Part shown: positions 1 to 64,000 of the stretch, in pieces | Layout of the letters: the number at the start of each line of letters is the position of its first letter | How positions within the stretch are numbered: the stretch's first letter is position 1 | Source of the DNA: a virus | Reading direction: 5' to 3' (one strand) | Virus record (IMG/VR): IMGVR_UViG_3300045988_080644 | Length of the DNA stretch: 64,000 bases | The notes under the pieces: generated by a model | The model's input: the letters and a program-made list of their open reading frames with translations, nothing else | The model's database searches: none | Told to the model about the DNA's origin: nothing | Position numbers and translations under genes: made by a program

Positions 1-249
1 TGTTTGCGATTGCTACATCCTTAGACTCTGCTGATACTGCTACACTCTTAAAATTCAAAACCTTTGTACTCATAATTATTAAATCCTTATTAAACATTAA
101 TCATTTTCATATCATCTACGAAATACTTATCTAAAACCAGTTTTCTTGACTGATGTAAACAACAATAATCTATTTAGGAAATTATCCAAGGATTATAGTG
201 TTAATTAATGTTAATCTAAATAATTGTACAAATTTTTGATAAAATATTA

Positions 250-597
250 TCAAAATGGTACATAAGAATCTAATAATTTTTTAAGCTGTTTTGGCATATT
301 TTTGAGGGACACTCCATAGTCCGGAAAGTCTTTAACTCCGTACATAAAGTCCTCACAAATAGCACCAAGTGATTTCAGAAAGGTTTCCTTTTCTTCTTTT
401 CCGAAATCTTTCCCTACTTTCAATAAAACATCATAACAAGTGATTTCTTTGTCTTTTTTCCTGAGTTCATTAGTTATATAACAAGTTAAGGCTATTACAG
501 CTAATTTATCACCCAAGTTACTATTTAAAAAATGAACACTAAAGAATTTTTTATATATTGCTAGAGTTTTATTAAAGTCTAAATCTTTAAGTTCCAT
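250..597 (-). CDS. hypothetical protein
   Basis: ORF track; TGA stop; start abuts the stop of the upstream gene; no motif recognised. Confidence 0.6.
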   Translation of the reverse strand: MELKDLDFNKTLAIYKKFFSVHFLNSNLGDKLAVIALTCYITNELRKKDKEITCYDVLLKVGKDFGKEEKETFLKSLGAICEDFMYGVKDFPDYGVSLKNMPKQLKKLLDSYVPF

Positions 598-1622
598 TAA
601 AGAGAATATCCTTTATAGCAAATTAGATATGCTACATGACGTAACAAAGTTCCCAATTCATACATACCTTCCTGTATTTCTTTATTGGTTACAGGTCTAA
701 CTTTAGTATAGTATTGTGGAATGGTAGATACTACTAAATAATTAGCCTTTATTGAAGGTTTTGATATATTATACTCCTTTGCTACATACAAATTTAACAG
801 ATATAAATATTCAGCTAATTCTCTACTATAGTGATACCTATTAATATTATCATCGATAGCAGACACTACTTTACTAATAGTCTTAACATCATTTACAGTA
901 ATAATGTCTTGCTCTGTATCAATAGTAAAATTATCCAGTTTAGCTTTTAAATGTAGTATGGTTTTCTTACCATTAGCACATTCAGCTTCTATATCTAGTA
1001 GAAATGCTTGTTCATTCATAGAAAGAGGAGGGTCTAAGAGTCCTGAAGGATTAAGTAACTCTTGAATTTGTGGATTCTTAGTTAATGCTTCTACACAATT
1101 ATATACAGTATCACGACTCTTATCATCTAAATAGATAAGTTCTTTAGTATTATTTAATTGCGCATTCTTTCTAGCTTTCCAATATGGAATACATTGCTCA
1201 TTTACCCTTTTAATGATATCTGGAGTAAGCTTATTTTTATAGTAATTAACCTTACTTGAAGCTTCTTCAATATCAGAAGTTCTAATGGGATGTTGCAACC
1301 ATACTGGATAAAGTTCATCTGCCATAGCTCCCAATTTAGCAGTAGGTTTACCTAGAGCAGGAGCAAGTTCAAACTGGTCGCCCTGCAAAGAGAGACAATG
1401 AACTGCGGAACCTATAACTAAACTAGAAACAAACCCTTCGTCTTTGAACCCAGCAAAGAAGGCATCTGTTGAACCTCCTTGAAATGGATTAAGTAATCCT
1501 AATCTTGAATTACTTATGTAACTTCCATACTTAGAAGAGAAATACTCTGCATCATCAATTTTAACTAATTTAAGAGTGTCAATTAATGGAGTAAGTTTAA
1601 CTATGTCTCTTAATTTTGCCAT
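597..1622 (-). CDS. hypothetical protein, possible PD-(D/E)XK-type nuclease
   Basis: 341-aa ORF; KLDNF...VNDVKT resembles a D...(D/E)xK nuclease core; the functional call is weak. Confidence 0.5.
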   Translation of the reverse strand: MAKLRDIVKLTPLIDTLKLVKIDDAEYFSSKYGSYISNSRLGLLNPFQGGSTDAFFAGFKDEGFVSSLVIGSAVHCLSLQGDQFELAPALGKPTAKLGAMADELYPVWLQHPIRTSDIEEASSKVNYYKNKLTPDIIKRVNEQCIPYWKARKNAQLNNTKELIYLDDKSRDTVYNCVEALTKNPQIQELLNPSGLLDPPLSMNEQAFLLDIEAECANGKKTILHLKAKLDNFTIDTEQDIITVNDVKTISKVVSAIDDNINRYHYSRELAEYLYLLNLYVAKEYNISKPSIKANYLVVSTIPQYYTKVRPVTNKEIQEGMYELGTLLRHVAYLICYKGYSL

Positions 1623-2122
1623 CCTAAGACATTTAACTCATTCATATATGCATCTAGGATTTCTTCATAATCTAAATTGTAAATGCGAAATTCACACTCC
1701 ACATTTTGATTGTGTGGTCTATCAATAAGAAGGGCAGGTAACCCACTCTGTATAGCTTTAGTTACATTAAATAAACTATCATCTATAAGAACATCACACC
1801 TTCCCTTTATTTTATCAGCTTTATTACCATTTTGATTATAAGTCTGATAAATAGGTTTTATTGGTAAACCATTTTTAATTAAAGAATTACGAGTGTAACT
1901 CTTTTGATTTATACGCTTAGTTGAATAAATATGAGGTTCAAAATTAGGACGCTCTAGTAACTCTAGATTTTCCCAAAATTCTCTGTCATATTGTAACTTA
2001 CGTACATTTCTGGTAATTATATGTTGCACCAAATTACGTTCACCAGGGAAACGTTTTTGATAAGCTTCAAACCACTTTAAAATGGTATCATCTATATCTA
2101 GTGCAATACGTAGGTTATTCAT
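1610..2122 (-). CDS. HAD-superfamily 5'(3')-deoxyribonucleotidase-like phosphatase
   Basis: DIDDT (DxDxT motif I) near the N-terminus and VLIDDS (motif IV); start moved to ATG at 2122 (MNNLRIALDIDDT), giving an 8-nt overlap with the upstream gene. Confidence 0.65.
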   Translation of the reverse strand: MNNLRIALDIDDTILKWFEAYQKRFPGERNLVQHIITRNVRKLQYDREFWENLELLERPNFEPHIYSTKRINQKSYTRNSLIKNGLPIKPIYQTYNQNGNKADKIKGRCDVLIDDSLFNVTKAIQSGLPALLIDRPHNQNVECEFRIYNLDYEEILDAYMNELNVLGWQN

Positions 2123-2342
2123 ATTCTTCAATTTCATGAATGCTTCCCAAGAAAATATCGTGATTATCATATATCAACTGCATAAACTCTTCATAATCAG
2201 TACACTCTGCTAAAGCATCTGAATCAAATTCTTCTGCATAATGTTTAATTACTTTGTCTACACAGTCTTCATAACTATTTGCAGTAATTTTGAGAATATC
2301 ACACTCTCCTGGGTCACTCCAAGGAATCAAATAAGTATTCAT
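2115..2342 (-). CDS. hypothetical acidic protein
   Basis: ORF track; co-oriented and tightly packed with neighbours. Confidence 0.55.
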   Translation of the reverse strand: MNTYLIPWSDPGECDILKITANSYEDCVDKVIKHYAEEFDSDALAECTDYEEFMQLIYDNHDIFLGSIHEIEEYE

Positions 2343-2788
2343 TTTAATTTACTAATTAGTTGGTAAAAGTAATCTATCGGTATAACGGCAACTGTACCAG
2401 GACTTTGCTCCCCATCTTTGCCTGCCTTCTTCCAACACATTACAAAAGGCTTGTCCTTTAAACTACAGGCATCTCTAATTGTAAAATAATTAGGCATGTT
2501 CTGAGTATATTTAGCTTGTATATAACAAGGAACTTCCTCATCACAAATATCCACTTTGTTAGCGTCTAAAGTTTTATCTTTGTTACGGCTAGTCATGCAA
2601 TTAGGATATCCAATTTCCCTTAATTTATGTACAATATCAAGTTCAAAGCTAGATCCCTTTTTCTTACTCTTTTTAGCAGTAAGACTCCTCCTAACAGCAG
2701 GATCTGCCCATTGAAATGTCATTCCATCTTTAGATTTAGCCCCAGAGCCAGGTTTATTAGCTCTAGACTTAATTGAATTAATTGTCAA
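2339..2788 (-). CDS. Holliday-junction-resolvase-like (Hjc/PD-(D/E)XK) nuclease
   Basis: GSSFELDIVHKLREIGY ... DANKVDICDEE ... YIQAKY matches the Hjc pattern G..FE..l...L...G / D / ExK. Confidence 0.5.
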   Translation of the reverse strand: MTINSIKSRANKPGSGAKSKDGMTFQWADPAVRRSLTAKKSKKKGSSFELDIVHKLREIGYPNCMTSRNKDKTLDANKVDICDEEVPCYIQAKYTQNMPNYFTIRDACSLKDKPFVMCWKKAGKDGEQSPGTVAVIPIDYFYQLISKLK

Positions 2789-2868
2789 TTTAGTTACTTC
2801 GGAAGCTTCTTCTATTGTTTGGAATGTTTGTGTGTCGCCATTCTTATATTTTACTGTTACACTAGTAT

Positions 2869-3873
2869 TTAGCTATGTCTTTCCCATTCTTTTATATATT
2901 TAATAGATTCTTTAATAAATTTAATAGTTCCCTTTCTCCCATACTTCTTATAGAAATCACTAATATCCTTAGCCCCATACCTTCTAGGTATAATACAAGG
3001 AATTAAGAAATCATATTTTCTACGCAGTACATTAGTATAATGTATTCCTGTAAGATCTGAATCAAATAAAAGTACTATTTTATCAAATCTCTGCCTTAAA
3101 TCTTCTAAGATAGTATTAGAAATAAATTGAGTTTCACTTTGTGGAGCACATGCGGGTATTCCCATACCATATAAGCAAGCACAATCTTTTAAACTCTTAG
3201 TTATTACTAATAACTTACCATTTTTGGGTAATTGTCTATAACCTTGAATAGTTTTAGTAGATATATTACCTATAAATCTGTAATCAGACCTTTTCGGATA
3301 ATATATTTTCCACTGTTCTACATGTTCTTTCTTTCCAAAATAATATCCATAACTAGGACACTTTGAAGTAGATTGACTAAATATAGAACCATTTAAAAAG
3401 ACTGTTCTACAACTAAATATTCTATACTTATTTAATATAGGTTTAGTTATACCATACTGATTCCACCATTTTAGTTCCTCTTCAGAAAATTCTTGTGCCT
3501 CTATTTGAATGAAAGTTTGTTTGTCTCCTTTAAATTCAGCTTGCTTAACTACGGGTTTAGATATAGGAGATTCTCCCTTAATAAATCCAAAGTCTTTAGC
3601 TATAATTCTCAAAGCCTCATGGTAGTTACAATTAAACTTTTTCATTACAACATTTTCAAAGGCAAAGCATTCCCCAGTAGCAAAATCTTTAAAGTAAAGT
3701 CTGCCAGATTTACCTCTAAAAAATCCACAAGTTTTATGATGGTCAGAACGTAGAGGAGACACATACAAGCCTTTATCTACAGGTATTCCTAGATAATAAC
3801 TCATATATGTCTCCTCATTGTTTTCACTTAGAAGAAACTCCCTAGTAACTTTAGGTTCAAAACTAAAGTCCAT
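2869..3873 (-). CDS. DNA primase (Toprim domain, DnaG-like)
   Basis: LLVITKSLKD and LLFDSDLTG (Toprim E...DxD pattern); N-terminal His/Cys-containing region; lies in the replication module. Confidence 0.6.
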   Translation of the reverse strand: MDFSFEPKVTREFLLSENNEETYMSYYLGIPVDKGLYVSPLRSDHHKTCGFFRGKSGRLYFKDFATGECFAFENVVMKKFNCNYHEALRIIAKDFGFIKGESPISKPVVKQAEFKGDKQTFIQIEAQEFSEEELKWWNQYGITKPILNKYRIFSCRTVFLNGSIFSQSTSKCPSYGYYFGKKEHVEQWKIYYPKRSDYRFIGNISTKTIQGYRQLPKNGKLLVITKSLKDCACLYGMGIPACAPQSETQFISNTILEDLRQRFDKIVLLFDSDLTGIHYTNVLRRKYDFLIPCIIPRRYGAKDISDFYKKYGRKGTIKFIKESIKYIKEWERHS

Positions 3874-3887
3874 AGAGAATTATTTAA

Positions 3888-4577
3888 TTAAAGCAAGCTA
3901 TCGAGATCCAAATCATCCTTAGGAGCTTCATCTACTCCTGCTGTATCTGCGACAGCTTTATCTGGGTCAGTAGGAGTTGACTTCAAATACTCATCACGCT
4001 TACCCGCCTCATAATCAGACCAGAAGAGCTTTGGACCAATATAATTGTCACAAATAAATGCTTCTCCCTCCTTATTCAAAGCCAAGATACGTGGAATCTG
4101 AGCAACTACCTTACCGTCACGATTCTTACCTGTCAATTTAATTTTAATATCTGTATCAATAGCTGGTGTAGTTACTTTAATGAAAGTCTTTGCAACATCA
4201 TCAAAGCTCTTAAATTTAACACTCAGCTTTTGCATCTGTTCAAAACCTTTAGGGTTAAGAATCTGTGCAGTCTGTTTTACTATTGCCATAGTGGTCTCAA
4301 ATGAGGAAGCCATCTGAACTTTACCACCATTAGCACCATCAAATTCTGGTCGTACGTCATCACCATCTTTAGGGAAGAACAAATCTACACTAAAGTAGCC
4401 ATCCTCATTTTCATATTTAATGGAGAGCAACTTATAATGAGCATTAGGGTCTTTCTTACCGTTAAACTCACGAATTTCAGCTCCCTTAAACTTTACATCA
4501 TGGATTTCCCATGGTGCGAGTGGACGACGACTGTTACGAACTGCAGAATCAGATGAAATAGCAAAATTAAATGACAT
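3888..4577 (-). CDS. putative single-stranded DNA-binding protein
   Basis: Position between primase and helicase genes; acidic C-terminal tail DDLDLDSLL typical of SSB tips; no direct OB-fold evidence. Confidence 0.45.
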   Translation of the reverse strand: MSFNFAISSDSAVRNSRRPLAPWEIHDVKFKGAEIREFNGKKDPNAHYKLLSIKYENEDGYFSVDLFFPKDGDDVRPEFDGANGGKVQMASSFETTMAIVKQTAQILNPKGFEQMQKLSVKFKSFDDVAKTFIKVTTPAIDTDIKIKLTGKNRDGKVVAQIPRILALNKEGEAFICDNYIGPKLFWSDYEAGKRDEYLKSTPTDPDKAVADTAGVDEAPKDDLDLDSLL

Positions 4578-4658
4578 ATATTATATAATTTTCAAAATTT
4601 AAGTAATCATAATCTAATAAATTAATTGTTATCTAATATATTTAATTAACTCTATTTA

Positions 4659-5219
4659 TTAGAGAGTATAACTCAGACCAGATAGGTCTGTAGATTCCTC
4701 TTCTATAGCATCCAAGTTAGTTATATCAAGCTCGTCTTCAATATTAACTAACTCTTTTGGAACCTCTTGTTCTTCAGGCATTTTGTCTCCTACAAGCCAA
4801 TAAATACCCTCATCTTCAGTTGGTTCCATTTTAAAGGTAGTACCATATCCTGCTAACTTCTTATTATTAGCACCTCCATATCGTACAGTATTCTTACCTG
4901 AAAGTAAATTACCTCCCTTAGATTTAAAAGCAGCATCTGTTCCAATCTTTGGAAGCAGCTGTTTGCCTTTCTTGTCATACTTGATGTCTATACGACAGTC
5001 TTCACAGACTTGTAATAAATCAACTGCTCCTTGGGTAAGCGTTAATTTAGTAGAATCAAGTGTTACAATAGGCTCAGGGTTTTCGTCTTTCTTAGTAGAA
5101 CTCTTTCTAGAGGTAGAAGTTTTCTTAGCAGTGTCTACCTTAATCTCATCTTTACCAATAAAAGTGATTTCTCCTGTTGCCTCATCAACAGAATAGTGCA
5201 TTACAATATCCAGCTTCAT
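4659..5219 (-). CDS. hypothetical protein (acidic C-terminus)
   Basis: ORF track; co-oriented and tightly packed. Confidence 0.6.
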   Translation of the reverse strand: MKLDIVMHYSVDEATGEITFIGKDEIKVDTAKKTSTSRKSSTKKDENPEPIVTLDSTKLTLTQGAVDLLQVCEDCRIDIKYDKKGKQLLPKIGTDAAFKSKGGNLLSGKNTVRYGGANNKKLAGYGTTFKMEPTEDEGIYWLVGDKMPEEQEVPKELVNIEDELDITNLDAIEEESTDLSGLSYTL

Positions 5220-5256
5220 ATATTCAATAATTAGTTAATTAGTTAGTTAAATAGTC

Positions 5257-5952
5257 TTAATCTTCGTTTTCAAATGCATTGATAGTATCTATAACTAGTT
5301 TCATATCAGGCTCAATATATTTTTCATCGAAACAGCCTGCCACACTTCTACAAGTATCATTACCATCTGTTCTAGTCTTAAAACGATAATGTACTTCCCC
5401 ATCTACATCATCCACATAACGCTCAGAATAAATAATATATGAGAACAAACCATCAAGATTTATCTGATTTATCAACATTTTGCCCGTGGTCCACAATCTA
5501 TACTGTGGATCTAGTTCAGTACCAAAATTCTCTATATGAGAAATAACTACAATGGTTAAATCATCTCTAAGAAGTTGACACTCTGCTAACAAATCATAGT
5601 AATTCTTCGCCATAGTTACGAATTTATCATAGCCCTTGATACTAGCGTTCTCAAAAGTCTCATTTGAGAGTAAATAATTCAAATCATCAAGAACTATTAC
5701 CTTTATATCTTGCCTAGAATCAGAAATCATATGTAATACATTCTCAATTTTAGTATAATTATTCTGAACATACCAATTGCCAATAAGCTTCTTATCCTTG
5801 ATAGCCACTTTAGGATACTTCTTGCGAAATCCTGGAATTTGAAGTTGTTTATTAGTACAGCTTATAATGAATGTAGACTCTGGGTCAAGAGTACGGAGAC
5901 TAGTTGATTTTCCGGAATTTGAAAGGCCTGCTAAACACACTAAATTCGACAT
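5257..5952 (-). CDS. P-loop ATPase (RecA/Sak4-like fold suspected)
   Basis: Walker A GLSNSGKST and Walker B VIVLDD. Confidence 0.65.
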   Translation of the reverse strand: MSNLVCLAGLSNSGKSTSLRTLDPESTFIISCTNKQLQIPGFRKKYPKVAIKDKKLIGNWYVQNNYTKIENVLHMISDSRQDIKVIVLDDLNYLLSNETFENASIKGYDKFVTMAKNYYDLLAECQLLRDDLTIVVISHIENFGTELDPQYRLWTTGKMLINQINLDGLFSYIIYSERYVDDVDGEVHYRFKTRTDGNDTCRSVAGCFDEKYIEPDMKLVIDTINAFENED

Positions 5953-5956
5953 ATTT

Positions 5957-7090
5957 TTATAATATAAATGAAAGATTTGAATTATTATCTATTTCTTTTG
6001 GCTCATCTATATTATTAAGTTCAACATTTAATTGCTGAACACCATCTTCTAATAAATAATTAGGACTAGTATATTTCTCCCAGTCAAATATATTCTCAGG
6101 TTTAGGTAAATCTGCATAATGACTACAATCACCATAAAAACCAGTAGGAATCATTAAGTCAGAAGAACCAAATCTACTCTTTAAGATAAATACACCAATA
6201 AAACACTGCTCCAGTATCTTGATATTATATTTCTTATAAGTAGATAATTTATATTTATGTGGACTAAATAAACCTATAGCTACTTGTGAATCCTCAAGTA
6301 ATGATCCACTGTCTTTATAGTCTTCCATAGATGGGTCTTGTAGACCTTGTTTCATTCTCTCTTGACCATTAGCATTTCTATTAAACTGAGAAATCATTAT
6401 AGGAGATACAATTTTAGTATTATTTCTGATTTGAACAGAATCTCTAGAAATTGCATCAATTTCATCTTTCTTAGTTCGACCACCACTTGCCTTTACCAAG
6501 GTCATATGGTCAATCATAATACCAAGGAACATGTTAGGATTATTTGGAATGTATTTGCCATTCTCAAATTTACCCCATTTCAATAATTCCTCATTTACTT
6601 CCTTTAAATAGACTGCCTCTGTAAGACTACCCTCATAAAAAGATAATCTTTCATCAAGAATTCTAATAAAGTCAGTACTCTTAGTTAGGAGTTCATATTC
6701 TTCATCAGATAATACACAGTCCTTTCCTCTAGAGAATATCTGCTTAAATCGCAGTTCAACTCCATAATTGTCAAATATGTACATACTAACTAATTTAGCA
6801 TATACTTGACTACGAGTCATCTCTAGTGAGAATAATAACCATCTAGGGTCTCTTTCTGGACTATCCCCATTTAAATAATGCATTAATGGTTGATATACAT
6901 AAGTCCAGAGCGCCCAGGTAGATTTACCACTGCCTGAAGCACCTCCTATTAAATAAGAGGTACCTGGAAGAACTCCATCAGTATATAAATCTAACTTAGG
7001 TGAACCTGTACTAAGTCCTATATTGTGTCCTTCTCTTCCTTCTTTAACTAATTGAAAGAACTCCTCTAAACCACTAATTTTCTCTGCCAT
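5957..7090 (-). CDS. DnaB-like replicative helicase
   Basis: Walker A GGASGSGKST, Walker B IMIDHM, RecA-type C-terminal domain layout. Confidence 0.7.
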   Translation of the reverse strand: MAEKISGLEEFFQLVKEGREGHNIGLSTGSPKLDLYTDGVLPGTSYLIGGASGSGKSTWALWTYVYQPLMHYLNGDSPERDPRWLLFSLEMTRSQVYAKLVSMYIFDNYGVELRFKQIFSRGKDCVLSDEEYELLTKSTDFIRILDERLSFYEGSLTEAVYLKEVNEELLKWGKFENGKYIPNNPNMFLGIMIDHMTLVKASGGRTKKDEIDAISRDSVQIRNNTKIVSPIMISQFNRNANGQERMKQGLQDPSMEDYKDSGSLLEDSQVAIGLFSPHKYKLSTYKKYNIKILEQCFIGVFILKSRFGSSDLMIPTGFYGDCSHYADLPKPENIFDWEKYTSPNYLLEDGVQQLNVELNNIDEPKEIDNNSNLSFIL

Positions 7091-7099
7091 AATATTTAA

Positions 7100-7705
7100 T
7101 TACACAACCTTAATGGCATCAAAATTAGTATTAGCTAAATCTCCATTACGAAGAGCTTCTAATTCATCCCATCTATGATCTATTACAAAGTTACACAGAC
7201 TTACACAGAGAATATTATTCTCTCGAGCCCATTTAACTAATTCAATAATATGGTCATGAGTTTCCTGTTTCCACCTAATAGTCTTTCCATAGAAGCGATA
7301 AAAGTCTTCTAGACTATCAAACTTCTTAGAAACACTACGTATACCAACTGGATTCCCATTGATAAAACCGAATTGAGGATATTCTTCAAATAATTCTTTA
7401 CCTAATTCAAAAGAACACTTATAAAAGTCTTTTACAAGATTTCTATTAATAGGAATACTAAATAAATCTAATCGTTCACCTTTCTTAGGCAACTTATAAG
7501 ACTTTAATATTACTCCTACTTCTTGTAATCTAATTAATTGTTCCAATAGGCTTCCCTTTGCCTCTGATTGAAAATAAAGCTGGACAAGTTCTGCATCGTC
7601 ACCCTCTTGAGCGATGAGAATAATTTCTAGCAACAATAATTGATTTGCATCAATTTTATATTTTTCACAAAATACAAGTTGCTGTTTAAGTTCTAAATTC
7701 TTCAC
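7100..7705 (-). CDS. hypothetical protein
   Basis: ORF track; tightly packed. Confidence 0.6.
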   Translation of the reverse strand: MKNLELKQQLVFCEKYKIDANQLLLLEIILIAQEGDDAELVQLYFQSEAKGSLLEQLIRLQEVGVILKSYKLPKKGERLDLFSIPINRNLVKDFYKCSFELGKELFEEYPQFGFINGNPVGIRSVSKKFDSLEDFYRFYGKTIRWKQETHDHIIELVKWARENNILCVSLCNFVIDHRWDELEALRNGDLANTNFDAIKVV

Positions 7706-7794
7706 GTATAATTAACATATTTAGCTAGTTAACACTAGACTTGTAATACTTGTTATAGCTTTAGAGTCTAGTTACGTGAATATTATAGACTTAT

Positions 7795-7980
7795 CTATTC
7801 AGCAGTTTCTTCAGCCACTGGATTCATTTCGAAGTCAGGTTCAAAAACAACCTCATGTGCATATTCCAAATCCTCTATTTTCTTTTGCAATTTTGAAATT
7901 TGCTTCTTCAAGGACTTATTTTCACGTAAAAGAGCACTCTTCATTGAATTGTACTCTTTCTTTGTATAATACATTTCCAT
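7795..7980 (-). CDS. hypothetical coiled-coil protein
   Basis: ORF 7795..8058 trimmed to the internal ATG at 7980 to avoid a 68-nt overlap with the helicase gene. Confidence 0.45.
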   Translation of the reverse strand: MEMYYTKKEYNSMKSALLRENKSLKKQISKLQKKIEDLEYAHEVVFEPDFEMNPVAEETAE

Positions 7981-7990
7981 TTCTAATGTC

Positions 7991-9274
7991 TTAAAACCTA
8001 AATGTAAAATTCTTAATCTTTCTTTTATAAAGCTCGTATGGTTCGCCTTTAAGAACATGCATTAAATTTTCTACATCAATAATTTCAATCTGAGAATCCT
8101 TTTTAGCATTTTGCATCCATTTAGTTTCTACAGTATCATTAATTACTAATGTAAAAAATTCAGCACCTAGTTTACCCTTTGCTAATCGTACTACTCTTCC
8201 AAGAGACTGTACAGCTTTAGTTTTACTACTATCTATGCCAGTTTGTATACCTACTGATAAATCAGGTACATTTAAGCCTTCAATTGCCATCTTACAGCTA
8301 TTTAATACTCCGCTTGGCATTTTAGAAAACTCTTCTAGTGTTATTCTATTCTTCTTTTTACCTTCTTTACCAGTATAAACATATCCCTCTTTATAAGCTT
8401 CAGCCATAGCGGTATTAGCATTAAAAGTAACAATCTTCTTATCACTTCTATACTTAATTATCTCTTTAGCTATTCTTATTTTTTCAGGATGATTTTGTAC
8501 AAACTTCTTTCTAGACTGCATAGTTTTCATAAAACCCATAGCATGAAATGTGACAGATTTTAAATAGTCCTTTTGCATAGCATAATCATCAGGATAGGTA
8601 TCCTTACAATATTGCCATCTATTAGTAAAACCATTTTTACCTGTCATAGACATAACCTTGTTGAAGTCCCATTGAAAGAATTCAAAGTGTTCATTAAATT
8701 CTTTATTATATTTCTGATAAACATCAATATCAGGAACATCAATGACAACTACATAGTCTTTATATTTAGCTACCCACCCATTAAAGAGGGCATCTTCCAT
8801 AGTTATAGTGTCTACAACTGGAGCATATTTAGCTAAAATTTCATGTCTTCCATCCAGTCTTTCAAAAGTAGCAGTTAAACCAAGTATCAATTTAAACTTA
8901 GTATTTGTAAGAACATTACTAAGAACTTCACTATTGATTTTATGGGCTTCATCAATAATTAGTAAATCACAAGACCATTCCTTTTTAGATGCTCCCATCA
9001 TTACTCTTACATCAGTATTAAATCCTAAACCTCTCTCATCAAGTTCTTTAGACCATTGTTCTCTTAAATTATCAAAAGGTACTACTACTAGTACTGACAT
9101 TGCAGGATATTTTGATCGTAATTTAGTTATTGCATTTAAAGCCACTCTAGTCTTACCAAATCCAGTGCATCCTACAATAGTCCCGTGTCCTTTAGCTTTA
9201 ATCCAAGCTTTAAGTGCTTGAGCCTGCCTTTCATCCCGAGAAACAGGCTCAAATAAATCGTGCATTACTGGCAC
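7991..9274 (-). CDS. SF2 (DEAD/DEAH-box) helicase
   Basis: Motif I GCTGFGKT, motif II LLIIDEAH, motif III GLTAT, motif VI QSLGRVVR. Confidence 0.85.
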   Translation of the reverse strand: MPVMHDLFEPVSRDERQAQALKAWIKAKGHGTIVGCTGFGKTRVALNAITKLRSKYPAMSVLVVVPFDNLREQWSKELDERGLGFNTDVRVMMGASKKEWSCDLLIIDEAHKINSEVLSNVLTNTKFKLILGLTATFERLDGRHEILAKYAPVVDTITMEDALFNGWVAKYKDYVVVIDVPDIDVYQKYNKEFNEHFEFFQWDFNKVMSMTGKNGFTNRWQYCKDTYPDDYAMQKDYLKSVTFHAMGFMKTMQSRKKFVQNHPEKIRIAKEIIKYRSDKKIVTFNANTAMAEAYKEGYVYTGKEGKKKNRITLEEFSKMPSGVLNSCKMAIEGLNVPDLSVGIQTGIDSSKTKAVQSLGRVVRLAKGKLGAEFFTLVINDTVETKWMQNAKKDSQIEIIDVENLMHVLKGEPYELYKRKIKNFTFRF

Positions 9275-9307
9275 TTATGACAATATTTTCACTAGTATGC
9301 TAACTTA

Positions 9308-10177
9308 TTACAAGTCAGCACGTGTTACATCCCAACCTTTATCTGCAGCAACTTTATTAATTTCATCAATCTTAGTAAGCCATTGCTTAGCCTGCTCTTC
9401 ACACTGAATCTGAAAACGATACAGAATTTTATTAGAAAGTAACTTAAGCTGCTCACTAGTTAAGTTAGAATATTTATCTCTCTGCAGCATATAGATTGCC
9501 TTAAACTCAGTATAAGACAAACCAGTGTCACAAATACGTAAATACTGATTAGGTCTCAAACTAATCCTAAGTTCTTCCTTAACTACATCAAGACGATTTC
9601 TAGCCTTACCAGTCTCAGGGTCTTTACGATACAAATCCTTTTGCATCTCACGTGGAGTAAACCACAGACCCATTTTAAGAATAAAGTTAAGTGTGATATG
9701 GCTATTATCAAAAATTCCCAAAAGGTCAAGACAAGCATCCATTACCAATTTAACAGGTACCTGCTGATAATCGATAGGAAGACCATCCATTACCTTACTA
9801 ATAGGGAATGATTTAATAGCCTCTGGGGTTAGTGTATCTTTATTGTTACTAATTAACTTTCGTAAATCTTCTAAACATCTTGTGTTAGAATACTGCTTCT
9901 CAGACATGAGCCATCTTACAAGAAGTTCTGCTCTACAACGACTAATTTGATCCTGTACAATCTCAAGTAAGGTAACTCTTCCTGGATTTTTAGAATCCTC
10001 ATTATAAAGCATTTGCTGACAATGACGATACCACTGCTTAAGCTGATCAAAGGAAGCATCAATCATTAAGATTTCTTGCTGCTCTCCATTAACCTTTGGA
10101 CCTTTCCATACATAAGTAGTAATATCACTTGCCTTTTTACTCATAGCTGCCTGAAGCTTATCTCCTAATACTGTCAT
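9308..10177 (-). CDS. hypothetical protein
   Basis: ORF track; tightly packed. Confidence 0.6.
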   Translation of the reverse strand: MTVLGDKLQAAMSKKASDITTYVWKGPKVNGEQQEILMIDASFDQLKQWYRHCQQMLYNEDSKNPGRVTLLEIVQDQISRCRAELLVRWLMSEKQYSNTRCLEDLRKLISNNKDTLTPEAIKSFPISKVMDGLPIDYQQVPVKLVMDACLDLLGIFDNSHITLNFILKMGLWFTPREMQKDLYRKDPETGKARNRLDVVKEELRISLRPNQYLRICDTGLSYTEFKAIYMLQRDKYSNLTSEQLKLLSNKILYRFQIQCEEQAKQWLTKIDEINKVAADKGWDVTRADL

Positions 10178-10237
10178 ATAATTAAATTCAAATAATGTTT
10201 CATAGTAATCTAATAATTAATAATCTACAATATAAAT

Positions 10238-10555
10238 TTAATCTAAAATAATTTCACTTATATCAACTTTAGGTTTATCCTCAATAAACTTGAGGAATAT
10301 GACATTAGTATATTTATAAGGTATTAGGTTCTGACCATCAAACCATGTATCTTTTCCTCCTTCTACATATCTTATATTTAAATATCCAATTTCATCAATT
10401 TCGATACTTTTCTGCTCCCAATTAGGAAATCGGACACACATTATATATCTAAAGTCCTCATCCTTAGGATTCAAATCTTCAAATACATAATTAGTATATC
10501 CCATTCCATCTATTTGTTCCGCAACTAGCTTAGCATGAATTGTTATTTGCTCCAT
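10238..10555 (-). CDS. hypothetical protein
   Basis: ORF track. Confidence 0.6.
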   Translation of the reverse strand: MEQITIHAKLVAEQIDGMGYTNYVFEDLNPKDEDFRYIMCVRFPNWEQKSIEIDEIGYLNIRYVEGGKDTWFDGQNLIPYKYTNVIFLKFIEDKPKVDISEIILD

Positions 10556-10728
10556 TAATGAAACACATTCATATCATCAAAGTGCTTACATCCATATTTA
10601 GCAAAATCACTATATAACTTATCCATATTAGCTATACATGGATATTTTAAACATCTTTTACAACTTCTTTCTGGATGTTTATAAGTTAATCCATTTGGAT
10701 CTTTATAGTTTACTTTACCAATAGGCAT
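10555..10728 (-). CDS. small Cys-rich protein (57 aa)
   Basis: Hand-translated as MPIGKVNYKDPNGLTYKHPERSCKRCLKYPC...GCKHFDDMNVFH; TAATG stop/start overlap with the downstream gene; below the ORF-track size cutoff. Confidence 0.4.
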   Translation of the reverse strand: MPIGKVNYKDPNGLTYKHPERSCKRCLKYPCIANMDKLYSDFAKYGCKHFDDMNVFH

Positions 10729-11078
10729 GCAAGAATGATATTTAATATTATACTAATCTTAGTTACAACTTTATATTTTTTGCGTGAACTTTGTAATTGT
10801 GTTATTTTAATACTATCCTTTTTAATAATAGTATTATATTGCTTTTCATTAATTCTTCTTATAGAATCAGTATGTAACCAAGATTTATTTATCTTTTCTA
10901 GTGTTTCAATCTTCTTATTTAATAATGGAACTTCTTTTGTATATTTCTCATGCTCTAGAAATATAAGATTAGTTGTTTTCAGTTGTTCCGGAGTTATTGT
11001 AATGGTTGATGTAGTTTGTGAAAAACTGTATGTCGGCAGAAGTATCATTAGACATAATAATAGCTTTCTTATCTTCAT
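10710..11078 (-). CDS. secreted or membrane-anchored protein
   Basis: N-terminal signal peptide MKIRKLLLCLMILLPTYSFSQ and a C-terminal hydrophobic segment. Confidence 0.5.
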   Translation of the reverse strand: MKIRKLLLCLMILLPTYSFSQTTSTITITPEQLKTTNLIFLEHEKYTKEVPLLNKKIETLEKINKSWLHTDSIRRINEKQYNTIIKKDSIKITQLQSSRKKYKVVTKISIILNIILACLLVK

Positions 11079-11286
11079 ACGTCTCTCTTATTTTTACTAT
11101 TTTAATTGTTAAGGAATCCTTAGTGTGATTTAGAGTATCCCTAACTAAAGAATCTCTAATTATTTCTTTATTAGAAGGGATACTCTGTATATTATTATTT
11201 AATTGTTCTATACGTGCAATTATAAATATGATTCCTACAATTATAAATAGTTTAATCAACCAGGCTAGAACCGTTCTCAACTGCAT
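10969..11286 (-). CDS. hypothetical membrane protein
   Basis: N-terminal TM helix; the 110-nt out-of-frame overlap with 10710..11078 makes one of the two boundaries doubtful. Confidence 0.4.
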   Translation of the reverse strand: MQLRTVLAWLIKLFIIVGIIFIIARIEQLNNNIQSIPSNKEIIRDSLVRDTLNHTKDSLTIKIVKIRETYEDKKAIIMSNDTSADIQFFTNYINHYNNSGTTENN

Positions 11287-11806
11287 CTACTAGGGTCTTT
11301 GTTTTATCAATAACTCCCTGCACATCTACCCCTCTAGACATTAAAGTTAATACTGCTTGTTCTGCAGGAGAAGCATTCTGAATGTACTCTTTCTCTTTCT
11401 GAATCTGCTCATATTTAGCCTTGTTAGCATTATAATCCTTAATGACTATCTCAGGATTCTTAATAAAGTGATTAATTTTCTCTGTCAGGAGTGCATCAAT
11501 ACACTCTTTAGTAATTACACCGCCTTTACCAACAAACCAACAAGGATCTCCTGCAAGAGCCTTCTTATAAGCTTGTTCTTTACCAAAAGTGAGATTGAAC
11601 TCATCTTCCGGATTATATACTGCAATGCCGATAGATATGGCTCGTACAATCTCGAAAGAATCCTCAACACCTGGAATATCCCAAGTTGCAGTAAGACCCT
11701 CCTTTACTGGCATACTTACAGCACAAGCAACTATTAATCTTTCAACACCCTTAAAATCAACAAACTGACCAAGCTTATAACTAGCAATTTCCTTCTTCAT
11801 TTTCAT
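11252..11806 (-). CDS. hypothetical protein
   Basis: ORF track. Confidence 0.6.
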   Translation of the reverse strand: MKMKKEIASYKLGQFVDFKGVERLIVACAVSMPVKEGLTATWDIPGVEDSFEIVRAISIGIAVYNPEDEFNLTFGKEQAYKKALAGDPCWFVGKGGVITKECIDALLTEKINHFIKNPEIVIKDYNANKAKYEQIQKEKEYIQNASPAEQAVLTLMSRGVDVQGVIDKTKTLVDAVENGSSLVD

Positions 11807-12081
11807 TTACTATTAATTAGTGTATAACCCTCTTTAATTAAGTAGGATTCTGGAGCAAATTCCAGAGTTAGAAATCTAATAAAATACTCATCTGCTTTTT
11901 TCTTCCTATTTATGAAGTCTTTCTTTTTAAGTTTTAAAGGTTTATTAGTACTATATTGTTTTTCCTCAAATAAAGAAACTCCACCTTTAAATACTTTATA
12001 GATAGAATCTTCATAAATAAAAGAACTATGTGTTTGAACTATTTGACCGTCCTTCTCGTAAATCGCTACTGAAGTTGTCAT
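11803..12081 (-). CDS. hypothetical protein
   Basis: ORF track; 4-nt overlap with the downstream gene. Confidence 0.55.
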   Translation of the reverse strand: MTTSVAIYEKDGQIVQTHSSFIYEDSIYKVFKGGVSLFEEKQYSTNKPLKLKKKDFINRKKKADEYFIRFLTLEFAPESYLIKEGYTLINSK

Positions 12082-12535
12082 ATATTAAATTAATTATATA
12101 CTTAATAAACTTATTTTTAGCAATTTCGTAAAAAGAGTTCCAAACATTATTGGTATAGAAGTTGTATATATCTTGTGAAGTAATATTATTATAATGAAAA
12201 TATTCTTCCTCACTATATGTACCTACATTTATCCTATACGTATCTTTAATAGGTTTAGCCTCCAGACATATATGATATACTGAATCATCTAAATCTTCAA
12301 AATCATCAGGATAACCATCATCTTCATAACGAGGTTCTGAAACTAATACTTCAAATGGAATATCTTCTCTTTCAAGTATTTCTGCTATTACATAGGCTAC
12401 ATAACAACAACCACCATAGTTTGTATGATATATTGTATTTAAACAATCACACAAACTATTTATTTTATTAAATAGGTCCGAATAATTATCTTCCGACTTC
12501 TTTATAGATCTCCTCTTGAATTTGCTTGAAAACAT
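12026..12535 (-). CDS. hypothetical protein
   Basis: ORF track. Confidence 0.55.
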   Translation of the reverse strand: MFSSKFKRRSIKKSEDNYSDLFNKINSLCDCLNTIYHTNYGGCCYVAYVIAEILEREDIPFEVLVSEPRYEDDGYPDDFEDLDDSVYHICLEAKPIKDTYRINVGTYSEEEYFHYNNITSQDIYNFYTNNVWNSFYEIAKNKFIKYIINLIYDNFSSDLREGRSNSSNT

Positions 12536-12761
12536 TTAAATATTCTTTCAAGGTCGTAATCTCATCTTTTCCATATTTGCTATTAATAGCATATCTAATT
12601 ATTCTACCAATAGCAGAATCTAAAGGCATACCATAGCCCTCTAATTGAAATTCTTCTCTAGGATTAGTTTTACTATTCACTTTTCTAAGCAAATATAAAT
12701 CCCATAGTGGAGAAGTATCATTTATTGGTTCAATTCGATAAAAATTACCTTGAATTATCAT
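12486..12761 (-). CDS. hypothetical protein
   Basis: ORF track. Confidence 0.55.
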   Translation of the reverse strand: MIIQGNFYRIEPINDTSPLWDLYLLRKVNSKTNPREEFQLEGYGMPLDSAIGRIIRYAINSKYGKDEITTLKEYLNVFKQIQEEIYKEVGR

Positions 12762-13016
12762 TTAAATATCGCGATTAAGCATTTTAAAGAATTTAGAAAC
12801 TGGATTAGAACCTGCAAGGCTCAGCCCATCATGACACCAAATAGTTAATAATACGCCAAATACTATTACTTCTATGATGTTAAGTACAGGAACAAATAGC
12901 AGTAATAATGCTATTATAAATGCATAAAGAGGTATGCCTATCTTAGGCTTTAAATCTATGACAAGCATAAATTCAATAGCTGCCACAACTAAACAGAATA
13001 TAAATAAACCAAACAT
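12762..13016 (-). CDS. small multi-pass membrane protein
   Basis: Almost entirely hydrophobic 84-aa ORF. Confidence 0.6.
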   Translation of the reverse strand: MFGLFIFCLVVAAIEFMLVIDLKPKIGIPLYAFIIALLLLFVPVLNIIEVIVFGVLLTIWCHDGLSLAGSNPVSKFFKMLNRDI

Positions 13017-13065
13017 AACAAATTATTTATCAAGTCCTACTAATGTTGATGAGTTACCTGTAACC

Positions 13066-13596
13066 TTAGGAAGGTTGCTAAATGATGATTCTTTCTGAAT
13101 TTTCTTCATATAATGGAAAAATTTTTAAACGTTCTCTATCTGCAATTATTTTAGCTTCTTCTAAAGTATCATAGTATCCAAAAGAAATACCTTTAATTCG
13201 TACTCTGTATTTACCATTTTCAATAGTAACATTTCTTATTCCAGTTTTGCTTTTATCAACGGAGGTATTAGTAGCATTATCTTTCTTAGATAACTCCCTT
13301 AAATTACTTTTTCTGTTATCTAGAGTATTATGATTAATATGATCAATTACATTATTTTCATCCGTTTTAGACATAATCATATTATGCATCCAATATTGTT
13401 TTCTAACACCTTCTTTTTGTATCTTAGTACGAACCCCGTCTACATGCCCTTTACGATTATTTGTAATGTGCCATGTTCCTTTTATGCTAGATACTTTTTG
13501 GAAGTCTTCCTTATCTACATAACATTCTAATTGATTATCCTTATAATTTATGTAGATTATATAATAATCCTATTCTTCTTTATATTTATTTTTCAT
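13066..13596 (-). CDS. free-standing HNH homing endonuclease with AP2-type DNA-binding domain (TAG-recoded)
   Basis: IDHINHNTLDNRKSNL (HNH) followed by GIRNV..GKYRVRI (AP2-like). Checked codon by codon: the frame stays open from ATG 13596 through an in-frame TAG at 13570-13572. The annotated TAG stop at 13078 reads on 4 codons to TAA at 13066. Confidence 0.7.
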
Positions 13597-14384
13597 TATT
13601 TTAAATCATTTAGTCCAATAAGTACAGAACTCCCTGCACCCACTACTTTTGGAGATTCTCCAGACCATTTCTCGATCCACTGCTTCTTAACAAGCAATGG
13701 TGTAAGAGAAGCATTTACAATGGCATTAGCCTTAGCCTCTGCTTCGGCTACTACAATCTTCTTCTTTGCTTCTGCCTCAGCTACTTGTACTTCATTAGCT
13801 GCTTTCTGTGCTAACTGAATAGCTCTGTTCTTAGCATCTACAGCTTCTACAATAGTCTTAGGATATTGCAAACCACTAGTAAACTGGTCAAGTACAAATC
13901 CTTCCTTGTCAAGAAGTTTAGAAAGACGCTTCTCAATTGCCTGTTCTACAGCTTCACGATTTGACACAATCTGGTCTGTAGTAAATTTATTAATCTCAAT
14001 ACGACAGGCATCCTTTACATACTTAAATACAGGACCATTAATCACATCAGTTAATTCTTTGCGATATTTACGAAATACCTTTGGAGCAGCACCATCCTTA
14101 ACTTTAAGATTTACATTTGGATCAACTTTAAATTCAGAACCATCCTTAGCATTAATTGTAAATGGCTCATAGTCAATAGTCTGTACATAGGTAGGATACT
14201 CATATACTTCCTGAGTAGCCGGATTATAGAATACTCGTCCAGTCACCATAGATACATCATCTACACCTCTTTCAGAGCCATAGAGATTAACTAAGATACC
14301 TTCACAACCAGCATCGATACGTTCACAACTAGTGAAACTTAATGACAACATTAAAGCACTCGCAAATAAAAAGACTTTTCTCAT
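13596..14384 (-). CDS. SPFH/band-7 (prohibitin-like) lipoprotein
   Basis: Lipobox LSFTSC; C-terminal AEAEAKKKIVVAEAEAKANAI alanine/glutamate-rich helix typical of SPFH proteins. Confidence 0.6.
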   Translation of the reverse strand: MRKVFLFASALMLSLSFTSCERIDAGCEGILVNLYGSERGVDDVSMVTGRVFYNPATQEVYEYPTYVQTIDYEPFTINAKDGSEFKVDPNVNLKVKDGAAPKVFRKYRKELTDVINGPVFKYVKDACRIEINKFTTDQIVSNREAVEQAIEKRLSKLLDKEGFVLDQFTSGLQYPKTIVEAVDAKNRAIQLAQKAANEVQVAEAEAKKKIVVAEAEAKANAIVNASLTPLLVKKQWIEKWSGESPKVVGAGSSVLIGLNDLK

Positions 14385-14638
14385 TTAAATAAACTTTTTA
14401 ATTTATCAACACTTTCAACAACTAAGGTAACTACTAACACAGCCATAGTTGCTAATATTAACATACCCATAATGCAACAAAATGTACTCTCACTGCTAAT
14501 TAAGTAAGTACACATACTTATTAAATACATCATAGCTATAAAGCCAATGACATATTTAATAACTTTAAAAACCAATTTATACTTTCTCAAGAATTTTGGG
14601 GTTTCCATAAAATATAATGTTTTCTTTCGGTAAACCAA
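14381..14638 (-). CDS. small membrane protein
   Basis: Two hydrophobic helices; the start is uncertain. Confidence 0.5.
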   Translation of the reverse strand: MVYRKKTLYFMETPKFLRKYKLVFKVIKYVIGFIAMMYLISMCTYLISSESTFCCIMGMLILATMAVLVVTLVVESVDKLKSLFK

Positions 14639-14872
14639 TTATACCAAATAATTATCTTATCTTGTTGTATGTCTATATAAGGATTTAATAATATAAGACA
14701 TACTAAAACAATAATTAAGATAATCATCGTGTTTTTACTGAACCTGGTTTAGTTGTTGCTTTCTGTACTGAAGCTGGTAATTTTGACCACCAATTCTGCT
14801 TCATCTGTAACCACTCACGCTTATGCTTTGCTTTCATTTTCAAATTAATTAGAATATTTAATTGTAATCTAA

Positions 14873-15292
14873 CTAATCTGCAAAATGACTAGCTTCCACA
14901 GCCAATCTATCTGCTAGATTATTATATTCATCTATGTTATGTCCCTTTGTCCATTCAAATTTTATATCTGAACAAAACTCTTTAGCTTTATTATGTACTT
15001 TATCAAATAGCTGCCAATAATTCTGGTTCTTCTTGCGTTTCCATCCCTTATTTATACATCCTAAAACGTATTGTGAATCAGATACTACAGTAATGGAATC
15101 AAAGTTTGTACTAATGGCATGCAGAGCATAAATAACAGCCATTATTTCCATTTTATTATTAGTTACATTTTTGAAGTGTTTATTAAATTGATAAATTACT
15201 TCGTTATCTTTAATAAATACAACTCCAACACCTCCATTACCTGTAGACACTTGACAAGCTCCATCTGTATATATGGTTAATAATTTCCCCAT
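14873..15292 (-). CDS. rnhA: ribonuclease H (RNase HI)
   Basis: DEDD catalytic pattern: IYTDGAC, NNKMEIMAV, VSDSQYV, KGH...NNLADRLA. Confidence 0.9.
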   Translation of the reverse strand: MGKLLTIYTDGACQVSTGNGGVGVVFIKDNEVIYQFNKHFKNVTNNKMEIMAVIYALHAISTNFDSITVVSDSQYVLGCINKGWKRKKNQNYWQLFDKVHNKAKEFCSDIKFEWTKGHNIDEYNNLADRLAVEASHFAD

Positions 15293-15666
15293 GATTCTAC
15301 TACGAAGTCAAGAGTTAAATTACCATATAAATAAGTTACTTTAAATGGACCTGAGGCTATACCCTGATAATTACTTTTAGGGTTTTTATGTACTTCTTTA
15401 ATTACATCATCAAGTAATCTTTCTGCACAACAATATAAATCGTAAACACTGGGTACTCTGAGTTCATACTCTGTAAGTATTTTCCAAGGTTCATATCCAA
15501 TAATTTCTGGTTTGTCCTCTTCTTCATTCTTATAGATAGGCAAACATGGAGAAGCCATAATCATAGCTACTTGCTCAAAACGAAAATTACTCAGAATATC
15601 CATTTTTTGATCCTCTAAGCTACCTCTGTAGGCATCTTCCGAATTAATTACTTTTGGTTTTAACAT
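15277..15666 (-). CDS. hypothetical protein
   Basis: ORF track. Confidence 0.6.
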   Translation of the reverse strand: MLKPKVINSEDAYRGSLEDQKMDILSNFRFEQVAMIMASPCLPIYKNEEEDKPEIIGYEPWKILTEYELRVPSVYDLYCCAERLLDDVIKEVHKNPKSNYQGIASGPFKVTYLYGNLTLDFVVESWGNY

Positions 15667-15701
15667 AAATAAATAAAAAGAGCTACCCCTTTCAGAGTAG
15701 C

Positions 15702-15890
15702 TTAATCAGGACACACCATAGAAAACGATGTGCTATCTACAGAATTTACAGTATCAACTTTAGCAGAATCTACTGTATCACAAGTATCGACAGATGTAGA
15801 ATCTACACTGTCTGTTGTCCTAGAACAACCATTACCACAACTTGAACAGAGGGCAATGATTGCGAAAGCAAAAATAAATAATTTCTTCAT
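15702..15890 (-). CDS. small lipoprotein with DS(V/T)D repeats
   Basis: Signal peptide plus lipobox ALCSSC; repeated VDS(T/A) units. Confidence 0.55.
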   Translation of the reverse strand: MKKLFIFAFAIIALCSSCGNGCSRTTDSVDSTSVDTCDTVDSAKVDTVNSVDSTSFSMVCPD

Positions 15891-15904
15891 AATTAAATAA
15901 ATTA

Positions 15905-15938
15905 AATAAATAATAAAGGGTGGAGAGTTTCTCCACCC
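15905..15938 (-). terminator. rho-independent terminator
   Basis: Minus-strand hairpin GGGTGGAGAAACTCTCCACCC followed by TTTATTATTTATTT. Confidence 0.6.
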
Positions 15939-16118
15939 CTCGATTGTAGGAAATCAACCTCCCGATTTCTCATCTTGAAAAGTATAGGAATTAAAAGTCA
16001 CTATAATCTTAATTATAGAAGCACCTACAGTTTAAAGAAACATAGGACAAACTAAAGAATATCATAAGGATTAGCCGCACAGACTTAGAATGTGTCTTAG
16101 CTTTAGACTCGTTCCCAC

Positions 16119-16139
16119 GACTTAGACTTAGACTTAGAC
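16119..16139. repeat. tandem hexamer GACTTA x3.5, with dispersed extra copies at 16082-16110
   Basis: Read directly: cgaCTTAGACTTAGACTTAGACc; related agacttaga and ctttagactc lie just upstream. Confidence 0.8.
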
Positions 16140-16318
16140 CAAGTAACACCACATAATGCTTTTAACCCGATTATGTTTTAGGTGATACTTAAAAATAAAA
16201 ATATGTGTGGAAACGACCATTAAATATACCTAATATGTGGTATTGCGACAATCCCGCAATAAATTATATTATTTTCCTGTAATATATTTAATGCTAATCC
16301 TTAATCTATTCTTATTAA

Positions 16319-17215
16319 TTACTCAGCGAGTAAAGCCTTAATAGACTTATATGTTTCCATCAAAGAATCCGGAACATTAATTTTAAGTTTACTAATCTTT
16401 TCTTTCTCAGTAATTATATATTGATTGAATCTTGACTGCAAATCTTCAATTTTGTCAAGCCAATCATTATATTCTTTAGAATAAGCAGTTCTAGCCTTCT
16501 GATACTCTTGCTCATTAGCTATATTCTGTTTATTTGCTTCTTCAATAGCATCAGCTTTAATATTATTAAGTTGAGCATTTAAATTTCTATGTTCAGACAT
16601 TAAAGACAAGAACATACCATTAACTTCAGCGACTTCAACAGAAGGTGTATATCTATATACTACAGTATCTCTACCGGCTCCACTAATCTTATTTGGTTCA
16701 GCAATTACTTTATTTAACATTACCTTAGCTCTAGATACAGAGCCTGTTTCATGTATAAATTTACCAATAGCGGCAGCTCTAGATTGCAAAGTAAAATACT
16801 TATTTAATTTAATTGCATCTAAATTTTTAATTACATCATCTTTAGTTACCGTAGCTTTTTTACTTGGTGATTTAGGAGTGGGATAATCTTTATATTCTGA
16901 CCAATCTTGAATACGTGTACTTGATAATTCACCAAGAGCTTCCTCCTTATTCTTAATAGCTTCTTTAAGCCAAGCAATTAATGAATTATATTGTCCTATC
17001 TTAATTATAGCATCTTGAATCCATGAAGTATCTGTAGTACCTTTTCCAGCATTTACTGCATTATCAGAAGATACAATACTAGTTATTGTAGTATTATAAA
17101 ATTGAACAGTATTTAATGAATCTGTCAATCCTGCAATAACTTCGTTAGCTACATTACAAATATTTTGAGCTTCTGTTGATGTAAGAAACCCATCTTTAAA
17201 AAATACATTATTCAT
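16319..17215 (-). CDS. hypothetical coiled-coil protein
   Basis: ORF track; followed by about 380 nt of non-coding sequence and a strong terminator. Confidence 0.65.
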   Translation of the reverse strand: MNNVFFKDGFLTSTEAQNICNVANEVIAGLTDSLNTVQFYNTTITSIVSSDNAVNAGKGTTDTSWIQDAIIKIGQYNSLIAWLKEAIKNKEEALGELSSTRIQDWSEYKDYPTPKSPSKKATVTKDDVIKNLDAIKLNKYFTLQSRAAAIGKFIHETGSVSRAKVMLNKVIAEPNKISGAGRDTVVYRYTPSVEVAEVNGMFLSLMSEHRNLNAQLNNIKADAIEEANKQNIANEQEYQKARTAYSKEYNDWLDKIEDLQSRFNQYIITEKEKISKLKINVPDSLMETYKSIKALLAE

Positions 17216-17260
17216 GTTCCTATGATATATAATATTTAATTACTTAGTAGTTAATAATTG

Positions 17261-17596
17261 TTAATCAATAAATTCAATAGTATCTACCATTGTATTATAT
17301 GATACTTTACCATCTTCTAATTCTATAATATAATAATAGTCCTCCCAAGTTTCTTCTATACCTTTAAACACACCTACTATATCATGTGATTTACATTTGT
17401 GTCCTATAAAAGGCATTAATTCTTGTACTTGAGAACTACAATCTTTAGCATCCTCTGAACTCTTTATTATTCTTCGGGTTTCAAATATGTAAGCTGTTCT
17501 AACTCTTTCAAGAGCTCTCATCATAGCATCCTTCTCTTTCGAAGAAGCTTTATCCCAGTCCACAATATATCCCAATGTACTTACTTTAAATATCAT
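17261..17596 (-). CDS. hypothetical protein
   Basis: ORF track. Confidence 0.6.
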   Translation of the reverse strand: MIFKVSTLGYIVDWDKASSKEKDAMMRALERVRTAYIFETRRIIKSSEDAKDCSSQVQELMPFIGHKCKSHDIVGVFKGIEETWEDYYYIIELEDGKVSYNTMVDTIEFID

Positions 17597-17904
17597 CCAA
17601 AATTACCTCCTAATGGTGTTTCTGGTTCTAAATTATCTATAAGAACTTCTTGTAATTTAAAAGACTTTCCTTCAACTTCTACATTATTGTATACAAAGTT
17701 ATAAAGATAGTCAATGGACATAAATCTAGTTGGAGTAGTAATACAATGATCATGTTGAGTATCTTTTTGATACTTTTCAACATGTTTAGTTATATTACCA
17801 CCTTTATATAATCTATAAACTATAGTTCCTTCCCATTCATTTATAGGAGAGATACCTGTGATGTATAAATCACTATTATTTAAATGTACCTGTTGTATTA
17901 TCAC
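17593..17904 (-). CDS. hypothetical protein
   Basis: ORF track; 4-nt overlap. Confidence 0.6.
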   Translation of the reverse strand: MIIQQVHLNNSDLYITGISPINEWEGTIVYRLYKGGNITKHVEKYQKDTQHDHCITTPTRFMSIDYLYNFVYNNVEVEGKSFKLQEVLIDNLEPETPLGGNFG

Positions 17905-18587
17905 TATAATTGTATTTTTTGAATTTCATTGGATTCCAAACTTTTTATATAATTATATACTTTACTAAGATTTCCTCCACTAAATGGAGTTTTATTACTA
18001 AAGATTAATATCTTATATAGATTTATAGCCTGTATAAAACTTACCTTATTCTCTTTTAAATATTTAGTAAATATAGTGCTAAATCCACAAGATTGCTTAA
18101 AATATTGCATGATTGCTTGTTTAAGACACTTTATTTCTGAATTTGACCAGTACTCTTCTTTCTTTTTAAATATCTTATTTGTTGCAGAATCCCTTATAGG
18201 TCTTGGTATATATAAAGTTTCTGGTAAAATTAATTCATCCTTCTTGACAGCATCAGTAAATTTTATAGCCGAAGTATTTAACAATTCGTTAACTTGTGCA
18301 TAGTGTATTATAAAGTCTATAGTATTAGAAGCATTAATTATCATAATCTTAGCACTTCCTTTTATAAATACAGCATAGTTAATGGAATCAAATACAGAAG
18401 ACTTAATTATTTGTAAATCCCCAGTACTCTGCTTTGCCATATGGTCTGAATATCTAATCTCTAAGTTTTTATAATAGAAATATAAAGAATTACTATTCTG
18501 CCCATTGTCTTTTAATGTACAATTAACCCATAGCCATTTTTCAAGTTTATTCATTTCCTTTAATCTGTTAAGTATTAATCTATACAA
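17904..18587 (-). CDS. hypothetical protein
   Basis: ORF track; the annotated start is non-ATG (TTG), and the first ATG is at 18553. Confidence 0.55.
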   Translation of the reverse strand: MYRLILNRLKEMNKLEKWLWVNCTLKDNGQNSNSLYFYYKNLEIRYSDHMAKQSTGDLQIIKSSVFDSINYAVFIKGSAKIMIINASNTIDFIIHYAQVNELLNTSAIKFTDAVKKDELILPETLYIPRPIRDSATNKIFKKKEEYWSNSEIKCLKQAIMQYFKQSCGFSTIFTKYLKENKVSFIQAINLYKILIFSNKTPFSGGNLSKVYNYIKSLESNEIQKIQL

Positions 18588-18618
18588 AAATAGCTCACCT
18601 AAATTAATAGATGAGCTA
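18585..18618 (-). terminator. rho-independent terminator closing tRNA cluster 1
   Basis: Minus-strand 9-bp hairpin TAGCTCATC/GGTGAGCTA followed by TTTTTG. Confidence 0.6.
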
Positions 18619-18691
18619 TATACTATAAGTAGGTTGACTTTGTAATAGGATCTTATTCTCTACCATTACTAGTTCTCTACTTTATTATTAG

Positions 18692-18775
18692 TTGTCTAGG
18701 AGAGATTTGAACTCCCGAAGCTAAATAGCAGCTGATTTACAGTCAGCCGTGTTTGACCACTTCACATACTAGACA
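18692..18775 (-). tRNA. tRNA-Tyr(GUA), class II
   Basis: Acceptor TGTCTAG/CTAGACA, anticodon arm GCTGA-CTGTAAA-TCAGC, long variable arm, T-loop TTCAAAT. Confidence 0.85.
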
Positions 18776-18793
18776 ATAAATTCTTTTTATGAG

Positions 18794-18873
18794 TTGCAGA
18801 GGCAGGATTCGAACCACTTTGTGCGACCTCTTGGTTATGAGCCAAGCGAGATGACCAACTTCTCCACTCTGCG
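18794..18873 (-). tRNA. tRNA(CAU), initiator-like, aberrant T stem
   Basis: Anticodon arm CTTGG-CTCATAA-CCAAG; C1/A72 mismatch at the top of the acceptor stem; the T stem GCA[CAAAGT]GG/CCTGC needs a 6-nt bulge. Confidence 0.5.
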
Positions 18874-18884
18874 ATATTAAAAAG

Positions 18885-18956
18885 AGCTTCAAGTAGGATT
18901 CGAACCTACGACCTGCTCATTACAAGTGAGCTGCACTACCACTGTGCTATTGAAGC
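18885..18956 (-). tRNA. tRNA-Thr(UGU)
   Basis: Canonical cloverleaf; anticodon arm GCTCA-CTTGTAA-TGAGC; T arm GTAGG-TTCGAAT-CCTAC. Confidence 0.9.
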
Positions 18957-19101
18957 TAGAATAAAGGCGAATATGGCATTAGACGGGCAAACTATCGTGA
19001 CCATATTCTAATAATACATTGAGCTATCAGGCATACTCGTGGATTGCCACCGCTACCTCTAACAACCACCCAGTTAAACGCTAGGTGCTCTCCATTATTT
19101 G

Positions 19102-19175
19102 TAGGTGATATAGGACTTGAACCTATGACCTCTTGCTTATCAGGCAAGCTATCTAACCAACTGATATAATCACCT
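19102..19175 (-). tRNA. tRNA-Ile(GAU)
   Basis: Acceptor AGGTGAT/ATCACCT; anticodon arm CTTGC-CTGATAA-GCAAG. Confidence 0.9.
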
Positions 19176-19242
19176 AAATTGTTGGACCACTAAGGTTAGA
19201 ATTCTGTAGTGTTTCCGGTTACACCATAGTACAATTTGTTTG

Positions 19243-19319
19243 CGGAATATAAGGGACTCGAACCCTTAGTTTTACTAGAGTGACAGTCTAGTTCCCTTAC
19301 CAACAGGGCTTAATACTCC
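19243..19319 (-). tRNA. tRNA-Asp(GUC)
   Basis: Anticodon arm CTAGA-CTGTCAC-TCTAG; T arm AAGGG-TTCGAGT-CCCTT. Confidence 0.85.
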
Positions 19320-19610
19320 GGGCGCCTCTTGTGTACACATTTCTTTTCGAGAAGGTGATGAACCTTAGAAATAAGAGGCATATATTTAAATTTACTCTCC
19401 CAACATCAGTAAGTACCCCTTTGGCACTTACTAGTAGAAATCTAATTAAATAACTGTAAATGGTAATACTCGATAGTCTTTAACATCGTACCAAGCTGCT
19501 ACAGTTTTCATTCCTTTCCACCATGATTTGATAATTCTTTTCATACAGTTTAAAATTTAATTGTTAATTAAATAATCTAATTGTATAGAAGGAAGAAGAA
19601 GTAAACATCG

Positions 19611-19688
19611 TGCGAGATGTGGGAATCAAACCCACGCAAGCCTTCTGGTTGGAAGCCAGATATGCGCCTTCAGCTACACTAATCTCGC
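19611..19688 (-). tRNA. tRNA-Gly(UCC)
   Basis: Acceptor GCGAGAT/ATCTCGC; anticodon arm TCTGG-CTTCCAA-CCAGA; unusually long (8-nt) variable region. Confidence 0.75.
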
Positions 19689-19699
19689 ATATTTATTAG

Positions 19700-19774
19700 T
19701 GGACCACGGTGGGACTCGAACCCACGACATCTACCTTGCAAAAGTAGCGTTCTAGCCAGCTGAACTACGAGCCC
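19700..19774 (-). tRNA. tRNA-Ala(UGC)
   Basis: Anticodon arm CTACT-TTTGCAA-GGTAG; G3-U70 wobble and A73 present; the acceptor stem needs one bulged nucleotide. Confidence 0.75.
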
Positions 19775-20078
19775 AAATTGAATATAATTCTTTAATTAAT
19801 TATTTATTAACTTAACACATCAACAGTATATTAAATTACTGAATTTAAATAGTTAATAAATATTAAATATATTTATAGTACTATTCATATAGGTAGTCTT
19901 TGCCTTAAACGGCAAGTTCTCTACGAGAACAATATAAGAGCATTTCCTTCTCTCCAAGTTAAGAAATGTTAAAAATTCTAAACAGAGATTAAGAAATGCT
20001 CTCCACCTAAATAATCACACTACTTTGCAGATGGATGACTATTTGTAGGTGTTGTCTCACTAAAATAATTATCTTGGT

Positions 20079-20447
20079 TCATAATTTAATCTTGTTAATA
20101 AATTCATTATATTTATCAATAAATTCTTGCTCTGTAATTATATCACCCCTGTTAGCCAAAGTTAAAGATTCTTCGCAATATGAAATAGAACCAAATTTGT
20201 TAGATTCTCTTAAGTGCAATTCTAGAATAGTACAGTTACATTCATTAACCGAAATGATTTTATACCAATACATGTCTTCACCATAATCGCAATATCTATA
20301 TCTATTTTTGGATAATTCAGCTTTCAATATTGTATCTTGTATCTCACTTTGTTTAACTAATAGGTCAGCTATCTGTTTACTTATGTCTTTTAAAGTTTCA
20401 GAATCAGTCATTAAATAATTTTTCAATAGATTTCTTATAATCTGCAT
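20079..20447 (-). CDS. hypothetical protein (coiled-coil N-terminus plus small C-terminal domain family)
   Basis: ORF track; architecture shared with 35563, 38761, 39797 and 43495. Confidence 0.55.
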   Translation of the reverse strand: MQIIRNLLKNYLMTDSETLKDISKQIADLLVKQSEIQDTILKAELSKNRYRYCDYGEDMYWYKIISVNECNCTILELHLRESNKFGSISYCEESLTLANRGDIITEQEFIDKYNEFINKIKL

Positions 20448-20619
20448 TCTTATTCATAAAATATATCGTAAGAACAGTATTAATTATAGGACAGTATATA
20501 ATTACTAGAGTTAATAAATTTGCTTTAACACGTTTTTCTACCCTACGATCTTCCATATAGAATATACTAAAGAGATAAAAAACAAGTAAAACAAATGCTC
20601 CCATAGCTATTACAGGCAT
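20404..20619 (-). CDS. small membrane protein
   Basis: Two hydrophobic helices. Confidence 0.5.
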   Translation of the reverse strand: MPVIAMGAFVLLVFYLFSIFYMEDRRVEKRVKANLLTLVIIYCPIINTVLTIYFMNKNADYKKSIEKLFND

Positions 20620-20620
20620 A

Positions 20621-21718
20621 TTACAATTCCTTAATATTGGAATCTTCAGACTTTCCTAGATATATCTCATTTATAGTACAATTACTTGTGCGAAATTGTT
20701 CTATAAAACGTATTTTACCAATAATCCTTGGAGACTTATCTTGATAATCACATATAGTAGGAATATATGCAGTCTTTAAACAATCCCAATGAGTTATGAC
20801 AATGTTAAATTTACAATGATAAGTTTCACGGTAATTATCTAAACAATGTCTTTCAATAGCTCTTTCGAATAAAGTATAGTCAAAAGGACCCGTCTTAAAC
20901 TCTCCTTGTGGTCCATCATTAGTATTTGATGGTTCTTCTAGAGTAAAATATGTATCCAAGTCCATAGAATAAGGATTGTACCCATTTCCATGTCTAGTTA
21001 AATATGGACGCATAACTAAGTATACCTCTGCATTTTCTAGACACTTTTCTTGGATTCCATTTAATCCTACTTTGCTAGGAGTACAATGAGGCATAAATCC
21101 TCTTTCCATATCTAGAAGGAGACCTTGAGAACCCTCCCAAATAACAGTATCAACCTCATCAGGATAATAAGTTCCAATTATAAAGGTCTCTGGGTGTTCT
21201 TTAATAAAGGTACAAGCCTCTTTAAAAAGATCATCTAATTCAGTGTCTCGTTCTAGATTGTGATAATCCCTTATAGTTTGTAGAATTACATCTGTATATT
21301 CATTTATATAAGGGCACATACGAGCACTATAAGTTACATTATCTTTGTTTCTTTTAAAACAAGCATGTATTCCTTTACCACAAGTTCCATTATACTTTAC
21401 TCGTCCATCCATAGAATCAGCTAATACATCATAAGGTGTAATAACTCTACAGTTAGGATTTATATATAACTTAGGAACTTCAATACCTTCATTAACTAAG
21501 ACCTTATACTCATTATAGATACATATCGGGTCAATGAATACTTCTTTATATAGACAAGTTGGTACTCCTAGTAAAACACCACTTCCCCAAGAAGAACATA
21601 CGTGTGATTTACCTTTATAAACCACACGATGCCCAGCTTGTGGACCTCCACTAAATCTAATGACAACAGGTTTATGGCTATTCATACATAACCATTGTAC
21701 TACATTACCTTTACCCTC
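20621..21718 (-). CDS. adenylosuccinate-synthetase-family (PurA/PurZ-like) enzyme, exon 2
   Basis: EGKGNVVQWL...RFSGGPQAGH, GTCGKGIHACF, WEGSQGLLLDMERG and LTRHGNGY align with the PurA motifs GDEGKGK, GGHNAGH, GTTGRGIGPAY, FEGAQGTLLD and STRVGAGP. The frame is open 33 nt upstream of the annotated ATG, back to a TAA. Confidence 0.75.
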   Translation of the reverse strand, partial: EGKGNVVQWLCMNSHKPVVIRFSGGPQAGHRVVYKGKSHVCSSWGSGVLLGVPTCLYKEVFIDPICIYNEYKVLVNEGIEVPKLYINPNCRVITPYDVLADSMDGRVKYNGTCGKGIHACFKRNKDNVTYSARMCPYINEYTDVILQTIRDYHNLERDTELDDLFKEACTFIKEHPETFIIGTYYPDEVDTVIWEGSQGLLLDMERGFMPHCTPSKVGLNGIQEKCLENAEVYLVMRPYLTRHGNGYNPYSMDLDTYFTLEEPSNTNDGPQGEFKTGPFDYTLFERAIERHCLDNYRETYHCKFNIVITHWDCLKTAYIPTICDYQDKSPRIIGKIRFIEQFRTSNCTINEIYLGKSEDSNIKEL

Positions 21719-22975
21719 CCAATTGTTAGCTTATAGGCTTTTTATCCTATAATTCTGGAGATTACTCTCATACTCTTTCGAGATACGTCTGTCAATTCAG
21801 ACCAGTGCGGCGTACATTTTCACCATATTACTAAAAGTAACTTAGGGCAGGACACTCTTGGGTCTATTATATTTATTCAAGACCTACGCTCTACAATACC
21901 AATTAGCCTTACGCAATCTAATTAGTTATCACGGTATTATCTAGGAATTATAGACTTCACCGTTTTTGCCCTGTAATAATAGTTACAGTTTCCCATAACT
22001 ACGACGAAATTCTAAATATCTATTATATTTTCTATCTAAGTACATTGTTGAATTTTTATATAAATAATCTATGCATTGATATGCTACATTGTTAGTTAAA
22101 AGAATCTAATAAGTTTTACCATTATTATGTTTAGCATATAAAGTTTTTTCACCACAAGGTAGATATCTCATCATCCCTTGCAAGAAATCTTTAGTTCCAA
22201 TTACATTAAACTCAGCATATTTATGTTCTTTATCTGAATAAGTGACACATCCATCACCATCAAAGTATCCTCTAAGAAAATGACGAATTAATTCTTCTTT
22301 ACTATATCGATCAGAACTTATAAATATGTCTTCGTTAGGAAATTGTAGTATTAAAGACTTTTGAGGAACACATCCCTTTGAAATTAGATTTTGATAAATA
22401 TTTCTATTATCAAACTTCATTCTACAAGTTATATAATTATCTTTTTCTTGAGTTCTAATTTCACTAGAATAATGTAATAAATCACAGAATTTTTGCATAT
22501 GGCTAATATCTGCATATTGCAAATTCATTGCAAATGTTGGTCTATCTTTAGCTACATACCCATCAGCAAATATGAAACCTAACCAATAAGCCTTTTCTTC
22601 AGTATCTATTACATCAAAGAAATGTTCATTAAGATCCCACATTCCTCTTTTATCTACTACAGATGCACCCATTAATGATAAATTCTTTTTAATGGTTTTT
22701 TCTGTAACATTATATTTAATTGCTAACTCTTCTATGGTTTTACCAGAATTATATAAGGATAAAGCTTCATCTTTATTATAAGTCTATCTAATTTCTTTAA
22801 GAGTTACTCCTTTATATACTAAATATTTTTTTACACTATCTTTACTAACTTTATTATCTTTACATATCTGGGAAATTGATAATCCCTAATCTACATACAT
22901 AGACACTATATTTAAAGTGTCAAACTTTTCAATAGTACTTTTTCTTATCATATAATATTATTTAAAAATTAATTC
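21719..22975 (-). mobile_element. putative group I intron carrying a LAGLIDADG homing endonuclease ORF
   Basis: Separates the PurA-like P-loop halves (..IVLGSLFGD | EGKGN..). The 5' exon ends in U and the intron ends in G. The GC-richer 3' part contains GNRA-capped and long-range helices. P1/IGS pairing was not identified. Confidence 0.55.
21983..22951 (-). CDS. LAGLIDADG homing endonuclease with N-terminal HTH (TAG-recoded)
   Basis: Two LAGLIDADG motifs (WLGFIFADGYV, FLRGYFDGDGCV). Checked codon by codon: 322 codons open from ATG 22951 to TAA 21983, with 3 in-frame TAG (22886, 22784, 22106) and no TAA or TGA. Confidence 0.8.
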
Positions 22976-23029
22976 ATCACCAAATAGAGATCCAAGTACT
23001 ATCTGATTACGAATTTGTTTGCTGTCCAT
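22976..23029 (-). CDS. PurA/PurZ-like enzyme, exon 1 (MDSKQIRNQIVLGSLFGD)
   Basis: The ATG at 23029 overlaps the end of the upstream gene. IVLGSLFGD supplies the missing first strand and start of the P-loop (PurA: VVVLGTQWGD-EGKGK). Confidence 0.55.
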
Positions 23030-23819
23030 AGCTGTTAGAAACAATACGAGCAATAGATTCACCTACGTGCTCTTTATCTGAAATAATAAGATTATCCCCT
23101 ACATAAGGCTTCCAACTGTTAGAAACCCTCTCTACACCATAGTAACCACCATGCTCAACATGAATATGATAAATATCCCACTTCTCAGCACATTCTCTAT
23201 ATATGAAGGAAGTGGCTAAATCTTCACCACACTCATCACCTATATAATGAGTTACTGCTTCTTTAGGAAGAGTTTTATGAATTGGCTCATCACTAATTGT
23301 AATTAAACAGCCTTTAATACCTCTTTTCTCTAGGGCGTCGGTCTTAATGTGATTAGTAGCAAAATACCAACACATATGAGGATCCTCTCCGTTATTACCG
23401 CCTCCTCTACCTTCAAGATCAACCTTACGGAGCCATTTCTCCATAAGTTCATCACTCGATTCAAACTGTCCTACTTGTAAAGGGGCTTCTTCATAGCAGC
23501 CTTCTACATCACCAAATGCCATAAAACAGATTTGAGGATTATCAATACCCGCCTTCATAATACTAGCTACACAATCTGGCAGGGTATTATCAATAAGATA
23601 TTTAGGAACTTTACCCATAGAACCTGTCTCATCAAGGGCAATAATAATAGGAAATGATTCTGGATGCTCCTCAGAATCACAAGACTCTCTGAAATTAATA
23701 TTAAGAGGATTCATTTCAGGGTCTAAATTCTTCTTACTAAATGTCTTTTCGATAGACTGAGATCTGTAACTATGACTTCTAGCTACAGCATCACTATATG
23801 AATAACTACCACATCCCAT
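23007..23819 (-). CDS. von Willebrand factor A (vWA) domain protein, TerY-like
   Basis: MIDAS-type IIIALDETGSMG near the start of the domain; about 270 aa, as in TerY. Confidence 0.65.
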   Translation of the reverse strand: MGCGSYSYSDAVARSHSYRSQSIEKTFSKKNLDPEMNPLNINFRESCDSEEHPESFPIIIALDETGSMGKVPKYLIDNTLPDCVASIMKAGIDNPQICFMAFGDVEGCYEEAPLQVGQFESSDELMEKWLRKVDLEGRGGGNNGEDPHMCWYFATNHIKTDALEKRGIKGCLITISDEPIHKTLPKEAVTHYIGDECGEDLATSFIYRECAEKWDIYHIHVEHGGYYGVERVSNSWKPYVGDNLIISDKEHVGESIARIVSNSYGQQTNS

Positions 23820-24880
23820 TATGCTTCCTCCTTTGCTTGTGATTTAATATTACTAGCTAATGCACTAACTAAAGCATTTACATTATCTATAAGTGTATCT
23901 ACCTTAGCATTAATCTTATCTAATTCTGATGGTTCTGGAGTCTCAGCAGCGGGCTTGTTTGCTGCTCCGAACATATTACCAAACATGTTGCCACCTCCCA
24001 TAAGCTGACTCATAAGCGTTATAGTCATAAAATCAGAACTACTCTTATCTGCAAGAGCCATAAGCATTATAGGATTAAATCCTTTACCTGCATTATTAAA
24101 CAATCCACCACCATTAAAAGCAGACATCATAAGCAGATTCTTAACATCGAATCTGTTGCCGCTCATAAATGCAAGTGCCAGTGGATTAAATCCATTAGAA
24201 GAATCAAAGTTAAATGGATTGACAATAACTCGGAATGTTGCAGAACCCATCAACTCATCTTCAATAGCAATCTTATTATTGATATTACCATTGAAGTTCA
24301 TAATCTTGATAGAACCATCTTCTGCTTTAGCCTTAACTACACCATAAGATCTGCCTGACTTTACAATATCTCCAATTACAATCTGGTCAGAATTCTTACT
24401 AATATTGTAAATACAAGGCATAGGGTAAGTCATCTTGTATTTCTTGAGTTTGCCAGAAGGAGACATACCTACATAAGCACCGTCACTATTCTTAAAGCAG
24501 AGCACACCATCAGTAATACTAATCTTAGCACCCTCTTCAGCCTGCGGCATAAAATCATCGTACATGTCTTTAGTTAAATCACCAAAGACATCACTCATAT
24601 CCATTTTTCCAAATTGTTCCATACTTGAAATATTTTTACCTATAGTATTAATTTGTTTACCATTAATCTCAGAAATTGTTACTGTCTCATAACTTTCTTG
24701 TTCTCTAGAACTTGCATAAGTCCAGACAACTTGAAATTTACTGTCATAACCTACAAGTTGTACTAAATCACCTCTTTTAAGTCCTGGACACTCATTAGCT
24801 ACTATATATGGTACAGTAGTTTCTGAATTCATTCTCTCAGGACTTAATTTAGTATTTGTAAATATACCTCTAATTATCAT
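23819..24880 (-). CDS. hypothetical protein with G/N/M-rich low-complexity region
   Basis: ORF track; 1-nt overlap with the vWA gene. Confidence 0.6.
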   Translation of the reverse strand: MIIRGIFTNTKLSPERMNSETTVPYIVANECPGLKRGDLVQLVGYDSKFQVVWTYASSREQESYETVTISEINGKQINTIGKNISSMEQFGKMDMSDVFGDLTKDMYDDFMPQAEEGAKISITDGVLCFKNSDGAYVGMSPSGKLKKYKMTYPMPCIYNISKNSDQIVIGDIVKSGRSYGVVKAKAEDGSIKIMNFNGNINNKIAIEDELMGSATFRVIVNPFNFDSSNGFNPLALAFMSGNRFDVKNLLMMSAFNGGGLFNNAGKGFNPIMLMALADKSSSDFMTITLMSQLMGGGNMFGNMFGAANKPAAETPEPSELDKINAKVDTLIDNVNALVSALASNIKSQAKEEA

Positions 24881-24882
24881 AA

Positions 24883-25110
24883 TTATAAACTATTAAGTAT
24901 ATTTTTATATCTATCTAAATATTTAGAACCTAATGCAGACATTATCTTATAAAATCCTGACCTAAATCCATCATCAGAGCTAACTAATTGTTTTATGCTC
25001 TTTATATAATAATCAGGTATATCAGATCTACATTCATGTTGCATTAAGTTTCTAACTAGTGCCATTTTATTTAATATTTCACCAGCTGCCTTAGCTTTAT
25101 CTTCAGTCAT
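24883..25110 (-). CDS. hypothetical protein
   Basis: ORF track. Confidence 0.55.
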   Translation of the reverse strand: MTEDKAKAAGEILNKMALVRNLMQHECRSDIPDYYIKSIKQLVSSDDGFRSGFYKIMSALGSKYLDRYKNILNSL

Positions 25111-25320
25111 ACTTTATTATAGCTAAATATATTAATAAGATGACTAAAGTCATTCCTAGCATATCTATAAACATTCAAATAGCCCTAATAGACTTAAATG
25201 GATAACGTTTCTGATCATAACTACTAATGAAGTTTTCTTTTACTTTAGCTTCATTAATACCTGTGAGTCTAATGGTTTGTTCTTTGTTTTTTAAAGAATC
25301 AAAATAAGTTATTTCAAATT

Positions 25321-25728
25321 TCATATAAAAGATTCTCTGTTATTAAATTTATTTTGAGCATCAAGTACTCCTTCTTTATCTGTAATATCTACAATAAGTC
25401 CTATTTGTCGTAACCAAACATCAAATGGACCACTGTACCCCTGGTCACCAACCCAACCTCCTTTACAAAATACTATCTTCTTCCAAACGAAGATAGCACA
25501 TAATATCCCATCAACTTCACATAAATGTTTGCCTTCTGGAATATCTAAGAATGTTGGAGCTAAACCTATCCCTTCTCGATAATATCTAGATATTCGAGTA
25601 TGAAATACATCATCCTGCATAACTACTGAATCAGTTTCATAATTAGTAGACAGTTTACCGTGCAAATAAAAATCAGGCTGATAAATCCAATTCTCGTTTC
25701 GACTACTTAATGGCTTAAATTTAATCAT
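25321..25728 (-). CDS. hypothetical protein
   Basis: ORF track. Confidence 0.6.
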   Translation of the reverse strand: MIKFKPLSSRNENWIYQPDFYLHGKLSTNYETDSVVMQDDVFHTRISRYYREGIGLAPTFLDIPEGKHLCEVDGILCAIFVWKKIVFCKGGWVGDQGYSGPFDVWLRQIGLIVDITDKEGVLDAQNKFNNRESFI

Positions 25729-25880
25729 TTATGTTTCTTTTTCCATCGAAACCATAAACCTAATACAATACCAATTATAAACCAAACTAGTATTGTAATA
25801 ATAAAGGTTCCAATATTAAGTACAATCATAATCTAATATTTATAGAGAGGACTAGCTATTAACCAGTCCTCTCTCGTTAA

Positions 25881-28340
25881 TTACTTGAATAACTTTTTAA
25901 TCCAATAGAAAAGCTCTCTACAAACTGGTACAATTGCAGTAAGACCTACAATCTCTAACCATGTTTCAATACTTAATGGTTCTGTTCTGAACACATCGCC
26001 ACCAAATTGAACTATCAAAATTTGACCAATAAATATAACCAAACATATTCCAATAAATGCAGGATTACTTAACAAACCGTTAAAGATACTTCTGTCTTGT
26101 CCAAATACTCTTGCATTAAACAAGTTCCAGAATTGCAACATAACAAAGATAGTGAAGAACTCTGTAAGGCTATATGTATTACTAATCAGCAAATATAATA
26201 ATATGCCAAAATACAAAATACTTACACCAAAGATTTCATACCACATTCTCTTAGTGATAATAAATGCCTTAGGATCACGAGGCTGTTCAGACATTACTGC
26301 TTCATTAGCTGGTTCCGTAGCTAATGCTAAAGCAGCAAAAGTATCCATAATTAAGTTAACCCACAGCATTTGGATAACAGTGAATGGTAAGTCTACTCCA
26401 ATAAATGGACCTACACAAGCAATACCAATAGCTACAACATTTACAGTAAGCTGGAAGAGAATAAAGTGCTGAATATTCTTATACAAGCTTCTTCCCCACT
26501 TAACTCCTAAGATAACGGAAGGGAATGAATTATCAAGAAGAATAACATCAGCTGCATTCTTAGCAATATCAGTACCATTATTCATAGCTACACCTACCTC
26601 AGCTTGGTTAAGAGCGGCTGAATCATTTGTACCATCACCAGTTACGGCCACTACTTCTCCCATACTTTGGAATCTCTTAACAAGTGTCTGCTTGTCTTCA
26701 GGTTTAGTTCTAGCAAATACATCTACCTTACGTAAATTAGTATCTGTCTGGGTTTCGACTTCCTTACCAAGCATCGTATTAGGAGTTTGAGAGATATTAG
26801 CTTGGGCAGCAATAGAAGCAGCTGTTTCAGGATTATCACCTGTCACAATCTTAACTTTAATTCCCGCGTTTCTAGCAGCCTGAATTGCATCAGGTACATT
26901 ACTTCTCACTGGGTCTTCAATAGCTACGTAGCCATCCCATATGAAGTCCGAGAGGGTATTTATATCAGAACCGATCTTGTGTGCAAAAGCAATACATCTT
27001 CTGCCTTTAGATTGTTGTTCTGCAAAATTAGGTATGTTCTCATTAGAGCAGAAATTCATTACTATTTCTGGAGCACCCTTAATATAGGTAACTGTCCCAT
27101 CACTAGTAATCATATATTTATTCTTAGAATTAAATTCTACTCTACCTGTTATATGAGTTTTATTTCTTTTATCAGTGATATCAACTGATTTTTGTACATA
27201 TTGCAAACAAGCCCCCTCCGTAGGATTTCCTACTACTTCTCCAGTAGGACTAAGATTAGCAGTAGAATTAAGTACAATATTATTTATAACAGCATTTCTA
27301 TCTGTAAAGTCCTGGAATACTACTTTCATTTTATTCTCTGTAAGAGTTCCTGTCTTATCAGTAAGAATAAGAGTTGTAGCACCAAGAGTTTCACAGGCAT
27401 GCATCTTTCTAATAAGATTATTAGCTTTAGCCATTCTCTTCATAGAATAAGCAAGAGCAAGAGTTACTGCCATAGGTAAACCTTCTGGTACTGCTACTAC
27501 AATGAGTGCTACTGCAATCATTAAGAATTGTAAGCAATCATTTACAATATCAATAGCATCTTTGCCCACATATCCCTGCTCTATAAATATATAACGTATA
27601 GCAAGAGACACAATAAGAATACCTGCAGCTGTGAATGCTATCTTGTTAATTAAGCTAGCTAATCCATTAAGCTGTTTGTTAAGAGGAGTTTCTACATCAG
27701 TAATAGAAGATGCTTCTCTAGCAGTCTTACCTACTTCTGTTTCATCTCCTACTGCAAATACTTCGCCTACACAAGTACCTTCTGCTACGATAGTGCTTTT
27801 ATAAATTCTATTTGTAGGATAGGTAGCAGTCTCTGATTCAAAATTAGTTTTAGTTACAGGATTTGTTTCTCCAGTTAAAGAAGCTTCACTTACTTTCAAA
27901 TTGCTATATTCTTTAACAATAATATCAGCAGGAACTTCTTCACCGGCTTCAAGTATTACAATATCCCCTACAACTAAGTCCTTACGAGCTACTTGAATTA
28001 CTCCATTATCTCGTCTTACCTTAACTAGAGTATCATCACTGCTAGTTAAAAGAAGGTCAAACTTCTTAGCTGCTGACCAGGTATTCCAAAAACCAATACC
28101 TACAGCTAAAGCAATAGCTACAATAATACCAATAGGTTCTGTAAACTCACCCTTTACAAATCCTAAGGCAATAGATACTGCAGCTGCAATAAGTAATATT
28201 ACGATAAGCGGATCTTTAAATCCATCAAATAACATTACATACCAAGCATCTCTCTTTGGAGGTGTCAATACATTAATGCCATGTCTAGCACGTGAATCTT
28301 CTACTTCTGTTAAGCTAAGACCGTAATTTATATCTGTCAT
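25881..28340 (-). CDS. P2-type cation-transporting P-type ATPase (Ca2+-ATPase-like)
   Basis: DKTGTLTENKM phosphorylation site, TGDN, VAVTGDGTNDSAAL hinge, TM4 AVPEGLP, TM6 NLIMDTFAALALATEP. Confidence 0.9.
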   Translation of the reverse strand: MTDINYGLSLTEVEDSRARHGINVLTPPKRDAWYVMLFDGFKDPLIVILLIAAAVSIALGFVKGEFTEPIGIIVAIALAVGIGFWNTWSAAKKFDLLLTSSDDTLVKVRRDNGVIQVARKDLVVGDIVILEAGEEVPADIIVKEYSNLKVSEASLTGETNPVTKTNFESETATYPTNRIYKSTIVAEGTCVGEVFAVGDETEVGKTAREASSITDVETPLNKQLNGLASLINKIAFTAAGILIVSLAIRYIFIEQGYVGKDAIDIVNDCLQFLMIAVALIVVAVPEGLPMAVTLALAYSMKRMAKANNLIRKMHACETLGATTLILTDKTGTLTENKMKVVFQDFTDRNAVINNIVLNSTANLSPTGEVVGNPTEGACLQYVQKSVDITDKRNKTHITGRVEFNSKNKYMITSDGTVTYIKGAPEIVMNFCSNENIPNFAEQQSKGRRCIAFAHKIGSDINTLSDFIWDGYVAIEDPVRSNVPDAIQAARNAGIKVKIVTGDNPETAASIAAQANISQTPNTMLGKEVETQTDTNLRKVDVFARTKPEDKQTLVKRFQSMGEVVAVTGDGTNDSAALNQAEVGVAMNNGTDIAKNAADVILLDNSFPSVILGVKWGRSLYKNIQHFILFQLTVNVVAIGIACVGPFIGVDLPFTVIQMLWVNLIMDTFAALALATEPANEAVMSEQPRDPKAFIITKRMWYEIFGVSILYFGILLYLLISNTYSLTEFFTIFVMLQFWNLFNARVFGQDRSIFNGLLSNPAFIGICLVIFIGQILIVQFGGDVFRTEPLSIETWLEIVGLTAIVPVCRELFYWIKKLFK

Positions 28341-28361
28341 TTTTTCTGTTATTATAATTAA

Positions 28362-28988
28362 TTAAAGAAATGCAATTGTTGGACGCTTCATAGCATCAAT
28401 TGAAGTCCAACCTCCGAACTCACCAACTGCCTTAAAGCGCCATTCACCATCCTTCTTATAGGCAATACCAAGGATAACCGCCTGCTTATCAGAAATCTTA
28501 GTACCCTCTTTGCCGTCTTCAAGATTAAACTTAGCTAAGACATTTACAGGAGTATTAGTGTTTCTCTGTACTTGATCACCAGTATAGATACGAAGACCCA
28601 TATAAGGAATCTCACCAAATGTCTGATGTGTAAAGTTATTGAGAGTAAATGCAATATACTCAACACGTGGGTCAAGTTCATTCAAGCATACCTCAATAGT
28701 CTCATTATCAAGACCATCATTACCATTGGTGTCACCTGAGCGGTCATCACCACTATGACGGATACCTGGAGCACTCAAATTGTAATAAGCTACTTCGCCA
28801 ATACAATTCTTATTGGCATCATACAGAAGAACAGTAGAATCCAAATCTACTTTCTCAACAGACCCACCAATACCGAACAGTCCACGATGCTGAATGGCGC
28901 CCCAATTTGAACCAAAGTACAACTTACTCAAACCATTGTTAGACTCTTTAGACAGATTAATTCTGCCACCTTTACTTAAATTAATCAT
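28362..28988 (-). CDS. TerD-domain protein
   Basis: N-terminal INLSKGGRINLSK and the Ca-binding loop SGDDRSGDTNGNDGLDNETIEV. Confidence 0.8.
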   Translation of the reverse strand: MINLSKGGRINLSKESNNGLSKLYFGSNWGAIQHRGLFGIGGSVEKVDLDSTVLLYDANKNCIGEVAYYNLSAPGIRHSGDDRSGDTNGNDGLDNETIEVCLNELDPRVEYIAFTLNNFTHQTFGEIPYMGLRIYTGDQVQRNTNTPVNVLAKFNLEDGKEGTKISDKQAVILGIAYKKDGEWRFKAVGEFGGWTSIDAMKRPTIAFL

Positions 28989-29096
28989 AAAACTTTACTA
29001 AATAATTGTAAATTACTAATTAACTAAAAATGGGAGTACCTAATTAAAGATACTCCCTTATAGAATCAAGAATTAAAACCGAATTAACTTAATTAA

Positions 29097-29699
29097 TTAA
29101 ATAGCTGGAGCATCTGGCAAGATGAGTCCATAGCCACGAAGAATATCACGATAGATAACGTTCTGATAGCTACCCTTATCTTCTCCAAGAGCCTTGAACT
29201 TCCAATCACCATTATGGCGATAAAGTTGGCAAAATACAATACAGCGAGACATACTTGCATCCTCAGTGAGATCAAACTTAGCCAGAGGAGTAGTATTACC
29301 TTTAGCATACAAGTTGCAATAAGCATTGTTAACCATACCAAAGTTCTGCTGACGATTCTTAGCATCGTGAATATTAACTAAGATAATAATTTTCTGGACA
29401 TCTGCAGGAACCTTAGTGGTATCTACTACAATTGTCTCATCATCTCCAGCACCAGCACCTGTACGATTATCGCCTGAATGCTTAATAGCATCTTTCCAAT
29501 TTGGATTATTGTAGAAAATGAAGCCATCATCAGGATCTACTGCTTTATCCTGAGCATTCAAAGGAATAGTAGCTACATCCAAATCAAATTCTACACCTGC
29601 CTGAGTTGCTATATCCCAACCCAAACCAATTGAAAACTCTGTTACACCATTTGCTTCTTTAGCGAGGTTGATGTTACCTCCTTTACTTAATTGAATCAT
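29097..29699 (-). CDS. TerD-domain protein
   Basis: MIQLSKGGNINLAKE and SGDNRTGAGAGDDETIVVD; start set at ATG 29699. Confidence 0.8.
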   Translation of the reverse strand: MIQLSKGGNINLAKEANGVTEFSIGLGWDIATQAGVEFDLDVATIPLNAQDKAVDPDDGFIFYNNPNWKDAIKHSGDNRTGAGAGDDETIVVDTTKVPADVQKIIILVNIHDAKNRQQNFGMVNNAYCNLYAKGNTTPLAKFDLTEDASMSRCIVFCQLYRHNGDWKFKALGEDKGSYQNVIYRDILRGYGLILPDAPAI

Positions 29700-29713
29700 A
29701 ATTGTGAATTTAA

Positions 29714-29905
29714 TTAAAATTTGCCGCAAAGTTTACGGCTAATTATAGTCATAACTTTATCATAAGTTAACTTTTTAGCTTCTTTCTCAGAATAACCTTC
29801 TATAATATAAGAATCTACTATTTTCTCAATTGCAGCATTCATTTCAGAGAATAAGTACTTTTGTTCTTTAGTTAACTTATCATCGTATAAATAAGATTTA
29901 TTCAT
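29714..29905 (-). CDS. hypothetical protein
   Basis: ORF track. Confidence 0.5.
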   Translation of the reverse strand: MNKSYLYDDKLTKEQKYLFSEMNAAIEKIVDSYIIEGYSEKEAKKLTYDKVMTIISRKLCGKF

Positions 29906-30173
29906 CTACTTGTAAATCCGCCTGAGTACTTTCTAAGTAATCCTTATTATCTAAGTCTTTAATAAGATTAACTAAGTCTTCCACAGTCTTTAGATTCTGA
30001 ACTTTATCATCTTTAATAGGATAACCAAACTCCTGTTCACATTCAATGATAATTTCTACTAAATCAAGGCTGTCTATGTACAAATCATCGAAAGTATCTG
30101 CACTAGTTATTTTTTCGCTTTCTATTCCAAGGACTTCACTAACAATGCTTATTACTTTTTCTTCTATACTCAT
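29898..30173 (-). CDS. acyl carrier protein-like
   Basis: LYIDSLDLVEIIIECEQEFG contains the DSLD phosphopantetheine-serine motif in a 91-aa acidic helical protein. Confidence 0.7.
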   Translation of the reverse strand: MSIEEKVISIVSEVLGIESEKITSADTFDDLYIDSLDLVEIIIECEQEFGYPIKDDKVQNLKTVEDLVNLIKDLDNKDYLESTQADLQVDE

Positions 30174-30976
30174 TATATATCTTCCCTTTTAGTTTTAAAC
30201 ACATGCTCTGTATGAGTAGAAGTAAATCCTGGATTATACTGCAATTTCTGAATACCAAGTACTTTATTATACATCACATTAGGAAAAGAATCCAACATAG
30301 AGTTCTGCTGTCTTACTGTTTCCATACATGCTTCTTCTAACTTGTAATACTCTTCTCGTTGTCCATTTACAAACCCAGATAAATCACCATAAAATTTAGT
30401 AAATTCAGAATAAGGAATATTTTGATTCTCTTGAAGCCATTTCCAAGTAACTTGTGCTCCATCATGTCTTCCTTCCATAATCATATTAGTGACTTCTAAG
30501 AAAGTATTCTTGTTTAATTCACAAATTTCATACTTCTGAAGATACACTTTCCATAATTTATCGAAGAACATTTTACGAGCATACTGTTGCTTGTCTAGCT
30601 GATTGGTATATTCAATATTCTTATTATACAATTTTATTATAGCACCAATAGGACTTATAAACCAACACAATATAATAATTCCAGGAATTACAATCCACTT
30701 TTTCTTAATATTTACATTTGAATAGTCTTCCCTCTCATTACCAAATGTACATATAGCAGTTATAGCTAAAACAAAGGTCGCGATAAATAAAATCCACTGA
30801 ATAATACAATGACAGAAACCCATTCTTATAGCGTTAGGGGAACCCTCTAAGGTTAATGGACCTTTATCACTAATTATATCATCTAATATCTGTGTATTCC
30901 ACAAATATAAAAACAGGATAGCACATATAATAGATGCACCTAAAAATAATAAACCATGCTTAATATTATTCTTCAT
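30173..30976 (-). CDS. membrane protein, unknown function
   Basis: Three or four N-terminal TM helices followed by a soluble domain; 1-nt overlap with the ACP gene. Confidence 0.6.
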   Translation of the reverse strand: MKNNIKHGLLFLGASIICAILFLYLWNTQILDDIISDKGPLTLEGSPNAIRMGFCHCIIQWILFIATFVLAITAICTFGNEREDYSNVNIKKKWIVIPGIIILCWFISPIGAIIKLYNKNIEYTNQLDKQQYARKMFFDKLWKVYLQKYEICELNKNTFLEVTNMIMEGRHDGAQVTWKWLQENQNIPYSEFTKFYGDLSGFVNGQREEYYKLEEACMETVRQQNSMLDSFPNVMYNKVLGIQKLQYNPGFTSTHTEHVFKTKREDI

Positions 30977-31307
30977 ATTATTTAATTAAAAATTTATTAA
31001 ACTTATCGTGAAGAGGTTGAAATTCCTTTCTAAGTTCTACTAGTTCTCCCATTTCTTCTATAGAACTAACATCACTTAGTTTAATGTTATTAATCATATT
31101 CAAAGCATCTCTAAGACGACATTGAATACCTTTTATTAAAGTGTCATTTACCATAATTAAGATTCTATAAAGACTATTACAATTAAAAAGATAAGTACAA
31201 TAAGTGCTGTCGTTTTACAAAACTCAACGAGTTCCATATTCTGTACGGCAAGTATACTTTCTATTATACCAAATAGCAATAAAACACTGCTTCTTATTAT
31301 AAGTTTT

Positions 31308-31619
31308 TTAATCATCACCTAATAAACCTAATTTCTCTAATTTGGGGGTATCATCAATATGTATCTCCAATGGGTACTCCACATCTTTGATGTCTCTCAT
31401 AAATTCCATATGTATAGCTCCATAATAAGCATCTGAATAAGCTTTTCGTAAAAGTCTTAAAAATAAATCAGTAGATAAAGTAATAGTACCATTAACTTCT
31501 TCTAACCCTTCTAAATACTTACGACACCATTCATATGATGCAACTTTAGATAAGGGCTGTGAAGTACACATAGCAAAACCATCAAAATCAGGACATTTTG
31601 GACAATTTAATTTAGCCAT
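31308..31619 (-). CDS. hypothetical protein
   Basis: ORF track. Confidence 0.55.
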   Translation of the reverse strand: MAKLNCPKCPDFDGFAMCTSQPLSKVASYEWCRKYLEGLEEVNGTITLSTDLFLRLLRKAYSDAYYGAIHMEFMRDIKDVEYPLEIHIDDTPKLEKLGLLGDD

Positions 31620-31626
31620 AATTAAT

Positions 31627-32010
31627 TTATTTAAGAATCTTAACCTTTACATGTCTTATACTAATTCTTTTAGAGTTTTTGGGGTGTATCAATATATCGA
31701 CTCTATGTTTAAATCGTTTATTAGTAACATCCCTAACTTCATACACTCCAAATCCCTCTATAAACACCTTTTTAGGCTTATTCTTTGGAAATAAATAAAG
31801 TAAATCGCGGGAAACTGCACACCACTTAATGTGACCCCTTTTCAAATGACGTAAATTAATTTTAGAACCATCAGCTGTAACTAATGGTTTACTGTCACAT
31901 TGACTCTTTACAGGTTGATAACAAGTAAGAGTTACATGAGTAGTTGTTTGGCAGAAAGCCCCACTCATGAAGCTTAATAATAATAAAAATATTAATATCT
32001 GTTTCCTCAT
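31627..32010 (-). CDS. secreted 3D/DPBB-domain (MltA/RlpA-like) protein
   Basis: Signal peptide; VTADGSKI...CAVSRDLL...IEGFGVYEVRDV...RVDILI resembles the 3D-domain pattern. Confidence 0.5.
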   Translation of the reverse strand: MRKQILIFLLLLSFMSGAFCQTTTHVTLTCYQPVKSQCDSKPLVTADGSKINLRHLKRGHIKWCAVSRDLLYLFPKNKPKKVFIEGFGVYEVRDVTNKRFKHRVDILIHPKNSKRISIRHVKVKILK

Positions 32011-33159
32011 TTAATATATCTGATTAAACTTACCTGAAGCATTCGTAGAATACCCAGATTTAATTATATAAATAATAAAATGGTTATAACAAGTTACAAT
32101 ATATCCCTTCTTAGCATTTATATAGAATATAGGACGGTCATCAAATTCATCACCTATTTTAAGATACTTTATTTCTTTATTTACACTTACAGAATCTGTA
32201 CGAATATAAGCACCTGCCATAGTGATTTGAGCATCCCGTTCCTCTTCAGTTAATTTAGAAGGGGACTTTCTTTCTATTTTACGAGTTACTTCACGACTTC
32301 TAATTATTTTCTCAAATAACTGCTCATTAATATTCTGAACATTACTAAGAGAACCAGACTCTAACTCTATAGACTCTACTAAATAAGTAAAATCAGAGAA
32401 CTCAAGATTAAAATTCTTACGGATTAAATCTATTTTGTCAACACCATGAATATTAACTTCCTGAGCGAGAGCCTTAACTAAATCAACAGTAACTATTTGC
32501 ATCTGTCTAATTAAATCCAGTACTGGTTCTATTGCATCTTTGTCAATTAAAATATCATTAAGTAACTCAAGTGTGGTTTCTTCAGGTAAATTGCCAAAAG
32601 AACGTACATATCTAATACGTGATGGACGACCTAATAAATTATTATTAATTTCTAACTCATTAGTGGTAAGTAGGAATATTTTACGATATTGTGAGTTGTG
32701 CACACCATCCATAAAAGAAAGCACTAATGAGGATTCCCTAAATTCTTTTTCGTATTCATCAAAGAAGAAAATACAATCAAAGTTAATTTGAGTAGCTAAG
32801 AATTTAAGCATGTCATCTACTTCCTTACAGGATTTAACAATAATAACTGGAAGTCCAATACGATTACAAAGCTCTTCTGCAGTTACTGTCTTACCTGTTC
32901 CCTTGATTCCATTAAATAATACGCCTAAATTACCAGTAGTATTATTGTAAGTCTTTATAAAATGATCAATAAACTTGTTATTAATACCATATAATTTGTA
33001 ATTAAATACAAAAGAATCTCCAAGTCTATTTAAATAATAACCTGTCATTGATTCTTTAACTTCATAAATTCCTTTAGGTAATCCTTCAGGATGTGCTTTT
33101 GTTGTGGCACTACCCTTTATAAAAGTATTACCGTCTTGAATCCAAATGTTTTGTTCCAT
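32011..33159 (-). CDS. AAA+ ATPase
   Basis: Walker A GIKGTGKT and Walker B IFFFDEYE. Confidence 0.7.
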   Translation of the reverse strand: MEQNIWIQDGNTFIKGSATTKAHPEGLPKGIYEVKESMTGYYLNRLGDSFVFNYKLYGINNKFIDHFIKTYNNTTGNLGVLFNGIKGTGKTVTAEELCNRIGLPVIIVKSCKEVDDMLKFLATQINFDCIFFFDEYEKEFRESSLVLSFMDGVHNSQYRKIFLLTTNELEINNNLLGRPSRIRYVRSFGNLPEETTLELLNDILIDKDAIEPVLDLIRQMQIVTVDLVKALAQEVNIHGVDKIDLIRKNFNLEFSDFTYLVESIELESGSLSNVQNINEQLFEKIIRSREVTRKIERKSPSKLTEEERDAQITMAGAYIRTDSVSVNKEIKYLKIGDEFDDRPIFYINAKKGYIVTCYNHFIIYIIKSGYSTNASGKFNQIY

Positions 33160-33180
33160 AATTAACTAAATTATTTAAAA

Positions 33181-33414
33181 TTATTTAATTGTTTCACCTA
33201 CTCTGTAATCGTCCCCATCACACACACGAATAGTTTTAATCTCATATCGATTAATTTTCTTATTATACATTCGTATCTTGAAAGTATAATGCTCTATATG
33301 TATTGTTTTTGATATTATTACCCCTCCCTTATAATTCAATATAGAATCTTTATATTGAACTGGAGGACCACAAGATACTAATAAAGATAAAATTACTAAT
33401 ACTATTACTTTCAT
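33181..33414 (-). CDS. small lipoprotein
   Basis: MKVIVLVILSLLVSC lipobox; start set at ATG 33414. Confidence 0.55.
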   Translation of the reverse strand: MKVIVLVILSLLVSCGPPVQYKDSILNYKGGVIISKTIHIEHYTFKIRMYNKKINRYEIKTIRVCDGDDYRVGETIK

Positions 33415-33425
33415 AATAATTAAAC

Positions 33426-33460
33426 ACAAAAATCCCTGAACTAAATAAATAGTCCAGGGA
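33426..33460 (-). terminator. rho-independent terminator
   Basis: Minus-strand hairpin TCCCTGGAC...GTTCAGGGA followed by TTTTTGTG. Confidence 0.6.
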
Positions 33461-33498
33461 TTAAAATAACGTTAAATAATAAAAACAGTTCTATGAAC

Positions 33499-33831
33499 TG
33501 GTGGAGCTAGACGGTACTGCCCCGTCGTCTTGCCTATTTGCATCAAAACGTTCTTACAGCATAGGTTTTAAAGACTTTCCTTGTCTTAGGGTTGACAAGA
33601 TTAACATTGTCAACTTCCACCACTCTGTTCCTAAAGTATACAGAGAACTTATAAGAAATGAAAGAATAGTGCACCTTTCTGTTCCTAAGCAAGTGCTGCT
33701 CGGCTTCTCAGGCTGCAATAGCGTAAGAAGCGGAAGTGTTATTTACTTCGCCAATTAATTTTTTACTTGTCTATCCAAGTTGTCTTGCTGTGTTTCTTAT
33801 CTCCTAGACAATCAAATACTAGTTTAGCCCC
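33499..33831 (-). ncRNA. ssrA: tmRNA (ssrA), one-piece
   Basis: 5' GGGGCTA pairs with 3' TAGCTCC (including G3-U70), followed by an encoded ACCA. The 3' end AGCTCCACCA is identical to the E. coli tmRNA terminus. Internal tag frame GGC GAA GTA AAT AAC ACT TCC GCT TCT TAC GCT ATT GCA GCC TGA gives GEVNNTSASYAIAA*. A hairpin plus T-run follows directly. Confidence 0.8.
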
Positions 33832-33962
33832 ATACTTAAAAGAGTCCTAAATTAGAACTCTTTAATATCTTCTGATTCTTCGGCTATATGGAAAACCCAT
33901 ATCGTACCAATCATCTGGATCTATTCTATCTTCATTACCCATAATTTAAAACTTAATTAATG

Positions 33963-34292
33963 TTAAAAACTAAATTGAATATCTCTATTGACATCTAATA
34001 ATCCTCCTTGCCAATTAGATTGAATATCCATACTGAACCATGTACCATATTTAGTTCTTGCAAACCAAATAAGATGATTGTCGTACTTAGGAATATAACA
34101 ACCTATAAAATAGTCAGTATCTCCATTCCATATCCAACTACAGTTAAGAGCACTATTTATTAAATGTATCTTTAGATGTATATCAGCCCTATTAAAAGGA
34201 ATTACTTTCTTTACATAAGCTTTATATAATCTACTTGGCGAACATTTACCATCGTCAAAGAAATTATAAATCTGTCTCTTTTTCGGAATCAT
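33963..34292 (-). CDS. hypothetical protein
   Basis: ORF track. Confidence 0.6.
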   Translation of the reverse strand: MIPKKRQIYNFFDDGKCSPSRLYKAYVKKVIPFNRADIHLKIHLINSALNCSWIWNGDTDYFIGCYIPKYDNHLIWFARTKYGTWFSMDIQSNWQGGLLDVNRDIQFSF

Positions 34293-34986
34293 TAATCATA
34301 TACTGTCTTAATATATTTTCATTAACTGTACCATCATTTTCTCTAGTGAGATTGTCTAATAGTTCCAAATCAAATTTTTCTTTTCGAAATTTAAAACATT
34401 GTCTTAATATAGCTTCATTAACTATATTCTCATTTTCTCTTGCAAGTTTATCTAATAACTCTAGATTAAATTCTTCCTTTTGAAACTTAAATTGAATCCA
34501 ATTAGGTTCAAATTCTCTGTAATCTAGATGAGACAGAGGTTCATCTGTATTTAATACATATTTAACTAGTCTAGTTAAACGTTCTCCAGCTAGTTTAGAT
34601 ACCACAAAACCAGATAAATCATAACCTACACCTCTACTTCTCCAATATTCACCAACTTCAGGTTTAGAATCCGGAGCAACATAGAACATTTTATAATAAT
34701 CTGAAGACTCTAAAGTTACATAAGTACCTAACTGACTACTACAACATATACCTAAACCAATATTAGAATACAAATTATTATCACGCTCTAATGTAAGAAA
34801 TACTGGAACTTTATAAGGGTCTAAATTATTAATCTCACAATGATGCAATGCAGTATGTGCATACTCAAGTAATTTAGACACTGATATAGTACTTAGTTTA
34901 GTATCTTCTTCACTTTTGTTCTCTTTAATGGCAGCATCAGAACATCTAGTGTGCCAATTTTTCCATTTATCTCCTTCTAAATACAT
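34264..34986 (-). CDS. hypothetical protein with two C-terminal ~30-aa tandem repeats
   Basis: Repeat EFNLELLDKLARENENIVNEAILRQ / KFDLELLDNLTRENDGTVNENILRQ. Confidence 0.6.
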   Translation of the reverse strand: MYLEGDKWKNWHTRCSDAAIKENKSEEDTKLSTISVSKLLEYAHTALHHCEINNLDPYKVPVFLTLERDNNLYSNIGLGICCSSQLGTYVTLESSDYYKMFYVAPDSKPEVGEYWRSRGVGYDLSGFVVSKLAGERLTRLVKYVLNTDEPLSHLDYREFEPNWIQFKFQKEEFNLELLDKLARENENIVNEAILRQCFKFRKEKFDLELLDNLTRENDGTVNENILRQYMINDSEKETDL

Positions 34987-35095
34987 AGCAATTAACTTAT
35001 ATAATACAATAAAAAAGTCATAGAAACAATTAATATTCCTATCATAATAAAGAATAGAATTACAAATTGAATATCTGCATTCATATTATAAATAC

Positions 35096-35305
35096 TTAAT
35101 CACCTCCAGGCAGGCTATCTAAATACTGAGGAATAGTTACTTCTGTATTATTCTTCTCTTTTTCAAGTTGCTGAATAGCATTTGACTGTCTATCTACAAT
35201 TATTTGCAATTCCAGAATTTTTGCTTTCTGATAATAGTAGTTAGGAACTGACCAAGCTAAAACAATTATAAAACAAATTGTTGGTAATATCCAAAGTTTA
35301 TTCAT
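35096..35305 (-). CDS. small membrane-anchored protein
   Basis: N-terminal TM helix. Confidence 0.5.
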   Translation of the reverse strand: MNKLWILPTICFIIVLAWSVPNYYYQKAKILELQIIVDRQSNAIQQLEKEKNNTEVTIPQYLDSLPGGD

Positions 35306-35326
35306 ATTTTTTTATTTTTTTTATTT

Positions 35327-35566
35327 TTAACCCCAAATTACATAAACTCCATGTTCACCCTTATAACGAAGACTAATCTCAAATCCTAACTCTTTAAGGT
35401 AATTATAATATTTGTCAACATTAGTTGGCGGAAGTATAGAACCAATCCAAGCTGCATAATTACCTTTACTAGCTTCTTTAATTATAGCAAAGTTTATTTG
35501 ATCTAATATATGCGGGTCTAATACAGCAGACCTAGATATAGTCTTTGCTTCTGTTGCTTTAATCAT
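35327..35566 (-). CDS. hypothetical protein
   Basis: ORF track. Confidence 0.55.
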   Translation of the reverse strand: MIKATEAKTISRSAVLDPHILDQINFAIIKEASKGNYAAWIGSILPPTNVDKYYNYLKELGFEISLRYKGEHGVYVIWG

Positions 35567-35967
35567 AACTTTTTAATTTTTAAACTAGCATCTTTAAACC
35601 ATATATTAAGTCTATCTATGGCACTTTCCCATTCAGATTGAGAGCAGATTTTATAATATTTTAAAAAGTTAGTATTACCTGCATTAAATTGGTATATACC
35701 TATACATTTACCACCAGGAGTGATTTTAGTTACAGTATATCCAGTACCATCATTGATAACTACTTTTAGATAAGATGTGTTATCTTTATAGTAAGGATGT
35801 TCTCTAAGAGCGCAATTATTAACTTGTATCTTTTTAGCTCTTATGTTACTTACTATTTCTCCTATAGTATTCTCTAAATTGTCTCTTTGACTTAGAAACT
35901 TTATTTTGAGTTTTTCCAAGTCCTCAATAGACATTTCCGAATAGTTATTTATATTTTCTGTTTCCAT
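35563..35967 (-). CDS. hypothetical protein (coiled-coil N-terminus family)
   Basis: ORF track; 4-nt overlap. Confidence 0.55.
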   Translation of the reverse strand: METENINNYSEMSIEDLEKLKIKFLSQRDNLENTIGEIVSNIRAKKIQVNNCALREHPYYKDNTSYLKVVINDGTGYTVTKITPGGKCIGIYQFNAGNTNFLKYYKICSQSEWESAIDRLNIWFKDASLKIKKL

Positions 35968-35969
35968 AA

Positions 35970-36266
35970 CTATAATTTTTTTAATATTTTTACATTTTTA
36001 ATTAATGGTTCGCCATCAGTACCAGTTTCATCTAACAAATCACCAGTTACTAGATATTTATTGCCAGTAAAGTATTTTACATTATATATAAAATCATTAA
36101 ATGCCATCTCATTTGTTGGAAATGGAAGAACGGGAGAGTATGTTCCATTTATATTTTTATGAGCTTCATAAACTGAAACTCCAGGTTCTTCTCCAACTTT
36201 TTCGTTGCATTTCCAAATACATGATTTCTCATTTTTAGGTATTTCACCAAATCTATAGAATATCAT
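35970..36266 (-). CDS. hypothetical protein
   Basis: ORF track. Confidence 0.55.
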   Translation of the reverse strand: MIFYRFGEIPKNEKSCIWKCNEKVGEEPGVSVYEAHKNINGTYSPVLPFPTNEMAFNDFIYNVKYFTGNKYLVTGDLLDETGTDGEPLIKNVKILKKL

Positions 36267-36404
36267 TTAGTTTTTCCTTAACATTCTTATACTCTTCTAT
36301 GAAATACATAACTAGAGAAACAATACTTACTATAGCAGCTGCCACACAAATAACTGCTATCAAAATCATTATAGTTAATAAAATAACATCCATAGTTATT
36401 TTGT

Positions 36405-36596
36405 TTAATTCTCTTTAAGTTCTACTGGCTCATCATTCCAAGATAGTTCCCTTCCGATGAGTTTCTTAATGCTACCTTGTGGTATTTCTATGCATTTGCA
36501 AGAACCATAATCGTCTCTCCAGCTATATACAGCTTTGTGAGGCTCTGTTTCAAATATAAGTTCCGTACCGAAACTATTAACACATACCCATGCCAT
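36405..36596 (-). CDS. hypothetical protein
   Basis: ORF track. Confidence 0.5.
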   Translation of the reverse strand: MAWVCVNSFGTELIFETEPHKAVYSWRDDYGSCKCIEIPQGSIKKLIGRELSWNDEPVELKEN

Positions 36597-36598
36597 AA

Positions 36599-36946
36599 CT
36601 ATTCCTCCAATTTTTTAATTAATAAATTACTTTTCTTATCAAATAGTTTATAACCACTACGGAGATACCAATCCAGAACAAATCTATCAGATTCCTCTTC
36701 AACAAAGTGTAATCCGATGGTTTTTACTCCATTCAACTTAGCCTGTTGTTCTGCAAGTTGTAATAGGCTTTTTGCGACACCCTTTCTTCTATAATTATTA
36801 TCTACAAAGAGTGCATATATTAGAGCATCGGCTTTGCCAAAAATATCACTAACATATAATGGAATAAATATTTGAACCGAACTGAGATTTTCTTCATCGG
36901 TTATTAAAATTCTGATTTCATCCTTCCATGTCTGCTTTTGTATCAT
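36599..36946 (-). CDS. GNAT-family N-acetyltransferase
   Basis: Motif A LFVDNNYRRKGVAKSLLQLAEQQAK (R-x-x-G-x-A). Confidence 0.7.
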   Translation of the reverse strand: MIQKQTWKDEIRILITDEENLSSVQIFIPLYVSDIFGKADALIYALFVDNNYRRKGVAKSLLQLAEQQAKLNGVKTIGLHFVEEESDRFVLDWYLRSGYKLFDKKSNLLIKKLEE

Positions 36947-37286
36947 CCTCTAACTTTTTAAATTGATTTTTATAAAAGTCTGGAACTCTATTGACTCCCC
37001 ACCAAGAACCTCCTTCATCACCACAAGACACTATCCATACTGGTTCTTTAGTATCTTTATCTCGGCAATAAACCATACCACGAACTTTATCATACATAAA
37101 GATTGATTCTAGCTCAAAGTCTAAGTCTTCTAGAGTAGTATAGACTTTGCAAGAAAATACGTCTCTTTCTTCATTATAGAACCTAGCAGAAGATTCTTCA
37201 TCATTCATTAGGTCTATTTTAAGTATTTCTAAGTTATAGTATTCAACAACTTCTAGAAGTGACTTTTTAACATTTATTTTACACAT
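36918..37286 (-). CDS. hypothetical protein
   Basis: ORF track. Confidence 0.55.
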   Translation of the reverse strand: MCKINVKKSLLEVVEYYNLEILKIDLMNDEESSARFYNEERDVFSCKVYTTLEDLDFELESIFMYDKVRGMVYCRDKDTKEPVWIVSCGDEGGSWWGVNRVPDFYKNQFKKLEDDTKADMEG

Positions 37287-37425
37287 TATTCATCCTCCAA
37301 TTCTTCTTTAATGTTGTCTAACCACATAAGAATGACATCAATATTAACATAAGTGGTATGTTTTTCTTTACACTTTCTTAAAAGATTTCTCCTTTTAATG
37401 ATTTCATTGATTGCAGTTACTTTAC

Positions 37426-37845
37426 TCATTGCTTATCTCCTTCCTTTAGGAATAAATCATCAATATAAAGCCATCCCTTAAAATTTCTTTTAAAATCTTT
37501 AGGACTCATATCATCACATACCCATCCTTCTGGATTACGGAAATATACACATAATTCCGTACTTTCATTTTTAAACTTAACCAAACATGTAACACAACAT
37601 TCTCCTTGCTTAATGTTTGGCTCTTCACTAGCAGGATGCCATAAATTCTTCAAGAACTCATTGATAGCCCACTTAGCACCGGCCTTAAAAGCAAGAAGTT
37701 TATTTATATTATAAGAATATCCACAATTATCTTGACTATATTCATTTGCAACAGTTTCTATTTTCTTATCATCTATCATATTTTTAAGTTTTATAGTGAC
37801 CTCCACGACCAGTATTGTTCTGGGGCTAAGAAGGTATATGGGCAT
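37426..37845 (-). CDS. hypothetical protein
   Basis: ORF track; alternative start ATG at 37779. Confidence 0.5.
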   Translation of the reverse strand: MPIYLLSPRTILVVEVTIKLKNMIDDKKIETVANEYSQDNCGYSYNINKLLAFKAGAKWAINEFLKNLWHPASEEPNIKQGECCVTCLVKFKNESTELCVYFRNPEGWVCDDMSPKDFKRNFKGWLYIDDLFLKEGDKQ

Positions 37846-37890
37846 AAAGCCTTAACTTACTTTCGCTCATTCTGTGTCGTGGAAGTTGTA

Positions 37891-38601
37891 TTATTCAAAA
37901 TTATCTGTCGTACCTAGAAGATGTTCATTACCTTCGTAAGGAATACAATACTTACGACTAAATCCGATACACCGAAAAGGATATTGTGATTCTTCTCTAT
38001 AATGAGAAAAGAGGTCAGCTTCCCATACATCATCTTTCTCATTTCGTCCCAATACTTTATCGAATGTCTTAAACTCACACTTAGGCTTTTCAATCTCCAA
38101 AGTTTCAAGATTGGGCTTGCCATCCAAACGCTTCTCTATGGTGTTAATGTAGGTCTGAGCAATATCCTTATCTTCAAGGGAATATCTTTCAGTTGTGCAT
38201 AAGAATTCTTCGTAATATACGATTTTATTCTTATCTTCACTGTTAAGGTAATGCTTACAATAAAAACTTGTATAAGTATCATCGTACCATTTGTCAAAGA
38301 TAACCTCTGTGCCACCATCATTACTTATCAGTACATCACCTTTTTCCCATTGGAACTTAGACCAATCACGCATTTCCTTAGATGGGAAGATAATACATTC
38401 TCCGCCATCATACATATTACCAAATTTAATTAAGGTACATTCTCCAGATTGTGTTAAACCAAATTTTGAAGTACAGAAGTTTATTTTAAAAATTTCATCT
38501 GTTACTGCTTCAGAACTACATTTACCATGAATCATAGAATACAATTTAGTACCCCTTGGTTTATTCTTCAAGATTTCTGCTATATTAAGTTTCTGTTCCA
38601 T
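37891..38601 (-). CDS. hypothetical protein
   Basis: ORF track; the longest of several overlapping frames. Confidence 0.6.
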   Translation of the reverse strand: MEQKLNIAEILKNKPRGTKLYSMIHGKCSSEAVTDEIFKINFCTSKFGLTQSGECTLIKFGNMYDGGECIIFPSKEMRDWSKFQWEKGDVLISNDGGTEVIFDKWYDDTYTSFYCKHYLNSEDKNKIVYYEEFLCTTERYSLEDKDIAQTYINTIEKRLDGKPNLETLEIEKPKCEFKTFDKVLGRNEKDDVWEADLFSHYREESQYPFRCIGFSRKYCIPYEGNEHLLGTTDNFE

Positions 38602-38760
38602 AATCTACTTAATTTTAATAAAACATATTGTATATTATATCTTCATATTTAAGTTTATCTATTACTTTATTCAAGTAATCGATAGCCACTTTACAATCAG
38701 GTCTAAATTTTTTTATCTCAGAAACTAGTTGCTCTAAATCTGATAATCTAGTATTCATAA

Positions 38761-39159
38761 TTAGCTATTAACACTAGTTACAATAGAGTTATAAACTGTA
38801 TTCCAATTAGATCCTATCCTATCTCCTAAGTCTGGGTCTTGAATATCTTTCATTACAGCAAGATAAGCATTCTTAAACTGTTTTGATGTAATCTTTTTCC
38901 AGCCTTGAATGTAAAGTAGACAAGAATTTTCTCTGCAAATAGAGAAATTGTCTAAACATATATAATATACGTAATTACCTTGTATTGAAACAATTTTTAT
39001 TAAATTATCTTGTCTTGTATCTAAGTAACATTCACCAACAGTAAACTTAGAAAGTTTATCTTGATTTTCTAATGCTGTAATTTTATTATAGAGATTATTT
39101 TTTTCTTCTTGTAATTTCTTATATTTATTTTTTAGCTCTTCTAATGTTTCCATAATCAA
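38761..39159 (-). CDS. hypothetical protein (coiled-coil N-terminus family)
   Basis: ORF track. Confidence 0.55.
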   Translation of the reverse strand: MIMETLEELKNKYKKLQEEKNNLYNKITALENQDKLSKFTVGECYLDTRQDNLIKIVSIQGNYVYYICLDNFSICRENSCLLYIQGWKKITSKQFKNAYLAVMKDIQDPDLGDRIGSNWNTVYNSIVTSVNS

Positions 39160-39776
39160 TTTTTATAAATGGCATCAAGAATATCTCTAAAATTAGGATT
39201 ATCTATTACTGCTTGAGCATCTTTTTTATTTTTAAAATAGATGTTATTAGAAATAGTCGTCCAATTATGATCTACTTTATAGATATCGCCGTTATATATA
39301 ATAAAATATTTATATTCATTTTGATCACTCCAGTTTGGCTTCCAATCCCCATTATAATATTTAGCAATATTCATTAGTCTACTTAAAGTAACTAACTTAG
39401 AGGCATTGCTTTCATTGATAATTATACTCTTACAATTCTTGTCTAGCTTTAAGGTATCTTCAACATCTTCATAAGTAATAGTACTCTGCTTAAATCTAAC
39501 TATACCTTTAGCTAAATCACTATTTTCTAAATCTATCTCCATTCCTTCAGGAATATCAATAGTTAATTGATTATTCTTTATTTCCATATTATTTATTTCT
39601 TTAAATATTACATTAGTTTTATCAGTTCTTTTAGTATAATCACAAGGACCTAAAAGTTCATTAACTAAGTCACAACAACCATTCTTTATAAAAGCACAAC
39701 CCTTACATGAAAAACCTTTTACTACCTGATAAATTTTACCATTATAAGTAAATATTTCACCTAATTTTCTTTCCAT
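39156..39776 (-). CDS. hypothetical protein (N-terminal Cys cluster)
   Basis: ORF track; CKGCAFIKNGCCDL...C motif. Confidence 0.55.
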   Translation of the reverse strand: MERKLGEIFTYNGKIYQVVKGFSCKGCAFIKNGCCDLVNELLGPCDYTKRTDKTNVIFKEINNMEIKNNQLTIDIPEGMEIDLENSDLAKGIVRFKQSTITYEDVEDTLKLDKNCKSIIINESNASKLVTLSRLMNIAKYYNGDWKPNWSDQNEYKYFIIYNGDIYKVDHNWTTISNNIYFKNKKDAQAVIDNPNFRDILDAIYKN

Positions 39777-39796
39777 AATTCTTTTGTATCATATGC

Positions 39797-40144
39797 TTAA
39801 CTTTTAAAATGTTTAACTATTTTATCTAGAGCTTTATCATACTCTTCTTTAGTACATTTCTTATAATATGTCTCTTCAAAAGATCTCCAATAATAAGTTT
39901 CCTTTGTAAGACTTAGTAAATCTGTAGTATCTAATTCATACACATGTATATTGTCACCTTTAATATCATAGACTTTACAGAATAAACCAAGGTTATTAGT
40001 ATAATATCCTTTTTTAATATTTTTTAATTCTAGTATATCTCTTAATTCATTAATTTTACACTCTAAAACTGTAACGTCCTTCTTTAATAGGTCTCGTTGC
40101 TTTTGCAATTCTTTAATTTTATTAAAAAATTCTTGTTCATTCAT
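39797..40144 (-). CDS. hypothetical protein (coiled-coil N-terminus family)
   Basis: Start set at ATG 40144 (MNEQEFFNK). Confidence 0.55.
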   Translation of the reverse strand: MNEQEFFNKIKELQKQRDLLKKDVTVLECKINELRDILELKNIKKGYYTNNLGLFCKVYDIKGDNIHVYELDTTDLLSLTKETYYWRSFEETYYKKCTKEEYDKALDKIVKHFKS

Positions 40145-40541
40145 AATTAATTTTGTTAATGTGTTAAACGTAAAAAGGAGCATACTAACTAATTAGCTAA
40201 TATACTCCTGTGAAACCTGGCATTTCAGTCCATCAAAGACTTTGGAGAAGTAATACGAATTGAACGTACTTCAGCTACTTAGATAATAATCATGTTTCGC
40301 CTTATCACCTGTCCTACATACTCCGGATTATGTAGGTAACTTCTCTTTTCTCTAATTAGGTACATAATTTCCTAACTAGGTACAACAACTGAAACTTCGC
40401 AGTGGGGACTTACGAATTAAACGTACTTCGAAACTTTCGTTCACAATTCCTGGGGGTTACTAGAATTACCCATTCATTGTTTCCGTTTCTTATCAATCTG
40501 CCCTATAATATTCGCGACTATATAGGTATCCCCCAAATTGG

Positions 40542-40937
40542 TTATTCTTCTAATAATCCTAAATATTTAATATCAGTACTAACTACTTCTCTATATGCAT
40601 AGTTGATATATACAGTAGCACCTACTGGAATTTCAAATATTCCTATTTCAGCACTATACATTCTACCCTTAGCTATTTCTTCAGTTAAGTATGAATGATA
40701 ACCTTCATGTATATAAAAACGATCATAATTCCAAAGTTCTCCCACACATCCCATAACAGAGCTATACCTTTCAAATTTAGGTCTTATCTTTACTGTAGGC
40801 ATAATCTGAGATTTATAGTACCTAAAATTTTGATATTGACTTATAAAGATACCTAAAGTTGCTAATTTACCTACTTTATAAACTCTTAAAGGCTTCTTCA
40901 ATACAATTGGAGTTGCCATATAATTTGACCAACACAT
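40542..40937 (-). CDS. MCW-family paralog 1
   Basis: Starts MCW; shares VYKVGK and EGYHSY motifs with 41701, 42141 and 42572. Confidence 0.65.
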   Translation of the reverse strand: MCWSNYMATPIVLKKPLRVYKVGKLATLGIFISQYQNFRYYKSQIMPTVKIRPKFERYSSVMGCVGELWNYDRFYIHEGYHSYLTEEIAKGRMYSAEIGIFEIPVGATVYINYAYREVVSTDIKYLGLLEE

Positions 40938-40947
40938 ACCTTAATTA

Positions 40948-41274
40948 TTAAATTGTTTTCTGCCATTTAAGAAATAAATTAAGTAGAGGAGAATAATCTT
41001 CTTCTCTAAAAGTTCTGTTTCTAGCTAAACAGATGACTCTTTGAAATGTTAAAACATCCCTTTTTAAATGCCATAACTTATTAAACTTATCTTTAGTTAA
41101 TTTATAGTGACCCTCATTCTCTATCCATTTGCGAGGTTCATCACAAGCATCAACTTGTATAGGATAAGTCAATACCATATCACCATTAAGTATATCAAAT
41201 TCAATATATTCACAGTCATCTGGTATTTTAACTAACTTACCTTTACCATTATAATCATATATACGTATAATCAT
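40948..41274 (-). CDS. hypothetical protein
   Basis: ORF track. Confidence 0.55.
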   Translation of the reverse strand: MIIRIYDYNGKGKLVKIPDDCEYIEFDILNGDMVLTYPIQVDACDEPRKWIENEGHYKLTKDKFNKLWHLKRDVLTFQRVICLARNRTFREEDYSPLLNLFLKWQKTI

Positions 41275-41489
41275 TATTTAAATAATTCTATAATTGGATA
41301 ATAAATAATTGTATTATACTTAGCTATATTTAGTGCCCAAAGAACAGCCCAAATCATAGCAAAGACTCCTAATCCTACAGCGAAATATCCTGCTTTATAT
41401 ATAGTTCGAGTTTCATTTAATAGTTTTACTCTAAGTATTATATATAATACAATCATAACTATCCCTAACAATACTTTAAGTATAATCAT
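41274..41489 (-). CDS. small membrane protein
   Basis: Two TM helices. Confidence 0.55.
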   Translation of the reverse strand: MIILKVLLGIVMIVLYIILRVKLLNETRTIYKAGYFAVGLGVFAMIWAVLWALNIAKYNTIIYYPIIELFK

Positions 41490-41704
41490 TTGTATGTATT
41501 TGCATCTAAATCAACAGCCGCCATACCTACTCTCCGCCTACTATAGATAACTATCTTATGAGGGCGTTTCTTAGAATCATACATTATTTCTAATGTTTTA
41601 TACTCATAAGCTGGTGCTTTAGAGCCACTTCTAGTAGGATAGTTATAACTATTAACTATTGTAACAGTTAATAATAATCCTATAATTAATAATACTTTTT
41701 TCAT
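41486..41704 (-). CDS. small secreted protein
   Basis: Signal peptide MKKVLLIIGLLLTVTIVNS. Confidence 0.55.
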   Translation of the reverse strand: MKKVLLIIGLLLTVTIVNSYNYPTRSGSKAPAYEYKTLEIMYDSKKRPHKIVIYSRRRVGMAAVDLDANTYK

Positions 41705-42138
41705 AATTTTATATATTTACCTGTATATCTAATATAATTAGATATTATTGTACCCATCTCATTTATAAAAAATACAGAGTTTTTAGGAATTACAAAGGTG
41801 GCTAAATAAAATGGATTATCTATACTAAGTACTTTTTCACTATCCCCGCATTGTACAGTTTTAGATAAAGTTCCACCAACACCTGGTGCTATTGAATCAC
41901 ATACAAAATTTACAGACGAATAACTATAATAACCTTCTTTAATTTCTGCAAAAGAATAACTCGATCCAACTCTTACTTCTAAAATTCGAGAAGGATGTAT
42001 ACTATTTTTATAATAAGTATATCCTATAAATAAAGATACACAAGATTCTTTATCAGCTTTTCTAACTACTTTATATACATTAATATCTTCTTTAGCTATT
42101 TGAGCTTTTAAATTTTCAATACAACAAGTCCAACACAT
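41701..42138 (-). CDS. MCW-family paralog 2
   Basis: MCW start; VYKVVRK; EGYYSY; C-terminal ATFVIPKNS...IISNYIRYTGKY. Confidence 0.65.
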   Translation of the reverse strand: MCWTCCIENLKAQIAKEDINVYKVVRKADKESCVSLFIGYTYYKNSIHPSRILEVRVGSSYSFAEIKEGYYSYSSVNFVCDSIAPGVGGTLSKTVQCGDSEKVLSIDNPFYLATFVIPKNSVFFINEMGTIISNYIRYTGKYIKL

Positions 42139-42140
42139 AA

Positions 42141-42569
42141 CTACTCTTCAGAATTACCTATTCTTACGTACTTACCAGTATAAATTATATTAGAAGAAAC
42201 TATTTCTCCTCCACCATTCTCGTAATATTCAGAACCTTTAGGTATAATAAATGTCGCAATAGAATAAATATTATTTAATCTAATATCTTCTGCAATCTTA
42301 CCTAAATAAATTGTTCTATAATATGAGCGCAAATCAGAGTAAGGCATAGCTATATCTTTATAAGAATGATACCCTTCATAAATTACATAAGAGGATTCAT
42401 CTTTAAAGAATTGAATAGGATTTAGTTCAACTTTTTTATTTATTTCTTTTGGTTCATAAATAAAGTTTTGATACAAACTCTTAAAACCTTTATCAGATGC
42501 ACGACCTATTTTATAAACATAAAAATCTCGTTTAGCTATTTTTACATCGCACCTACCTACCCAACACAT
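42141..42569 (-). CDS. MCW-family paralog 3
   Basis: MCW start; VYKIGR; EGYHSY; ATFIIPKGSEYYENGGGEIVSSNIIYTGKY. Confidence 0.65.
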   Translation of the reverse strand: MCWVGRCDVKIAKRDFYVYKIGRASDKGFKSLYQNFIYEPKEINKKVELNPIQFFKDESSYVIYEGYHSYKDIAMPYSDLRSYYRTIYLGKIAEDIRLNNIYSIATFIIPKGSEYYENGGGEIVSSNIIYTGKYVRIGNSEE

Positions 42570-42571
42570 AA

Positions 42572-43009
42572 TTATTTGCTAAAATTACTTATTCTTAAAT
42601 ATTTGCCTGTATAAATAATCTCAGAAGATACTATATGTCCATACTTATTTTCAAAGTATTCAGCACCTTCGGGAACTATAAAGGTAGCTATACAACAACC
42701 TTTATATAGTGATATATTCTCTTTTAAAGCAGAATTGTAATTACCTAAACATAAACATCTTTCGTTTGGATAGGTATCCTCTAGGGCTATCCATTTATAA
42801 GAGTGATAACCTCTGTCTATTATATAACTATTTACACAAAGATTATAAGGCACTAAAGGAACTATTCTATTAGGACATTTAGGAGCATAGTTATACCCCC
42901 TAATATCACTAATAAAAATATTATTCCATACAATCTTCCCTATTTTATAGACATAGAAATCTCTTTCAGCTACCTTTTTAATAACTGTATCATTGCTCCT
43001 CCAACACAT
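42572..43009 (-). CDS. MCW-family paralog 4
   Basis: MCW start; VYKIGK; RGYHSY; ATFIVPEGAEYFENKYGHIVSSEIIYTGKY. Confidence 0.65.
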   Translation of the reverse strand: MCWRSNDTVIKKVAERDFYVYKIGKIVWNNIFISDIRGYNYAPKCPNRIVPLVPYNLCVNSYIIDRGYHSYKWIALEDTYPNERCLCLGNYNSALKENISLYKGCCIATFIVPEGAEYFENKYGHIVSSEIIYTGKYLRISNFSK

Positions 43010-43038
43010 AATTATTTAACTAATTTATAGTCACCAAT

Positions 43039-43230
43039 TTAAAATCCTGCTTCTGTAGAATCTAAAGACCAAACTTCAGGAAATACTGTGAGACCATTAA
43101 ATGAATGACACTCTACTTCTATGCTGTTAGTAATTCTATCTATATTAAGAATTCTAAACCACATAGGTTTCTGACATCCTTTCCACGCTTGGGAAAAGAT
43201 GTCATTTACCTGTAACACTACTTTGTCCAT
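43039..43230 (-). CDS. hypothetical protein
   Basis: ORF track. Confidence 0.5.
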   Translation of the reverse strand: MDKVVLQVNDIFSQAWKGCQKPMWFRILNIDRITNSIEVECHSFNGLTVFPEVWSLDSTEAGF

Positions 43231-43511
43231 TCTGAATCAATATTAAGAAGTCTGAACACACCCCTAACAGTATACATAAGATGCTCATCAGGTTTCATAT
43301 TTTTCCATATCTGATAAGCTAGTTCAGCATATTCTTTCTTTTCAAATCTGAAAGTGCCGAACATTCTCTTATCAGAGCTGACATAGTAACCATGCTCATC
43401 CTTACTAATAGTGTACTCAGGCTTCTTATCAAGCTTTACACGTAATGCATTATACATTACATTTTGCTCTCCTGGACTTAGTGAATCAATAATTTTATTT
43501 ATATCCTTCAT
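43218..43511 (-). CDS. hypothetical protein
   Basis: ORF track. Confidence 0.55.
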   Translation of the reverse strand: MKDINKIIDSLSPGEQNVMYNALRVKLDKKPEYTISKDEHGYYVSSDKRMFGTFRFEKKEYAELAYQIWKNMKPDEHLMYTVRGVFRLLNIDSEWTK

Positions 43512-44157
43512 CTTTGTGCATAAACTTAGTTAAATCTAAATAATTGATAAGCTGGTAAGCATACCATTTACTTTCTCCTAAATCCTCATAATAGTACCAC
43601 TGTTTCTTAGAATTAACATAAAACATAATAATACCATTATTTACTTTTATTTTAGTAATCAGCAATTCATCTCTACCTGCCTTAGTACGAAACATATTAA
43701 AGCAAAACTGTTCTCCGCATAAATCAGATACTAAGTGTTCTTTACCATCATCAGGTATACTATTAATATGTTTGAACAATTGAGTATAGTCACTATTAAT
43801 GTTATTAATCTTTCTTTGCTGATACTCTGTTGCCCACTTAATAAATTCTTCTTTGGATATTTCCTTAGCACCTTCCAATTTCTTACTTAGCTCCTCTACA
43901 TTCCAATATTTACGGCTAAGATGCCCTGCTGTACTTACTAAAGTACAATTAAATATGAAACGCTCATGGTTAAGACGCTCTCCTCCAGTGTATAATAGAG
44001 AATACCCCTTCAATTTAAAGAATCTTCTGTATCCATCAGAACTAGGTTCTGTGGACGCCTCCTTTAAAAGTTGCAAACGATCATTATTACGTTTCAACAT
44101 TTCCTCTAATCTGAGCTTCTCAGATTCAAGAGTGTTTATTTCATTTGTAAAATCCAT
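43495..44157 (-). CDS. hypothetical protein (coiled-coil N-terminus family)
   Basis: ORF track. Confidence 0.6.
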   Translation of the reverse strand: MDFTNEINTLESEKLRLEEMLKRNNDRLQLLKEASTEPSSDGYRRFFKLKGYSLLYTGGERLNHERFIFNCTLVSTAGHLSRKYWNVEELSKKLEGAKEISKEEFIKWATEYQQRKINNINSDYTQLFKHINSIPDDGKEHLVSDLCGEQFCFNMFRTKAGRDELLITKIKVNNGIIMFYVNSKKQWYYYEDLGESKWYAYQLINYLDLTKFMHKDEGYK

Positions 44158-44180
44158 ATGTTAATGTGTTATTTGATTAA

Positions 44181-44218
44181 ACAATAAAAGAGCCTAACTA
44201 GATTAACTAATTAGACTC
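44181..44218 (-). terminator. rho-independent terminator after tRNA cluster 2
   Basis: Minus-strand 8-bp hairpin GAGTCTAA/TTAGGCTC followed by TTTTATTG. Confidence 0.55.
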
Positions 44219-44250
44219 TCCAAAATAAAATAATATGATAAAAGAAAGAG

Positions 44251-44323
44251 TGGGCTCGCCCGGGATTGAACCGAGAATAAGAGATTATGAGTCTCCCGTT
44301 TTAACCGATTGAACTACAAGCCC
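44251..44323 (-). tRNA. tRNA(CAU), elongator Met or lysidine-type Ile2
   Basis: Acceptor GGGCTTG/CGAGCCC; anticodon arm GGAGA-CTCATAA-TCTCT; T-loop TTCAATC. Confidence 0.85.
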
Positions 44324-44533
44324 GAAAATGTGCCTGAGGGTCGTTAATCCTCTCCTTTCTTAGTCAAGAGAACGTTGCAACTTGCCACTAAGACACACTG
44401 TTTTTGAGTTTTTGTAAGTCCTCCGACTTATTAAAGTTTTCGCATAATTTTGATAAGAATTCTACTTTCACAAGCAAAACTCTTTGAGCCTTATTCAATA
44501 ATTTAAAAATTATATAAAATTTAGGATAGAAAG

Positions 44534-44605
44534 GAAATGCGGACAGATTCGAACTGCCGACCTTCTACTCTACGGTAGATGCTCTAACCACTAAGCTACA
44601 CATTT
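44534..44605 (-). tRNA. tRNA-like gene with a 6-nt anticodon loop (identity undetermined)
   Basis: Canonical acceptor (AAATGTG/CGCATTT), D arm, 5-nt variable region and T arm (GGCAG-TTCGAAT-CTGTC), but the anticodon stem TCTAC/GTAGA encloses only CGTAGA. Confidence 0.5.
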
Positions 44606-44756
44606 CATTACAATTCAGTAAGAGCATTTGTTTTTATTAAACGCTTTACCTAGTTAGTTGACTATGTGCCACCACATACTGCCATATTGAATCAGACAGC
44701 CTATTCCAGGGATTAAGCATCTGGACATGCTATTATACTAGTATTGCTATATAGCC

Positions 44757-45362
44757 TTAATTCATAAAGGAGTGCTCTTTACATAATTTATATACAAAAG
44801 GCTTTCCTTTGTGTTTTTGATAATCACACATTATACATTTGGGGTTAGTACAATGCCTTGCCCCATAAAATCCATGACCAAATTCGTGTACTATTACAGC
44901 AACTAAATCATGTGTTCTATAATCACTAACTATAGATTTATTACTATTTAAAGGAGTTAATCCCATTATTCCATAGTTAGTTTGACCATGTATTTTGTAT
45001 GATATATCCTTATGAGTTAAACCTATTACATAGGATTGCTCCTTGTTAATATTAAGGTCTTTTAACAACTCATTAGCTAAGTACCTATTCCGAGGCTTAT
45101 AATAAGCTTTTTTGGGTAAGTCCTTATTAGCTAATACTTTTACATTAGTCCAATCACCTCCGTATACCTTACTTAATCCCCTTGTGATTTTAGAGGCTAG
45201 CTTTGTAGCTTCCTGTTGTGTAAAATCATCATAAGGTTGTAAATAAATATAAGCAATTGGATCTGCAGGAAAACTATCACAATCTGTAATATTTCCCTTT
45301 ATAACATTATTAGAACAAGATGTAACTAATAATATTATTAATAATCTAAATAATAGTTTCAT
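44757..45362 (-). CDS. archaemetzincin-like zinc metalloprotease lipoprotein
   Basis: Lipobox LLVTSC; HEFGHGFYGARHCTNPKCIMC...LCKEH matches the HExxHxxGxxHC...C.M...C..C pattern. Confidence 0.7.
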   Translation of the reverse strand: MKLLFRLLIILLVTSCSNNVIKGNITDCDSFPADPIAYIYLQPYDDFTQQEATKLASKITRGLSKVYGGDWTNVKVLANKDLPKKAYYKPRNRYLANELLKDLNINKEQSYVIGLTHKDISYKIHGQTNYGIMGLTPLNSNKSIVSDYRTHDLVAVIVHEFGHGFYGARHCTNPKCIMCDYQKHKGKPFVYKLCKEHSFMN

Positions 45363-45369
45363 AATCTAA

Positions 45370-46431
45370 TTAATATCCTTTATTATAATTTAAATTTAAA
45401 TCATATTTATTTGCATAATGTTTTCCCTAAACTCTTTGAGGAGCATTTCCATAATGTACTTTTAATGGATGTCCTTCTTCTCCAGATTCATATATATAAT
45501 TACCCTATCTAACAGGCAAAGAATATATAGAATCTCCTACTGCGTTATTGTTTATCATATAGTTAAGTGCATCTGTAGGTAAATTAACACAACCATAAGA
45601 TTTATTTCTAATTCCATTTTTAAAATCAGTCTATCTACTCTTAGGCATAATATGAAATAAAACGGAAGTTTTCTACTTAGTGTTTGTATTATCTCTACTT
45701 CCCTCATTCCATCTAAATGCTGGATGTCCTTCATAACTAGAAGAAGATAAAGTAAAAATACCAGCAGGTGTTACCTAGGCTTGTTTACTTCCATTATAAA
45801 AGTTTTTATCTTTCTAGTATATTGGATCAGTTTTATAATTATTCCAAAAATTATATCCATCCTAGTCATTAGATAAACCTGTCATAACATCAAATTGTGC
45901 TAAGGCTTTGTTTCCTTGCATGTGTTTTAATTGATGATTATTTCTATCTAGTATCCAATAAGGTTCAGTAACACCACTATGTATTTTATGGTCTATAATA
46001 GCCTATTCATTCTTGTTAGTAGATAATGGATAAGGTTTTGGCTCAAACTTATTAATCCAATTAGTTAAACTAGTAAACATATCGGTATCTTTGTTAGTCT
46101 ACTAATTCTTTTTTAACTAATAATCATGCCATGCCTATTTACTTTTTACACCCCAATCTCCATCTACTGCAATATTATAACCAGCTTTAACTAGTTCCTA
46201 CTGCTATTGACGAACTTTGTTAGGGTCATACATAGCACCATATTTAGCTCTTAATCTAGCATCATAATTATTTTGCTGTTTTCTTCTAGTCTAGAGCTAT
46301 TTAGAACCCTATGTAGCTCTCTGATTCATCTATTTTACCTTTTTTAATCCAGAATTAGTAAAATCCTTCATTTTCTATCTTTGTACTCCAATAATGTTTC
46401 CAAGATAACTATTTTCAAAATTTCCTGTCAT
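45370..46431 (-). CDS. peptidoglycan-binding plus YkuD (L,D-transpeptidase-fold) protein, TAG-recoded
   Basis: Checked codon by codon: 353 sense codons from ATG 46431 to TAA 45370, with 19 in-frame TAG and no TAA or TGA. PG_binding_1-like LVKAGYNIAVDGDWGVKSK(TAG)AWHDY(TAG); YkuD catalytic FHIMP...SYGCVNLP. Confidence 0.85.
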
Positions 46432-46627
46432 AAATATTAATATTTAAGTTATTATTTTTAATTGATTAATCACTTATTTATTATATGTCTATGGCATAGA
46501 AATTACCAATAAATTAAAACTCATACTACTTTCGCAAGCAGTATGAGTTAATGTGTAAGTCATTTTATTGACTTATCAACTCAACTACAAGAAATTCATC
46601 AATTTTCACAAATTAATAATTAATATG

Positions 46628-46678
46628 TCGCTTAGACGGGATTCGAACCCGTAAGACCATTCCTGGTCAAGGGATTTT
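46628..46678 (-). tRNA. tRNA-Leu(UAA), 3' exon
   Basis: AAAA-TCCCT (rest of the anticodon loop plus 3' stem), long variable arm TGACCAGGAATGGTC, T arm ACGGG-TTCGAAT-CCCGT, acceptor CTAAGCG, A73. Confidence 0.75.
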
Positions 46679-47265
46679 CTTACTACACTTGCTTTTATAC
46701 AAGCTAACTTAAATAAAGGGATTCGAACCCTTAATCCTCAAGAGATATTTAATGACGACTTTAGAGGAGATTCCGTCAATCTGCTGCCGTATACCAATTC
46801 CGCCATATTTAAGTTATTGTAGTCTGGACTATTTTATTACCTTATCAATTAACTTCGAAGTAAGGAATTAGGTTTTACCTCTCTCAATGAGCGTCTCCTT
46901 TTTTACATAATGCATTACTATTATAACCTTATTACTAAGGATGAAGTCTAAACCATTCCTTTTAATTAACTTAGGTATCTCCTCTATAGTCTCTACACAT
47001 TTATGCTGTAACACTCCAATTTACATTTAAGATAGATTAGCGTTCTATCACAATTTAGCTCGTCACCACCAAAACCTATGTCACCATAAGTGAGGCTTCT
47101 GTCGCAAGTTAATTAGATTTCTGAATACTGCTTCTATAATCATTACTCTGCTTCTTACACAGATGCTAACCTTTTTACAATTAGTAATTAACTTGTTTAA
47201 TTAGGGAGATTCTACTTCTATTATTTCTAATAGAGCACTCAAATTCACCATTACTGGTGTTCCAA
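46679..47265 (-). mobile_element. putative group I intron in the tRNA-Leu(UAA) anticodon loop
   Basis: Inserted between U34 and A35. The 5' exon ends in U and the intron ends in G. A candidate IGS GAGT lies about 30 nt in and pairs with exon ACTT. Multiple helices and no ORF. Confidence 0.6.
46708..46812 (-). ncRNA. tRNA-like element nested in the tRNA-Leu intron
   Basis: 7-bp acceptor TTAAATA/TATTTAA, Leu-type D region TGGCGGAATTGGTATAC, perfect T arm AAGGG-TTCGAAT-CCCTT, but no canonical anticodon arm; 105 nt. Confidence 0.45.
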
Positions 47266-47300
47266 AAGTCCCTCGTGTATCCCAGTTTCACCACTAAGCG
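47266..47300 (-). tRNA. tRNA-Leu(UAA), 5' exon
   Basis: CGCTTAG (pairs with CTAAGCG at 46629-46635), D arm GTG-AAACTGGGATA-CAC, anticodon stem AGGGA plus CTT. Confidence 0.75.
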
Positions 47301-47515
47301 ATAAAGCAACTAATTATCTGCTAGTTGCCAACAATATTTGGGAAAAAACCAACATGTAATTTATGGGGGTTGGTATTCTTATTTTTCAAACAAATTAAAT
47401 ACGTTCAACATCATAGTCATATCCAATACCAATGTTTTCTAATAACCAAGATGGATCATCCAATACATAATCATCCGGAACTTCTACTGTTACTTTTAAT
47501 ACTATTTTCTTCATA

Positions 47516-47875
47516 TTATAATTGTTCTAAAATATTCTTCGCAATATATAAGGATACTTCTCTAGTAGTATGCTCAGAATCATTAAGTACTAGAAGATAT
47601 TTATCTTTATCATCAGTTTTCTTAGTTAATTCAAGTAAATACTTTTTATTAATTAATAAACCTTTAGTTACTACTATATATTCTATACACAATTTCTTAA
47701 TAACAGCAGTTAAAGAGCAACCAATAATAAATTTTCTGCAATCTTTAGTTACTATTAGGACATATTTATTCAGTGCCTCTAAACTAACTATATCTTCTAT
47801 ATTTATTTGTCGGTACTCAATGCCTTTAAATACAAGAAATGTGTCAGAATCAATTTGTATTGTTTTTATTTCCAT
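47516..47875 (-). CDS. LytTR-type DNA-binding domain protein
   Basis: 119 aa. The pattern I.IEDIVSLEALNKYVLIVTKD...SLTAVIKKL...FIVVTKGLLINKKYL resembles the LytTR fold signature. The overlapping plus-strand ORF 47325..47888 is rejected. Confidence 0.5.
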   Translation of the reverse strand: MEIKTIQIDSDTFLVFKGIEYRQINIEDIVSLEALNKYVLIVTKDCRKFIIGCSLTAVIKKLCIEYIVVTKGLLINKKYLLELTKKTDDKDKYLLVLNDSEHTTREVSLYIAKNILEQL

Positions 47876-47888
47876 ATTACTAATTTAA

Positions 47889-64000: not shown

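Follow-up and report, generated by a model that had tools for sequence, protein, structure and literature searches.

A probable mobile group I intron with a TAG-containing LAGLIDADG endonuclease gene splits the P-loop of a phage purA-like gene

[quoted passage not shown] Subgroup IA as a whole is distinguished by one or more additional helices (P7.1/P7.2) that separate the 5' half of P7 from the 3' half of P3. Staphylococcus phage ROSA, also recovered here as a blastn match, has been placed among the relatives of the group I introns of the Bacillus cereus group (PMC2504315). Recoded intron endonucleases residing in early genes were described by Borges et al. in the TGA-recoded "Agate" phages, and it was proposed that in such phages their translation awaits the suppressor tRNA (bioRxiv 10.1101/2021.08.26.457843).

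The locus described here is located in a 64,000-nucleotide stretch of viral DNA (IMG/VR record IMGVR_UViG_3300045988_080644, hereafter the window). Megablast and tblastn searches with this phage returned partial matches to human-gut phages, as well as short segments in common with Prevotella Lak phages. The segment 22975..21719 of the minus strand (1257 nt) is very probably a mobile group I intron, possibly of the IA type, which interrupts a purA-like gene and carries the gene of a homing endonuclease with in-frame TAG codons; its splicing, the cleavage target of the endonuclease and the timing of the expression of the latter are what we infer from the comparisons presented below. As in the Agate phages, a self-splicing intron would thus reside in a standard-code gene of a recoded gut phage, and since in both cases the reassigned stop codon occurs within the endonuclease ORF, this ORF should be translated only after the code has been switched. 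The Agate phages, however, constitute another phage clade, in which TGA is read as Trp, whereas here TAG and a tRNA(CUA) are involved. With the introns of the lytic phage T4 the element shares mobility, the location in a nucleotide-metabolism gene at highly conserved active-site codons and an early in-frame stop past the 5' splice site, but its ORF appears to occupy the loop of P1 and encodes a LAGLIDADG protein.

Exon 1 of the interrupted gene (22976..23029, minus strand) comprises 18 codons, starts with the ATG at 23029, reads MDSKQIRNQIVLGSLFGD and ends at 22976, its last base being the U in front of the 5' splice site. It overlaps by 23 nt with the upstream ORF 23007..23819, a member of a PHROGs family of unknown function, which was originally labelled as vWA and for which no Pfam match was obtained at E<=0.01. 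Exon 2 (20621..21718, minus strand) runs from EGKGNVV... through the stop codon without any in-frame TAG; beginning at 21718 its frame gives EGKGNVVQWLCMNSHKP, and a TAA closes this frame on the upstream side. The joined exons encode a 383-aa protein, which matches the Pfam family Adenylsucc_synt (PF00709) with an E-value of 6.7e-35 (121 bits, compared to a cut-off of 27). The match starts at profile position 1 and spans the GD|EGKG junction; because it covers positions 1-314 of 416 only, the C-terminal part of the protein is, as judged from the profile, either divergent or absent. The protein aligns with PurA of E. coli and Yersinia from residue 3-4 onwards, continuously through GDEGKG, the best of the PurA matches in the PDB having an E-value of 3.8e-21. 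Since the interruption lies between the Asp and Glu codons of this phosphate-binding loop, GDEGKG is restored solely by the joining of the exons, and the original prediction of a PurA-family gene split within its P-loop, for which a profile search with the spliced protein had been proposed, is borne out both by these alignments and by the uninterrupted alleles described below.

Like PurZ of the Z-genome phages, the product of this gene is a phage-encoded, shortened homolog of PurA, and its best PHROGs family (phrog_1211, 5.4e-44) bears a PurZ-type name. PurZ possesses a Ser where the P-loop of PurA has an Asp (S23 in PurZ of S-2L; PMC8342488). The purA-like protein, in contrast, retains the Asp (FGDEGKG) and is devoid of the PurZ-specific Ser; furthermore, the matches to bacterial PurA structures (1e-21) are far stronger than that to the PurA-like 7VF6 (6e-4).

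The two exons directly abut in 11 related IMG/VR contigs, where the short upstream reading frame is contiguous with the downstream gene, and among the uninterrupted alleles there are some that encode an identical 383-aa protein. One of the relatives, contig L001, lacks exactly the segment 22975..21719, the identity of its flanks to those of the window being 99.8% and 99.5%. Two other contigs, L007 and, from baboon gut, L142, carry the insertion at this site, one of the copies having a length of 1256 nt. The intron of contig L007 is 99.6% identical to that of the window even though the flanks of the two share merely 91-96% identity, which suggests a recent transfer of the intron. Two contigs, L011 and L014, were considered as possible second insertion sites and rejected, as they turned out to carry deletions corresponding to 24682..21250 and 25055..21428, respectively. 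These deletions of ∼3.4-3.6 kb remove the 5' part of the purA-like gene, hence the gene seems to be dispensable.

The insertion directly follows a T (22976), starts with G22975 and ends with G21719. Both the insertion and exon 2 start with GA, so the boundary may slide by up to 2 nt, but the T|...G placement is preferred since no other placement fits the group I rules; the junction originally proposed on the basis of these rules is therefore retained, and the coordinates of all elements described at that time proved to be correct to the base, on the minus strand. The last intron base is a G (the omega-G) in the window, in L142, in the crAss-like phage cr6_1 and in the related contig L136, and the homology to the RNA family described below ends exactly at the proposed 3' splice site (21719). 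The tail following the endonuclease ORF has a G+C content of 37%, compared to 26% in the ORF and 31% in the window, in agreement with the GC-richer tail noted earlier.

The last 255 nt of the intron (21719..21973, minus strand) share homology with an element by which other phage genes are split, and a ribozyme core was delineated in this part by RNAalifold and by counting of base pairs in 34 diverse relatives. All of its elements lie on the minus strand and comprise, in the 5' to 3' direction, P3 (21973-21967 with 21854-21848), P4 (21963-21958 with 21936-21931), P5 (21955-21939), P6 with a GNRA loop (21930-21895), P7 (21891-21885 with 21814-21809), P7.1 (21884-21861), P8 (21847-21823), J8/7 (21822-21815), the P9 domain (21805-21755), which is larger than in most relatives, a last hairpin (21751-21732) and a tail ending in G (21731-21719). 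The core is preceded by the P2 hairpin AGUUAUG/GGAAAC/UGUAACU (21981..22000, minus strand), which is present in both the minimum free energy (MFE) and the centroid folds and is replaced in the relatives by hairpins of a different sequence at the same place. The MFE fold of the window sequence itself yields P2-P6, P7.1, P8 and P9.

In the alignment of the 34 diverse members, 98.4% of the cells are paired and 42 of the 55 pairs show compensatory changes; none of 500 shuffles reached the observed value, and slid controls gave 32-41%. The covariation supports P3-P9, including the P3/P7 pseudoknot, a bulged P7 and the P7.1 hairpin. P3 and P7 are each 100% paired and contain covarying pairs. Within P7, alignment columns 97/177 form a G-C pair in all 34 sequences, an unpaired A or C occupies column 96, and the adjacent pair 95/178 covaries (GC in 21, AU in 9 and CG in 4 sequences), so that the invariant G-C pair would represent the guanosine-binding site. 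A single hairpin, P7.1, is inserted between P7 (5' strand) and P3 (3' strand); five of its pairs covary fully, and its 14-nt loop is invariant. Compensatory changes also distinguish the window from the L142 ortholog in P6, P7, P7.1 and the last hairpin.

Curated models did not recognize this structure. No match to the Rfam group I model RF00028 was obtained at E<=10 in the tail (21690-22010), in the region 20000-24000 or in L020 and L136, two compact relatives without an ORF, nor at the gathering threshold in the whole window, and Rfam found neither group I nor group II matches in these sequences or in three related loci. It appears that RF00028 does not cover this subfamily of introns, rather than that a ribozyme is absent. 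Of the group I intron originally predicted, the proposed cmsearch with RF00028 thus gave no confirmation, while comparative analysis, through the covariation and the P3/P7 pseudoknot, did; owing to the missing RF00028 match, the assignment to group I rests on the hand-mapped topology together with covariation. The lack of a match to curated models, as well as the apparent dispensability of the gene, would suit a non-splicing insertion, in which a free-standing endonuclease cassette has destroyed the gene and left a purA-like pseudogene in this phage. This scenario is nevertheless very unlikely, as the 255-nt RNA structure has been kept by compensatory changes both family-wide and in orthologs at the same site, the U|...G rule holds at both ends, the position typical of the family is occupied by a guide sequence that is complementary to the junction, exon 2 is open and, although diverged from that of L142, preserves an intact PurA-like frame, and relatives of the element interrupt essential genes such as terL.

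As regards the pairing that would define the 5' splice site under the preferred reading as a spliced group I intron, P1 and its internal guide sequence, which had escaped recognition by eye, could be located. The 5' strand of P1 is predicted to consist of the exon sequence GUGAU and the intron sequence GAA (22973..22980, minus strand), pairing with 22001..22008 of the guide sequence UUUCGUCGU (22001..22009, minus strand), whose UUUC part can in addition pair with GAGG of exon 2 (P10). The predicted helix comprises eight contiguous pairs with a U.G wobble between U22976 and G22005; it is a long-range pairing of just 8 bp, three of them G.U, and one outer pair is lost in L142. The guide sequence is situated behind the ORF, immediately 5' of P2, a position that is the same across the family, and for this reason the endonuclease gene is assigned to the loop of P1. 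The U.G rule and the position of the guide also hold at junctions fixed independently by the Walker A motif, namely GTG|KT in cr6_1 and GVG|KTS in L136; the terL intron of a Staphylococcus phage (L020) was excluded as a test case for P1, its exon junction being impossible to fix by eye. A guide within the first 24 nt of the intron is impossible because the sole G in this stretch is the first base. Of all G positions in the intron, 971 was selected, since a guide there could form P10 and lies where the family typically has it, and longer matches at positions 692, 730 and 1135 were rejected as lying inside the ORF or inside P8.

A plausible course of splicing can be outlined from these elements. 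The whole split gene would be transcribed as one RNA, in which the end of exon 1 and the first three intron bases (GUGAU|GAA) would pair with the guide UUCGUCGU ∼965 nt downstream to form P1 with its U.G wobble, and the P3-P9 core would fold round the P3/P7 pseudoknot. An external guanosine, docked at the invariant G-C pair within P7, would attack the 5' splice site and then be replaced by the terminal G (21719), whereupon the exons would be joined, possibly with the help of P10 (UUUC with GAGG), to give an mRNA for the intact 383-aa enzyme. Ribosomes on the unspliced RNA would halt at a TAA five codons inside the intron.

The endonuclease gene (21983..22951, minus strand) extends from the ATG at 22951 to the TAA at 21985..21983 and comprises 322 codons plus the stop, its 3' end overlapping with the guide sequence and P2. 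Its product is of the monomeric type, with two N-terminal HTH modules (Pfam HTH_7) followed by a double-motif LAGLIDADG core with the motifs YWLGFIFADG (D130) and FLRGYFDGDG (D231/D233); residues G125, A129, D130, G131, G228, D231 and G232 are invariant in 50 homologs. The protein matches Pfam LAGLIDADG_3 (1.3e-8) and, over residues 25-314, phrog_4645 (2.5e-56), and it has more than 5000 homologs, one of them 100% identical. A sequence search of the PDB gave no matches with the endonuclease; similarity to known folds was detected with Foldseek, where an AF2 model (pLDDT 91.7) matched best to I-AniI, I-Tsp061I, the bI3 maturase, I-SceI and I-DmoI (E-values of 1e-8 to 6e-5, probability 1.00). 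According to the model, the fold is pseudo-dimeric, alpha-beta-beta-alpha-beta-beta-alpha, and shares with these enzymes two LAGLIDADG helices with conserved acidic residues, but sequence identity amounts to 11-17% only, and the phage protein has ∼100 extra N-terminal residues with the two HTH modules. The double-motif LAGLIDADG nature of the protein, claimed earlier from the letters of the sequence, is thereby substantiated by profiles, invariant residues and fold.

LAGLIDADG endonucleases are common in inteins, intein endonuclease domains are found in the Foldseek top list, and some database homologs are named "intein-encoded". An in-frame intein fusion is nonetheless impossible here because translation would meet a TAA five codons past exon 1, and the stretch from the endonuclease ORF to exon 2 has eight stops more. 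A group II intron is opposed by the lack of any match to Rfam group II models at the locus and by a structured part of only ∼290 nt, and an assembly chimera by the fact that the window, L007 and L142, which were assembled independently, all carry the same insertion. Taken together, an intein, a group II intron or a chimera is extremely improbable as an explanation of the insertion, in comparison with a group I intron.

The ORF has exactly three in-frame stops, all of which are TAG, as had been predicted for this 322-codon frame. They correspond to codon 22 (22886..22888), codon 56 (22784..22786) and codon 282 (22106..22108; all on the minus strand). The first is also TAG in L007 and L142, the second is CAA (Gln) in L142, and the third is kept as TAG in L142, with the conserved C-terminal motif YLYKNSTxYLDRKY located downstream; motifs conserved in the endonuclease family lie beyond each TAG. 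ARAGORN and the Rfam tRNA model identified a tRNA with the anticodon CUA, an amber suppressor (60021..60094, plus strand), which is the presumed decoder of the three codons. Elsewhere in the window, an ORF with a YkuD domain (45370..46443) contains 19 in-frame TAGs and matches nearly the whole Pfam profile, and a GNAT ORF and an HNH ORF contain eight and two TAGs, respectively. TAG is therefore a sense codon in this genome (genetic code 15 type), and the notion of a TAG-recoded endonuclease is upheld by the tRNA(CUA), by the sense TAGs of other genes, by conservation through the TAGs and by the CAA of L142. The exchange of TAG for CAA at codon 56, together with the literature, is the basis on which reading of TAG as Gln is suggested; the residues of homologs at the three positions are variable, and the suppressor tRNA is unlike the tRNA-Gln of the window, a comparison with the other tRNAs of the window being uninformative.

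It is well known that intron-borne endonuclease genes pass through a phase of decay in the course of the homing cycle. It may be asked, then, whether a genuine intron is combined here with an endonuclease gene that is turning into a pseudogene, the TAGs being nonsense mutations and the element an immobile one that persists by splicing. Such an interpretation agrees with the fact that codon 22 would terminate the ORF if the standard code applied, as well as with a 1-nt deletion in the L007 copy, which implies that some copies may be decaying, unless it is a sequencing error. Yet the stops include neither TAA nor TGA in a genome that has tRNA(CUA) and uses TAG as a sense codon, the family motifs are conserved past the TAGs, two of the TAGs are kept in L142 with CAA in place of the third, and the near identity of the introns of the window and L007 between more divergent flanks points to recent transfer. 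Moreover, the 131 substitutions that separate the ORF from that of L142 (86% identity) are distributed as 31, 17 and 83 over the first, second and third codon positions, without indels, TAA or TGA; the ORF is under purifying selection. Decay of the endonuclease gene is consequently regarded as unlikely, albeit the least improbable of the alternatives.

In an active intron of the mobile, recoded kind favoured here, translation of the endonuclease under the standard code would end after 21 residues, and the full-length protein would need the amber-suppressor tRNA on account of the TAGs at codons 22, 56 and 282. The purA-like gene itself is free of TAG codons. It is reasonable to infer that the endonuclease is translated only once this tRNA is present, as originally supposed. 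The enzyme presumably cuts intron-less alleles around TTTGGTGAT|GAGGGTAAAGG, and during co-infection, repair from an intron-carrying genome would copy the intron in.

In the window, nhmmer detected no copy of the intron family other than this one; elsewhere, the conserved motif of the family was present in at least 119 viral contigs, and the family occurs in at least 110 GenBank phage records. Homologous cores interrupt the terL genes of Staphylococcus phage vB-SscS-F1 and a Clostridium phage, and another, annotated as "intron-encoded endonuclease", splits a Walker-A ATPase in cr6_1. Compared to the introns of the ROSA and cr6_1 type, the core described here exhibits 70-77% nucleotide identity over ∼140 nt, an identical 14-nt P7.1 loop UGAAUAAAUAUAAU and segment CAAGAGU, the same order of helices, a guide adjoining P2 and the same end ...AACAnnnnG, but the purA-like P-loop represents a new host gene and insertion site. 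The introns of ROSA and of S. epidermidis phages carry HNH enzymes, unlike the LAGLIDADG enzyme with sense TAG codons found here.

In most relatives, a guide core (U)UGCC lies directly 5' of P2 and pairs with ...GGU|, which is followed by AA. In 13 of 62 diverse family members, the insertion separates precisely the Gly codon from the Lys codon of a Walker A motif (G|K[ST]), in unrelated NTPases, and the members at this site carry an HNH endonuclease, a LAGLIDADG endonuclease or none. It is conceivable, though on present grounds doubtful, that the ribozyme itself, besides the endonuclease, biases the landing sites of the family. If so, the family would reach new P-loop sites by reverse splicing or drift of the guide sequence, the copy in the purA-like gene would have been derived by a change of its guide to UUCGUCGU, which fits GAU|GAG, and only TAG-suppressing phages would harbour its endonuclease lineage.

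Without the intron being taken into account, the locus would be annotated as a truncated 354-aa ORF lacking the catalytic P-loop and an "endonuclease" broken by stops, whereas the correct annotation is one intact 383-aa enzyme and one 322-aa endonuclease with TAG read as sense. Split genes in these phages are systematically mis-annotated because a widespread family of introns is invisible to the Rfam group I model; the Walker A ATPase of cr6_1, entered as two separate proteins, may serve as an example. Genomes with and without the intron that share 99.5-99.8% identity occur naturally and provide material for experiments. Stop-recoded intron endonucleases in early phage genes are already known from the work of Borges et al., and the present case adds one: a second, independent case, of the TAG type, of a selfish endonuclease written in the late genetic code inside a standard-code gene.

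The element interrupting the purA-like (adenylosuccinate-synthetase-like) gene of this phage is, with high probability, a mobile group I intron, located in the P-loop codons of its host gene and bearing a P7.1 insertion of IA-like type. Its LAGLIDADG homing endonuclease is encoded with TAG as a sense codon, and the overall interpretation put forward in the original prediction holds. On the minus strand, exon 1 of the gene starts at ATG 23029, reads MDSKQIRNQIVLGSLFGD and ends at 22976, its frame continuing past this point with ELIFK and then TAA. The annotated start of the exon 2 ORF is ATG 21685, and the frame can be extended upstream to EGKGNVVQWLC, from 21718 (exon 2, 21718 to 20621). The minus-strand insertion between the exons (22975 to 21719) comprises 1257 nt and contains an ORF of 322 codons (ATG 22951, TAA 21985-21983) with three in-frame stops, each of them TAG (codons 22, 56 and 282), followed by a 255-nt tail with a G+C content of 37% vs 26% in the ORF. 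Two bases (GA) leave the boundary ambiguous, and only the placement with T before the insertion and G as its last base fits group I rules. All features predicted at the purA-like locus are present. The upstream gene (23007-23819, minus strand), read earlier as a vWA gene, gave no Pfam match at E≤0.01 and falls into PHROGs family 2971 of unknown function.

The prediction that the joined protein belongs to the PurA family was borne out by a match to the Pfam profile Adenylsucc_synt (6.7e-35), which begins at profile position 1 and covers positions 1-314 only, of 416. The alignment to the PurA proteins of Yersinia and E. coli runs from residue 3-4 on through GDEGKG, which places the insertion in the phosphate-binding loop, after the Asp codon and before the Glu codon. 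The PHROGs family of the joined protein is named after PurZ. However, PurZ has a Ser in place of the P-loop Asp of PurA (PMC8342488), whereas the phage protein retains the Asp, and by this criterion it looks PurA-like. The C-terminal 70 residues (∼315-383, encoded within exon 2, 20621-21718) have no counterpart in the PurA profile, hence the GTP/ATP specificity is not readable from the sequence.

A scan of IMG/VR with the joined 383-aa protein revealed an uninterrupted 1149-nt gene, coding for a 92-100% identical protein, in 11 contigs, in all of which the final 24 nt of exon 1 directly abut the initial 24 nt of exon 2. One of the related contigs, L001, lacks exactly the 1257 nt (junction allele TTTGGTGAT/GAGGGTAAAGG, the slash here and below marking the splice junction), and its flanks share 99.8% (upstream) and 99.5% (downstream) identity with the window. 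Contig L007, meanwhile, has an insertion at the same point that is 99.6% identical to the window copy, with flanks only 91-96% identical, and a same-site insertion is also found in L142, a more distant genome from baboon gut. A homing element would be expected to show just this combination, absence from a near-identical genome and near-identity in a diverged one. The L007 copy (IMG/VR 3300045988_079570) has a 1-nt deletion at 3572-3575, corresponding to window position ∼22149, which shifts the endonuclease frame near codon 269 and points either to a gene in early decay or to an error in sequencing. Two further contigs, L011 and L014 (IMG/VR 3300045988_115917 and _089481), have deletions of ∼3.4-3.6 kb relative to the window (25055 to 21428 and 24682 to 21250) between flanks 95-99.8% identical to it. 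Both deletions take out the site of the intron, two genes upstream and the 5' portion of the purA-like gene, so that this gene seems to be dispensable.

The search with the Rfam group I model (RF00028), proposed in the original prediction, returned no match in the insertion, in the related loci or in a compact ORF-less relative. Evidence for the ribozyme core came from comparative analysis instead. By blastn, the segment 21942 to 21804 resembles stretches of 110 GenBank phage records (Staphylococcus phages in 91 cases), and these stretches sit between the halves of split genes, such as terL in Staphylococcus phage vB-SscS-F1 and in a Clostridium phage, or an ATPase gene in the crAss-like phage cr6_1, where an annotated “intron-encoded endonuclease” adjoins. 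One of the matched phages, ROSA, has been listed among relatives of the group I introns of the B. cereus group (PMC2504315). A 28-nt core pattern occurs in at least 119 IMG/VR contigs, and in an alignment of 104 distinct copies the similarity stops exactly at the proposed 3' splice site. With RNAalifold, 34 diverse copies gave the helices P3 to P6 (P6 capped by a GNRA loop), P8 and P9, a further hairpin placed between P7 and P3', and a last hairpin, with compensatory changes in 39 of 49 pairs.

P7 was added manually, GCGUA pairing with UACGC to form a pseudoknot with P3, and one more pair following beyond a bulged base. In the full structure including P7, 98.4% of the cells form standard pairs and 42 of the 55 pairs are changed on both sides; none of 500 shuffles reached the observed value, and structures slid by 1-3 columns were 32-41% paired. 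The outer pair of P7 covaries (GC, AU, CG) and is followed by an unpaired base and then by an invariant G-C, which is the layout of a guanosine-binding site. Compensatory changes between L142 and the window are found in P6, P7, P7.1 and the last hairpin.

The P1 helix, which could not be located in the original prediction, was assigned as well. No G occurs in the first 24 bases of the intron except at position 1, thus the guide sequence must lie elsewhere. In the relatives it is the segment directly 5' of P2, most often (U)UGCC; next come a P2 hairpin that differs in sequence between relatives, a short A/U-rich joiner and P3; the UGCC core next to P2 is common to most of them. This rule was checked on two relatives whose junctions are set independently by Walker A motifs: in cr6_1, GGU/AAUA pairs with UAUUGCC and GTGKT is restored, and in the compact intron L136, GGU/AAAU pairs with AUUUGCC and GVGKTS is restored, both with a U.G wobble at the splice site. 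At the same position in the window, UUUCGUCGU (22009-22001) would form eight contiguous pairs with GUGAU/GAA, G22005 being opposite U22976, and its UUUC could form P10 with GAGG of exon 2. P2 (22000-21981) is present in the MFE fold. With the guide in this position, the endonuclease ORF is predicted to fill the P1 loop and to overlap both the guide sequence and P2.

The endonuclease itself was identified as proposed. It contains LAGLIDADG_3 and two HTH modules (Pfam), matches phrog_4645 over residues 25-314 (2.5e-56) and has more than 5000 database homologs, including one identical protein already called with TAG as Q. Across 50 homologs, neither of the LAGLIDADG motifs varies, nor do their acidic residues, and the AlphaFold model (pLDDT 91.7) matches I-AniI, I-Tsp061I, bI3 maturase, I-SceI and I-DmoI.

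The suggested TAG recoding is supported by several lines of evidence. The window encodes a tRNA with the anticodon CUA. Most ORFs lack in-frame TAG, so that recoding affects mainly a subset of genes, some with many such codons, all on the minus strand: a YkuD L,D-transpeptidase ORF (45370-46443; 19 TAGs, with nearly the whole YkuD profile matched), an ORF with no Pfam match (61419-62165; 17 TAGs), a GNAT acetyltransferase ORF (36287-37204; 8 TAGs) and an endonuclease-type ORF (13066-13605; HNH_3, 1.6e-7; 2 TAGs). The first three form open frames only with TAG read as sense; the last one may be free-standing, as no copy of the intron RNA family was detected near it by nhmmer. In the intron ORF, conserved family sequence continues beyond each TAG. 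Its 131 substitutions relative to L142 are distributed 31/17/83 by codon position, with no indels or other stops, and L142 keeps TAG at codons 22 and 282 but has CAA at codon 56. Taken together, these data indicate that TAG is a sense codon in the window, probably for Gln; human-gut phages with TAG-to-Gln recoding and tRNA(CUA) have been described (PMC10607447). The purA-like exons contain no TAG, and the full-length endonuclease should require the suppressor tRNA. Borges et al. (bioRxiv 10.1101/2021.08.26.457843) argued likewise for Agate phages, in which an early gene holds an intron with a TGA-recoded endonuclease.

Several other features of the window were recorded. Fifteen tRNA genes form three minus-strand clusters (18691-19774, 44250-44605 and 48467-49430); one ARAGORN call (44533-44605) has an abnormal two-base anticodon, and an additional Rfam match (48700-48771) is absent from the ARAGORN calls. 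Two RAGATH-1 hammerhead ribozymes, 53971-54055 (81.3 bits) and 54949-55054 (69.7 bits), score above the Rfam gathering score and lie ∼900 nt apart on the minus strand. There are signs of segment exchange among these gut phages: identity to human-gut phage MT835492 is 92% over 31628-36290, ∼300 nt (35972-36267) are 82% identical to Prevotella Lak megaphages, and part of the endonuclease gene (∼22632-22251) is 84% identical to a Lak phage sequence.

About a fifth of the intron family (13 of 62 diverse members) interrupts Walker A G/K[ST] codons, the 3' exon starting with K-[ST] directly after the terminal G; the remaining members occupy unrelated sites. In cr6_1 (NC_055894.1, 2007-3966), the “non-ATPase regulatory subunit” (gp44) and the “ATPase” (gp42) are the two exons of a single gene; the intron that splits it within Walker A (GTKGTG/KTVMAK) belongs to this family and encodes a LAGLIDADG endonuclease homologous to that of the window. 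None of the ingredients is without precedent: phages with group I introns in nucleotide-metabolism genes, introns encoding LAGLIDADG endonucleases and recoded endonucleases within introns are all known; new here are the host gene and the insertion site. In addition, a large family of phage introns goes undetected by the curated Rfam model.

Follow-up and report, generated by a model that had tools for sequence, protein, structure and literature searches.

Recurrent linkage of TerD genes to a PMCA-type P-type ATPase in phages, a candidate calcium-control cassette

Related systems in phages and bacteria

Phages that encode calcium-translocating P-type ATPases are already on record: the gut Jug phages, a further 81 huge phages, and four phages sized 159-197 kb (Sci Adv 2026, PMC12880540; preprint PMC12363816). 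The view taken in the initial annotation of our locus, that no phage-borne cation pump had been described, is therefore outdated. In human gut samples, transcription of related phage pumps is high, and the authors proposed manipulation of host Ca2+ by phages whose genomes also carry terD genes (PMC12880540). The locus described here lies in a stretch of 64,000 nucleotides (the window) of the IMG/VR virus record IMGVR_UViG_3300045988_080644, the source of which is a large gut phage with Bacteroidales as its probable host. Like the Jug pump, its pump is a PMCA/LMCA1-like, Bacteroidaceae-related protein of a gut-metagenome phage with the key residues intact (PMC12880540). However, the Jug phages have genomes of 360-402 kb, while the genome here is about 180-190 kb. 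The pump partner in the Jug paper is an upstream gene of 77-91 aa, whereas two TerD genes directly precede the pump here; the terD genes were treated there as separate stress operons, and a TerD-pump linkage is unreported (PMC12880540).

Phage-borne Ter operons are the second group of relatives, exemplified by TelA-vWA-TerC/DUF475-TerD in Caulobacter phage CcrColossus and vWA-TerC-TerD-PRTase-HAD in Acinetobacter phage ME3 (Iyer et al., 2021; PMC7824862). Common to these and our locus are TerD-centred stress cassettes on large phages, with TelA, TerB, and vWA companions in some lineages. The Ter operons encode a TerC-family membrane protein and no P-type ATPase, while TerC, TelA, and PRTase/HAD were not found among the window ORFs scanned and the vWA protein of the window is unrelated to theirs at the profile level.

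The yceCDEFGH operon of Bacillus subtilis comprises three TerD-like genes together with the TerC-like YceF, YceG, and the TelA-like YceH. One type of phage cassette found in this study (L134) resembles it, with YceG-TelA-TerDx3 followed by a membrane ion transporter, but the transporter is a PMCA-type pump in the phage and TerC in B. subtilis. The clade of the window retains only the TerD pair and the pump of this set.

The conserved core of the locus

An ORF check of the window confirmed ten co-oriented minus-strand ORFs at 23007-30976, and all of the genes in the initial annotation were found where it had placed them. The conserved unit consists of three of these genes (29699..25881), with a hairpin between the first two:

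29097..29699, minus strand: TerD2, canonical TerD-domain protein of ~200 aa, first core gene (Pfam TerD, 198 bits)
29032..29057, minus strand: terminator-like GC hairpin followed by a T run, from a consensus scan, between TerD2 and TerD1
28362..28988, minus strand: TerD1, divergent TerD paralogue of 208 aa (Pfam TerD, 82 bits)
25881..28340, minus strand: PMCA-type (P2B) calcium-translocating P-type ATPase of 819 aa (Pfam, NCBIfam TIGR01517, and motifs)

The order TerD2-TerD1-pump, with TerD2 upstream, was observed in 45 of 48 viral loci of the window clade, down to 60% pump identity. A TerB-like gene stands between the pump-proximal TerD and the pump in all 30 distant loci. Across the 48 loci the neighbouring genes turn over freely while the trio holds together; one relative (L036) keeps the pump with no TerD nearby. 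All genes tested are under purifying selection, with dN/dS values of 0.04-0.17 against close relatives, which together with the ORFs, domains, and motifs indicates that the gene content is real and not a chance pattern. The cassette lies within a plastic early-gene region.

The pump

[quoted passage not shown] These matches and the motifs DKTGT, TGDN, GDGTNDS, PEGLP, and N..D of M6 bear out the initial description of a phage-borne, Ter-type, calcium-related cassette with a full-length P2-type pump. The catalytic and transport-site motifs are all intact and are conserved in 47 related viral loci; the alignment of 48 loci retains TGE(T/S), PEGLP, DKTGT, KGAPE, TGDN, GDGTND, QLT[VI]NVVA of M5, and WVNLIMDT of M6, so the transport-site residues, whose loss would have spoken against the initial annotation, are kept. 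The dN/dS of the pump gene against close relatives is 0.04-0.05.

Pumps of the PMCA and LMCA1 kind export one Ca2+ for each ATP and take up H+ in return. The phage pump has a single PMCA-like ion site, made of the Glu of PEGLP in M4 and the Asn/Asp of NLIMD in M6, and the Glu of M5 that belongs to SERCA site I is absent. Its best solved relatives in a PDB sequence comparison are ACA8, PMCA1/2, SPCA1, and LMCA1. The domain order is that of PMCA, ACA8, and LMCA1 (6a69, 8qmp, and 6zhf) and the ion-site sequences of M4, M5, and M6 are near-identical to those of PMCA and ACA8, while overall identity to the three pumps is low (local alignments) and the phage protein has neither the calmodulin-binding tail nor any calmodulin-binding autoinhibitory N- or C-terminal extension. 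Judging from these sequence features, the ion moved would be Ca2+, and both ion specificity and the direction of transport are inferred in this way.

It is rather improbable that the pump moves another cation, such as Mn2+ as in SPCA/PMR1, or metalates envelope or virion proteins with TerD as a metal-binding partner. In favour of this, the PMR1-type model ranks second in NCBIfam and SPCA1 ranks among the best PDB matches; in addition, members of the TerC family export Mn2+, and several metals have been linked to Ter operons. However, the PMR1-type score (442 bits) falls well under its cut-off of 798, the M5 and M6 sequences are near-identical to those of PMCA and ACA8, and Ca2+ binding at the TerD loop is documented (2KXT).

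The closest cellular relatives are chromosomal PMCA-type pumps of Bacteroidales (Bacteroides, Phocaeicola, Mediterranea, Alistipes, and Prevotellaceae), which are 43-47% identical over their full length and match the same NCBIfam equivalog, but are about 860-890 aa long compared with 819 aa in the phage. The phage pump probably derives from this lineage, which also points to the host range.

The TerD proteins

Ca2+ binding by TerD domains is established, for example by the structure of Klebsiella TerD (2KXT). To our knowledge, the function of TerD is poorly understood, even in bacteria. The TerD2 ORF spans 29097-29729, and the Pfam score was obtained over that ORF; the true start is probably the ATG at 29699. 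The protein aligns to the TerD structures 3ibz and 2kxt (E 1e-50 to 1e-53), and its loop HSGDNRTGAGAGDDE was aligned with the calcium-binding loop of Klebsiella TerD (2kxt). Two intact canonical loops had been annotated, but this holds only for TerD2; TerD1 has the conserved variant HSGDDRSGDTNGNDGLDNE, which reads HSGDD[R/L]xGDxxGxDGxDNE across the clade. Acidic calcium-loop motifs are thus retained in both paralogues, and the dN/dS values are 0.04-0.15 for TerD2 and 0.05-0.06 for TerD1. TerD1 ends 21 nt before the start codon of the pump; in distant relatives it is 45-55% identical and is always the pump-proximal TerD. The hairpin between the two TerD genes could be a candidate attenuator.

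Recurrence across phage lineages

Another 81 viral loci, of which 80 came from a scan and one is a GenBank contig, formed a second set. Nearly all of their pumps share only 30-34% identity with the window pump, and the pumps belong to four or more deep lineages. Against TIGR01517, five of these pumps scored above the cut-off and one 2 bits below it. One to four TerD genes flank the PMCA-type pump in 78 of the 81 loci, so the synteny and co-conservation of pump and TerD seen in the window clade extend to unrelated pump lineages. TelA/YceG, PspA-like, or SPFH genes are often nearby, the PspA-like protein in 64 of the 81. In contrast, no TerD, TerB, or SPFH gene was present within 10 kb in any of the 80 closest bacterial pump loci, all from Bacteroidales and 43-47% identical, and we therefore consider that phages are where the linkage arose and was maintained. 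While phage calcium pumps (2025/26) and phage Ter operons (2021) were already known, no description of the recurrent TerD-pump linkage appears to exist in the literature.

The pump and the TerDs might instead be independent auxiliary genes, co-located in a hyperplastic early-gene region without cooperating. The terD regions and the pump of the Jug phages belong to separate transcription units (PMC12880540), and both L036 and the hairpin between the TerD genes fit such an arrangement. Nevertheless, the adjacency holds in about 125 of 129 viral loci, in both gene orders and with pump lineages differing by ~70% in sequence, it is absent at the 80 bacterial loci, and the trio is stable amid changing neighbours; we thus regard mere co-location as doubtful. 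The adjacency could in part reflect shared regulation rather than physical cooperation.

In the L134-type cassette, the pump stands where TerC would be expected. This arrangement would suit a device for superinfection exclusion or inter-phage competition, in which the pump replaces TerC as the membrane effector. Just as the Ter systems of plasmids and bacteria confer phage inhibition and colicin resistance, such a device would shield the infected cell against pore formers or secondary phages. Such a role was proposed for phage-borne Ter operons of the TelA-vWA-TerC-TerD kind (Iyer et al., 2021; PMC7824862). It shares the ion-handling mechanism with calcium control and differs in purpose. On the other hand, PADLOC defence models matched none of the ten proteins, and signal-biosynthesis genes (PRTase and HAD) are missing, like TerC and TelA, from the window ORFs scanned. 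We consider exclusion as the purpose unlikely, though less so than another cation or mere co-location.

A proposed role in calcium control

Because the TerD-pump pairing recurs in phages and is absent at the 80 bacterial loci, it probably controls calcium of the infected cell. Our preferred reading, to which we assign a probability of roughly 60%, is that the TerD-TerD-pump cassette takes control of cytoplasmic calcium in an infected Bacteroidales cell. Judging from its family, the pump would, at an early stage of infection, enter the inner membrane of the host and extrude Ca2+, and the soluble TerD proteins would, as members of theirs, buffer or sense Ca2+. They may also feed or tune the pump, itself devoid of a regulatory tail, by a putative TerD-pump contact. 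The benefit, speculatively, would be that free Ca2+ stays low at times when the envelope leaks, the gut being rich in calcium; such leaks might arise from genome injection, superinfection, pore-forming abortive-infection effectors of the host, or pre-lysis damage. In other phage lineages, the pump and its TerDs are accompanied by the membrane-stress proteins TerB, TelA, YceG, PspA-like, and SPFH, which fit this membrane-leak reading. The separate Jug operons, the hairpin, and L036 were counted against the calcium reading as well.

Neighbouring genes outside the core

Seven other minus-strand ORFs complete the region:

30173..30976, minus strand: 267-aa membrane protein, three N-terminal TM helices predicted and a long helical hairpin
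29898..30173, minus strand: orphan acyl carrier protein (ACP) of 91 aa (PP-binding, 54 bits; DSLD serine present)
29714..29905, minus strand: 63-aa ORF between ACP and TerD2, no family match in profile searches
25321..25728, minus strand: 135-aa ORF downstream of the pump, no family match in profile searches
24883..25110, minus strand: 75-aa ORF, no family match in profile searches
23819..24880, minus strand: 353-aa ORF, no family match in profile searches
23007..23819, minus strand: vWA-fold MIDAS protein (predicted fold), PHROG 2971

The initial annotation had treated the 8 kb as one module, that is, an eight-gene system with a TerY-like vWA protein, the pump, two TerDs, ACP, and the membrane protein. 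The genes do share one orientation with little space between them, start and stop codons overlap, purifying selection acts on all of them, and vWA proteins are known from classical Ter operons. This model is nevertheless largely refuted by synteny, and we consider it very improbable. The vWA gene moves relative to the pump, of 132 viral loci only 18, all in the window's own subclade, have an ACP-like ORF, two extra ORFs break the junction between ACP and the membrane protein in sister genomes, and the ORFs without a family match are subclade-specific. Among these, the 63-aa ORF gave tblastn matches in just 12 of the 14 closest loci and none in L008, L009, or more distant loci; the 135-aa ORF occurs in only 17 loci, in the close and mid clades, to which the 75-aa ORF is also limited; and the 353-aa ORF, whose stop overlaps the vWA start codon, is 36% identical in L008 and gave no match in distant loci.

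ACP and the membrane protein are subclade-specific neighbours outside the core. The ACP was correctly recognized, and its start overlaps the stop of the membrane-protein gene as annotated; generic ACP models of NCBIfam score just under their cut-offs. No Pfam match to a PPTase, KS, or acyltransferase was found in the flanking ORFs scanned, nor in 40 ORFs of 120 aa or longer that lie in the window outside 15.7-35.5 kb. Residues 89-265 of the membrane protein match PHROG 1383, "virion structural protein" (E 3e-11), and its AF2 model (pLDDT 73) gave no significant PDB fold match.

The 23007-23819 protein had no match in Pfam, NCBIfam, or PDB sequence searches. In Foldseek searches, its AlphaFold (AF2) model (pLDDT 89.9) matched vWA/integrin I domains from PDB (probability 1.0, E 4e-6) as well as VWFA proteins from BFVD, and D63-x-T65-x-S67, T174, and D177 are invariant in 27 homologues. 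The vWA assignment with its MIDAS residues therefore stands, but the TerY-like specificity does not, as hhalign against the vWA proteins of phage Ter operons (TerF/TerY) gave a probability of 0.5%. The vWA gene belongs with a PurA-like gene, not with the pump:

20621..23029, minus strand: PurA-like adenylosuccinate-synthetase homologue (Pfam Adenylsucc_synt)
22106-22672: LAGLIDADG endonuclease ORF in an insertion of the PurA-like gene (Pfam LAGLIDADG_3)

The two genes are neighbours in L014, L044, L147, L148, and L155, and in distant relatives the vWA gene adjoins the PurA-like gene 6-8 kb upstream of the TerDs, away from the pump. In the window it overlaps the PurA-like start by 23 nt, and an intact 383-aa PurA-like gene shows the same overlap in L050. 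The window copy is split by a 1255-bp insertion (about 21719-22973) into exon 1 (about 23029-22974) and exon 2 (about 21718-20621), and the joined exons read GDE|GKG. Six relatives lack precisely this insertion, and L012 has it.

Predicted calcium pump

Ten co-oriented ORFs occupy 23007-30976, and the gene content that the initial annotation had reported there was confirmed, with one correction, on the TerD loops (below). The genes of this stretch discussed here are listed together with the PurA-like gene on its downstream side.

20621-23029, minus strand, PurA-like gene, split by a 1255-bp insertion at about 21719-22973
22106-22672, LAGLIDADG homing endonuclease ORF inside that insertion
23007-23819, minus strand, von Willebrand factor A (vWA) protein
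25881-28340, minus strand, P-type ATPase (pump), 819 aa
28362-28988, minus strand, TerD1
29097-29699, minus strand, TerD2
29898-30173, minus strand, acyl carrier protein (ACP)
30173-30976, minus strand, membrane protein

The 819-aa ORF is a full-length P2-type pump, as had been read from the sequence, with all four P2-ATPase Pfam domains. It scored 628.3 bits against TIGR01517, the PMCA-type equivalog (cut-off, 507.05), which was the sole NCBIfam equivalog passed, and it fell below the cut-offs of the PMR1-type and SERCA-type NCBIfam models. Among proteins of solved structure, its best matches are plant ACA8, human PMCA1/2, SPCA1, and Listeria LMCA1. The catalytic motifs are complete [TGE(T/S) of the A domain, DKTGT with the phospho-Asp, KGAPE, DPxR, TGDN, and GDGxND], with TGET instead of TGES in the window subclade and TGES in other members of the clade. 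Alignment showed that the ion-site residues are retained (Glu in PEGL of M4 and Asn/Asp in M6), and both catalytic and ion-site motifs are conserved in all 47 related loci (48 with the window). The segments VAVPEGLP/VPEGLPMA of M4, DKTGTLT, FQLTVNV(VA) of M5, and LWVNLIMDT of M6 are almost residue-for-residue identical to those of ACA8/PMCA2, while M5 lacks the SERCA site-I Glu, which gives the single-site PMCA pattern.

The calmodulin-binding autoinhibitory extension is absent from the phage pump, which starts at Cation_ATPase_N and stops just past TM10. This extension is confined to eukaryotic PMCA/ACA pumps; because bacterial members also lack it, its absence is compatible with belonging to the NCBIfam family.

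TerD-TerD-pump cassette in related phages

The window was compared with 47 related viral loci (10 kb of flank each) that share 60-100% pump identity with it, and the same-strand ORFs of all loci were clustered for neighborhood counts. While the pump is present in 48/48 loci, two TerD genes lie directly upstream of it in 45/48, which bears out the suspected co-conservation of these genes. The remaining loci comprise one with a single TerD, one cut by the contig end, and one (L036) without a nearby TerD. Gene order in this set is invariably TerD2-TerD1-pump. The single eight-gene vWA/pump/TerD/ACP module originally proposed has to be reduced, since the rest of the interval is clade-specific: ORFs of 353, 135, 75, and 63 aa and the membrane protein of 267 aa are confined to loci with a pump identity of at least about 77%. 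The conserved unit is a phage-specific cassette of three genes, TerD-TerD-PMCA pump. The neighborhood's most widely retained gene after these, kept in 40/48 loci, encodes a small protein without a family match.

31627-32010, minus strand, 127-aa protein with a predicted signal peptide

In 30/30 distant loci, an acidic protein of 115-126 aa with ADGK..EE repeats is encoded between TerD1 and the pump. The copy in one of them, L033, passes the Pfam TerB model (31.7 bits versus 24.4). In the window subclade there is no TerB-like gene, and 21 nt separate TerD1 from the pump.

L014, 9595-9942, TerB-like acidic repeat protein
L016, 9562-9921, TerB-like acidic repeat protein
L033, 9586-9936, TerB-like acidic repeat protein
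L043, 9478-9858, TerB-like acidic repeat protein

TerD is among the most widespread bacterial stress domains and, to our knowledge, its mechanism is still unexplained. Both proteins of the window pass Pfam PF02342 (TerD2, 198.1 bits; TerD1, 81.9 bits; gathering threshold, 25.3). They had been credited with two intact GDN(R)TG..GDDE calcium-binding loops. This is correct for TerD2, whose canonical loop was aligned to the TerD structures 3ibz and 2kxt, whereas TerD1 carries a longer acidic variant, GDD[R/L]xGDxxGxDGxDNE, itself conserved across the clade. The dN/dS values against close relatives (Nei-Gojobori) are 0.04-0.05 (pump), 0.05-0.06 (TerD1), and 0.04-0.15 (TerD2).

Recurrence in distant phages and bacterial control

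Inheritance from a common ancestor could by itself keep TerD beside the pump within one clade, and both bacterial pumps and more distant phages bear on this explanation. As a bacterial control, 185,579 species-representative genomes were scanned with a pump profile and the best 80 pumps were taken. All of these are from Bacteroidales and 43-47% identical to the window pump, and TerD, TerB, or SPFH genes were found within 10 kb of 0/80. MT840059, a small human-fecal virome contig, carries part of a pump gene with three TerD genes after it; its pump, used as a query, retrieved 80 more viral loci, which together with the GenBank contig MT838269 make a second set of 81. Pumps of this set are 30-34% identical to the window pump in nearly all 81 loci, and the representatives examined are 30-44% identical to one another, except for one close pair (71%), and share about 30-35% identity with a Bacteroidales pump. 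TIGR01517 was the best model for 6/6 representatives tested, five of which exceeded the cut-off, the pump of locus L146 being 2 bits short at 505.2. One to four TerD genes stand immediately beside the pump in 78/81 loci, upstream or downstream depending on the lineage, and the three loci without a flanking TerD are contigs of 2.7-5.5 kb. A PspA-like gene is found in 64/81. The cassettes of this set include YceG-TelA-TerDx3-pump (L134, 4350-11998) and SPFH ... pump-TerDx3-PspA-like (L151, 7380-14724).

The bacterial control and the independent phage lineages agree: the TerD-pump pairing exceeds shared ancestry. Because the window pump resembles Bacteroidales pumps (46%) more than the pumps of the other phages (31%), we infer that the pairing arose, or was renewed, more than once. 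TerD is tied to a PMCA-type pump in well over 100 phage loci of several independent lineages, and not beside the hosts' own pumps.

The window has an SPFH gene of its own, about 11.5 kb beyond the pump in the direction of transcription; in certain distant relatives (L014, L043, and L151) the SPFH gene is directly beside the TerD/pump cassette.

13596-14384, minus strand, SPFH/Band_7 protein

Comparison with known systems

Classical Ter systems (TerZABCDEF, TerY-P, and yce-type) contain a TerC-family membrane protein together with PRTase, HAD, and ATP-grasp genes for making a nucleoside-like signal, none of which was detected by Pfam in the window ORFs scanned, where the sole HAD match was the P domain of the pump itself. 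They also have TerB and/or TelA as companions; neither is in the window, whereas TelA and YceG occur in L134-type loci. Their vWA proteins are of the TerY/TerF type, while that of the window has the fold without specific similarity and is linked to a PurA-like gene. The Bacillus yce operon resembles the L134-type cassette, except that the phage has the pump in the place of TerC. Phage-borne Ter operons have been described and proposed to act in inter-phage conflict (Iyer et al. 2021; PMC7824862), but those operons have TerC and no P-type ATPase, unlike the cassette of the window.

Phage calcium pumps were recently reported to be highly transcribed and related to Bacteroidaceae pumps, with an upstream gene of 77-91 aa named as the proposed partner of the pump (PMC12880540). 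The Jug genomes of that study have three terD genes each, one of them adjoining a pspA-like gene, which were described as separate stress operons (PMC12880540), and some of the pump-TerDx3-PspA-like loci retrieved here may be Jug phages. Apart from that paper, our literature search found no link between TerD and a calcium ATPase. The components are already known, and what appears to be new is the recurrent TerD-pump cassette; this refines the recent report in that TerD is the most consistent genomic partner of the pumps.

Proposed role

Judging from what is known of the two families, the pump would use ATP to export Ca2+ from the cytoplasm, where the TerD proteins would bind it. We propose that, when Bacteroidales are infected in the calcium-rich gut, the three proteins together set the calcium level of the cytoplasm, and that TerD could act as a buffer, a sensor, or a partner of the pump. 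The membrane-stress companions seen elsewhere (TerB, TelA, YceG, PspA-like, and SPFH proteins) suggest envelope damage or leakage as the trigger. The cassette may serve to protect the infected cell, to exclude superinfecting phages, or both; PADLOC defense models gave zero matches among all ten proteins.

A more specific reading, to which we would give roughly one chance in seven, is that TerD is a dedicated calcium-sensing subunit of the viral PMCA-type pump, a prokaryotic/viral counterpart of calmodulin for PMCA, and that together with the PspA (ESCRT-III-like), SPFH, TelA, and TerB proteins encoded beside it in other phages it could form a calcium-triggered membrane-damage response, deployed by phages so that the infected cell survives until lysis. 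TerD would then have its first concrete molecular role. The linkage pattern itself leads to the testable hypothesis that TerD acts together with calcium efflux, and it brings an unexplained domain together with the recently described calcium pumps of phages in one testable system. It also suggests that abundant Bacteroidales gut phages actively manage calcium in infected cells, which bears on bacterial calcium signaling, on membrane-damage and abortive-infection biology, and on the reshaping of dominant gut commensals.

vWA protein and PurA-like gene

Sequence searches with the vWA protein (Pfam, NCBIfam, and PDB) gave no match, sequence HMMs being equally blind. Its AlphaFold model, made from 27 homologs (pLDDT 89.9), matched PDB structures of integrin I and VWF A domains, as well as VWFA proteins of BFVD, with a Foldseek probability of 1.0, and D63-x-T65-x-S67, T174, and D177 are invariant among the homologs, a pattern consistent with a MIDAS site. 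While the vWA part of the initial assignment is supported by the fold, its description as TerY-like was rejected: hhalign against the Ter-operon vWA proteins of ME3 and CcrColossus gave a probability of 0.5% (E 0.13), and the ME3 protein ranks just 48th among the BFVD structure matches. The window protein belongs to PHROG 2971, which has >1,100 homologs, none of them annotated by Pfam.

The 3' end of the vWA gene overlaps the start of the PurA-like gene, an adenylosuccinate-synthetase homolog, by 23 nt (23007-23029 in the window; 15309-15331 in the related locus L050). The two genes are also adjacent in distant relatives as well as in phages whose pumps are unrelated (L014, 2239-4154; L147, L148, and L155), where the pair is found upstream of the TerD genes, at a distance of 6-8 kb, and not downstream of the pump. 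All 17 PDB matches of the PurA-like gene (17/17) were deposited as adenylosuccinate synthetase, with no PurZ name (2-aminoadenine pathway) among them. The 1255-bp insertion interrupts the P-loop codons between GDE and GKG; it is precisely missing from six related loci (L001, L002, L004, L009, L011, and L013) and present in L012, and Rfam gave no group I intron match in it, either at the gathering threshold or with E values of up to 1 allowed. The pump genes of L011 and L012 have a 1.1-kb insertion precisely between the conserved GDG and TND, at about locus position 11711, which points to another mobile intron or intein-like element in these phages.

ACP and membrane protein

The ACP identified from its sequence is genuine, with a PP-binding domain (PF00550; 53.9 bits versus 20.8) and the serine in the motif YIDSLDLVE, and it falls just under the cut-offs of the NCBIfam ACP models (e.g., 66.7 versus 71). 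An ACP-like ORF occurs in 18/132 viral loci. No PPTase, ketosynthase, acyltransferase, or ligase was found in the window ORFs scanned (outside the region, ORFs of at least 120 aa). The translational coupling of the ACP to the membrane protein, pointed out previously, does exist in the window but is broken by two additional ORFs between these genes in sister genomes (94% pump identity), and is therefore considered incidental. The AF2 model of the membrane protein is of moderate confidence, and a PDB fold search with it gave zero significant matches.

Phage background and other features of the window

The window has a G+C content of ~31%, and its minus strand holds nearly all genes as far as ~58 kb. 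Pump genes identical or near-identical to that of the window are carried by IMG/VR viral contigs of 180-190 kb and by numerous contigs of 180-197 kb in ENA and Logan, and genes for T4-type Y16D, endonuclease VII, RNase H, and helicases are among the neighbors in relatives, from which we conclude that the window comes from a large tailed phage. A collection of 50,697 GenBank phage records does not contain the clade; megablast with the 8-kb region gave zero matches there, and the top protein-level match of the pump has 42% identity. Scanning for sigma-70 promoters was not informative (73 sites observed versus 74 expected).

ARAGORN predicted 16 tRNA genes in the window and Rfam gave 17 matches; the anticodon loop of the tRNA at 44533-44605 is irregular.

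18691-19774, tRNA cluster (ARAGORN/Rfam)
44250-44605, tRNA cluster (ARAGORN/Rfam)
48467-49430, tRNA cluster (ARAGORN/Rfam)
60021-60094, plus strand, tRNA with anticodon CTA, an amber suppressor labeled "Pyl" (ARAGORN)
53971-54055, minus strand, RAGATH-1 hammerhead ribozyme (Rfam)
54949-55054, minus strand, RAGATH-1 hammerhead ribozyme (Rfam)

The CTA tRNA sits where gene polarity flips to the plus strand, near 58 kb. TAG recoding of late genes is described for some gut phages, and this suppressor tRNA may indicate such recoding of a late-gene block. The two ribozymes scored 81 and 70 bits against a gathering threshold of 56.

Follow-up and report, generated by a model that had tools for sequence, protein, structure and literature searches.

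tmRNAs encoded by phages are already known, and one more copy in a phage genome is unsurprising in itself. In huge phages, tmRNAs and SmpB have been reported by way of ARAGORN calls (PMC7162821), and phage G and Mar_Mega_1 have one tmRNA each (PMC12484599, PMC9723777). Published work also connects tmRNA with the fate of stop codons: a passage in the review PMC3985003, citing Ueda 2002, has nonsense-suppressor tRNAs causing readthrough to the ends of mRNAs and so raising the demand for tmRNA. Where UAG is unassigned, stalls at that codon are resolved by tmRNA, and the host tmRNA blocks the propagation of genetic elements whose genes carry UAG (PMC6207430). Among the Lak phages, SmpB is intact in all Lak-A, B and C genomes, and a scan of the whole Lak-A1 genome places a tmRNA of 396 nt at MK250015.1 223026-223421 (minus strand); it has a canonical T-loop and the tag DDEIDFRMAA, and scores above the Rfam threshold (54 bits with RF00023), although ARAGORN misses it.

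The locus described here lies in the window, that is, the whole stretch of 64,000 nucleotides that was analysed (IMG/VR record IMGVR_UViG_3300045988_080644). Its source is a large gut phage, with contigs up to 180 kb, and the window covers a replication module: helicases, primase, exonucleases, a PurZ-like enzyme and ATPases. A sequence-only reading had proposed a phage-encoded tmRNA on the minus strand, beneath a spurious plus-strand ORF. That proposal is borne out by a full-length alignment to RF00023, by a profile of host tmRNAs and by relatives of the element in other phages, and the element is very probably a functional, one-piece phage tmRNA (ssrA), derived from the tmRNA of a Bacteroidales host and later streamlined. 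It has the alanine acceptor, the stacked T-arm, P2, and a tag template ending in Ala-Ala with its stop in P5, all of them defining for tmRNA, but it departs from three typical properties (T-loop consensus, pseudoknot 1 and Rfam gathering score); it is therefore classed as a divergent variant, a divergent form of a phage gene class that is already known.

Homologues, 88-100% identical, are found in 12 related loci: 11 IMG/VR contigs, retrieved by a scan for the 3'-end pattern, and GenBank MT835492. The window and these 12 loci together yield nine distinct variants (alignment A2). The scan of viral contigs also retrieved phage tRNA-Ala genes; one tRNA-Ala-like 3' end (L007:4306), with the T-loop GGUAGCA, has no matching GGGGCTA upstream. 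The parts of the gene and of its immediate surroundings are these:

33842..33860, minus strand: upstream hairpin GAGUUCUAAUUUAGGACUC with a U-run, ending 10 nt before G1; kept in all nine variants
33499..33831, minus strand: whole tmRNA gene, 333 nt, with G1 at 33831 and the 3' CCA end at 33499; ends set by RF00023 and by the acceptor/T-arm detector
33825..33831, minus strand: 5' strand of the P1 acceptor, GGGGCUA, pairing with 33503-33509; invariant in the nine variants
33812..33824, minus strand: D-loop analogue AACUAGUAUUUGA, from the RF00023 consensus alignment; the S. copri counterpart is GACUGGAUUUGAC
33786..33811, minus strand: 5' strand of P2, comprising P2a (UUGUCUA, 33805-33811) and P2b/c (GAAACACAGCA, 33786-33796)
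33765..33780, minus strand: simple hairpin ACUUG-GAUAGA-CAAGU at the site of pseudoknot 1, aligned to P4 of RF00023
33753..33764, minus strand: A/U-rich single-stranded stretch AAAAAAUUAAUU before the resume codon; U(-5)A(-4) kept in the three tag types
33708..33752, minus strand: tag template, GGC...GCC and UGA, encoding (A)GEVNNTSASYAIAA*; placed by RF00023 and by the host profile
33703..33731, minus strand: P5 hairpin around the last tag codons and the stop, from the single-sequence fold and the RNAalifold consensus
33562..33702, minus strand: 3' domain in place of pseudoknots 2-4 (PK2-PK4), about 146 nt against about 210 nt in the host
33510..33526, minus strand: T-arm GACGG-GGCAGUA-CCGUC, 5 bp with a 7-nt loop at 33515-33521; invariant in all nine variants
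33499..33509, minus strand: 3' strand of P1, UAGCUCC, with discriminator A and the encoded CCA, read from the sequence
33431..33500, minus strand: two hairpins resembling intrinsic terminators right after the gene (33486-33500 and 33431-33462)
33501..33758, plus strand: spurious 85-aa ORF with a GTG start, from the ORF list

With a GC content of 40.5% against a window mean of 31.4% (the top 3.4% among 333-nt windows), the element is GC-enriched, as the sequence-only reading had it; the further description of its minus strand as free of ORFs needs a small correction, for TTG-start ORFs of 49 and 54 aa, both mechanical ORF calls, overlap it. The anatomy of the tRNA-like ends is that of tRNA-Ala. 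GGGGCTA (33831-33825) pairs with TAGCTCC (33509-33503) over 7 bp, the third pair being G3·U70, just as had been claimed, and the encoded ACCA is present after the stem at 33502-33499; the acceptor accordingly consists of 7 bp with G3·U70, discriminator A, and a CCA that is encoded or added. The last 10 nt of the element, AGCTCCACCA, likened earlier to the terminus of the E. coli tmRNA, also terminate a Prevotella tmRNA (L064). CCA is encoded in four of the nine distinct variants, and in the other five CUA stands in its place, which implies that CCA is added post-transcriptionally in these. At the T-arm position, adjoining the 3' strand of the acceptor, the GACGG/CCGTC stem and its loop GGCAGTA, without the usual TTC, are found where they had been seen before. 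Both RNAfold and RNAalifold return this arrangement of an adjacent arm (5 bp, 7-nt loop), a long P2 and no anticodon arm.

A canonical T-loop (T-Psi-C-R-A, GGUUCRAnUCC), together with a GG in the D-loop, is nearly universal, and it is the anchor on which detectors rely. The loop GGCAGUA departs from the UUCGAAU/UUCRANY consensus at five to six of seven positions (six of seven when set against the host's UUCGAUU) and retains only C56 and R57. T-loops are canonical or near-canonical in the window's 16 tRNAs, and those of host tmRNAs read UUCGAUU or UUCGAAU. The D-loop analogue is also unusual, with AG at the site of the GG of host and consensus tmRNAs; a compensating tertiary contact is possible.

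Both the single-sequence fold and the RNAalifold consensus pair the 5' strand of P2 with 33530-33536 and 33545-33561; P2a is 7 bp long, RNAfold and RNAalifold each return P2a, P2b and P2c, and the 3' strand of 34 nt equals that of the host by inspection. At the site of pseudoknot 1 there is a hairpin of 5 bp with a 6-nt loop, in an interval of 34 nt as against 48 nt in S. copri. A partner for a second stem was sought in this 34-nt interval by inspection of the sequence, the alignment and the consensus fold, and none was found. The number of pseudoknots in the PK2-PK4 region varies among tmRNAs and is not strictly defining. Here the 3' domain contains hairpins at 33623-33645, 33591-33614 and 33571-33587, and one H-type pseudoknot can be drawn in it (GCACUU/AGGUGC with GGAAC/GUUCU). 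Substitutions and indels in this domain sit in loops or yield G·U pairs, and the candidate pairs for PK2-PK4 are, among the nine variants, all invariant or altered on one side only. The modelling of pseudoknots, proposed earlier as a check, thus has a mixed outcome: one can be drawn in the 3' domain, with no covariation behind it, but pseudoknot 1 cannot.

The internal frame GGC GAA GTA AAT AAC ACT TCC GCT TCT TAC GCT ATT GCA GCC TGA, given in the sequence-only reading, is found at 33752-33708, and its proposed resume codon and tag are those picked by the covariance model and by the profile of host tmRNAs. A tmRNA tag template typically lacks a start codon, resumes at a GCN or GGN codon behind an A/U-rich stretch, and specifies a hydrophobic Ala-Ala C-terminus with the stop in P5; the element conforms to this pattern. 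That the tag stops at TGA and not at TAG also agrees with the earlier account, and the point extends to the relatives: an open frame ending in Ala-Ala and closed by TAA or TGA, never by TAG, occurs in nine of nine variants. These fall into three tag types, GEVNNTS[A/V]SYAIAA, ARVINMTPVSYAIAA and ARVINMTPAYQAAA, whose C-terminal ends are AGEVNNTSASYAIAA, AARVINMTPVSYAIAA and AARVINMTPAYQAAA. The third type has a 3-nt deletion that preserves both the frame and the hairpin. Pairs altered on both sides number three, all within the two hairpins that flank the variable cassette: in P5, C-G has become U-A (columns 105/131) and, in a second double change, A-U (columns 108/128); in the hairpin before the tag, the closing pair A-U has become G-C between variant groups (columns 52/67). 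U(-5)A(-4) and both flanking hairpins are kept in every variant despite the divergence of the cassette. An exchange of the tag cassette with host ssrA was considered and rejected; the 12-mer that the type-2 cassette has in common with two Bacteroidales MAGs stays within what shuffled sequence reaches.

These observations bear on one alternative, that the RNA is a tRNA-like decoy which does not perform trans-translation, and which would sequester SmpB, AlaRS or EF-Tu or block the host tmRNA, shielding phage proteins that pause at TAG from tagging and degradation. The altered T-loop, the D-loop analogue and the missing pseudoknot 1 could indeed impair entry into the ribosome, and host tmRNA is known to act against elements carrying UAG when this codon is unassigned (PMC6207430). 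A decoy, however, needs no tag template, and the frame, the Ala-Ala-stop ending, U(-5)A(-4) and P5 have all been kept through extensive change and a 3-nt indel; the decoy is accordingly improbable.

For a functional tmRNA of Bacteroidales descent, the comparison with host genes is the next line of evidence. A genome scan for the Bacteroidota tag GENNYALAA gave 120 loci, and ARAGORN tmRNAs of about 397 nt were found at 102 of the 120, Segatella copri and several Prevotella included. When an nhmmer profile was built of host tmRNAs only, its best match in the window was the tag region, 33764-33668 (E 4.9e-4). The comparison with host tags, suggested in the sequence-only reading, aligns G E [V] N N [TSAS] Y A I A A with the host's GENNYALAA by way of in-frame insertions (nhmmer). 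The 18-mer AAAAAATTAATTGGCGAA, made up of the A/U-rich stretch and GGCGAA, recurs unchanged at the homologous site in the tmRNAs of S. copri and of a Muribaculaceae MAG, an exact match of 18 nt against a maximum of 14 nt in the shuffled null. Homology to tmRNAs of the host lineage is in this way seen twice, in the profile (E 4.9e-4) and in the 18-nt identity. An attP fragment of a host ssrA would be expected to hold only the 3' part of the gene and to be near-identical to it; this reading was rejected, as both ends and the tag are present and only about 70% of positions align as identical to the host.

The covariance model gives a similar picture, with an important qualification. RF00023 (model positions 1-374) aligns over its full length to exactly 33499-33831 on the minus strand, with 34.3 bits and an E-value of 3.9e-12 in a local search of 33350-33980 only, under permissive filters; scaled to the whole window the E-value would be roughly 4e-10. 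Of the Rfam check that had been proposed, then, the full-length alignment and the exact ends came out in favour, but 34.3 bits is below the gathering score of 47, and a search of the whole window at Rfam gathering thresholds does not report the tmRNA. In E-value mode the model finds no match in 55 kb of relatives. Nor does it find one in small regions of the relatives L001 and L018, which have other tag types; what the covariance model recognises in the window allele thus hinges on the host-like tag region. For comparison, RF00023 gives 54 bits for Lak-A1 and 68.2 bits for L154, another huge-phage tmRNA that ARAGORN misses.

ARAGORN, the other search that had been proposed, went against expectation: it never calls the element, whether at default (16 tRNAs in the window and no tmRNA) or at thresholds of 95/90/80/70/60%, and lowering the threshold to 70% yields 95 false calls in the window and 901 in Lak-A1. 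A custom detector was built on the tRNA-like ends, ignoring the T-loop sequence: it asks for a GGG start, G3·U70, a 7-bp acceptor, an adjacent arm of 5 bp with a 7-nt loop, and halves 230-480 nt apart. On both strands of the window it has a single match, the element, and between its two halves, in the correct orientation, lies the window's best match to the host tmRNA profile (E 4.9e-4). The false-positive rate is about 2 per 1.08 Mb of Lak-A1 (two, AT-rich). Elsewhere, the match at L161 10731-11032 proved to be a tRNA, a false positive.

Conservation among the variants is uneven. No difference occurs in the 5' 51 nt; identity is 95-100% over the 3' 63 columns, about 90% in the 3' domain and, in the block of neighbouring DNA that is shared, 92.7%. 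Between tag types it drops to only 60% in the 53 columns that run from the hairpin before the tag to the middle of the tag. Three tag types thus occur in RNAs with an overall identity of 88-100%, and the divergent stretch has sharp limits. RNAalifold, run unguided, recovers P1, P2a/b/c, the hairpin before the tag, P5 and the T-arm. No homologue falls below 88% identity; P1, P2 and the T-arm are accordingly constant throughout and provide no covariation evidence.

Might the element be a decaying, non-functional relic of a host ssrA once acquired by the phage? The sub-threshold Rfam score, the aberrant T-loop, the shortened pseudoknot region and the loss of CCA in five of nine variants are what such a history could leave behind. 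Decay would hardly spare the tRNA-like ends (100% and 95-100%), which are more conserved than the rest of the element (about 90%) and than the neighbouring DNA (92.7%); moreover, the changes in the hairpins are compensatory, and the frame is broken in none of the nine variants. A relic is very unlikely on these grounds. The conservation pattern is an observation, as are the anatomy and the homology to host tmRNA.

The last challenge comes from the opposite strand, where the 85-aa ORF (33501-33758) might be the real gene and the tmRNA-like features coincidental. The ORF does exist, and it measures 78-87 aa in seven of the nine variants. But its start is GTG, its length falls to 62 aa in L012, a relative that is 99% identical, and to 51 aa in the 96% identical L017, about 80% of the window's long-ORF coding capacity is on the minus strand, and the substitutions track RNA pairing and the minus-strand tag frame; that there is no RNA gene here is scarcely credible.

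Hairpins border the tmRNA gene on both sides. The terminator hairpin that had been pointed out, CAGTTC-ATA-GAACTG with a T-run at 33500-33486, is present and starts inside the CCA; a second one, at 33462-33431, is stronger. Two terminator-like sites thus follow the gene where 0.3 would be expected; every variant keeps the second, and L008 has a weakened form of the first. Upstream, the hairpin before G1 has undergone one change, U·G to U-A, and it is kept in L017 and L008 despite the deletion or rewriting of the sequence upstream of it; as hairpin and U-run persist where a putative 27-codon ORF is deleted, they represent a leader or an upstream terminator.

A reassigned stop codon, which the sequence-only reading took as given for this genome, cannot be seen in the window. 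Of the 56 ORFs of at least 120 aa, seven end in TAG, and a search of the window for an excess of ORFs joined by TAG found none (one pair for TAG, as against seven for TAA and nine for TGA). The sole hint of TAG recoding in the window is a tRNA with anticodon CUA (60021-60094). A gene for SmpB was not found within the window either; in two scans of viral contigs for SmpB, no tmRNA-bearing contig is among the matches listed (at least 402 relatives in the second scan).

How the tmRNA would work can be set out by analogy with established tmRNA biology (reviewed in PMC3985003), from which its expression, processing, charging, use of SmpB and link to suppression are inferred. A minus-strand precursor would be transcribed and would end at the tandem terminators; RNase P would cut at G1, and CCA would be added post-transcriptionally where it is not encoded; the G3·U70 acceptor would then let the host AlaRS attach alanine to the RNA. 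With SmpB, which may be encoded by the host or by a phage copy outside the window, and with EF-Tu, the charged RNA would enter ribosomes stalled at mRNA 3' ends. Translation would resume at GGC (33752-33750); the nascent chain would gain A-GEVNNTSASYAIAA, with termination at the UGA inside P5, and the product would be released with an Ala-Ala C-terminal degron, the ribosome being recycled. The benefit to the phage would be ribosome rescue sustained during infection, and it would be greatest if the suppressor tRNA with the CUA anticodon drives readthrough of TAG and so creates extra non-stop complexes. The roles proposed earlier, rescue at unsuppressed TAG or a retargeting of host trans-translation, are hypotheses of the same kind.

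A more elaborate construction is that the phage runs a private, remodelled trans-translation, in which a frozen tRNA-like domain fits a phage SmpB, the tag is a cassette, and the whole is coupled to suppression. The pair of T-loop and D-loop would be co-adapted to an SmpB encoded elsewhere in the phage genome; the tag would be a fast-evolving or exchangeable cassette, tuning recognition by a host protease or adaptor; and the system would clear the non-stop complexes made by the amber-suppressor tRNA. Taken jointly, these propositions are unlikely to hold, and the plainer reading, a functional and streamlined tmRNA of host descent, is preferred.

The tmRNA of the window has some wider implications. 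ARAGORN, on which published censuses of phage tmRNAs have relied, misses the window copy, the Lak-A1 copy and the L154 copy, and the window copy is sub-threshold in Rfam; phage tmRNAs are therefore probably under-counted. The element also sorts the features of tmRNA into those that tolerate change (T-loop sequence, pseudoknot 1 and overall length) and those that do not (the acceptor with G3·U, the stacked T-arm, P2, U(-5)A(-4), the Ala-Ala ending and P5). Finally, the bounded hypervariable tag cassette and the CUA-anticodon tRNA suggest that stop-codon suppression may be tied to how much ribosome rescue is needed during infection.

Among the described systems, the huge-phage tmRNAs (Al-Shayeb 2020, phage G, Mar_Mega_1) and that of Lak-A1 resemble the element in being phage-borne and in one piece, and in their setting, a large gut phage that is rich in tRNAs and infects Bacteroidales. 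The Lak genomes encode SmpB, whereas none was found within the searched sequence of the window phage. The phage was rejected as a close relative of Lak, since only four of 95 window ORFs are shared with Lak-A1. The element is absent from the 8 kb on either side of a shared 98-aa gene in Lak-A1, B1 and C1, and no sequence similarity is detectable between the Lak-A1 tmRNA and that of the window. Because so few ORFs are shared (4/95), the two tmRNAs are probably independent acquisitions.

With tRNA-Ala the element has in common the acceptor stem, the G3·U70 identity element and the T-stem; it differs in having no anticodon arm, its halves standing about 300 nt apart with the tag template between them, and its T-loop is non-canonical by comparison with the window's own tRNA-Ala (19701-19774, T-loop GGUUCGAGUCC).

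The fullest comparison is with the ssrA of Bacteroidales (S. copri L063, Prevotella spp.). The phage RNA is 333 nt long and the host's about 397 nt, the 3' domain of the former being about 64 nt shorter; the phage has the T-loop GGCAGUA and AG in the D-loop analogue, where the host has UUCGAUU and GG; a hairpin replaces pseudoknot 1; the tag is five residues longer than GENNYALAA, with L changed to I; and the phage copy falls below the Rfam gathering score and is invisible to ARAGORN. Only about 70% of positions are alignable as identical to the host tmRNA, as against 49% for shuffled sequence. The two share the G3·U70 acceptor, discriminator A, CCA, a T-arm stacked on the acceptor, the length of the 3' strand of P2, a common motif (GCUGUAAGA in the phage, GCAUGUAGA in the host), the GGC GAA tag start, the Y-A-x-A-A ending and a stop inside P5.

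ARAGORN makes no tmRNA call over the genome of Prevotella phage Lak-A1, and it likewise fails to detect a tmRNA in a further huge-phage contig (L154 / L155). Rfam's tmRNA model, RF00023, matches a gene in each:

L174 25026-25421 (MK250015.1 223026-223421), minus strand: unannotated tmRNA of Lak-A1, 396 nt; 54 bits, above threshold
L154 / L155 4877-5254, plus strand: tmRNA, 378 nt; 68.2 bits

The Lak-A1 molecule has a canonical T-loop and carries the tag DDEIDFRMAA. An intact SmpB gene is present in every Lak-A, B and C genome (in Lak-A1 at 507067-507498), and the SmpB gene of the L154 / L155 contig lies about 5 kb downstream of the tmRNA. Censuses of phage tmRNAs that depend on ARAGORN are probably undercounts.

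Non-canonical T-loops were met in other phage contigs, at tRNA-Ala-type 3' ends:

L007 4306-4330, plus strand: T-loop GGUAGCA; missed by both tools
L005 2223-2294, minus strand: T-loop AGCGUUA
L015 7319-7390, plus strand: T-loop AGCGUUA

Judged from these loops, odd T-loops may recur in phage alanine-acceptor RNAs.

Several window tRNAs were noted, one of a suppressor type; the contig L010, a relative bearing the type-2 tmRNA allele, also has one:

Window 60021-60094, plus strand: tRNA with anticodon CUA (amber-suppressor type), labelled 'Pyl' by ARAGORN; every other window tRNA is on the opposite strand
Window 44533-44605, minus strand: tRNA read by ARAGORN with a 2-nt anticodon
Window 48700-48771, minus strand: tRNA called by Rfam (35.7 bits), not by ARAGORN
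L010 7491-7576, minus strand: tRNA with anticodon UUA (ochre-suppressor type), from ARAGORN

The coding strand of the window also bears two RAGATH-1 hammerhead ribozymes about 1 kb apart, each exceeding the Rfam gathering threshold of 56.3 bits:

Window 53971-54055, minus strand: RAGATH-1, 81.3 bits
Window 54949-55054, minus strand: RAGATH-1, 69.7 bits

Two protein-coding genes deserve mention:

Window 20621-21685, minus strand: 354-aa protein matching phrog_1211, '2-aminooxy adenylosuccinate synthetase' (PurZ-like; E 2e-33)
Window 35970-36266, minus strand: 98-aa gene with a counterpart in Lak-A1/C1 (identity 78% in protein, 82% in DNA)

The PurZ-like match hints that 2-aminoadenine could replace adenine in the phage DNA. 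The 98-aa gene looks like a small gene shared horizontally; beyond it, the window phage and Lak-A1/C1 have almost nothing in common.

Follow-up and report, generated by a model that had tools for sequence, protein, structure and literature searches.

What, if anything, is encoded in the largest gap that standard-code gene finding leaves in this phage DNA? The 64,000-nucleotide stretch analysed here (IMG/VR record IMGVR_UViG_3300045988_080644; hereafter the window) derives from a gut phage that has not been cultivated, with a G+C content of 31% and tRNAs similar to those of Prevotella (Lak) phages. Under code 11 its largest non-coding gap spans 45363-46707, and no ORF of at least 80 aa is found in 45370-46431, in line with the empty ORF track that had led a first-pass annotation to propose a minus-strand cell-wall gene that is open only if TAG is a sense codon. 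Translation of the minus strand agrees with that proposal: the frame begins with ATG at 46431, terminates at TAA 45372-45370 (354 codons counted with the stop), and contains 19 TAG and no other stop, and both peptides quoted by the annotation, LVKAGYNIAVDGDWGVKSK-TAG-AWHDY-TAG and FHIMP...SYGCVNLP, are present in it. Re-calling genes with code 15 in place of code 11 raises coding density from 74.9% to 81.3% and fills the two largest code-11 gaps.

45370..46431, minus strand: recoded cell-wall enzyme gene of 353 codons closed by TAA, with 19 in-frame TAG that are predicted to encode Gln.
46480..46549, minus strand: immediate upstream region of the gene, with a terminator-like hairpin (46549-46518) and, after it, a match to a sigma-70-like promoter (46509-46480); consensus matches only.

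Purifying selection acts on the recoded frame, which is a genuine gene. Each of the five remaining frames of 45370-46431 carries 16-61 stops of mixed types, and at the TAA+TGA rate of the minus strand (0.063 per codon) the chance of a 353-codon run free of both is ~1e-10. Its codon-usage score of 0.38 exceeds the mean of the window genes (0.31+/-0.10, 67 window ORFs), the five other frames scoring negative, and dN/dS among seven orthologues is 0.08-0.39, with the catalytic His and Cys invariant. Full-length 353-aa orthologues with 99% identity are found on gut phage contigs of 140-192 kb, near-identical full-length copies number in the hundreds in public metagenomes, and a scan of IMG/VR recovered three close loci. 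The first-pass annotation had itself raised the alternative of a decaying, untranslated pseudogene, with which the failure of standard-code ORF finding to see the stretch would agree; the uninterrupted absence of TAA and TGA, the gene-like codon usage, the low dN/dS, the retention of the frame in related phages and the presence in the window of a matching suppressor tRNA make it scarcely credible. The recoded protein had no tblastn match in 50,697 GenBank phage records, and for 37 kb of the window megablast returned nothing beyond tRNA matches and a single partial scaffold without annotation; the lineage is thus without a close match among deposited phage genomes. Promoter matches such as the one upstream are no more numerous than in shuffled sequence, in a scan that does not cover Bacteroidota promoters. 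A tRNA-like element further upstream (46708-46812) shows no match to the tRNA-Leu of relatives, and an Rfam search of the gap at 49431-50434 found no family.

The annotation had further suggested Gln as the meaning of TAG, for which the codon alignments of orthologues and a phage-encoded tRNA with a tRNA-Gln-type body both provide support.

60021..60094, plus strand: suppressor tRNA whose CUA anticodon reads TAG and whose body is of the tRNA-Gln type (ARAGORN; Rfam tRNA, 63.3 bits at 60022-60093).

In an alignment blind to TAG, Gln makes up 16% of the residues opposite TAG against a background of 3.6% (4.4-fold) and is present in 29 of 60 TAG columns (CAA 49, CAG 19), with CAA or CAG being the commonest orthologue codons at these positions. 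In the close set, the six close relatives all carry TAG in 16 of 25 TAG columns, and eight of the nine variable ones alternate with CAA or CAG only. A standard-code orthologue (L006), which has no internal TAG and uses TAG as its terminal stop, has Q at three of the eight window TAG positions that could be aligned. With the 'tRNA-Gln' (anticodon CTA) of the crAss-like phage cr7_1 the suppressor tRNA has 84% identity, and its D-arm and anticodon stem are the same as in the tRNA-Gln-TTG of Acinetobacter phage AM24. These comparisons indicate that the phage encodes a CUA suppressor tRNA of the Gln type and that TAG is decoded as Gln in 45370-46431. Decoding as another residue, such as Tyr by a supF-like tRNA or pyrrolysine, is very improbable: ARAGORN labels the tRNA 'Pyl', its best pairwise score within the window is to tRNA-Tyr, and TAG is paired with TAT in a few columns; however, Tyr is depleted opposite TAG (3.5% against a background of 6.6%), the suppressor has a short variable loop where the window's own 85-nt tRNA-Tyr has a long one, and its body matches phage tRNA-Gln(TTG) as well as the crAss-like counterpart. 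As for pyrrolysine, the suppressor has an ordinary GG-containing D-loop and a TTCGAAT T-loop, features that tRNA-Pyl is not known to have. Pfam and PHROG scans of all but one of the window ORFs of at least 220 aa found neither a release factor nor an aminoacyl-tRNA synthetase.

The recoding is restricted to a subset of genes, as had been claimed, internal TAG being found in only three substantial ORFs of the 64 kb (with 19, 17, and 3 TAG, respectively), to which a short ORF with TAG as its third codon may be added.

61419..62141, minus strand: another heavily recoded gene, with 17 TAG among its 240 codons; codon-usage score 0.32.
61088..61297, minus strand: 69-codon membrane-protein ORF that closely follows the 17-TAG gene on its downstream side, with TAG as codon 3 and a hydrophobic segment (phrog_1322 'membrane protein', E=4e-4).
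21983..22951, minus strand: gene for a LAGLIDADG homing endonuclease, with three TAG in frame (Pfam HTH_7 and LAGLIDADG_3; phrog_4645 endonuclease, 2.5e-56).

Most window ORFs, among them those for replication and nucleotide metabolism and the small early-type ones, are TAG-free. The companion statement that every stop checked was TAA or TGA does not hold for the window at large: about ten plausible minus-strand ORFs end in TAG, each with an in-frame TAA or TGA 1-19 codons further on. The base after TAG was considered as a discriminator of sense from terminal TAG and set aside, as neither class departs convincingly from its baseline (purine after 31 of 39 sense TAGs against 66% purine at codon first positions, p=0.045; T after 8 of 10 terminal TAGs against 52% T after TAA/TGA stops, p=0.17). 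Relatives of the 17-TAG gene have a 379-aa form, the window copy being 139 aa shorter between two (Y/H)QQGG repeats, and its modules also occur inside proteins of 1000-1500 aa with phage lysozyme domains. Pfam, PHROGs, and PDB profile searches gave no function for it, and a glucosaminidase identity was dropped when hhalign against a Glucosaminidase-containing relative failed. The 69-codon ORF has no Pfam family and is holin-like in size only, a role that is unproven.

In the recoded cell-wall gene TAG accounts for 19 of the 30 Gln-type codons (63%), and with TAG counted the Gln share reaches 8.5% against 3.0% in the other genes. The same locus holds 10-24 TAG in five relatives (L002, L004, L005, L008, L015), and the counts found for it across the lineage are 0, 3, 10-13, 18, and up to 24, one of the alleles encoding another catalytic domain. 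The ORFs within 6-10 kb of it in relatives mostly have none; a 294-aa ORF just upstream in L005 has 8 TAG. Recoding is therefore gene-specific and the TAG enrichment evolutionarily maintained. It is quite improbable that the enrichment has no regulatory role and reflects near-neutral CAG-to-TAG transitions drifting upward once a suppressor tRNA exists. One transition does separate the two codons, close relatives are polymorphic for TAG, CAG, and CAA, and the number of TAGs in orthologues ranges widely; yet drift should spread TAG over many genes rather than the few seen here, and the locus is TAG-rich in lineages that are only 44-59% identical and also in the allele with the unrelated catalytic domain. 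Moreover, CAA is commoner than CAG as the counterpart of TAG, and TAG also stands opposite E, D, K, R, or M of TAG-poor orthologues, that is, non-Gln residues have been replaced and the apparent Gln content nearly tripled.

The encoded protein can be divided into three regions.

46237..46431, minus strand: N-terminal module, ~aa 1-65, MTGNFENSYLGNIIGVQRQK... followed by a long helix; five of the 19 TAGs lie in it, beginning with codon 19.
46096..46236, minus strand: PG_binding_1-like three-helix region, ~aa 66-112, with TAG105 aligned to the conserved Q of the FQ motif.
45526..45957, minus strand: YkuD (L,D-transpeptidase-fold) catalytic domain, aa 159-302 (Pfam PF03734), with His260 at 45652-45654 and Cys281 at 45589-45591.

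Of the two domains named by the first-pass annotation, YkuD is recovered above the gathering score (26.8 bits against 23.4, E=8.5e-6, profile positions 4-144 of 146), a match that persists with X in place of the TAGs. PG_binding_1 (PF01471) has no Pfam match at E<=1 in the recoded protein and is seen instead in orthologues, at 24.3 bits in one (P0022; cut-off 23 bits) and more weakly, below the cut-off, in three others (P0033, P0043, P0026), and in the top Foldseek match, 4xxt, which contains this domain; its assignment is thus supported at the family and structure level only. The profile alignment to 4xxt, which places TAG105 opposite the Q of FQ, is not significant alone (E=0.26), and PHROG endolysin families match aa 28-109 weakly (E ~4e-4). 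Since single-sequence and profile searches of the PDB gave no significant match (best 4xxt, at the same E-value), the fold was addressed by structure prediction, with the AlphaFold model made on a database protein 99% identical to the window protein (P0001). Foldseek returned 48 PDB matches at E<=1e-3, and among the matches listed all have the L,D-transpeptidase fold (LdtMt1/2, Ldtfm, Csd6, Bd1075). The TM-scores are low (~0.25 on query length) because the model is multi-domain with a disordered N-terminus (mean pLDDT 74); the C-terminal domain is predicted at pLDDT 75-95 and a helix at residues 9-64 at low pLDDT. The C-terminal half is accordingly modelled with a YkuD fold.

Across 15 orthologues H260, S278, G280, and C281 are invariant, with C281 lying within the motif SYGCVN. 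The canonical Ldt motif, GC[IV]R, has an Arg after the catalytic Cys, as seen in the SHGCIRL of 4xxt, whereas the phage motif SYGCVNL lacks it, the corresponding N283 being conserved in at least 90% of orthologues. This substitution suggests that the chemistry may differ from that of characterised enzymes. Like other YkuD enzymes, including the L,D-carboxypeptidases Csd6 of H. pylori and Bd1075 of Bdellovibrio, the protein shows this fold and the His...Ser-x-Gly-Cys arrangement with a His-Cys spacing of 21 residues, and like 4xxt, 4lpq, and 5bmq it has a region resembling a PG-binding domain towards its N-terminus; unlike them it is phage-encoded, has no signal peptide, is only 13-18% identical, and bears the Asn for Arg. 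Modular endolysins of the KZ144/EL188 type, from phages of Gram-negative hosts, combine an N-terminal PG_binding_1 with a C-terminal catalytic domain. The window protein likewise has a putative wall-binding region followed by a catalytic domain, and its catalytic domain is likewise swapped between related phages: alignment places the N-terminal module also in 374-381 aa proteins that occupy this locus in related phages and end in another C-terminal domain, as in a relative with the same neighbours as the window locus (L015; a 374-aa allele with 12 TAG). It differs from these endolysins in its YkuD fold in place of a transglycosylase and in the extra conserved N-terminal module of ~65 aa.

What, then, would such an enzyme do, and with what partner? 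The gene next to it is likewise conserved.

44757..45362, minus strand: downstream partner gene with no TAG, coding for a 201-aa lipoprotein (signal ...LLVTSC), starting 8 nt past the YkuD stop.

The lipoprotein has a metzincin-like motif, HEFGHGFYGARH, and a Cys cluster, with a Peptidase_M10 match (E=6e-4) below cut-off, and the gene adjoins the YkuD gene in the diverged relatives L002, L005, L006, L007, and L008. No holin or spanin adjoins the recoded gene.

We consider it likely that the locus encodes an amber-recoded, suppressor-gated phage lysin. Most window genes, being TAG-free, would be readable with the host's standard code, and a few are written with many in-frame TAGs. Before the tRNA(CUA) at 60021-60094 has been made and charged with Gln, ribosomes would stop at codon 19, and the 19 successive TAGs would render leaky full-length synthesis negligible; build-up of the suppressor would then allow all 353 aa of the enzyme to be synthesised. 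Its expected targets are the stem peptides in the peptidoglycan of the host, which it would most probably cleave as a lytic L,D-carboxy- or endopeptidase, be it an endolysin or a virion-associated lysin. The gating role that we infer for the tRNA fits the literature, in which lysis genes of gut phages are preferentially recoded (10.1101/2021.08.26.457843). That the gene would be expressed late is suggested by analogy with those phages; against it, the neighbouring genes are early-type and structural genes are absent from the 64-kb window.

YkuD-fold enzymes are usually synthetic (cross-linking) rather than lytic, which speaks against the lysin reading. The recoded enzyme might serve an end other than lysis, as a late L,D-transpeptidase remodelling the host wall or as a virion-carried entry enzyme, a possibility that we regard as doubtful though appreciable. 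It agrees with the Pfam family and with every structural neighbour being of the L,D-transpeptidase fold, mostly synthetic enzymes, with the lack of an adjacent holin or spanin, with a conserved partner that resembles an exported metalloprotease-like lipoprotein and no known lysis protein, and with the occurrence of the modules of the 17-TAG gene in very long proteins with tail-lysozyme domains. Against it, the locus keeps its N-terminal module while the catalytic domain that follows is replaced by an unrelated one, as is typical of lysins; the fold relatives include hydrolases, the Csd6 and Bd1075 carboxypeptidases; the GC[IV]R Arg is absent; and an enzyme that has no signal peptide needs membrane permeabilisation or virion delivery to reach the wall. 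Wall stiffening, a block to superinfection, and D-amino acid exchange are examples of what such remodelling might comprise. The lysin reading also counts the absence of a signal peptide, the domain swap behind a constant N-terminal module, and the weak PHROG endolysin matches, and YkuD, though rare, is listed among the domains that phage lytic proteins carry (PMC8310338).

A further, speculative and rather unlikely, reading joins these strands: the TAG count of the locus would be a selected, tunable translational timer, and the lytic YkuD-fold peptidase would form with the metalloprotease-lipoprotein a new lysis pair. If true, Bacteroidota phages with no recognisable holin or spanin neighbours would have a lysis pair not described before. 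The timer reading cites the gain of TAGs at former non-Gln positions and the TAG-free state of most flanking genes.

The mode itself is already known, and the new element is the example gene. Code-15 (TAG to Gln) gut phages with preferentially recoded lysis genes comprise crAss-like, Lak, and Sapphire/Agate-type clades, the Sapphire clade having genomes of ~200 kb with TAG recoding in few genes (Borges et al., 10.1101/2021.08.26.457843); such phages have experimental support, with TAG-to-Gln decoding demonstrated by metaproteomics in crAss-like phages (PMC9523058). Like them, the window encodes a tRNA(CUA), has TAG-free replication genes beside TAG-rich ones, the most strongly recoded of which include a cell-wall enzyme, has its recoded modules scattered over a large genome, and has close standard-code relatives. 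Unlike them, its recoded wall enzyme has the YkuD fold and is not a lysozyme-type amidase, the gene stands alone among TAG-free genes with no recognisable lysis cassette, and the lineage has no close deposited phage genome. The locus hence adds a clean, well-controlled case of gut phages reassigning stop codons gene by gene; its orthologue series, from 0 to 24 TAGs, offers a natural experiment on amber codons as possible lysis timers; and it draws attention to a YkuD-fold enzyme that is probably a lytic or wall-modifying phage protein, from a lineage that deposited phage genomes do not include. As standard-code annotation misses the gene entirely, gut phage pipelines need code-aware gene calling.

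A recoded homing endonuclease in the early region is another feature shared with code-15 gut phages, the published case being one of TGA recoding in Agate phages. In the window its gene is flanked by TAG-free replication and nucleotide-metabolism genes, and the phrog_4645 match (aa 25-314) spans all three of its TAGs.

The largest unexplained gap of the window under the standard code (code 11), in which no code 11 ORF of at least 80 aa was found, coincides with a minus-strand frame running from an ATG at 46431 through 352 further codons to a TAA at 45370. Our analysis confirms the observation of the first-pass annotation that this frame contains 19 TAG and neither TAA nor TGA, and its translation contains the peptide motifs quoted there. 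The remaining five frames of 45370-46431 each have 16-61 stops of mixed kinds, and, given that TAA and TGA together occur at 0.063 per codon on the window's minus strand, a 353-codon run without either has a chance probability of about 1e-10. Log-odds scoring of codon usage, with 67 long window ORFs open in the standard code as the training set, gives 0.38 for this frame (training ORFs, 0.31±0.10) and negative values for all five alternatives. Full-length relatives of 353 aa, 92-99% identical, are present in the protein database on contigs as long as 192 kb, one single 90%-identity cluster having 412 members, along with more distant versions with identity down to 34%. Pairwise dN/dS across seven orthologous genes is 0.08-0.39, and TAG is kept in all six close relatives at 16 of 25 TAG columns. 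An untranslated pseudogene, which had been named as the competing explanation, is excluded on this comparative evidence by the mixed stops of the other frames, the low dN/dS, and the retention of the frame in relatives, leaving a real, selected gene.

The proposed YkuD core is borne out by a Pfam match of 26.8 bits (gathering score 23.4) that covers nearly the whole profile and stays above the gathering score with TAG written as either Q or X, and by the His260 and S-x-G-C281 motif, invariant in 15 orthologues. An AlphaFold model made from P0001, a database orthologue 99% identical to the window protein, has a mean pLDDT of 74 (75-95 in the C-terminal domain) and gives 48 structural matches in the PDB at E<=1e-3. 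All of the listed matches have the L,D-transpeptidase fold, among them the PG-binding+YkuD fusions 4xxt, 4lpq, and 5bmq as well as Csd6 and Bd1075, which are hydrolytic. Canonical L,D-transpeptidases have an Arg after the catalytic Cys, where this protein has an Asn. The suggested PG_binding_1 repeat stands at the level of the family: the Pfam scan gives no match in the window protein, but the orthologue P0022 passes the threshold, with three others sub-threshold, and PHROG endolysin families match residues 28-109 at ~4e-4. In keeping with the associated argument from the FQ motif, TAG105 lies opposite the Q of this motif in 4xxt, in an alignment that does not reach significance by itself. The protein has neither a signal peptide nor a membrane segment.

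Eight bases 3' of the recoded gene begins a gene free of TAG, whose product is a 201-aa lipoprotein carrying a Cys cluster and a HExxHxxxxxxH motif of metzincin-like type, and the two genes remain paired in relatives down to 44-59% identity; no holin or spanin was found adjoining the recoded gene. The corresponding locus of a relative of about 184 kb (L015), with the same upstream LytTR-domain gene, encodes a 374-aa protein (12 TAG) with the same N-terminal module and an unrelated C-terminal domain, followed by a separate, TAG-free YkuD_2 gene. Such swapping of the catalytic domain behind an unchanged N-terminal part is typical of phage lysins. YkuD is rare but listed among the domains of phage lytic proteins (PMC8310338).

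Two independent lines, orthologue alignments and a Gln-type tRNA(CUA), support the earlier reading of TAG as Gln. In an alignment of 13 orthologues with TAG masked as X, such that Gln could not be favoured by the alignment, Gln is the most frequent residue opposite TAG (16% of cells vs 3.6% background) and occurs in 29 of 60 TAG columns, whereas Tyr is scarcer there (3.5% vs 6.6%). These Gln residues are encoded by CAA (49) more often than by CAG (19), indicating that Gln is not merely the one-step mutational neighbour. Among close relatives, TAG swaps with CAA or CAG alone in eight of nine variable TAG columns. In the orthologue P0021 (locus L006), internal TAGs are lacking and TAG is the stop, implying the standard code in at least that part of its genome; of the 8 window TAG positions covered by its alignment, 3 are Q. 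The suppressor tRNA (60021-60094, plus strand; anticodon CUA; Rfam 63 bits) finds its nearest matches among deposited phages in genes annotated as tRNA-Gln, including the CTA-anticodon version of crAss-like phage cr7_1 (84% identity), and its D-arm and anticodon stem are nearly base-for-base those of the genuine tRNA-Gln(TTG) of Acinetobacter phage AM24. Given its ordinary D-loop, ordinary T-loop, and short variable loop, the ARAGORN label 'Pyl' does no more than name the anticodon. In crAss-like phages, metaproteomics has confirmed that TAG is decoded as Gln (PMC9523058).

The view that recoding is restricted to a subset of genes also holds, with internal TAGs and coding-like codon usage combined in no more than three substantial ORFs across the 64 kb:

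Substantial ORFs with internal TAGs
45370-46431, minus strand, recoded YkuD gene, 19 internal TAG
61419-62141, minus strand, second recoded gene (predicted protein without functional match), 17 internal TAG
21983-22951, minus strand, LAGLIDADG homing endonuclease, 3 internal TAG

Additionally, TAG is the third codon of a 69-codon membrane-protein ORF just 3' of the 17-TAG gene. The genes for helicases, ATPases, an exonuclease, a PurA/PurZ-like enzyme, TerD, and Band-7 are open under the standard code. Re-calling with code 15 (TAG read as Gln), as had been proposed, raises coding density from 74.9% (code 11) to 81.3% and removes the two largest code 11 gaps. The first-pass remark that every stop checked by eye was TAA or TGA does not carry over to the window, as about ten plausible ORFs end in TAG, which therefore terminates some genes and is read as sense within others:

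TAG-terminated ORFs with a later in-frame TAA or TGA
7795-8058, minus strand
12026-12535, minus strand
13078-13389, minus strand
14873-15292, minus strand
17904-18587, minus strand
35970-36266, minus strand
42141-42569, minus strand
43218-43511, minus strand
51388-51786, minus strand
57519-58028, minus strand

Each has a back-up TAA or TGA 1-19 codons on (mean about 6), and would acquire a short C-terminal extension when the suppressor is active. The following base is a purine for 31 of 39 sense TAGs and T for 8 of 10 terminal TAGs, differences that are marginal or not significant against the baselines (purine at 66% of codon first positions; T after 52% of TAA/TGA stops).

Orthologues in other lineages are again TAG-rich (18 TAG in locus L002, 10 in L005), with TAG absent from most ORFs within 10 kb; a 294-aa ORF just upstream of the L005 orthologue contains 8. 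Of the 30 Gln-type codons in the recoded gene, 19 are TAG. Given that some window TAGs stand where TAG-poor orthologues have E, D, K, R, or M, and that apparent Gln content is 8.5% vs 3.0% elsewhere, the comparison points to TAG having been selected in this gene rather than having drifted.

Relatives commonly have a 379-aa protein of which the second recoded gene encodes a 240-aa form, shortened by a deletion of 139 aa that separate two (Y/H)QQGG repeats. A motif of about 65 aa at its N-terminus (GIHIKKENRGKFT...KRAIFAQNAKKWKH) recurs with 70-89% identity, and at differing positions, in thousands of proteins 70-1500 aa long. A glucosaminidase assignment was considered, and the evidence did not support it.

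With host factors alone, translation of the YkuD gene would end at codon 19, and 19 TAGs in series would make accidental full-length product negligible; with the phage Gln-type tRNA(CUA) present, the 353-aa enzyme would be made. For this phage we infer a late timing, a gating role, and a lytic chemistry. Such gating follows the model of Borges et al. (10.1101/2021.08.26.457843) for gut phages. [quoted passage not shown] No close relative was found among deposited phage genomes; by its description only, the Sapphire clade resembles this phage in size, code, and sparse recoding. With PG_binding_1 placed at the family level and TAG admitted also as a stop, the first-pass interpretation is essentially right. 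The phage is a further case of a known kind, the code 15 gut phage in which a cell-wall enzyme is preferentially recoded. It is of particular value for its unusual type of enzyme, the sharp contrast between individual genes, and an orthologue series with 0 to 24 TAGs.

The suppressor tRNA belongs to a small block on the plus strand, which diverges from the long gene array of the minus strand. About 0.7 kb upstream on the same strand, the gene at 58483-59331 matches endonuclease VII/HNH families and the PHROGs 'Srd anti-sigma factor' and 'decoy of host sigma70'. A partial relative (L001, MT835539.1; 85% identity over part of the tRNA region) has an 85-nt tRNA with anticodon TTA at 6356-6440, a potential TAA suppressor. 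A tRNA-like element between the LytTR gene and the recoded gene (46708-46812, minus strand; Rfam tRNA 33.1 bits, above the 29-bit threshold) has well-formed acceptor and T arms, but its anticodon region is interrupted by an insertion of 33 nt, and it has no ARAGORN call. The tRNA at 44533-44605 (minus strand; Rfam 52 bits) has a 6-nt anticodon loop, CGTAGA, for which ARAGORN gives a two-base 'anticodon'; its orthologue in a relative (L004, 11812-11885) has a normal loop, anticodon GTA, and a short variable arm, unusual in bacterial-type tRNA-Tyr. Two arrays of seven tRNAs each occupy 18691-19774 and 48467-49430, the latter containing a tRNA at 48700-48771 (minus strand; Rfam 35.7 bits) absent from the ARAGORN output. 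Several array tRNAs are 85-96% identical to those of Prevotella Lak megaphages, which points to a common range of Bacteroidota hosts or to an exchange of tRNAs. Two RAGATH-1 hammerhead ribozymes (53971-54055, 81.3 bits, and 54949-55054, 69.7 bits, both minus strand; Rfam gathering score 56.3) are spaced about 0.9 kb apart in an ORF-poor region. Finally, the adenylosuccinate-synthetase-like gene at 20621-21685 (minus strand; Pfam 4.9e-26) has the PurZ family phrog_1211 as its best PHROG (2e-33), hinting that the phage might replace adenine with 2-aminoadenine.

Follow-up and report, generated by a model that had tools for sequence, protein, structure and literature searches.

A phage tRNA-Leu(UAA) gene probably split by a self-splicing group I intron related to those of bacterial tRNA-Leu(UAA) genes

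The window analysed here, a stretch of 64,000 nucleotides of viral DNA (IMG/VR record IMGVR_UViG_3300045988_080644), carries a tRNA-Leu(UAA) gene in two halves on its (-) strand (Table 1). The 5' half reads CGCTTAG TG GTG AAACTGGGATA CAC G AGGGA CTT, and the 3' half is made of AAAA TCCCT, a variable arm GACC..GGTC, a T arm ACGGG-TTCGAAT-CCCGT, the acceptor strand CTAAGCG and A73, with no CCA encoded. Both halves were found, to the base, where the original prediction, made from the letters of the DNA, had placed them. ARAGORN allowing long introns returned tRNA-Leu(taa) at c[46627,47300] with a 587-nt intron at position 36, in agreement with the predicted insertion of this length between the anticodon nucleotides U34 and A35. 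With the exons joined, ARAGORN at default settings called an ordinary tRNA-Leu(taa) cloverleaf of class II, with a long variable arm, the anticodon UAA and A73, as expected from the claim that the halves form a flawless tRNA. At the expected ligated junction, ...ACGAGGGACUU is followed by AAAAUCCCUUGACC..., also written as ATACACGAGGGACTT followed by AAAATCCCTTGACCAGG. The split gene itself was missed by ARAGORN at default settings and by the Rfam scan. It occupies the conserved tRNA-Leu(UAA) slot, and no other tRNA-Leu was detected in the window.

The 5' exon ends in U and the intron in G, as anticipated, and the motif GAGT, announced about 30 nt into the intron, lies at intron nucleotides 26-29 (47240-47237). 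The longest stop-to-stop frame in the intron has 52 codons, or 65 if TAG is read as sense, and the description of the intron as ORF-less holds to this extent; it is, however, not empty, as a 105-nt tRNA-like element lies inside it. No homing endonuclease or maturase ORF was found in or adjoining the intron. The records nearest to the window are the uncultured human-gut phages MT835492 and MT835539, the latter having a syntenic tRNA-Leu without intron. The window was also considered as a Lak megaphage, which was ruled out, its Lak matches being limited to the intron and small segments.

Table 1 Predicted features of the split tRNA-Leu(UAA) locus and its surroundings, from upstream to downstream of the gene
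Feature	Position	Strand	Remarks
tRNA-Arg(UCU)	50295-50159		62-nt non-group-I insert after U34
Upstream element	47304-47339	(-)	inverted repeat GCAACUA...UAGUUGC; 94% identical in syntenic MT835539
tRNA-Leu(UAA) 5' exon	47300-47266	(-)	tRNA nt 1-34; end ...AGGGACUU (U34)
Group I intron	47265-46679	(-)	587 nt, no ORF; long-intron ARAGORN, covariation, homology
P1-loop small hairpin	47246-47259	(-)	CACCA-GUAA-UGGUG; lineage-specific, not in Lak-B/C or primase copies
Internal guide	47237-47243	(-)	UUU (P10) pairs 3' exon AAA; GAGU (P1) pairs 5' exon ACUU, U.G at splice site
P2 hairpin	47217-47234	(-)	invariant GAAA loop; compensatory changes at 7/7 pairs
P3 5' strand	47205-47210	(-)	AUCUCC; partner 46982-46977; invariant, 18/18 members
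Extra arm between P3 and P4	47106-47194	(-)	lineage-variable; missing from L017 and Lak-B/C; different sequences in other members
P4, around P5 arm	47060-47105	(-)	GCGACA/UGACGA, A.A mismatch, weak; mapped from L021; 69% paired
P5 arm, inside P4	47096-47068	(-)	GUGA loop; covaries
P6 arm	47006-47053	(-)	variable module; closing pairs vary: GAAC/GUUC, GAGGA/UCCUC, GAAACU/AGUUUC; read by eye
J6/7	47005-46993	(-)	precedes P7 5' strand
P7 5' strand	46986-46991	(-)	GACUAU; partner 46832-46827; invariant
P3 3' strand	46977-46982	(-)	GGAGAU; partner of 47205-47210
P8 arm	46839-46976	(-)	outer ACC/GGU pairs, CCUAAG...UAAGG internal loop, inner helix, variable extension
J8/7	46838-46834	(-)	precedes P7 3' strand
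P7 3' strand	46827-46832	(-)	AUAGUC; partner 46991-46986
P9 5' strand	46818-46823	(-)	ACUACA; pairs 46687-46682 UGUAGU; ACUACA/UGUAGU exchanged with ACCACA/UGUGGU
P9.1 helix	46706-46815	(-)	AACUUA/UAAGUU; loop is an insertion hotspot
Nested tRNA-like RNA	46708-46812	(-)	105 nt, in P9.1 loop; Rfam tRNA 33.1 bits
P9.2 hairpin	46688-46703	(-)	CUUGU-AUAAAA-GCAAG; G-C exchanged with A-U
P9 3' strand	46682-46687	(-)	UGUAGU; partner of 46818-46823
omega-G	46679	(-)	final intron base; G also last in 118/120 bacterial tRNA-Leu introns
tRNA-Leu(UAA) 3' exon	46678-46628	(-)	AAAA, TCCCT, long variable arm, T arm, acceptor 3' strand, A73
Terminator-like hairpin	46518-46549	(-)	14-bp stem, T-run; 79 nt downstream of tRNA; conserved in MT835539

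The core motif of the intron was carried by 26 viral contigs, and 21 relatives sharing the core were collected from gut-phage contigs, with intron lengths of 340-726 nt. Besides the window, at least 14 tRNA-Leu(UAA) and 3 tRNA-Lys(UUU) genes carry it in gut-phage contigs; in Lak-B/C, the tRNA-Leu is split by two group I introns. Examination of 15 tRNA-Leu(UAA) genes, window included, showed 8 different acceptor stems, all fully complementary, and every product spliced in silico, from these genes and from two tRNA-Lys genes, was called as a normal tRNA. As 14 further phage tRNA-Leu(UAA) genes are split in the same way, with such a range of complementary stems, chance does not account for the split. 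The possibility that the halves are independent tRNA fragments is contradicted, since they always co-occur and their acceptor stems compensate. Uninterrupted tRNA-Leu(UAA) genes are present in the contigs L011 and L021, reading GAGGGACTTAAAATCCCTT.

That the gene escapes standard tRNA and Rfam scans would be expected of a tRNA-Leu pseudogene, holding a decaying non-splicing remnant or some other insertion, with the halves kept by chance or recent origin. Nevertheless, a dead gene is very unlikely: the 8 different acceptor stems remain fully complementary with 340-726 nt of intron between their strands, the guide changes together with the exons, the gene is the single tRNA-Leu detected in the window and stands at a conserved slot, and members of the same family split an essential primase gene and still preserve its frame.

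The structure of the intron was examined on a covariation alignment of 18 members. Pairing in a 69-pair P1-P10 model reaches 94.3%, compared to 35-42% in slid controls, and 26 of its pairs changed on both sides, compared to 4-10 when slid, a result reached by none of 500 shuffles. Covariation was observed in P2, P5, P8, P9, P9.1, P9.2 and P10, with compensatory changes in 8/8 pairs of inner P8. The helices of the core, with the P3-P7 pseudoknot, P8, J8/7 and the P4-P6 domain, could all be drawn. P3, P7 and outer P8 are 100% paired but never vary across the aligned members; with P3 and P7 invariant, covariation gives neither support nor contradiction for the catalytic core helices. P4 presents its A.A mismatch in most members; several alternative pairings drawn by eye failed, and the pairing mapped through L021 and Rfam was kept, marked as weak. 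The predicted P1, ACUU paired with GAGU with a U.G at the splice site, proved right in 17 of the 18 aligned members, window included (L018 has U-A), and the guide additionally pairs with the 3' exon to form P10, which changes from UUU/AAA to UAA/UUA in the tRNA-Lys copy L010. The omega-G ends the intron in 21/21 family members.

The window intron has a very low G+C content and conserves all core blocks. Its P8 internal loop, CCUAAG...UAAGG, is presumably a variant of the 11-nt GAAA-tetraloop receptor; CCUAAG is present, the partner strand is UAUGG in 14/18 members and UAAGG in the window copy, and the GAAA of L2 is invariant. In addition to the nested tRNA-like RNA, the intron has three further lineage-variable insertions, and the insertions sit in loops that are variable across the family.

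A search with the Rfam model RF00028, proposed as a check of the original prediction, gave no match to the window intron even at E<=10, nor to Lak-B1 intron 2 at the same limit. The compact homolog L021, which has core blocks in common with the window intron, was matched over its full length with 43.6 bits (E=4.6e-10), under the gathering score of 50. Bona fide bacterial introns in RF00028 score from 82 down to 53 bits, the closest bacterial relatives 52.9-55.3, and this falling gradient explains the miss on the window copy, which is due to large insertions and AT-richness rather than to an absent core. Since RF00028 does match both the compact homolog and the relatives in bacteria, the miss is not evidence of absence; the model used by itself would have led to a wrong rejection of the claim. 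Covariation, the RF00028 match on the compact homolog, homology with bacterial introns (below) and intron-free alleles support the assignment of the insertion between U34 and A35 as a group I intron.

The group I introns of tRNA-Leu(UAA) (lineage IC3) are a classic example from bacteria and plastids, and the Azoarcus tRNA-Ile(CAU) intron (IC3) is the structural model for small bacterial tRNA introns. We compared the phage family with 120 bacterial loci (865 kb) with tRNA-Leu(UAA) introns. A phage-core profile, exons excluded, gave 49 matches, all 49 inside tRNA-Leu(UAA) introns and on the right strand, the best with E=3e-7 over profile positions 1-223. The reverse search, with a bacterial-intron profile, gave two weak matches in the window (E=1 and 3.4), both intron-internal and collinear. 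The phage core motif was not found in 185,579 species-representative bacterial and archaeal genomes. The original prediction had described the insertion site as the classic cyanobacterial and plastid one; the site at U34/A35 is indeed the same, but the closest sampled bacterial relatives are tRNA-Leu introns of alphaproteobacterial and not of cyanobacterial type.

The bacterial tRNA-Leu(UAA) introns, credited in a 2014 review (PMC3984707) to work of 1990 including Kuhsel et al., share with the phage family the U34/A35 site, the P1 logic (ACUU paired with GAG.. with a U.G), the omega-G and the lack of an ORF. The common blocks are UUGAGUGCUC-P2(GAAA), GUAGAA-P3, GGUGUAGAGACUA-P3', ACCUAA(A/G)-P8 and AUAGUCCAGACCAC-P9...GGUAAG. 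In contrast, the phage introns are phage-borne, AT-rich and below the Rfam threshold. Their length is 340-726 nt, whereas the search pattern limited the bacterial set to introns of about 235-265 nt. They carry exchangeable extra arms (P3-P4, P6, P8, P9.1) with, in the window lineage, a tRNA-like RNA nested inside, and they also occur in tRNA-Lys and in a protein-coding gene. The Azoarcus intron has GAAA in L2 and a CCUAAG/UAUGG-type P8 receptor, to which the invariant L2 and the putative P8 receptor of the phage family would correspond, and its published sequence appears nearly identical in the GUGUAGAGACUA...ACCUAAG block; it differs in lying in another tRNA and at another position, in its length of about 205 nt, in being GC-rich and in having no extra arms.

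We consider it highly probable that the window holds a phage tRNA-Leu(UAA) gene interrupted by a self-splicing group I intron of this bacterial lineage, and we infer splicing of the window intron from its anatomy. The precursor would be transcribed on the (-) strand as far as the terminator-like hairpin, and the guide 5'-UUU-GAGU-3' would pair with ACUU of the 5' exon (P1, U34.G) and with AAA of the 3' exon (P10). The P3-P7-P8 core would bind a free guanosine for attack after U34, and the U34 3'-OH would then attack after the omega-G, which would ligate the exons to give a tRNA-Leu(UAA) of class II with 86 nt, to which CCA would be added by the host. The intron contains no endonuclease gene, and its peripheral arms are interchangeable modules.

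The group I core may be real while the expanded window copy, like plastid trnL, splices only with the help of a protein of the phage or the host, either maturase-like or a chaperone; in land-plant chloroplasts, tRNA-Leu introns have lost self-splicing in vitro. The large peripheral insertions (the arm between P3 and P4, the extended P8, the 105-nt P9.1 insert), the very low G+C, the weak P4 and the variant receptor UAAGG argue in this direction, and the receptor or the P9.1 insert could each slow folding. Such a dependence on protein seems rather improbable to us, since the window copy has kept every core block, its insertions keep to family-variable loops, neither intron nor flanks have a maturase or endonuclease ORF, and the same family interrupts the essential primase gene.

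The nested RNA combines a D arm and a T arm (UUCGAAU) with a 7-bp acceptor stem that runs on from P9.1; where the anticodon arm would be, it has a pseudoknot-like pair of interleaved, covarying stems. Its acceptor covaries in 7/7 pairs and its T stem in 4/5 pairs, and a conserved 5-bp anticodon stem closing a 7-nt loop was not found. The element is thus tRNA-like, and not a demonstrable tRNA. For L023 and L030, ARAGORN interpreted the element as tRNA-Leu(taa) interrupted by a 25-nt intron; we rejected this reading, as UUAA after stem A is not conserved (L039, L061, L071) and covariation was seen in no anticodon stem. The topology also brought a pistol or HDV-like ribozyme into consideration, which was likewise rejected, with no Rfam ribozyme match at E<=10 and unfit loop sizes. 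The element is also found free-standing in phage tRNA arrays, with one such copy in crAss cr60_1.

Speculatively, tRNA-processing enzymes could cut the nested RNA out of the excised intron. The inner element could also attract RNase P/Z to the precursor, and short non-group-I inserts with tRNA-like parts do occur in the tRNAs of these phages (the tRNA-Arg(UCU) of the window; PMC6784885). Both observations would suit a removal of the insert by protein enzymes without ribozyme chemistry, either an archaeal/eukaryal-type endonuclease with a ligase, or RNase P/Z at the inner element and then an RNA ligase. This is hardly credible in view of the full predicted group I core, the U.G, the omega-G, the P1/P10 guide covariation and the homology to self-splicing bacterial introns. 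Additionally, the Lak-B/C and primase copies are without the inner element and keep their boundaries unchanged, and inspection of the junctions by eye revealed no bulge-helix-bulge motif.

The searchable literature yielded no description of a phage tRNA with a group I intron, in line with the original prediction, which knew of no description of this intron in a phage tRNA array. According to the 2014 review, phage introns known until then were all in protein-coding genes, despite the many phage tRNA genes (PMC3984707). The introns of T4 td/nrdB/sunY and of crAss-like and Jug phages (PMC7886860, PMC12880540) are likewise phage-borne, and self-splicing as predicted for the window intron, but lie in ORFs, often with or beside endonuclease genes, whereas the host gene in the window is a tRNA. 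Devoto et al. 2019 (PMC6784885) described "enigmatic" short introns in Lak megaphage tRNAs; these also interrupt gut-phage tRNA genes, some with an internal tRNA-like piece, but they are 60-130 nt long and lack a group I core, unlike the window intron. For Lak-B genomes that paper lists one tRNA intron (Tyr), so the doubly split tRNA-Leu of Lak-B/C went unrecognised.

The primase introns of the IAS virus and cr116_1 are members of the window-intron family. In the crAss-phage primase ORF, the intron is inserted between ACTT and AAAAT; its removal joins the ORF in frame, and the junction peptide is contiguous in about 50 crAss phages with intron-free primases. The letters at the primase insertion site are CUUAGACUU before and AAAAUUUAC after the intron, and the empty site of crAss001 reads CACUUUAAAGAU. 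The tRNA anticodon loop and the primase site have only the guide-complementary bases in common. The occurrence of one family at ACUU/AAAAU in the primase and in tRNA-Lys with a matching guide change suggests spread to guide-fitting sites, by reverse splicing or recombination, and not endonuclease homing. We tentatively put forward, as a possibility on the unlikely side, that an endonuclease-free family moves among unrelated gut phages (Lak megaphages, crAss-like phages and the lineage of the window) by reverse splicing at RNA sites of about 7-9 nt that fit the guide, carrying RNA cargo. The sites would be the tRNA-Leu(UAA) anticodon loop, tRNA-Lys with its co-evolved guide and the primase mRNA. 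The nested pseudoknotted RNA would be released from the excised intron and act independently, possibly as an anticodon-nuclease decoy or as a processing or regulatory RNA.

Phage tRNAs thus do carry group I introns, at the window locus and in further tRNA-Leu(UAA) and tRNA-Lys(UUU) genes of gut phages. Phage tRNA-Leu(UAA) genes are under-counted, since standard annotation (default ARAGORN, Rfam, the Lak megaphage paper) misses the split ones. With swappable peripheral arms, one of which contains a tRNA-shaped RNA, the family suggests that the cargo of group I introns can be RNA as well as protein genes. The family is also a natural experiment in mobility without an endonuclease. To our knowledge, the evidence for reverse-splicing transposition has hitherto been circumstantial, and this phage intron family makes it testable.

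The tRNA-Leu(UAA) gene of the window is split in its anticodon loop by a 587-nt intron, and its two halves have exactly the positions and features of the original prediction. ARAGORN in default mode found 16 tRNAs in the 64 kb, this gene not among them, and with long introns allowed reported tRNA-Leu(taa) at c[46627,47300], placing the 587-nt intron at position 36. In default mode a clean class II tRNA-Leu(UAA) of 86-87 nt, the sole tRNA-Leu detected in the window, was called once the exons were joined. An Rfam scan of the window at gathering scores returned neither the split tRNA-Leu nor any group I intron, and in the RF00028 check proposed with the prediction, run permissively on 46400-47500, group I models remained without a hit up to E=10. 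The intron had been described as ORF-less. It indeed holds no ORF, the longest stop-to-stop frame having 52 codons, or 65 with TAG as sense, but it is not empty, as the permissive scan found a tRNA hit inside it (46812-46708; 33.1 bits, cut-off 29). The 65-codon count is relevant because the phage has a tRNA(CUA), labelled 'Pyl' by ARAGORN, and downstream of the Leu gene lies a YkuD-domain ORF that is continuous only with TAG as sense; both are consistent with TAG recoding.

Coordinates of the split tRNA-Leu(UAA) gene, related introns and tRNA-like RNAs in viral contigs (L handles), and other features of the window
Feature	Location	Strand	Description
5' half of tRNA-Leu(UAA)	window 47300-47266	-	CGCTTAG-TG-GTG-AAACTGGGATA-CAC-G-AGGGA-CTT
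3' half of tRNA-Leu(UAA)	window 46678-46628	-	AAAA-TCCCT-(variable arm GACC..GGTC)-ACGGG-TTCGAAT-CCCGT-CTAAGCG-A
tRNA-like RNA, 105 nt	window 46708-46812	-	in P9.1 loop, acceptor stem continuing P9.1 helix
Free-standing tRNA-like RNA	L004:1497-1598 (crAss cr60_1)		immediately 5' of suppressor tRNA
Lak two-intron tRNA-Leu(UAA)	L001:1153-1899 (Lak-B1), L005:1154-1888 (Lak-C1)		D-loop intron and anticodon-loop intron of the window's family
Primase copies of intron family	L002:2998-3596 (IAS virus), L003:2998-3560 (cr116_1)		also L020, L022, L029, L032
Split tRNA-Lys(UUU), after U34	L010:~13,000-13,700		584-nt copy
Split tRNA-Lys(UUU), after U35	L021:7895-8183		compact intron; also L011
Related intron core	L006:1390-1880 (Lak-A1)		also L009
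YkuD-domain ORF	window 45373-46443	-	
tRNA with abnormal anticodon loop	window 44533-44605	-	Rfam 52.4 bits; ARAGORN two-base anticodon '(ta)'
tRNA-Arg(UCU)	window 50159-50295	-	62-nt insert after U34, between CTT and CTAA
tRNA arrays	window 18691-19774, 48467-49430	-	
Extra Rfam tRNA hit	window 48700-48771		no ARAGORN call
tmRNA match	window 33499-33831	-	full model, 34.3 bits, E=4e-10
RAGATH-1 hammerhead ribozymes	window 53971-54055, 54949-55054	-	81.3 and 69.7 bits
Suppressor tRNA, anticodon CUA	window 60021-60094	+	

The interior of the window intron is about 85% identical to sequences of Lak megaphages B and C, and also matches the crAss-like phages IAS virus and cr116_1, between two CDSs each annotated 'DNA primase'. 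Its core motif AGACTWTAKAGGAGATACCTA is present in 26 IMG/VR viral contigs, in many of which the intron mode of ARAGORN independently called split tRNA-Leu(taa) genes with introns of 476-587 nt, as well as a split tRNA-Lys(ttt) in one (L010). After splicing in silico, with the registers of a few split tRNAs corrected by hand, all products were normal tRNAs in default mode (15 tRNA-Leu(UAA), window included, and two tRNA-Lys(UUU)). The 15 tRNA-Leu genes carry eight different acceptor stems, each fully complementary, and since these compensate across 340-726 nt, the halves are not independent tRNA fragments, the reading named at the outset as one that would overturn the prediction. In L006 and L009, a related core lies between AGCTTAG... 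and ...ATGGGTTCGATTCCCAT-CTAAGCT, in an odd, tRNA-like gene without a long variable arm.

Intron-free alleles were found for both kinds of host gene. When the element is taken out of IAS virus and cr116_1 at the predicted sites, the two primase CDSs form a single reading frame (…KVTLRL followed by KIYQPFNKKGYKW…), and the resulting 117-residue junction peptide is contiguous in about 50 crAss-like phages, among them crAss001, whose empty site reads CACTTTAAAGAT. The two separate primase CDSs in RefSeq are exons of one gene, divided by a member of the window intron's family. Two contigs, L011 and L021, have an uninterrupted tRNA-Leu(UAA), ...CACGAGGGACTTAAAATCCCTTGG..., which over the junction has the very sequence of the predicted product of the window. 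The syntenic gut phage record MT835539 shares with the Leu locus its gene order, an upstream element (window 47339-47304) at 94% identity and the terminator hairpin downstream, but has an uninterrupted tRNA-Leu(UAA) that differs in sequence from that of the window.

The family is modular, with core blocks common to all members and modules (P1 loop, P3-P4 arm, P6, P8 extension, P9.1 loop) swapped between them. RF00028 matches the compact 214-nt member of L021 over its full length (E=4.6e-10) with 43.6 bits, short of the gathering score of 50, and this alignment puts P1-P9 on blocks found near-verbatim in the window intron. A model of 69 pairs (P1, P10, P2, P3, P4, P5, P7, P8, P9, P9.1 and P9.2) was evaluated on an alignment of 18 members, cut free of variable modules (286 columns, mean identity 84%). 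In it, 94.3% of cells are paired, against 35-42% with the partners slid, and 26 pairs show changes on both sides, against 4-10; none of 500 shuffles equalled the model on any of five measures. Covariation is found in P2 (7/7 pairs), inner P8 (8/8), P5, P9 (ACUACA/UGUAGU to ACCACA/UGUGGU), P9.1 and P9.2, while P3, P7 and outer P8 do not vary and, being paired in every member, are uninformative; P4 is weak (69% paired). P1 pairs ACUU with GAGU, with U.G in 17 of the 18 members. P10 is UUU/AAA in the Leu and primase copies and UAA/UUA in the tRNA-Lys copy of L010, so the guide tracks its exons; in the compact introns of L011 (~200 nt, as in L021) and L021, guide GAAG pairs CUUU. The loop of P2 is GAAA without exception, and P8 has CCUAAG...UAUGG (UAAGG in the window), a putative 11-nt GAAA receptor of the kind through which L2 contacts P8 in small tRNA introns of bacteria such as Azoarcus; the phage intron may make the same contact.

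None of 185,579 genomes representing bacterial and archaeal species contained the exact phage core motif. Bacterial introns were collected with a pattern for the classic tRNA-Leu(UAA) gene, GGTAGACGCNNCGGACTT-N235-265-AAAATCCG, giving 120 loci (865 kb) from cyanobacteria, Alpha- and Gammaproteobacteria, Acidobacteria and others, an exon pattern that biased which introns were sampled. When the phage core without exons was made into a profile HMM, it gave 49 hits at E<=1 in the 865 kb, every one of them inside a tRNA-Leu intron and in the right orientation, the best in a Methylocella locus (L191; E=3e-7, profile positions 1-223), followed by bacterial loci L119, L175 and L121. Common to phage and bacterial introns are UUGAGUGCUC-P2(GAAA), GGUGUAGAGACUA, ACCUAA(A/G), AUAGUCCAGACCAC and two 3' hairpins; the terminus is GUGGUAAG in the best bacterial match and several phage members, and UGUAGUAAG in the window. 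In the reverse search, a bacterial profile gave two weak hits in the window (E=1 and 3.4), both in the intron and collinear. The phage intron therefore belongs, in diverged form, to the lineage of tRNA-Leu(UAA) introns, and its place at U34/A35 is no coincidence. In Rfam, genuine bacterial introns score between 82 bits (cyanobacterial) and 53 bits, the latter in those nearest the phage family, a gradient that accounts for the failure to detect the expanded, AT-rich copies of the phages. The group I interpretation is supported with amendments, and the window intron would be spliced as predicted.

The nested tRNA hit corresponds to a 105-nt element also present in the P9.1 loop in L014, L015, L016, L019, L023, L026 and L028; L007, with the same exons as the window, has a different insert there, and Lak-B/C a plain hairpin. 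Its D-arm motif occurs in 51 viral contigs in 25 distinct versions, mostly free-standing in phage tRNA arrays (e.g. L034-L076), one lineage being carried in the intron. Across 16 versions, 7/7 acceptor and 4/5 T-stem pairs covary, and pairing reaches 95.5% of cells, compared with 38-62% for slid partners. The D arm is invariant, with a G.G mismatch, and the position of the anticodon arm is taken by two interleaved covarying stems, connected by an A-rich linker in an H-type pseudoknot topology: UGACG/CGUCA (variants UGGCG/CGCCA, UGAUG/CAUCG) and CCUC/GAGG (variants GCCC/GGGU, GCUC/GAGU, CCAC/GUGG). No Rfam family other than tRNA matches the element, which is classified here as tRNA-like rather than as a tRNA.

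Other RNAs of the window were also recorded. Calls like that of the '(ta)' tRNA follow the Leu gene with the intron in L016, L019 and L026. The tRNA-Arg(UCU) insert, which includes a T-arm-like GAGGTTCGACTCCTT and has no group I core, is similar to the Lak tRNA introns that Devoto et al. 2019 called 'enigmatic'. Several tRNAs of the two arrays exceed the usual length of their type (Met 81 nt, Asp 78, Gly 79, Trp 91) and may contain small insertions. The two ribozymes, about 900 nt apart, score above their gathering score, and the tmRNA match is below its own (47).

The tRNA-Leu site (GGGACTT followed by AAAATCCC) and the primase site (TTAGACTT followed by AAAATTTAC) have only (G)ACTT and AAAAT, on either side of the junction, in common; here ACTT is the part that P1 recognises, and the first AAA that of P10. 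The target of the tRNA-Lys copy is CACTT followed by TTAA, with the guide changed to match. Such a pattern is what transposition by reverse splicing would predict, a process for which a 2014 review (PMC3984707) called the evidence circumstantial. Recombination after illegitimate endonuclease cleavage is a possible alternative; no plausible endonuclease is encoded in any family member or adjoins the window gene, and in cr116_1 an HNH endonuclease gene lies beside the primase, overlapping the end of exon 2.

According to the same review, all phage introns to date were in protein-coding genes, and the crAss-like and Jug phage papers describe group I introns in such genes only. Short tRNA introns of Lak phages were described by Devoto et al. 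2019, who stated that phage tRNA introns were previously unreported and whose Table 1 gives a single tRNA intron (Tyr) for Lak-B genomes. Their count is without the two-intron tRNA-Leu(UAA) of Lak-B and Lak-C, which in Lak-B1 and Lak-C1 is called as a tRNA only when both group I introns are removed; the D-loop intron (309/308 nt) lies between GGU and AGA (RF00028, 40.5 bits, E=1.2e-8). Full-text literature searches, with partial journal coverage, turned up no phage tRNA described as holding a group I intron. What is new is the phage tRNA host, the modular expansion of the intron, its RNA cargo and the use of both tRNA and mRNA sites by one family.
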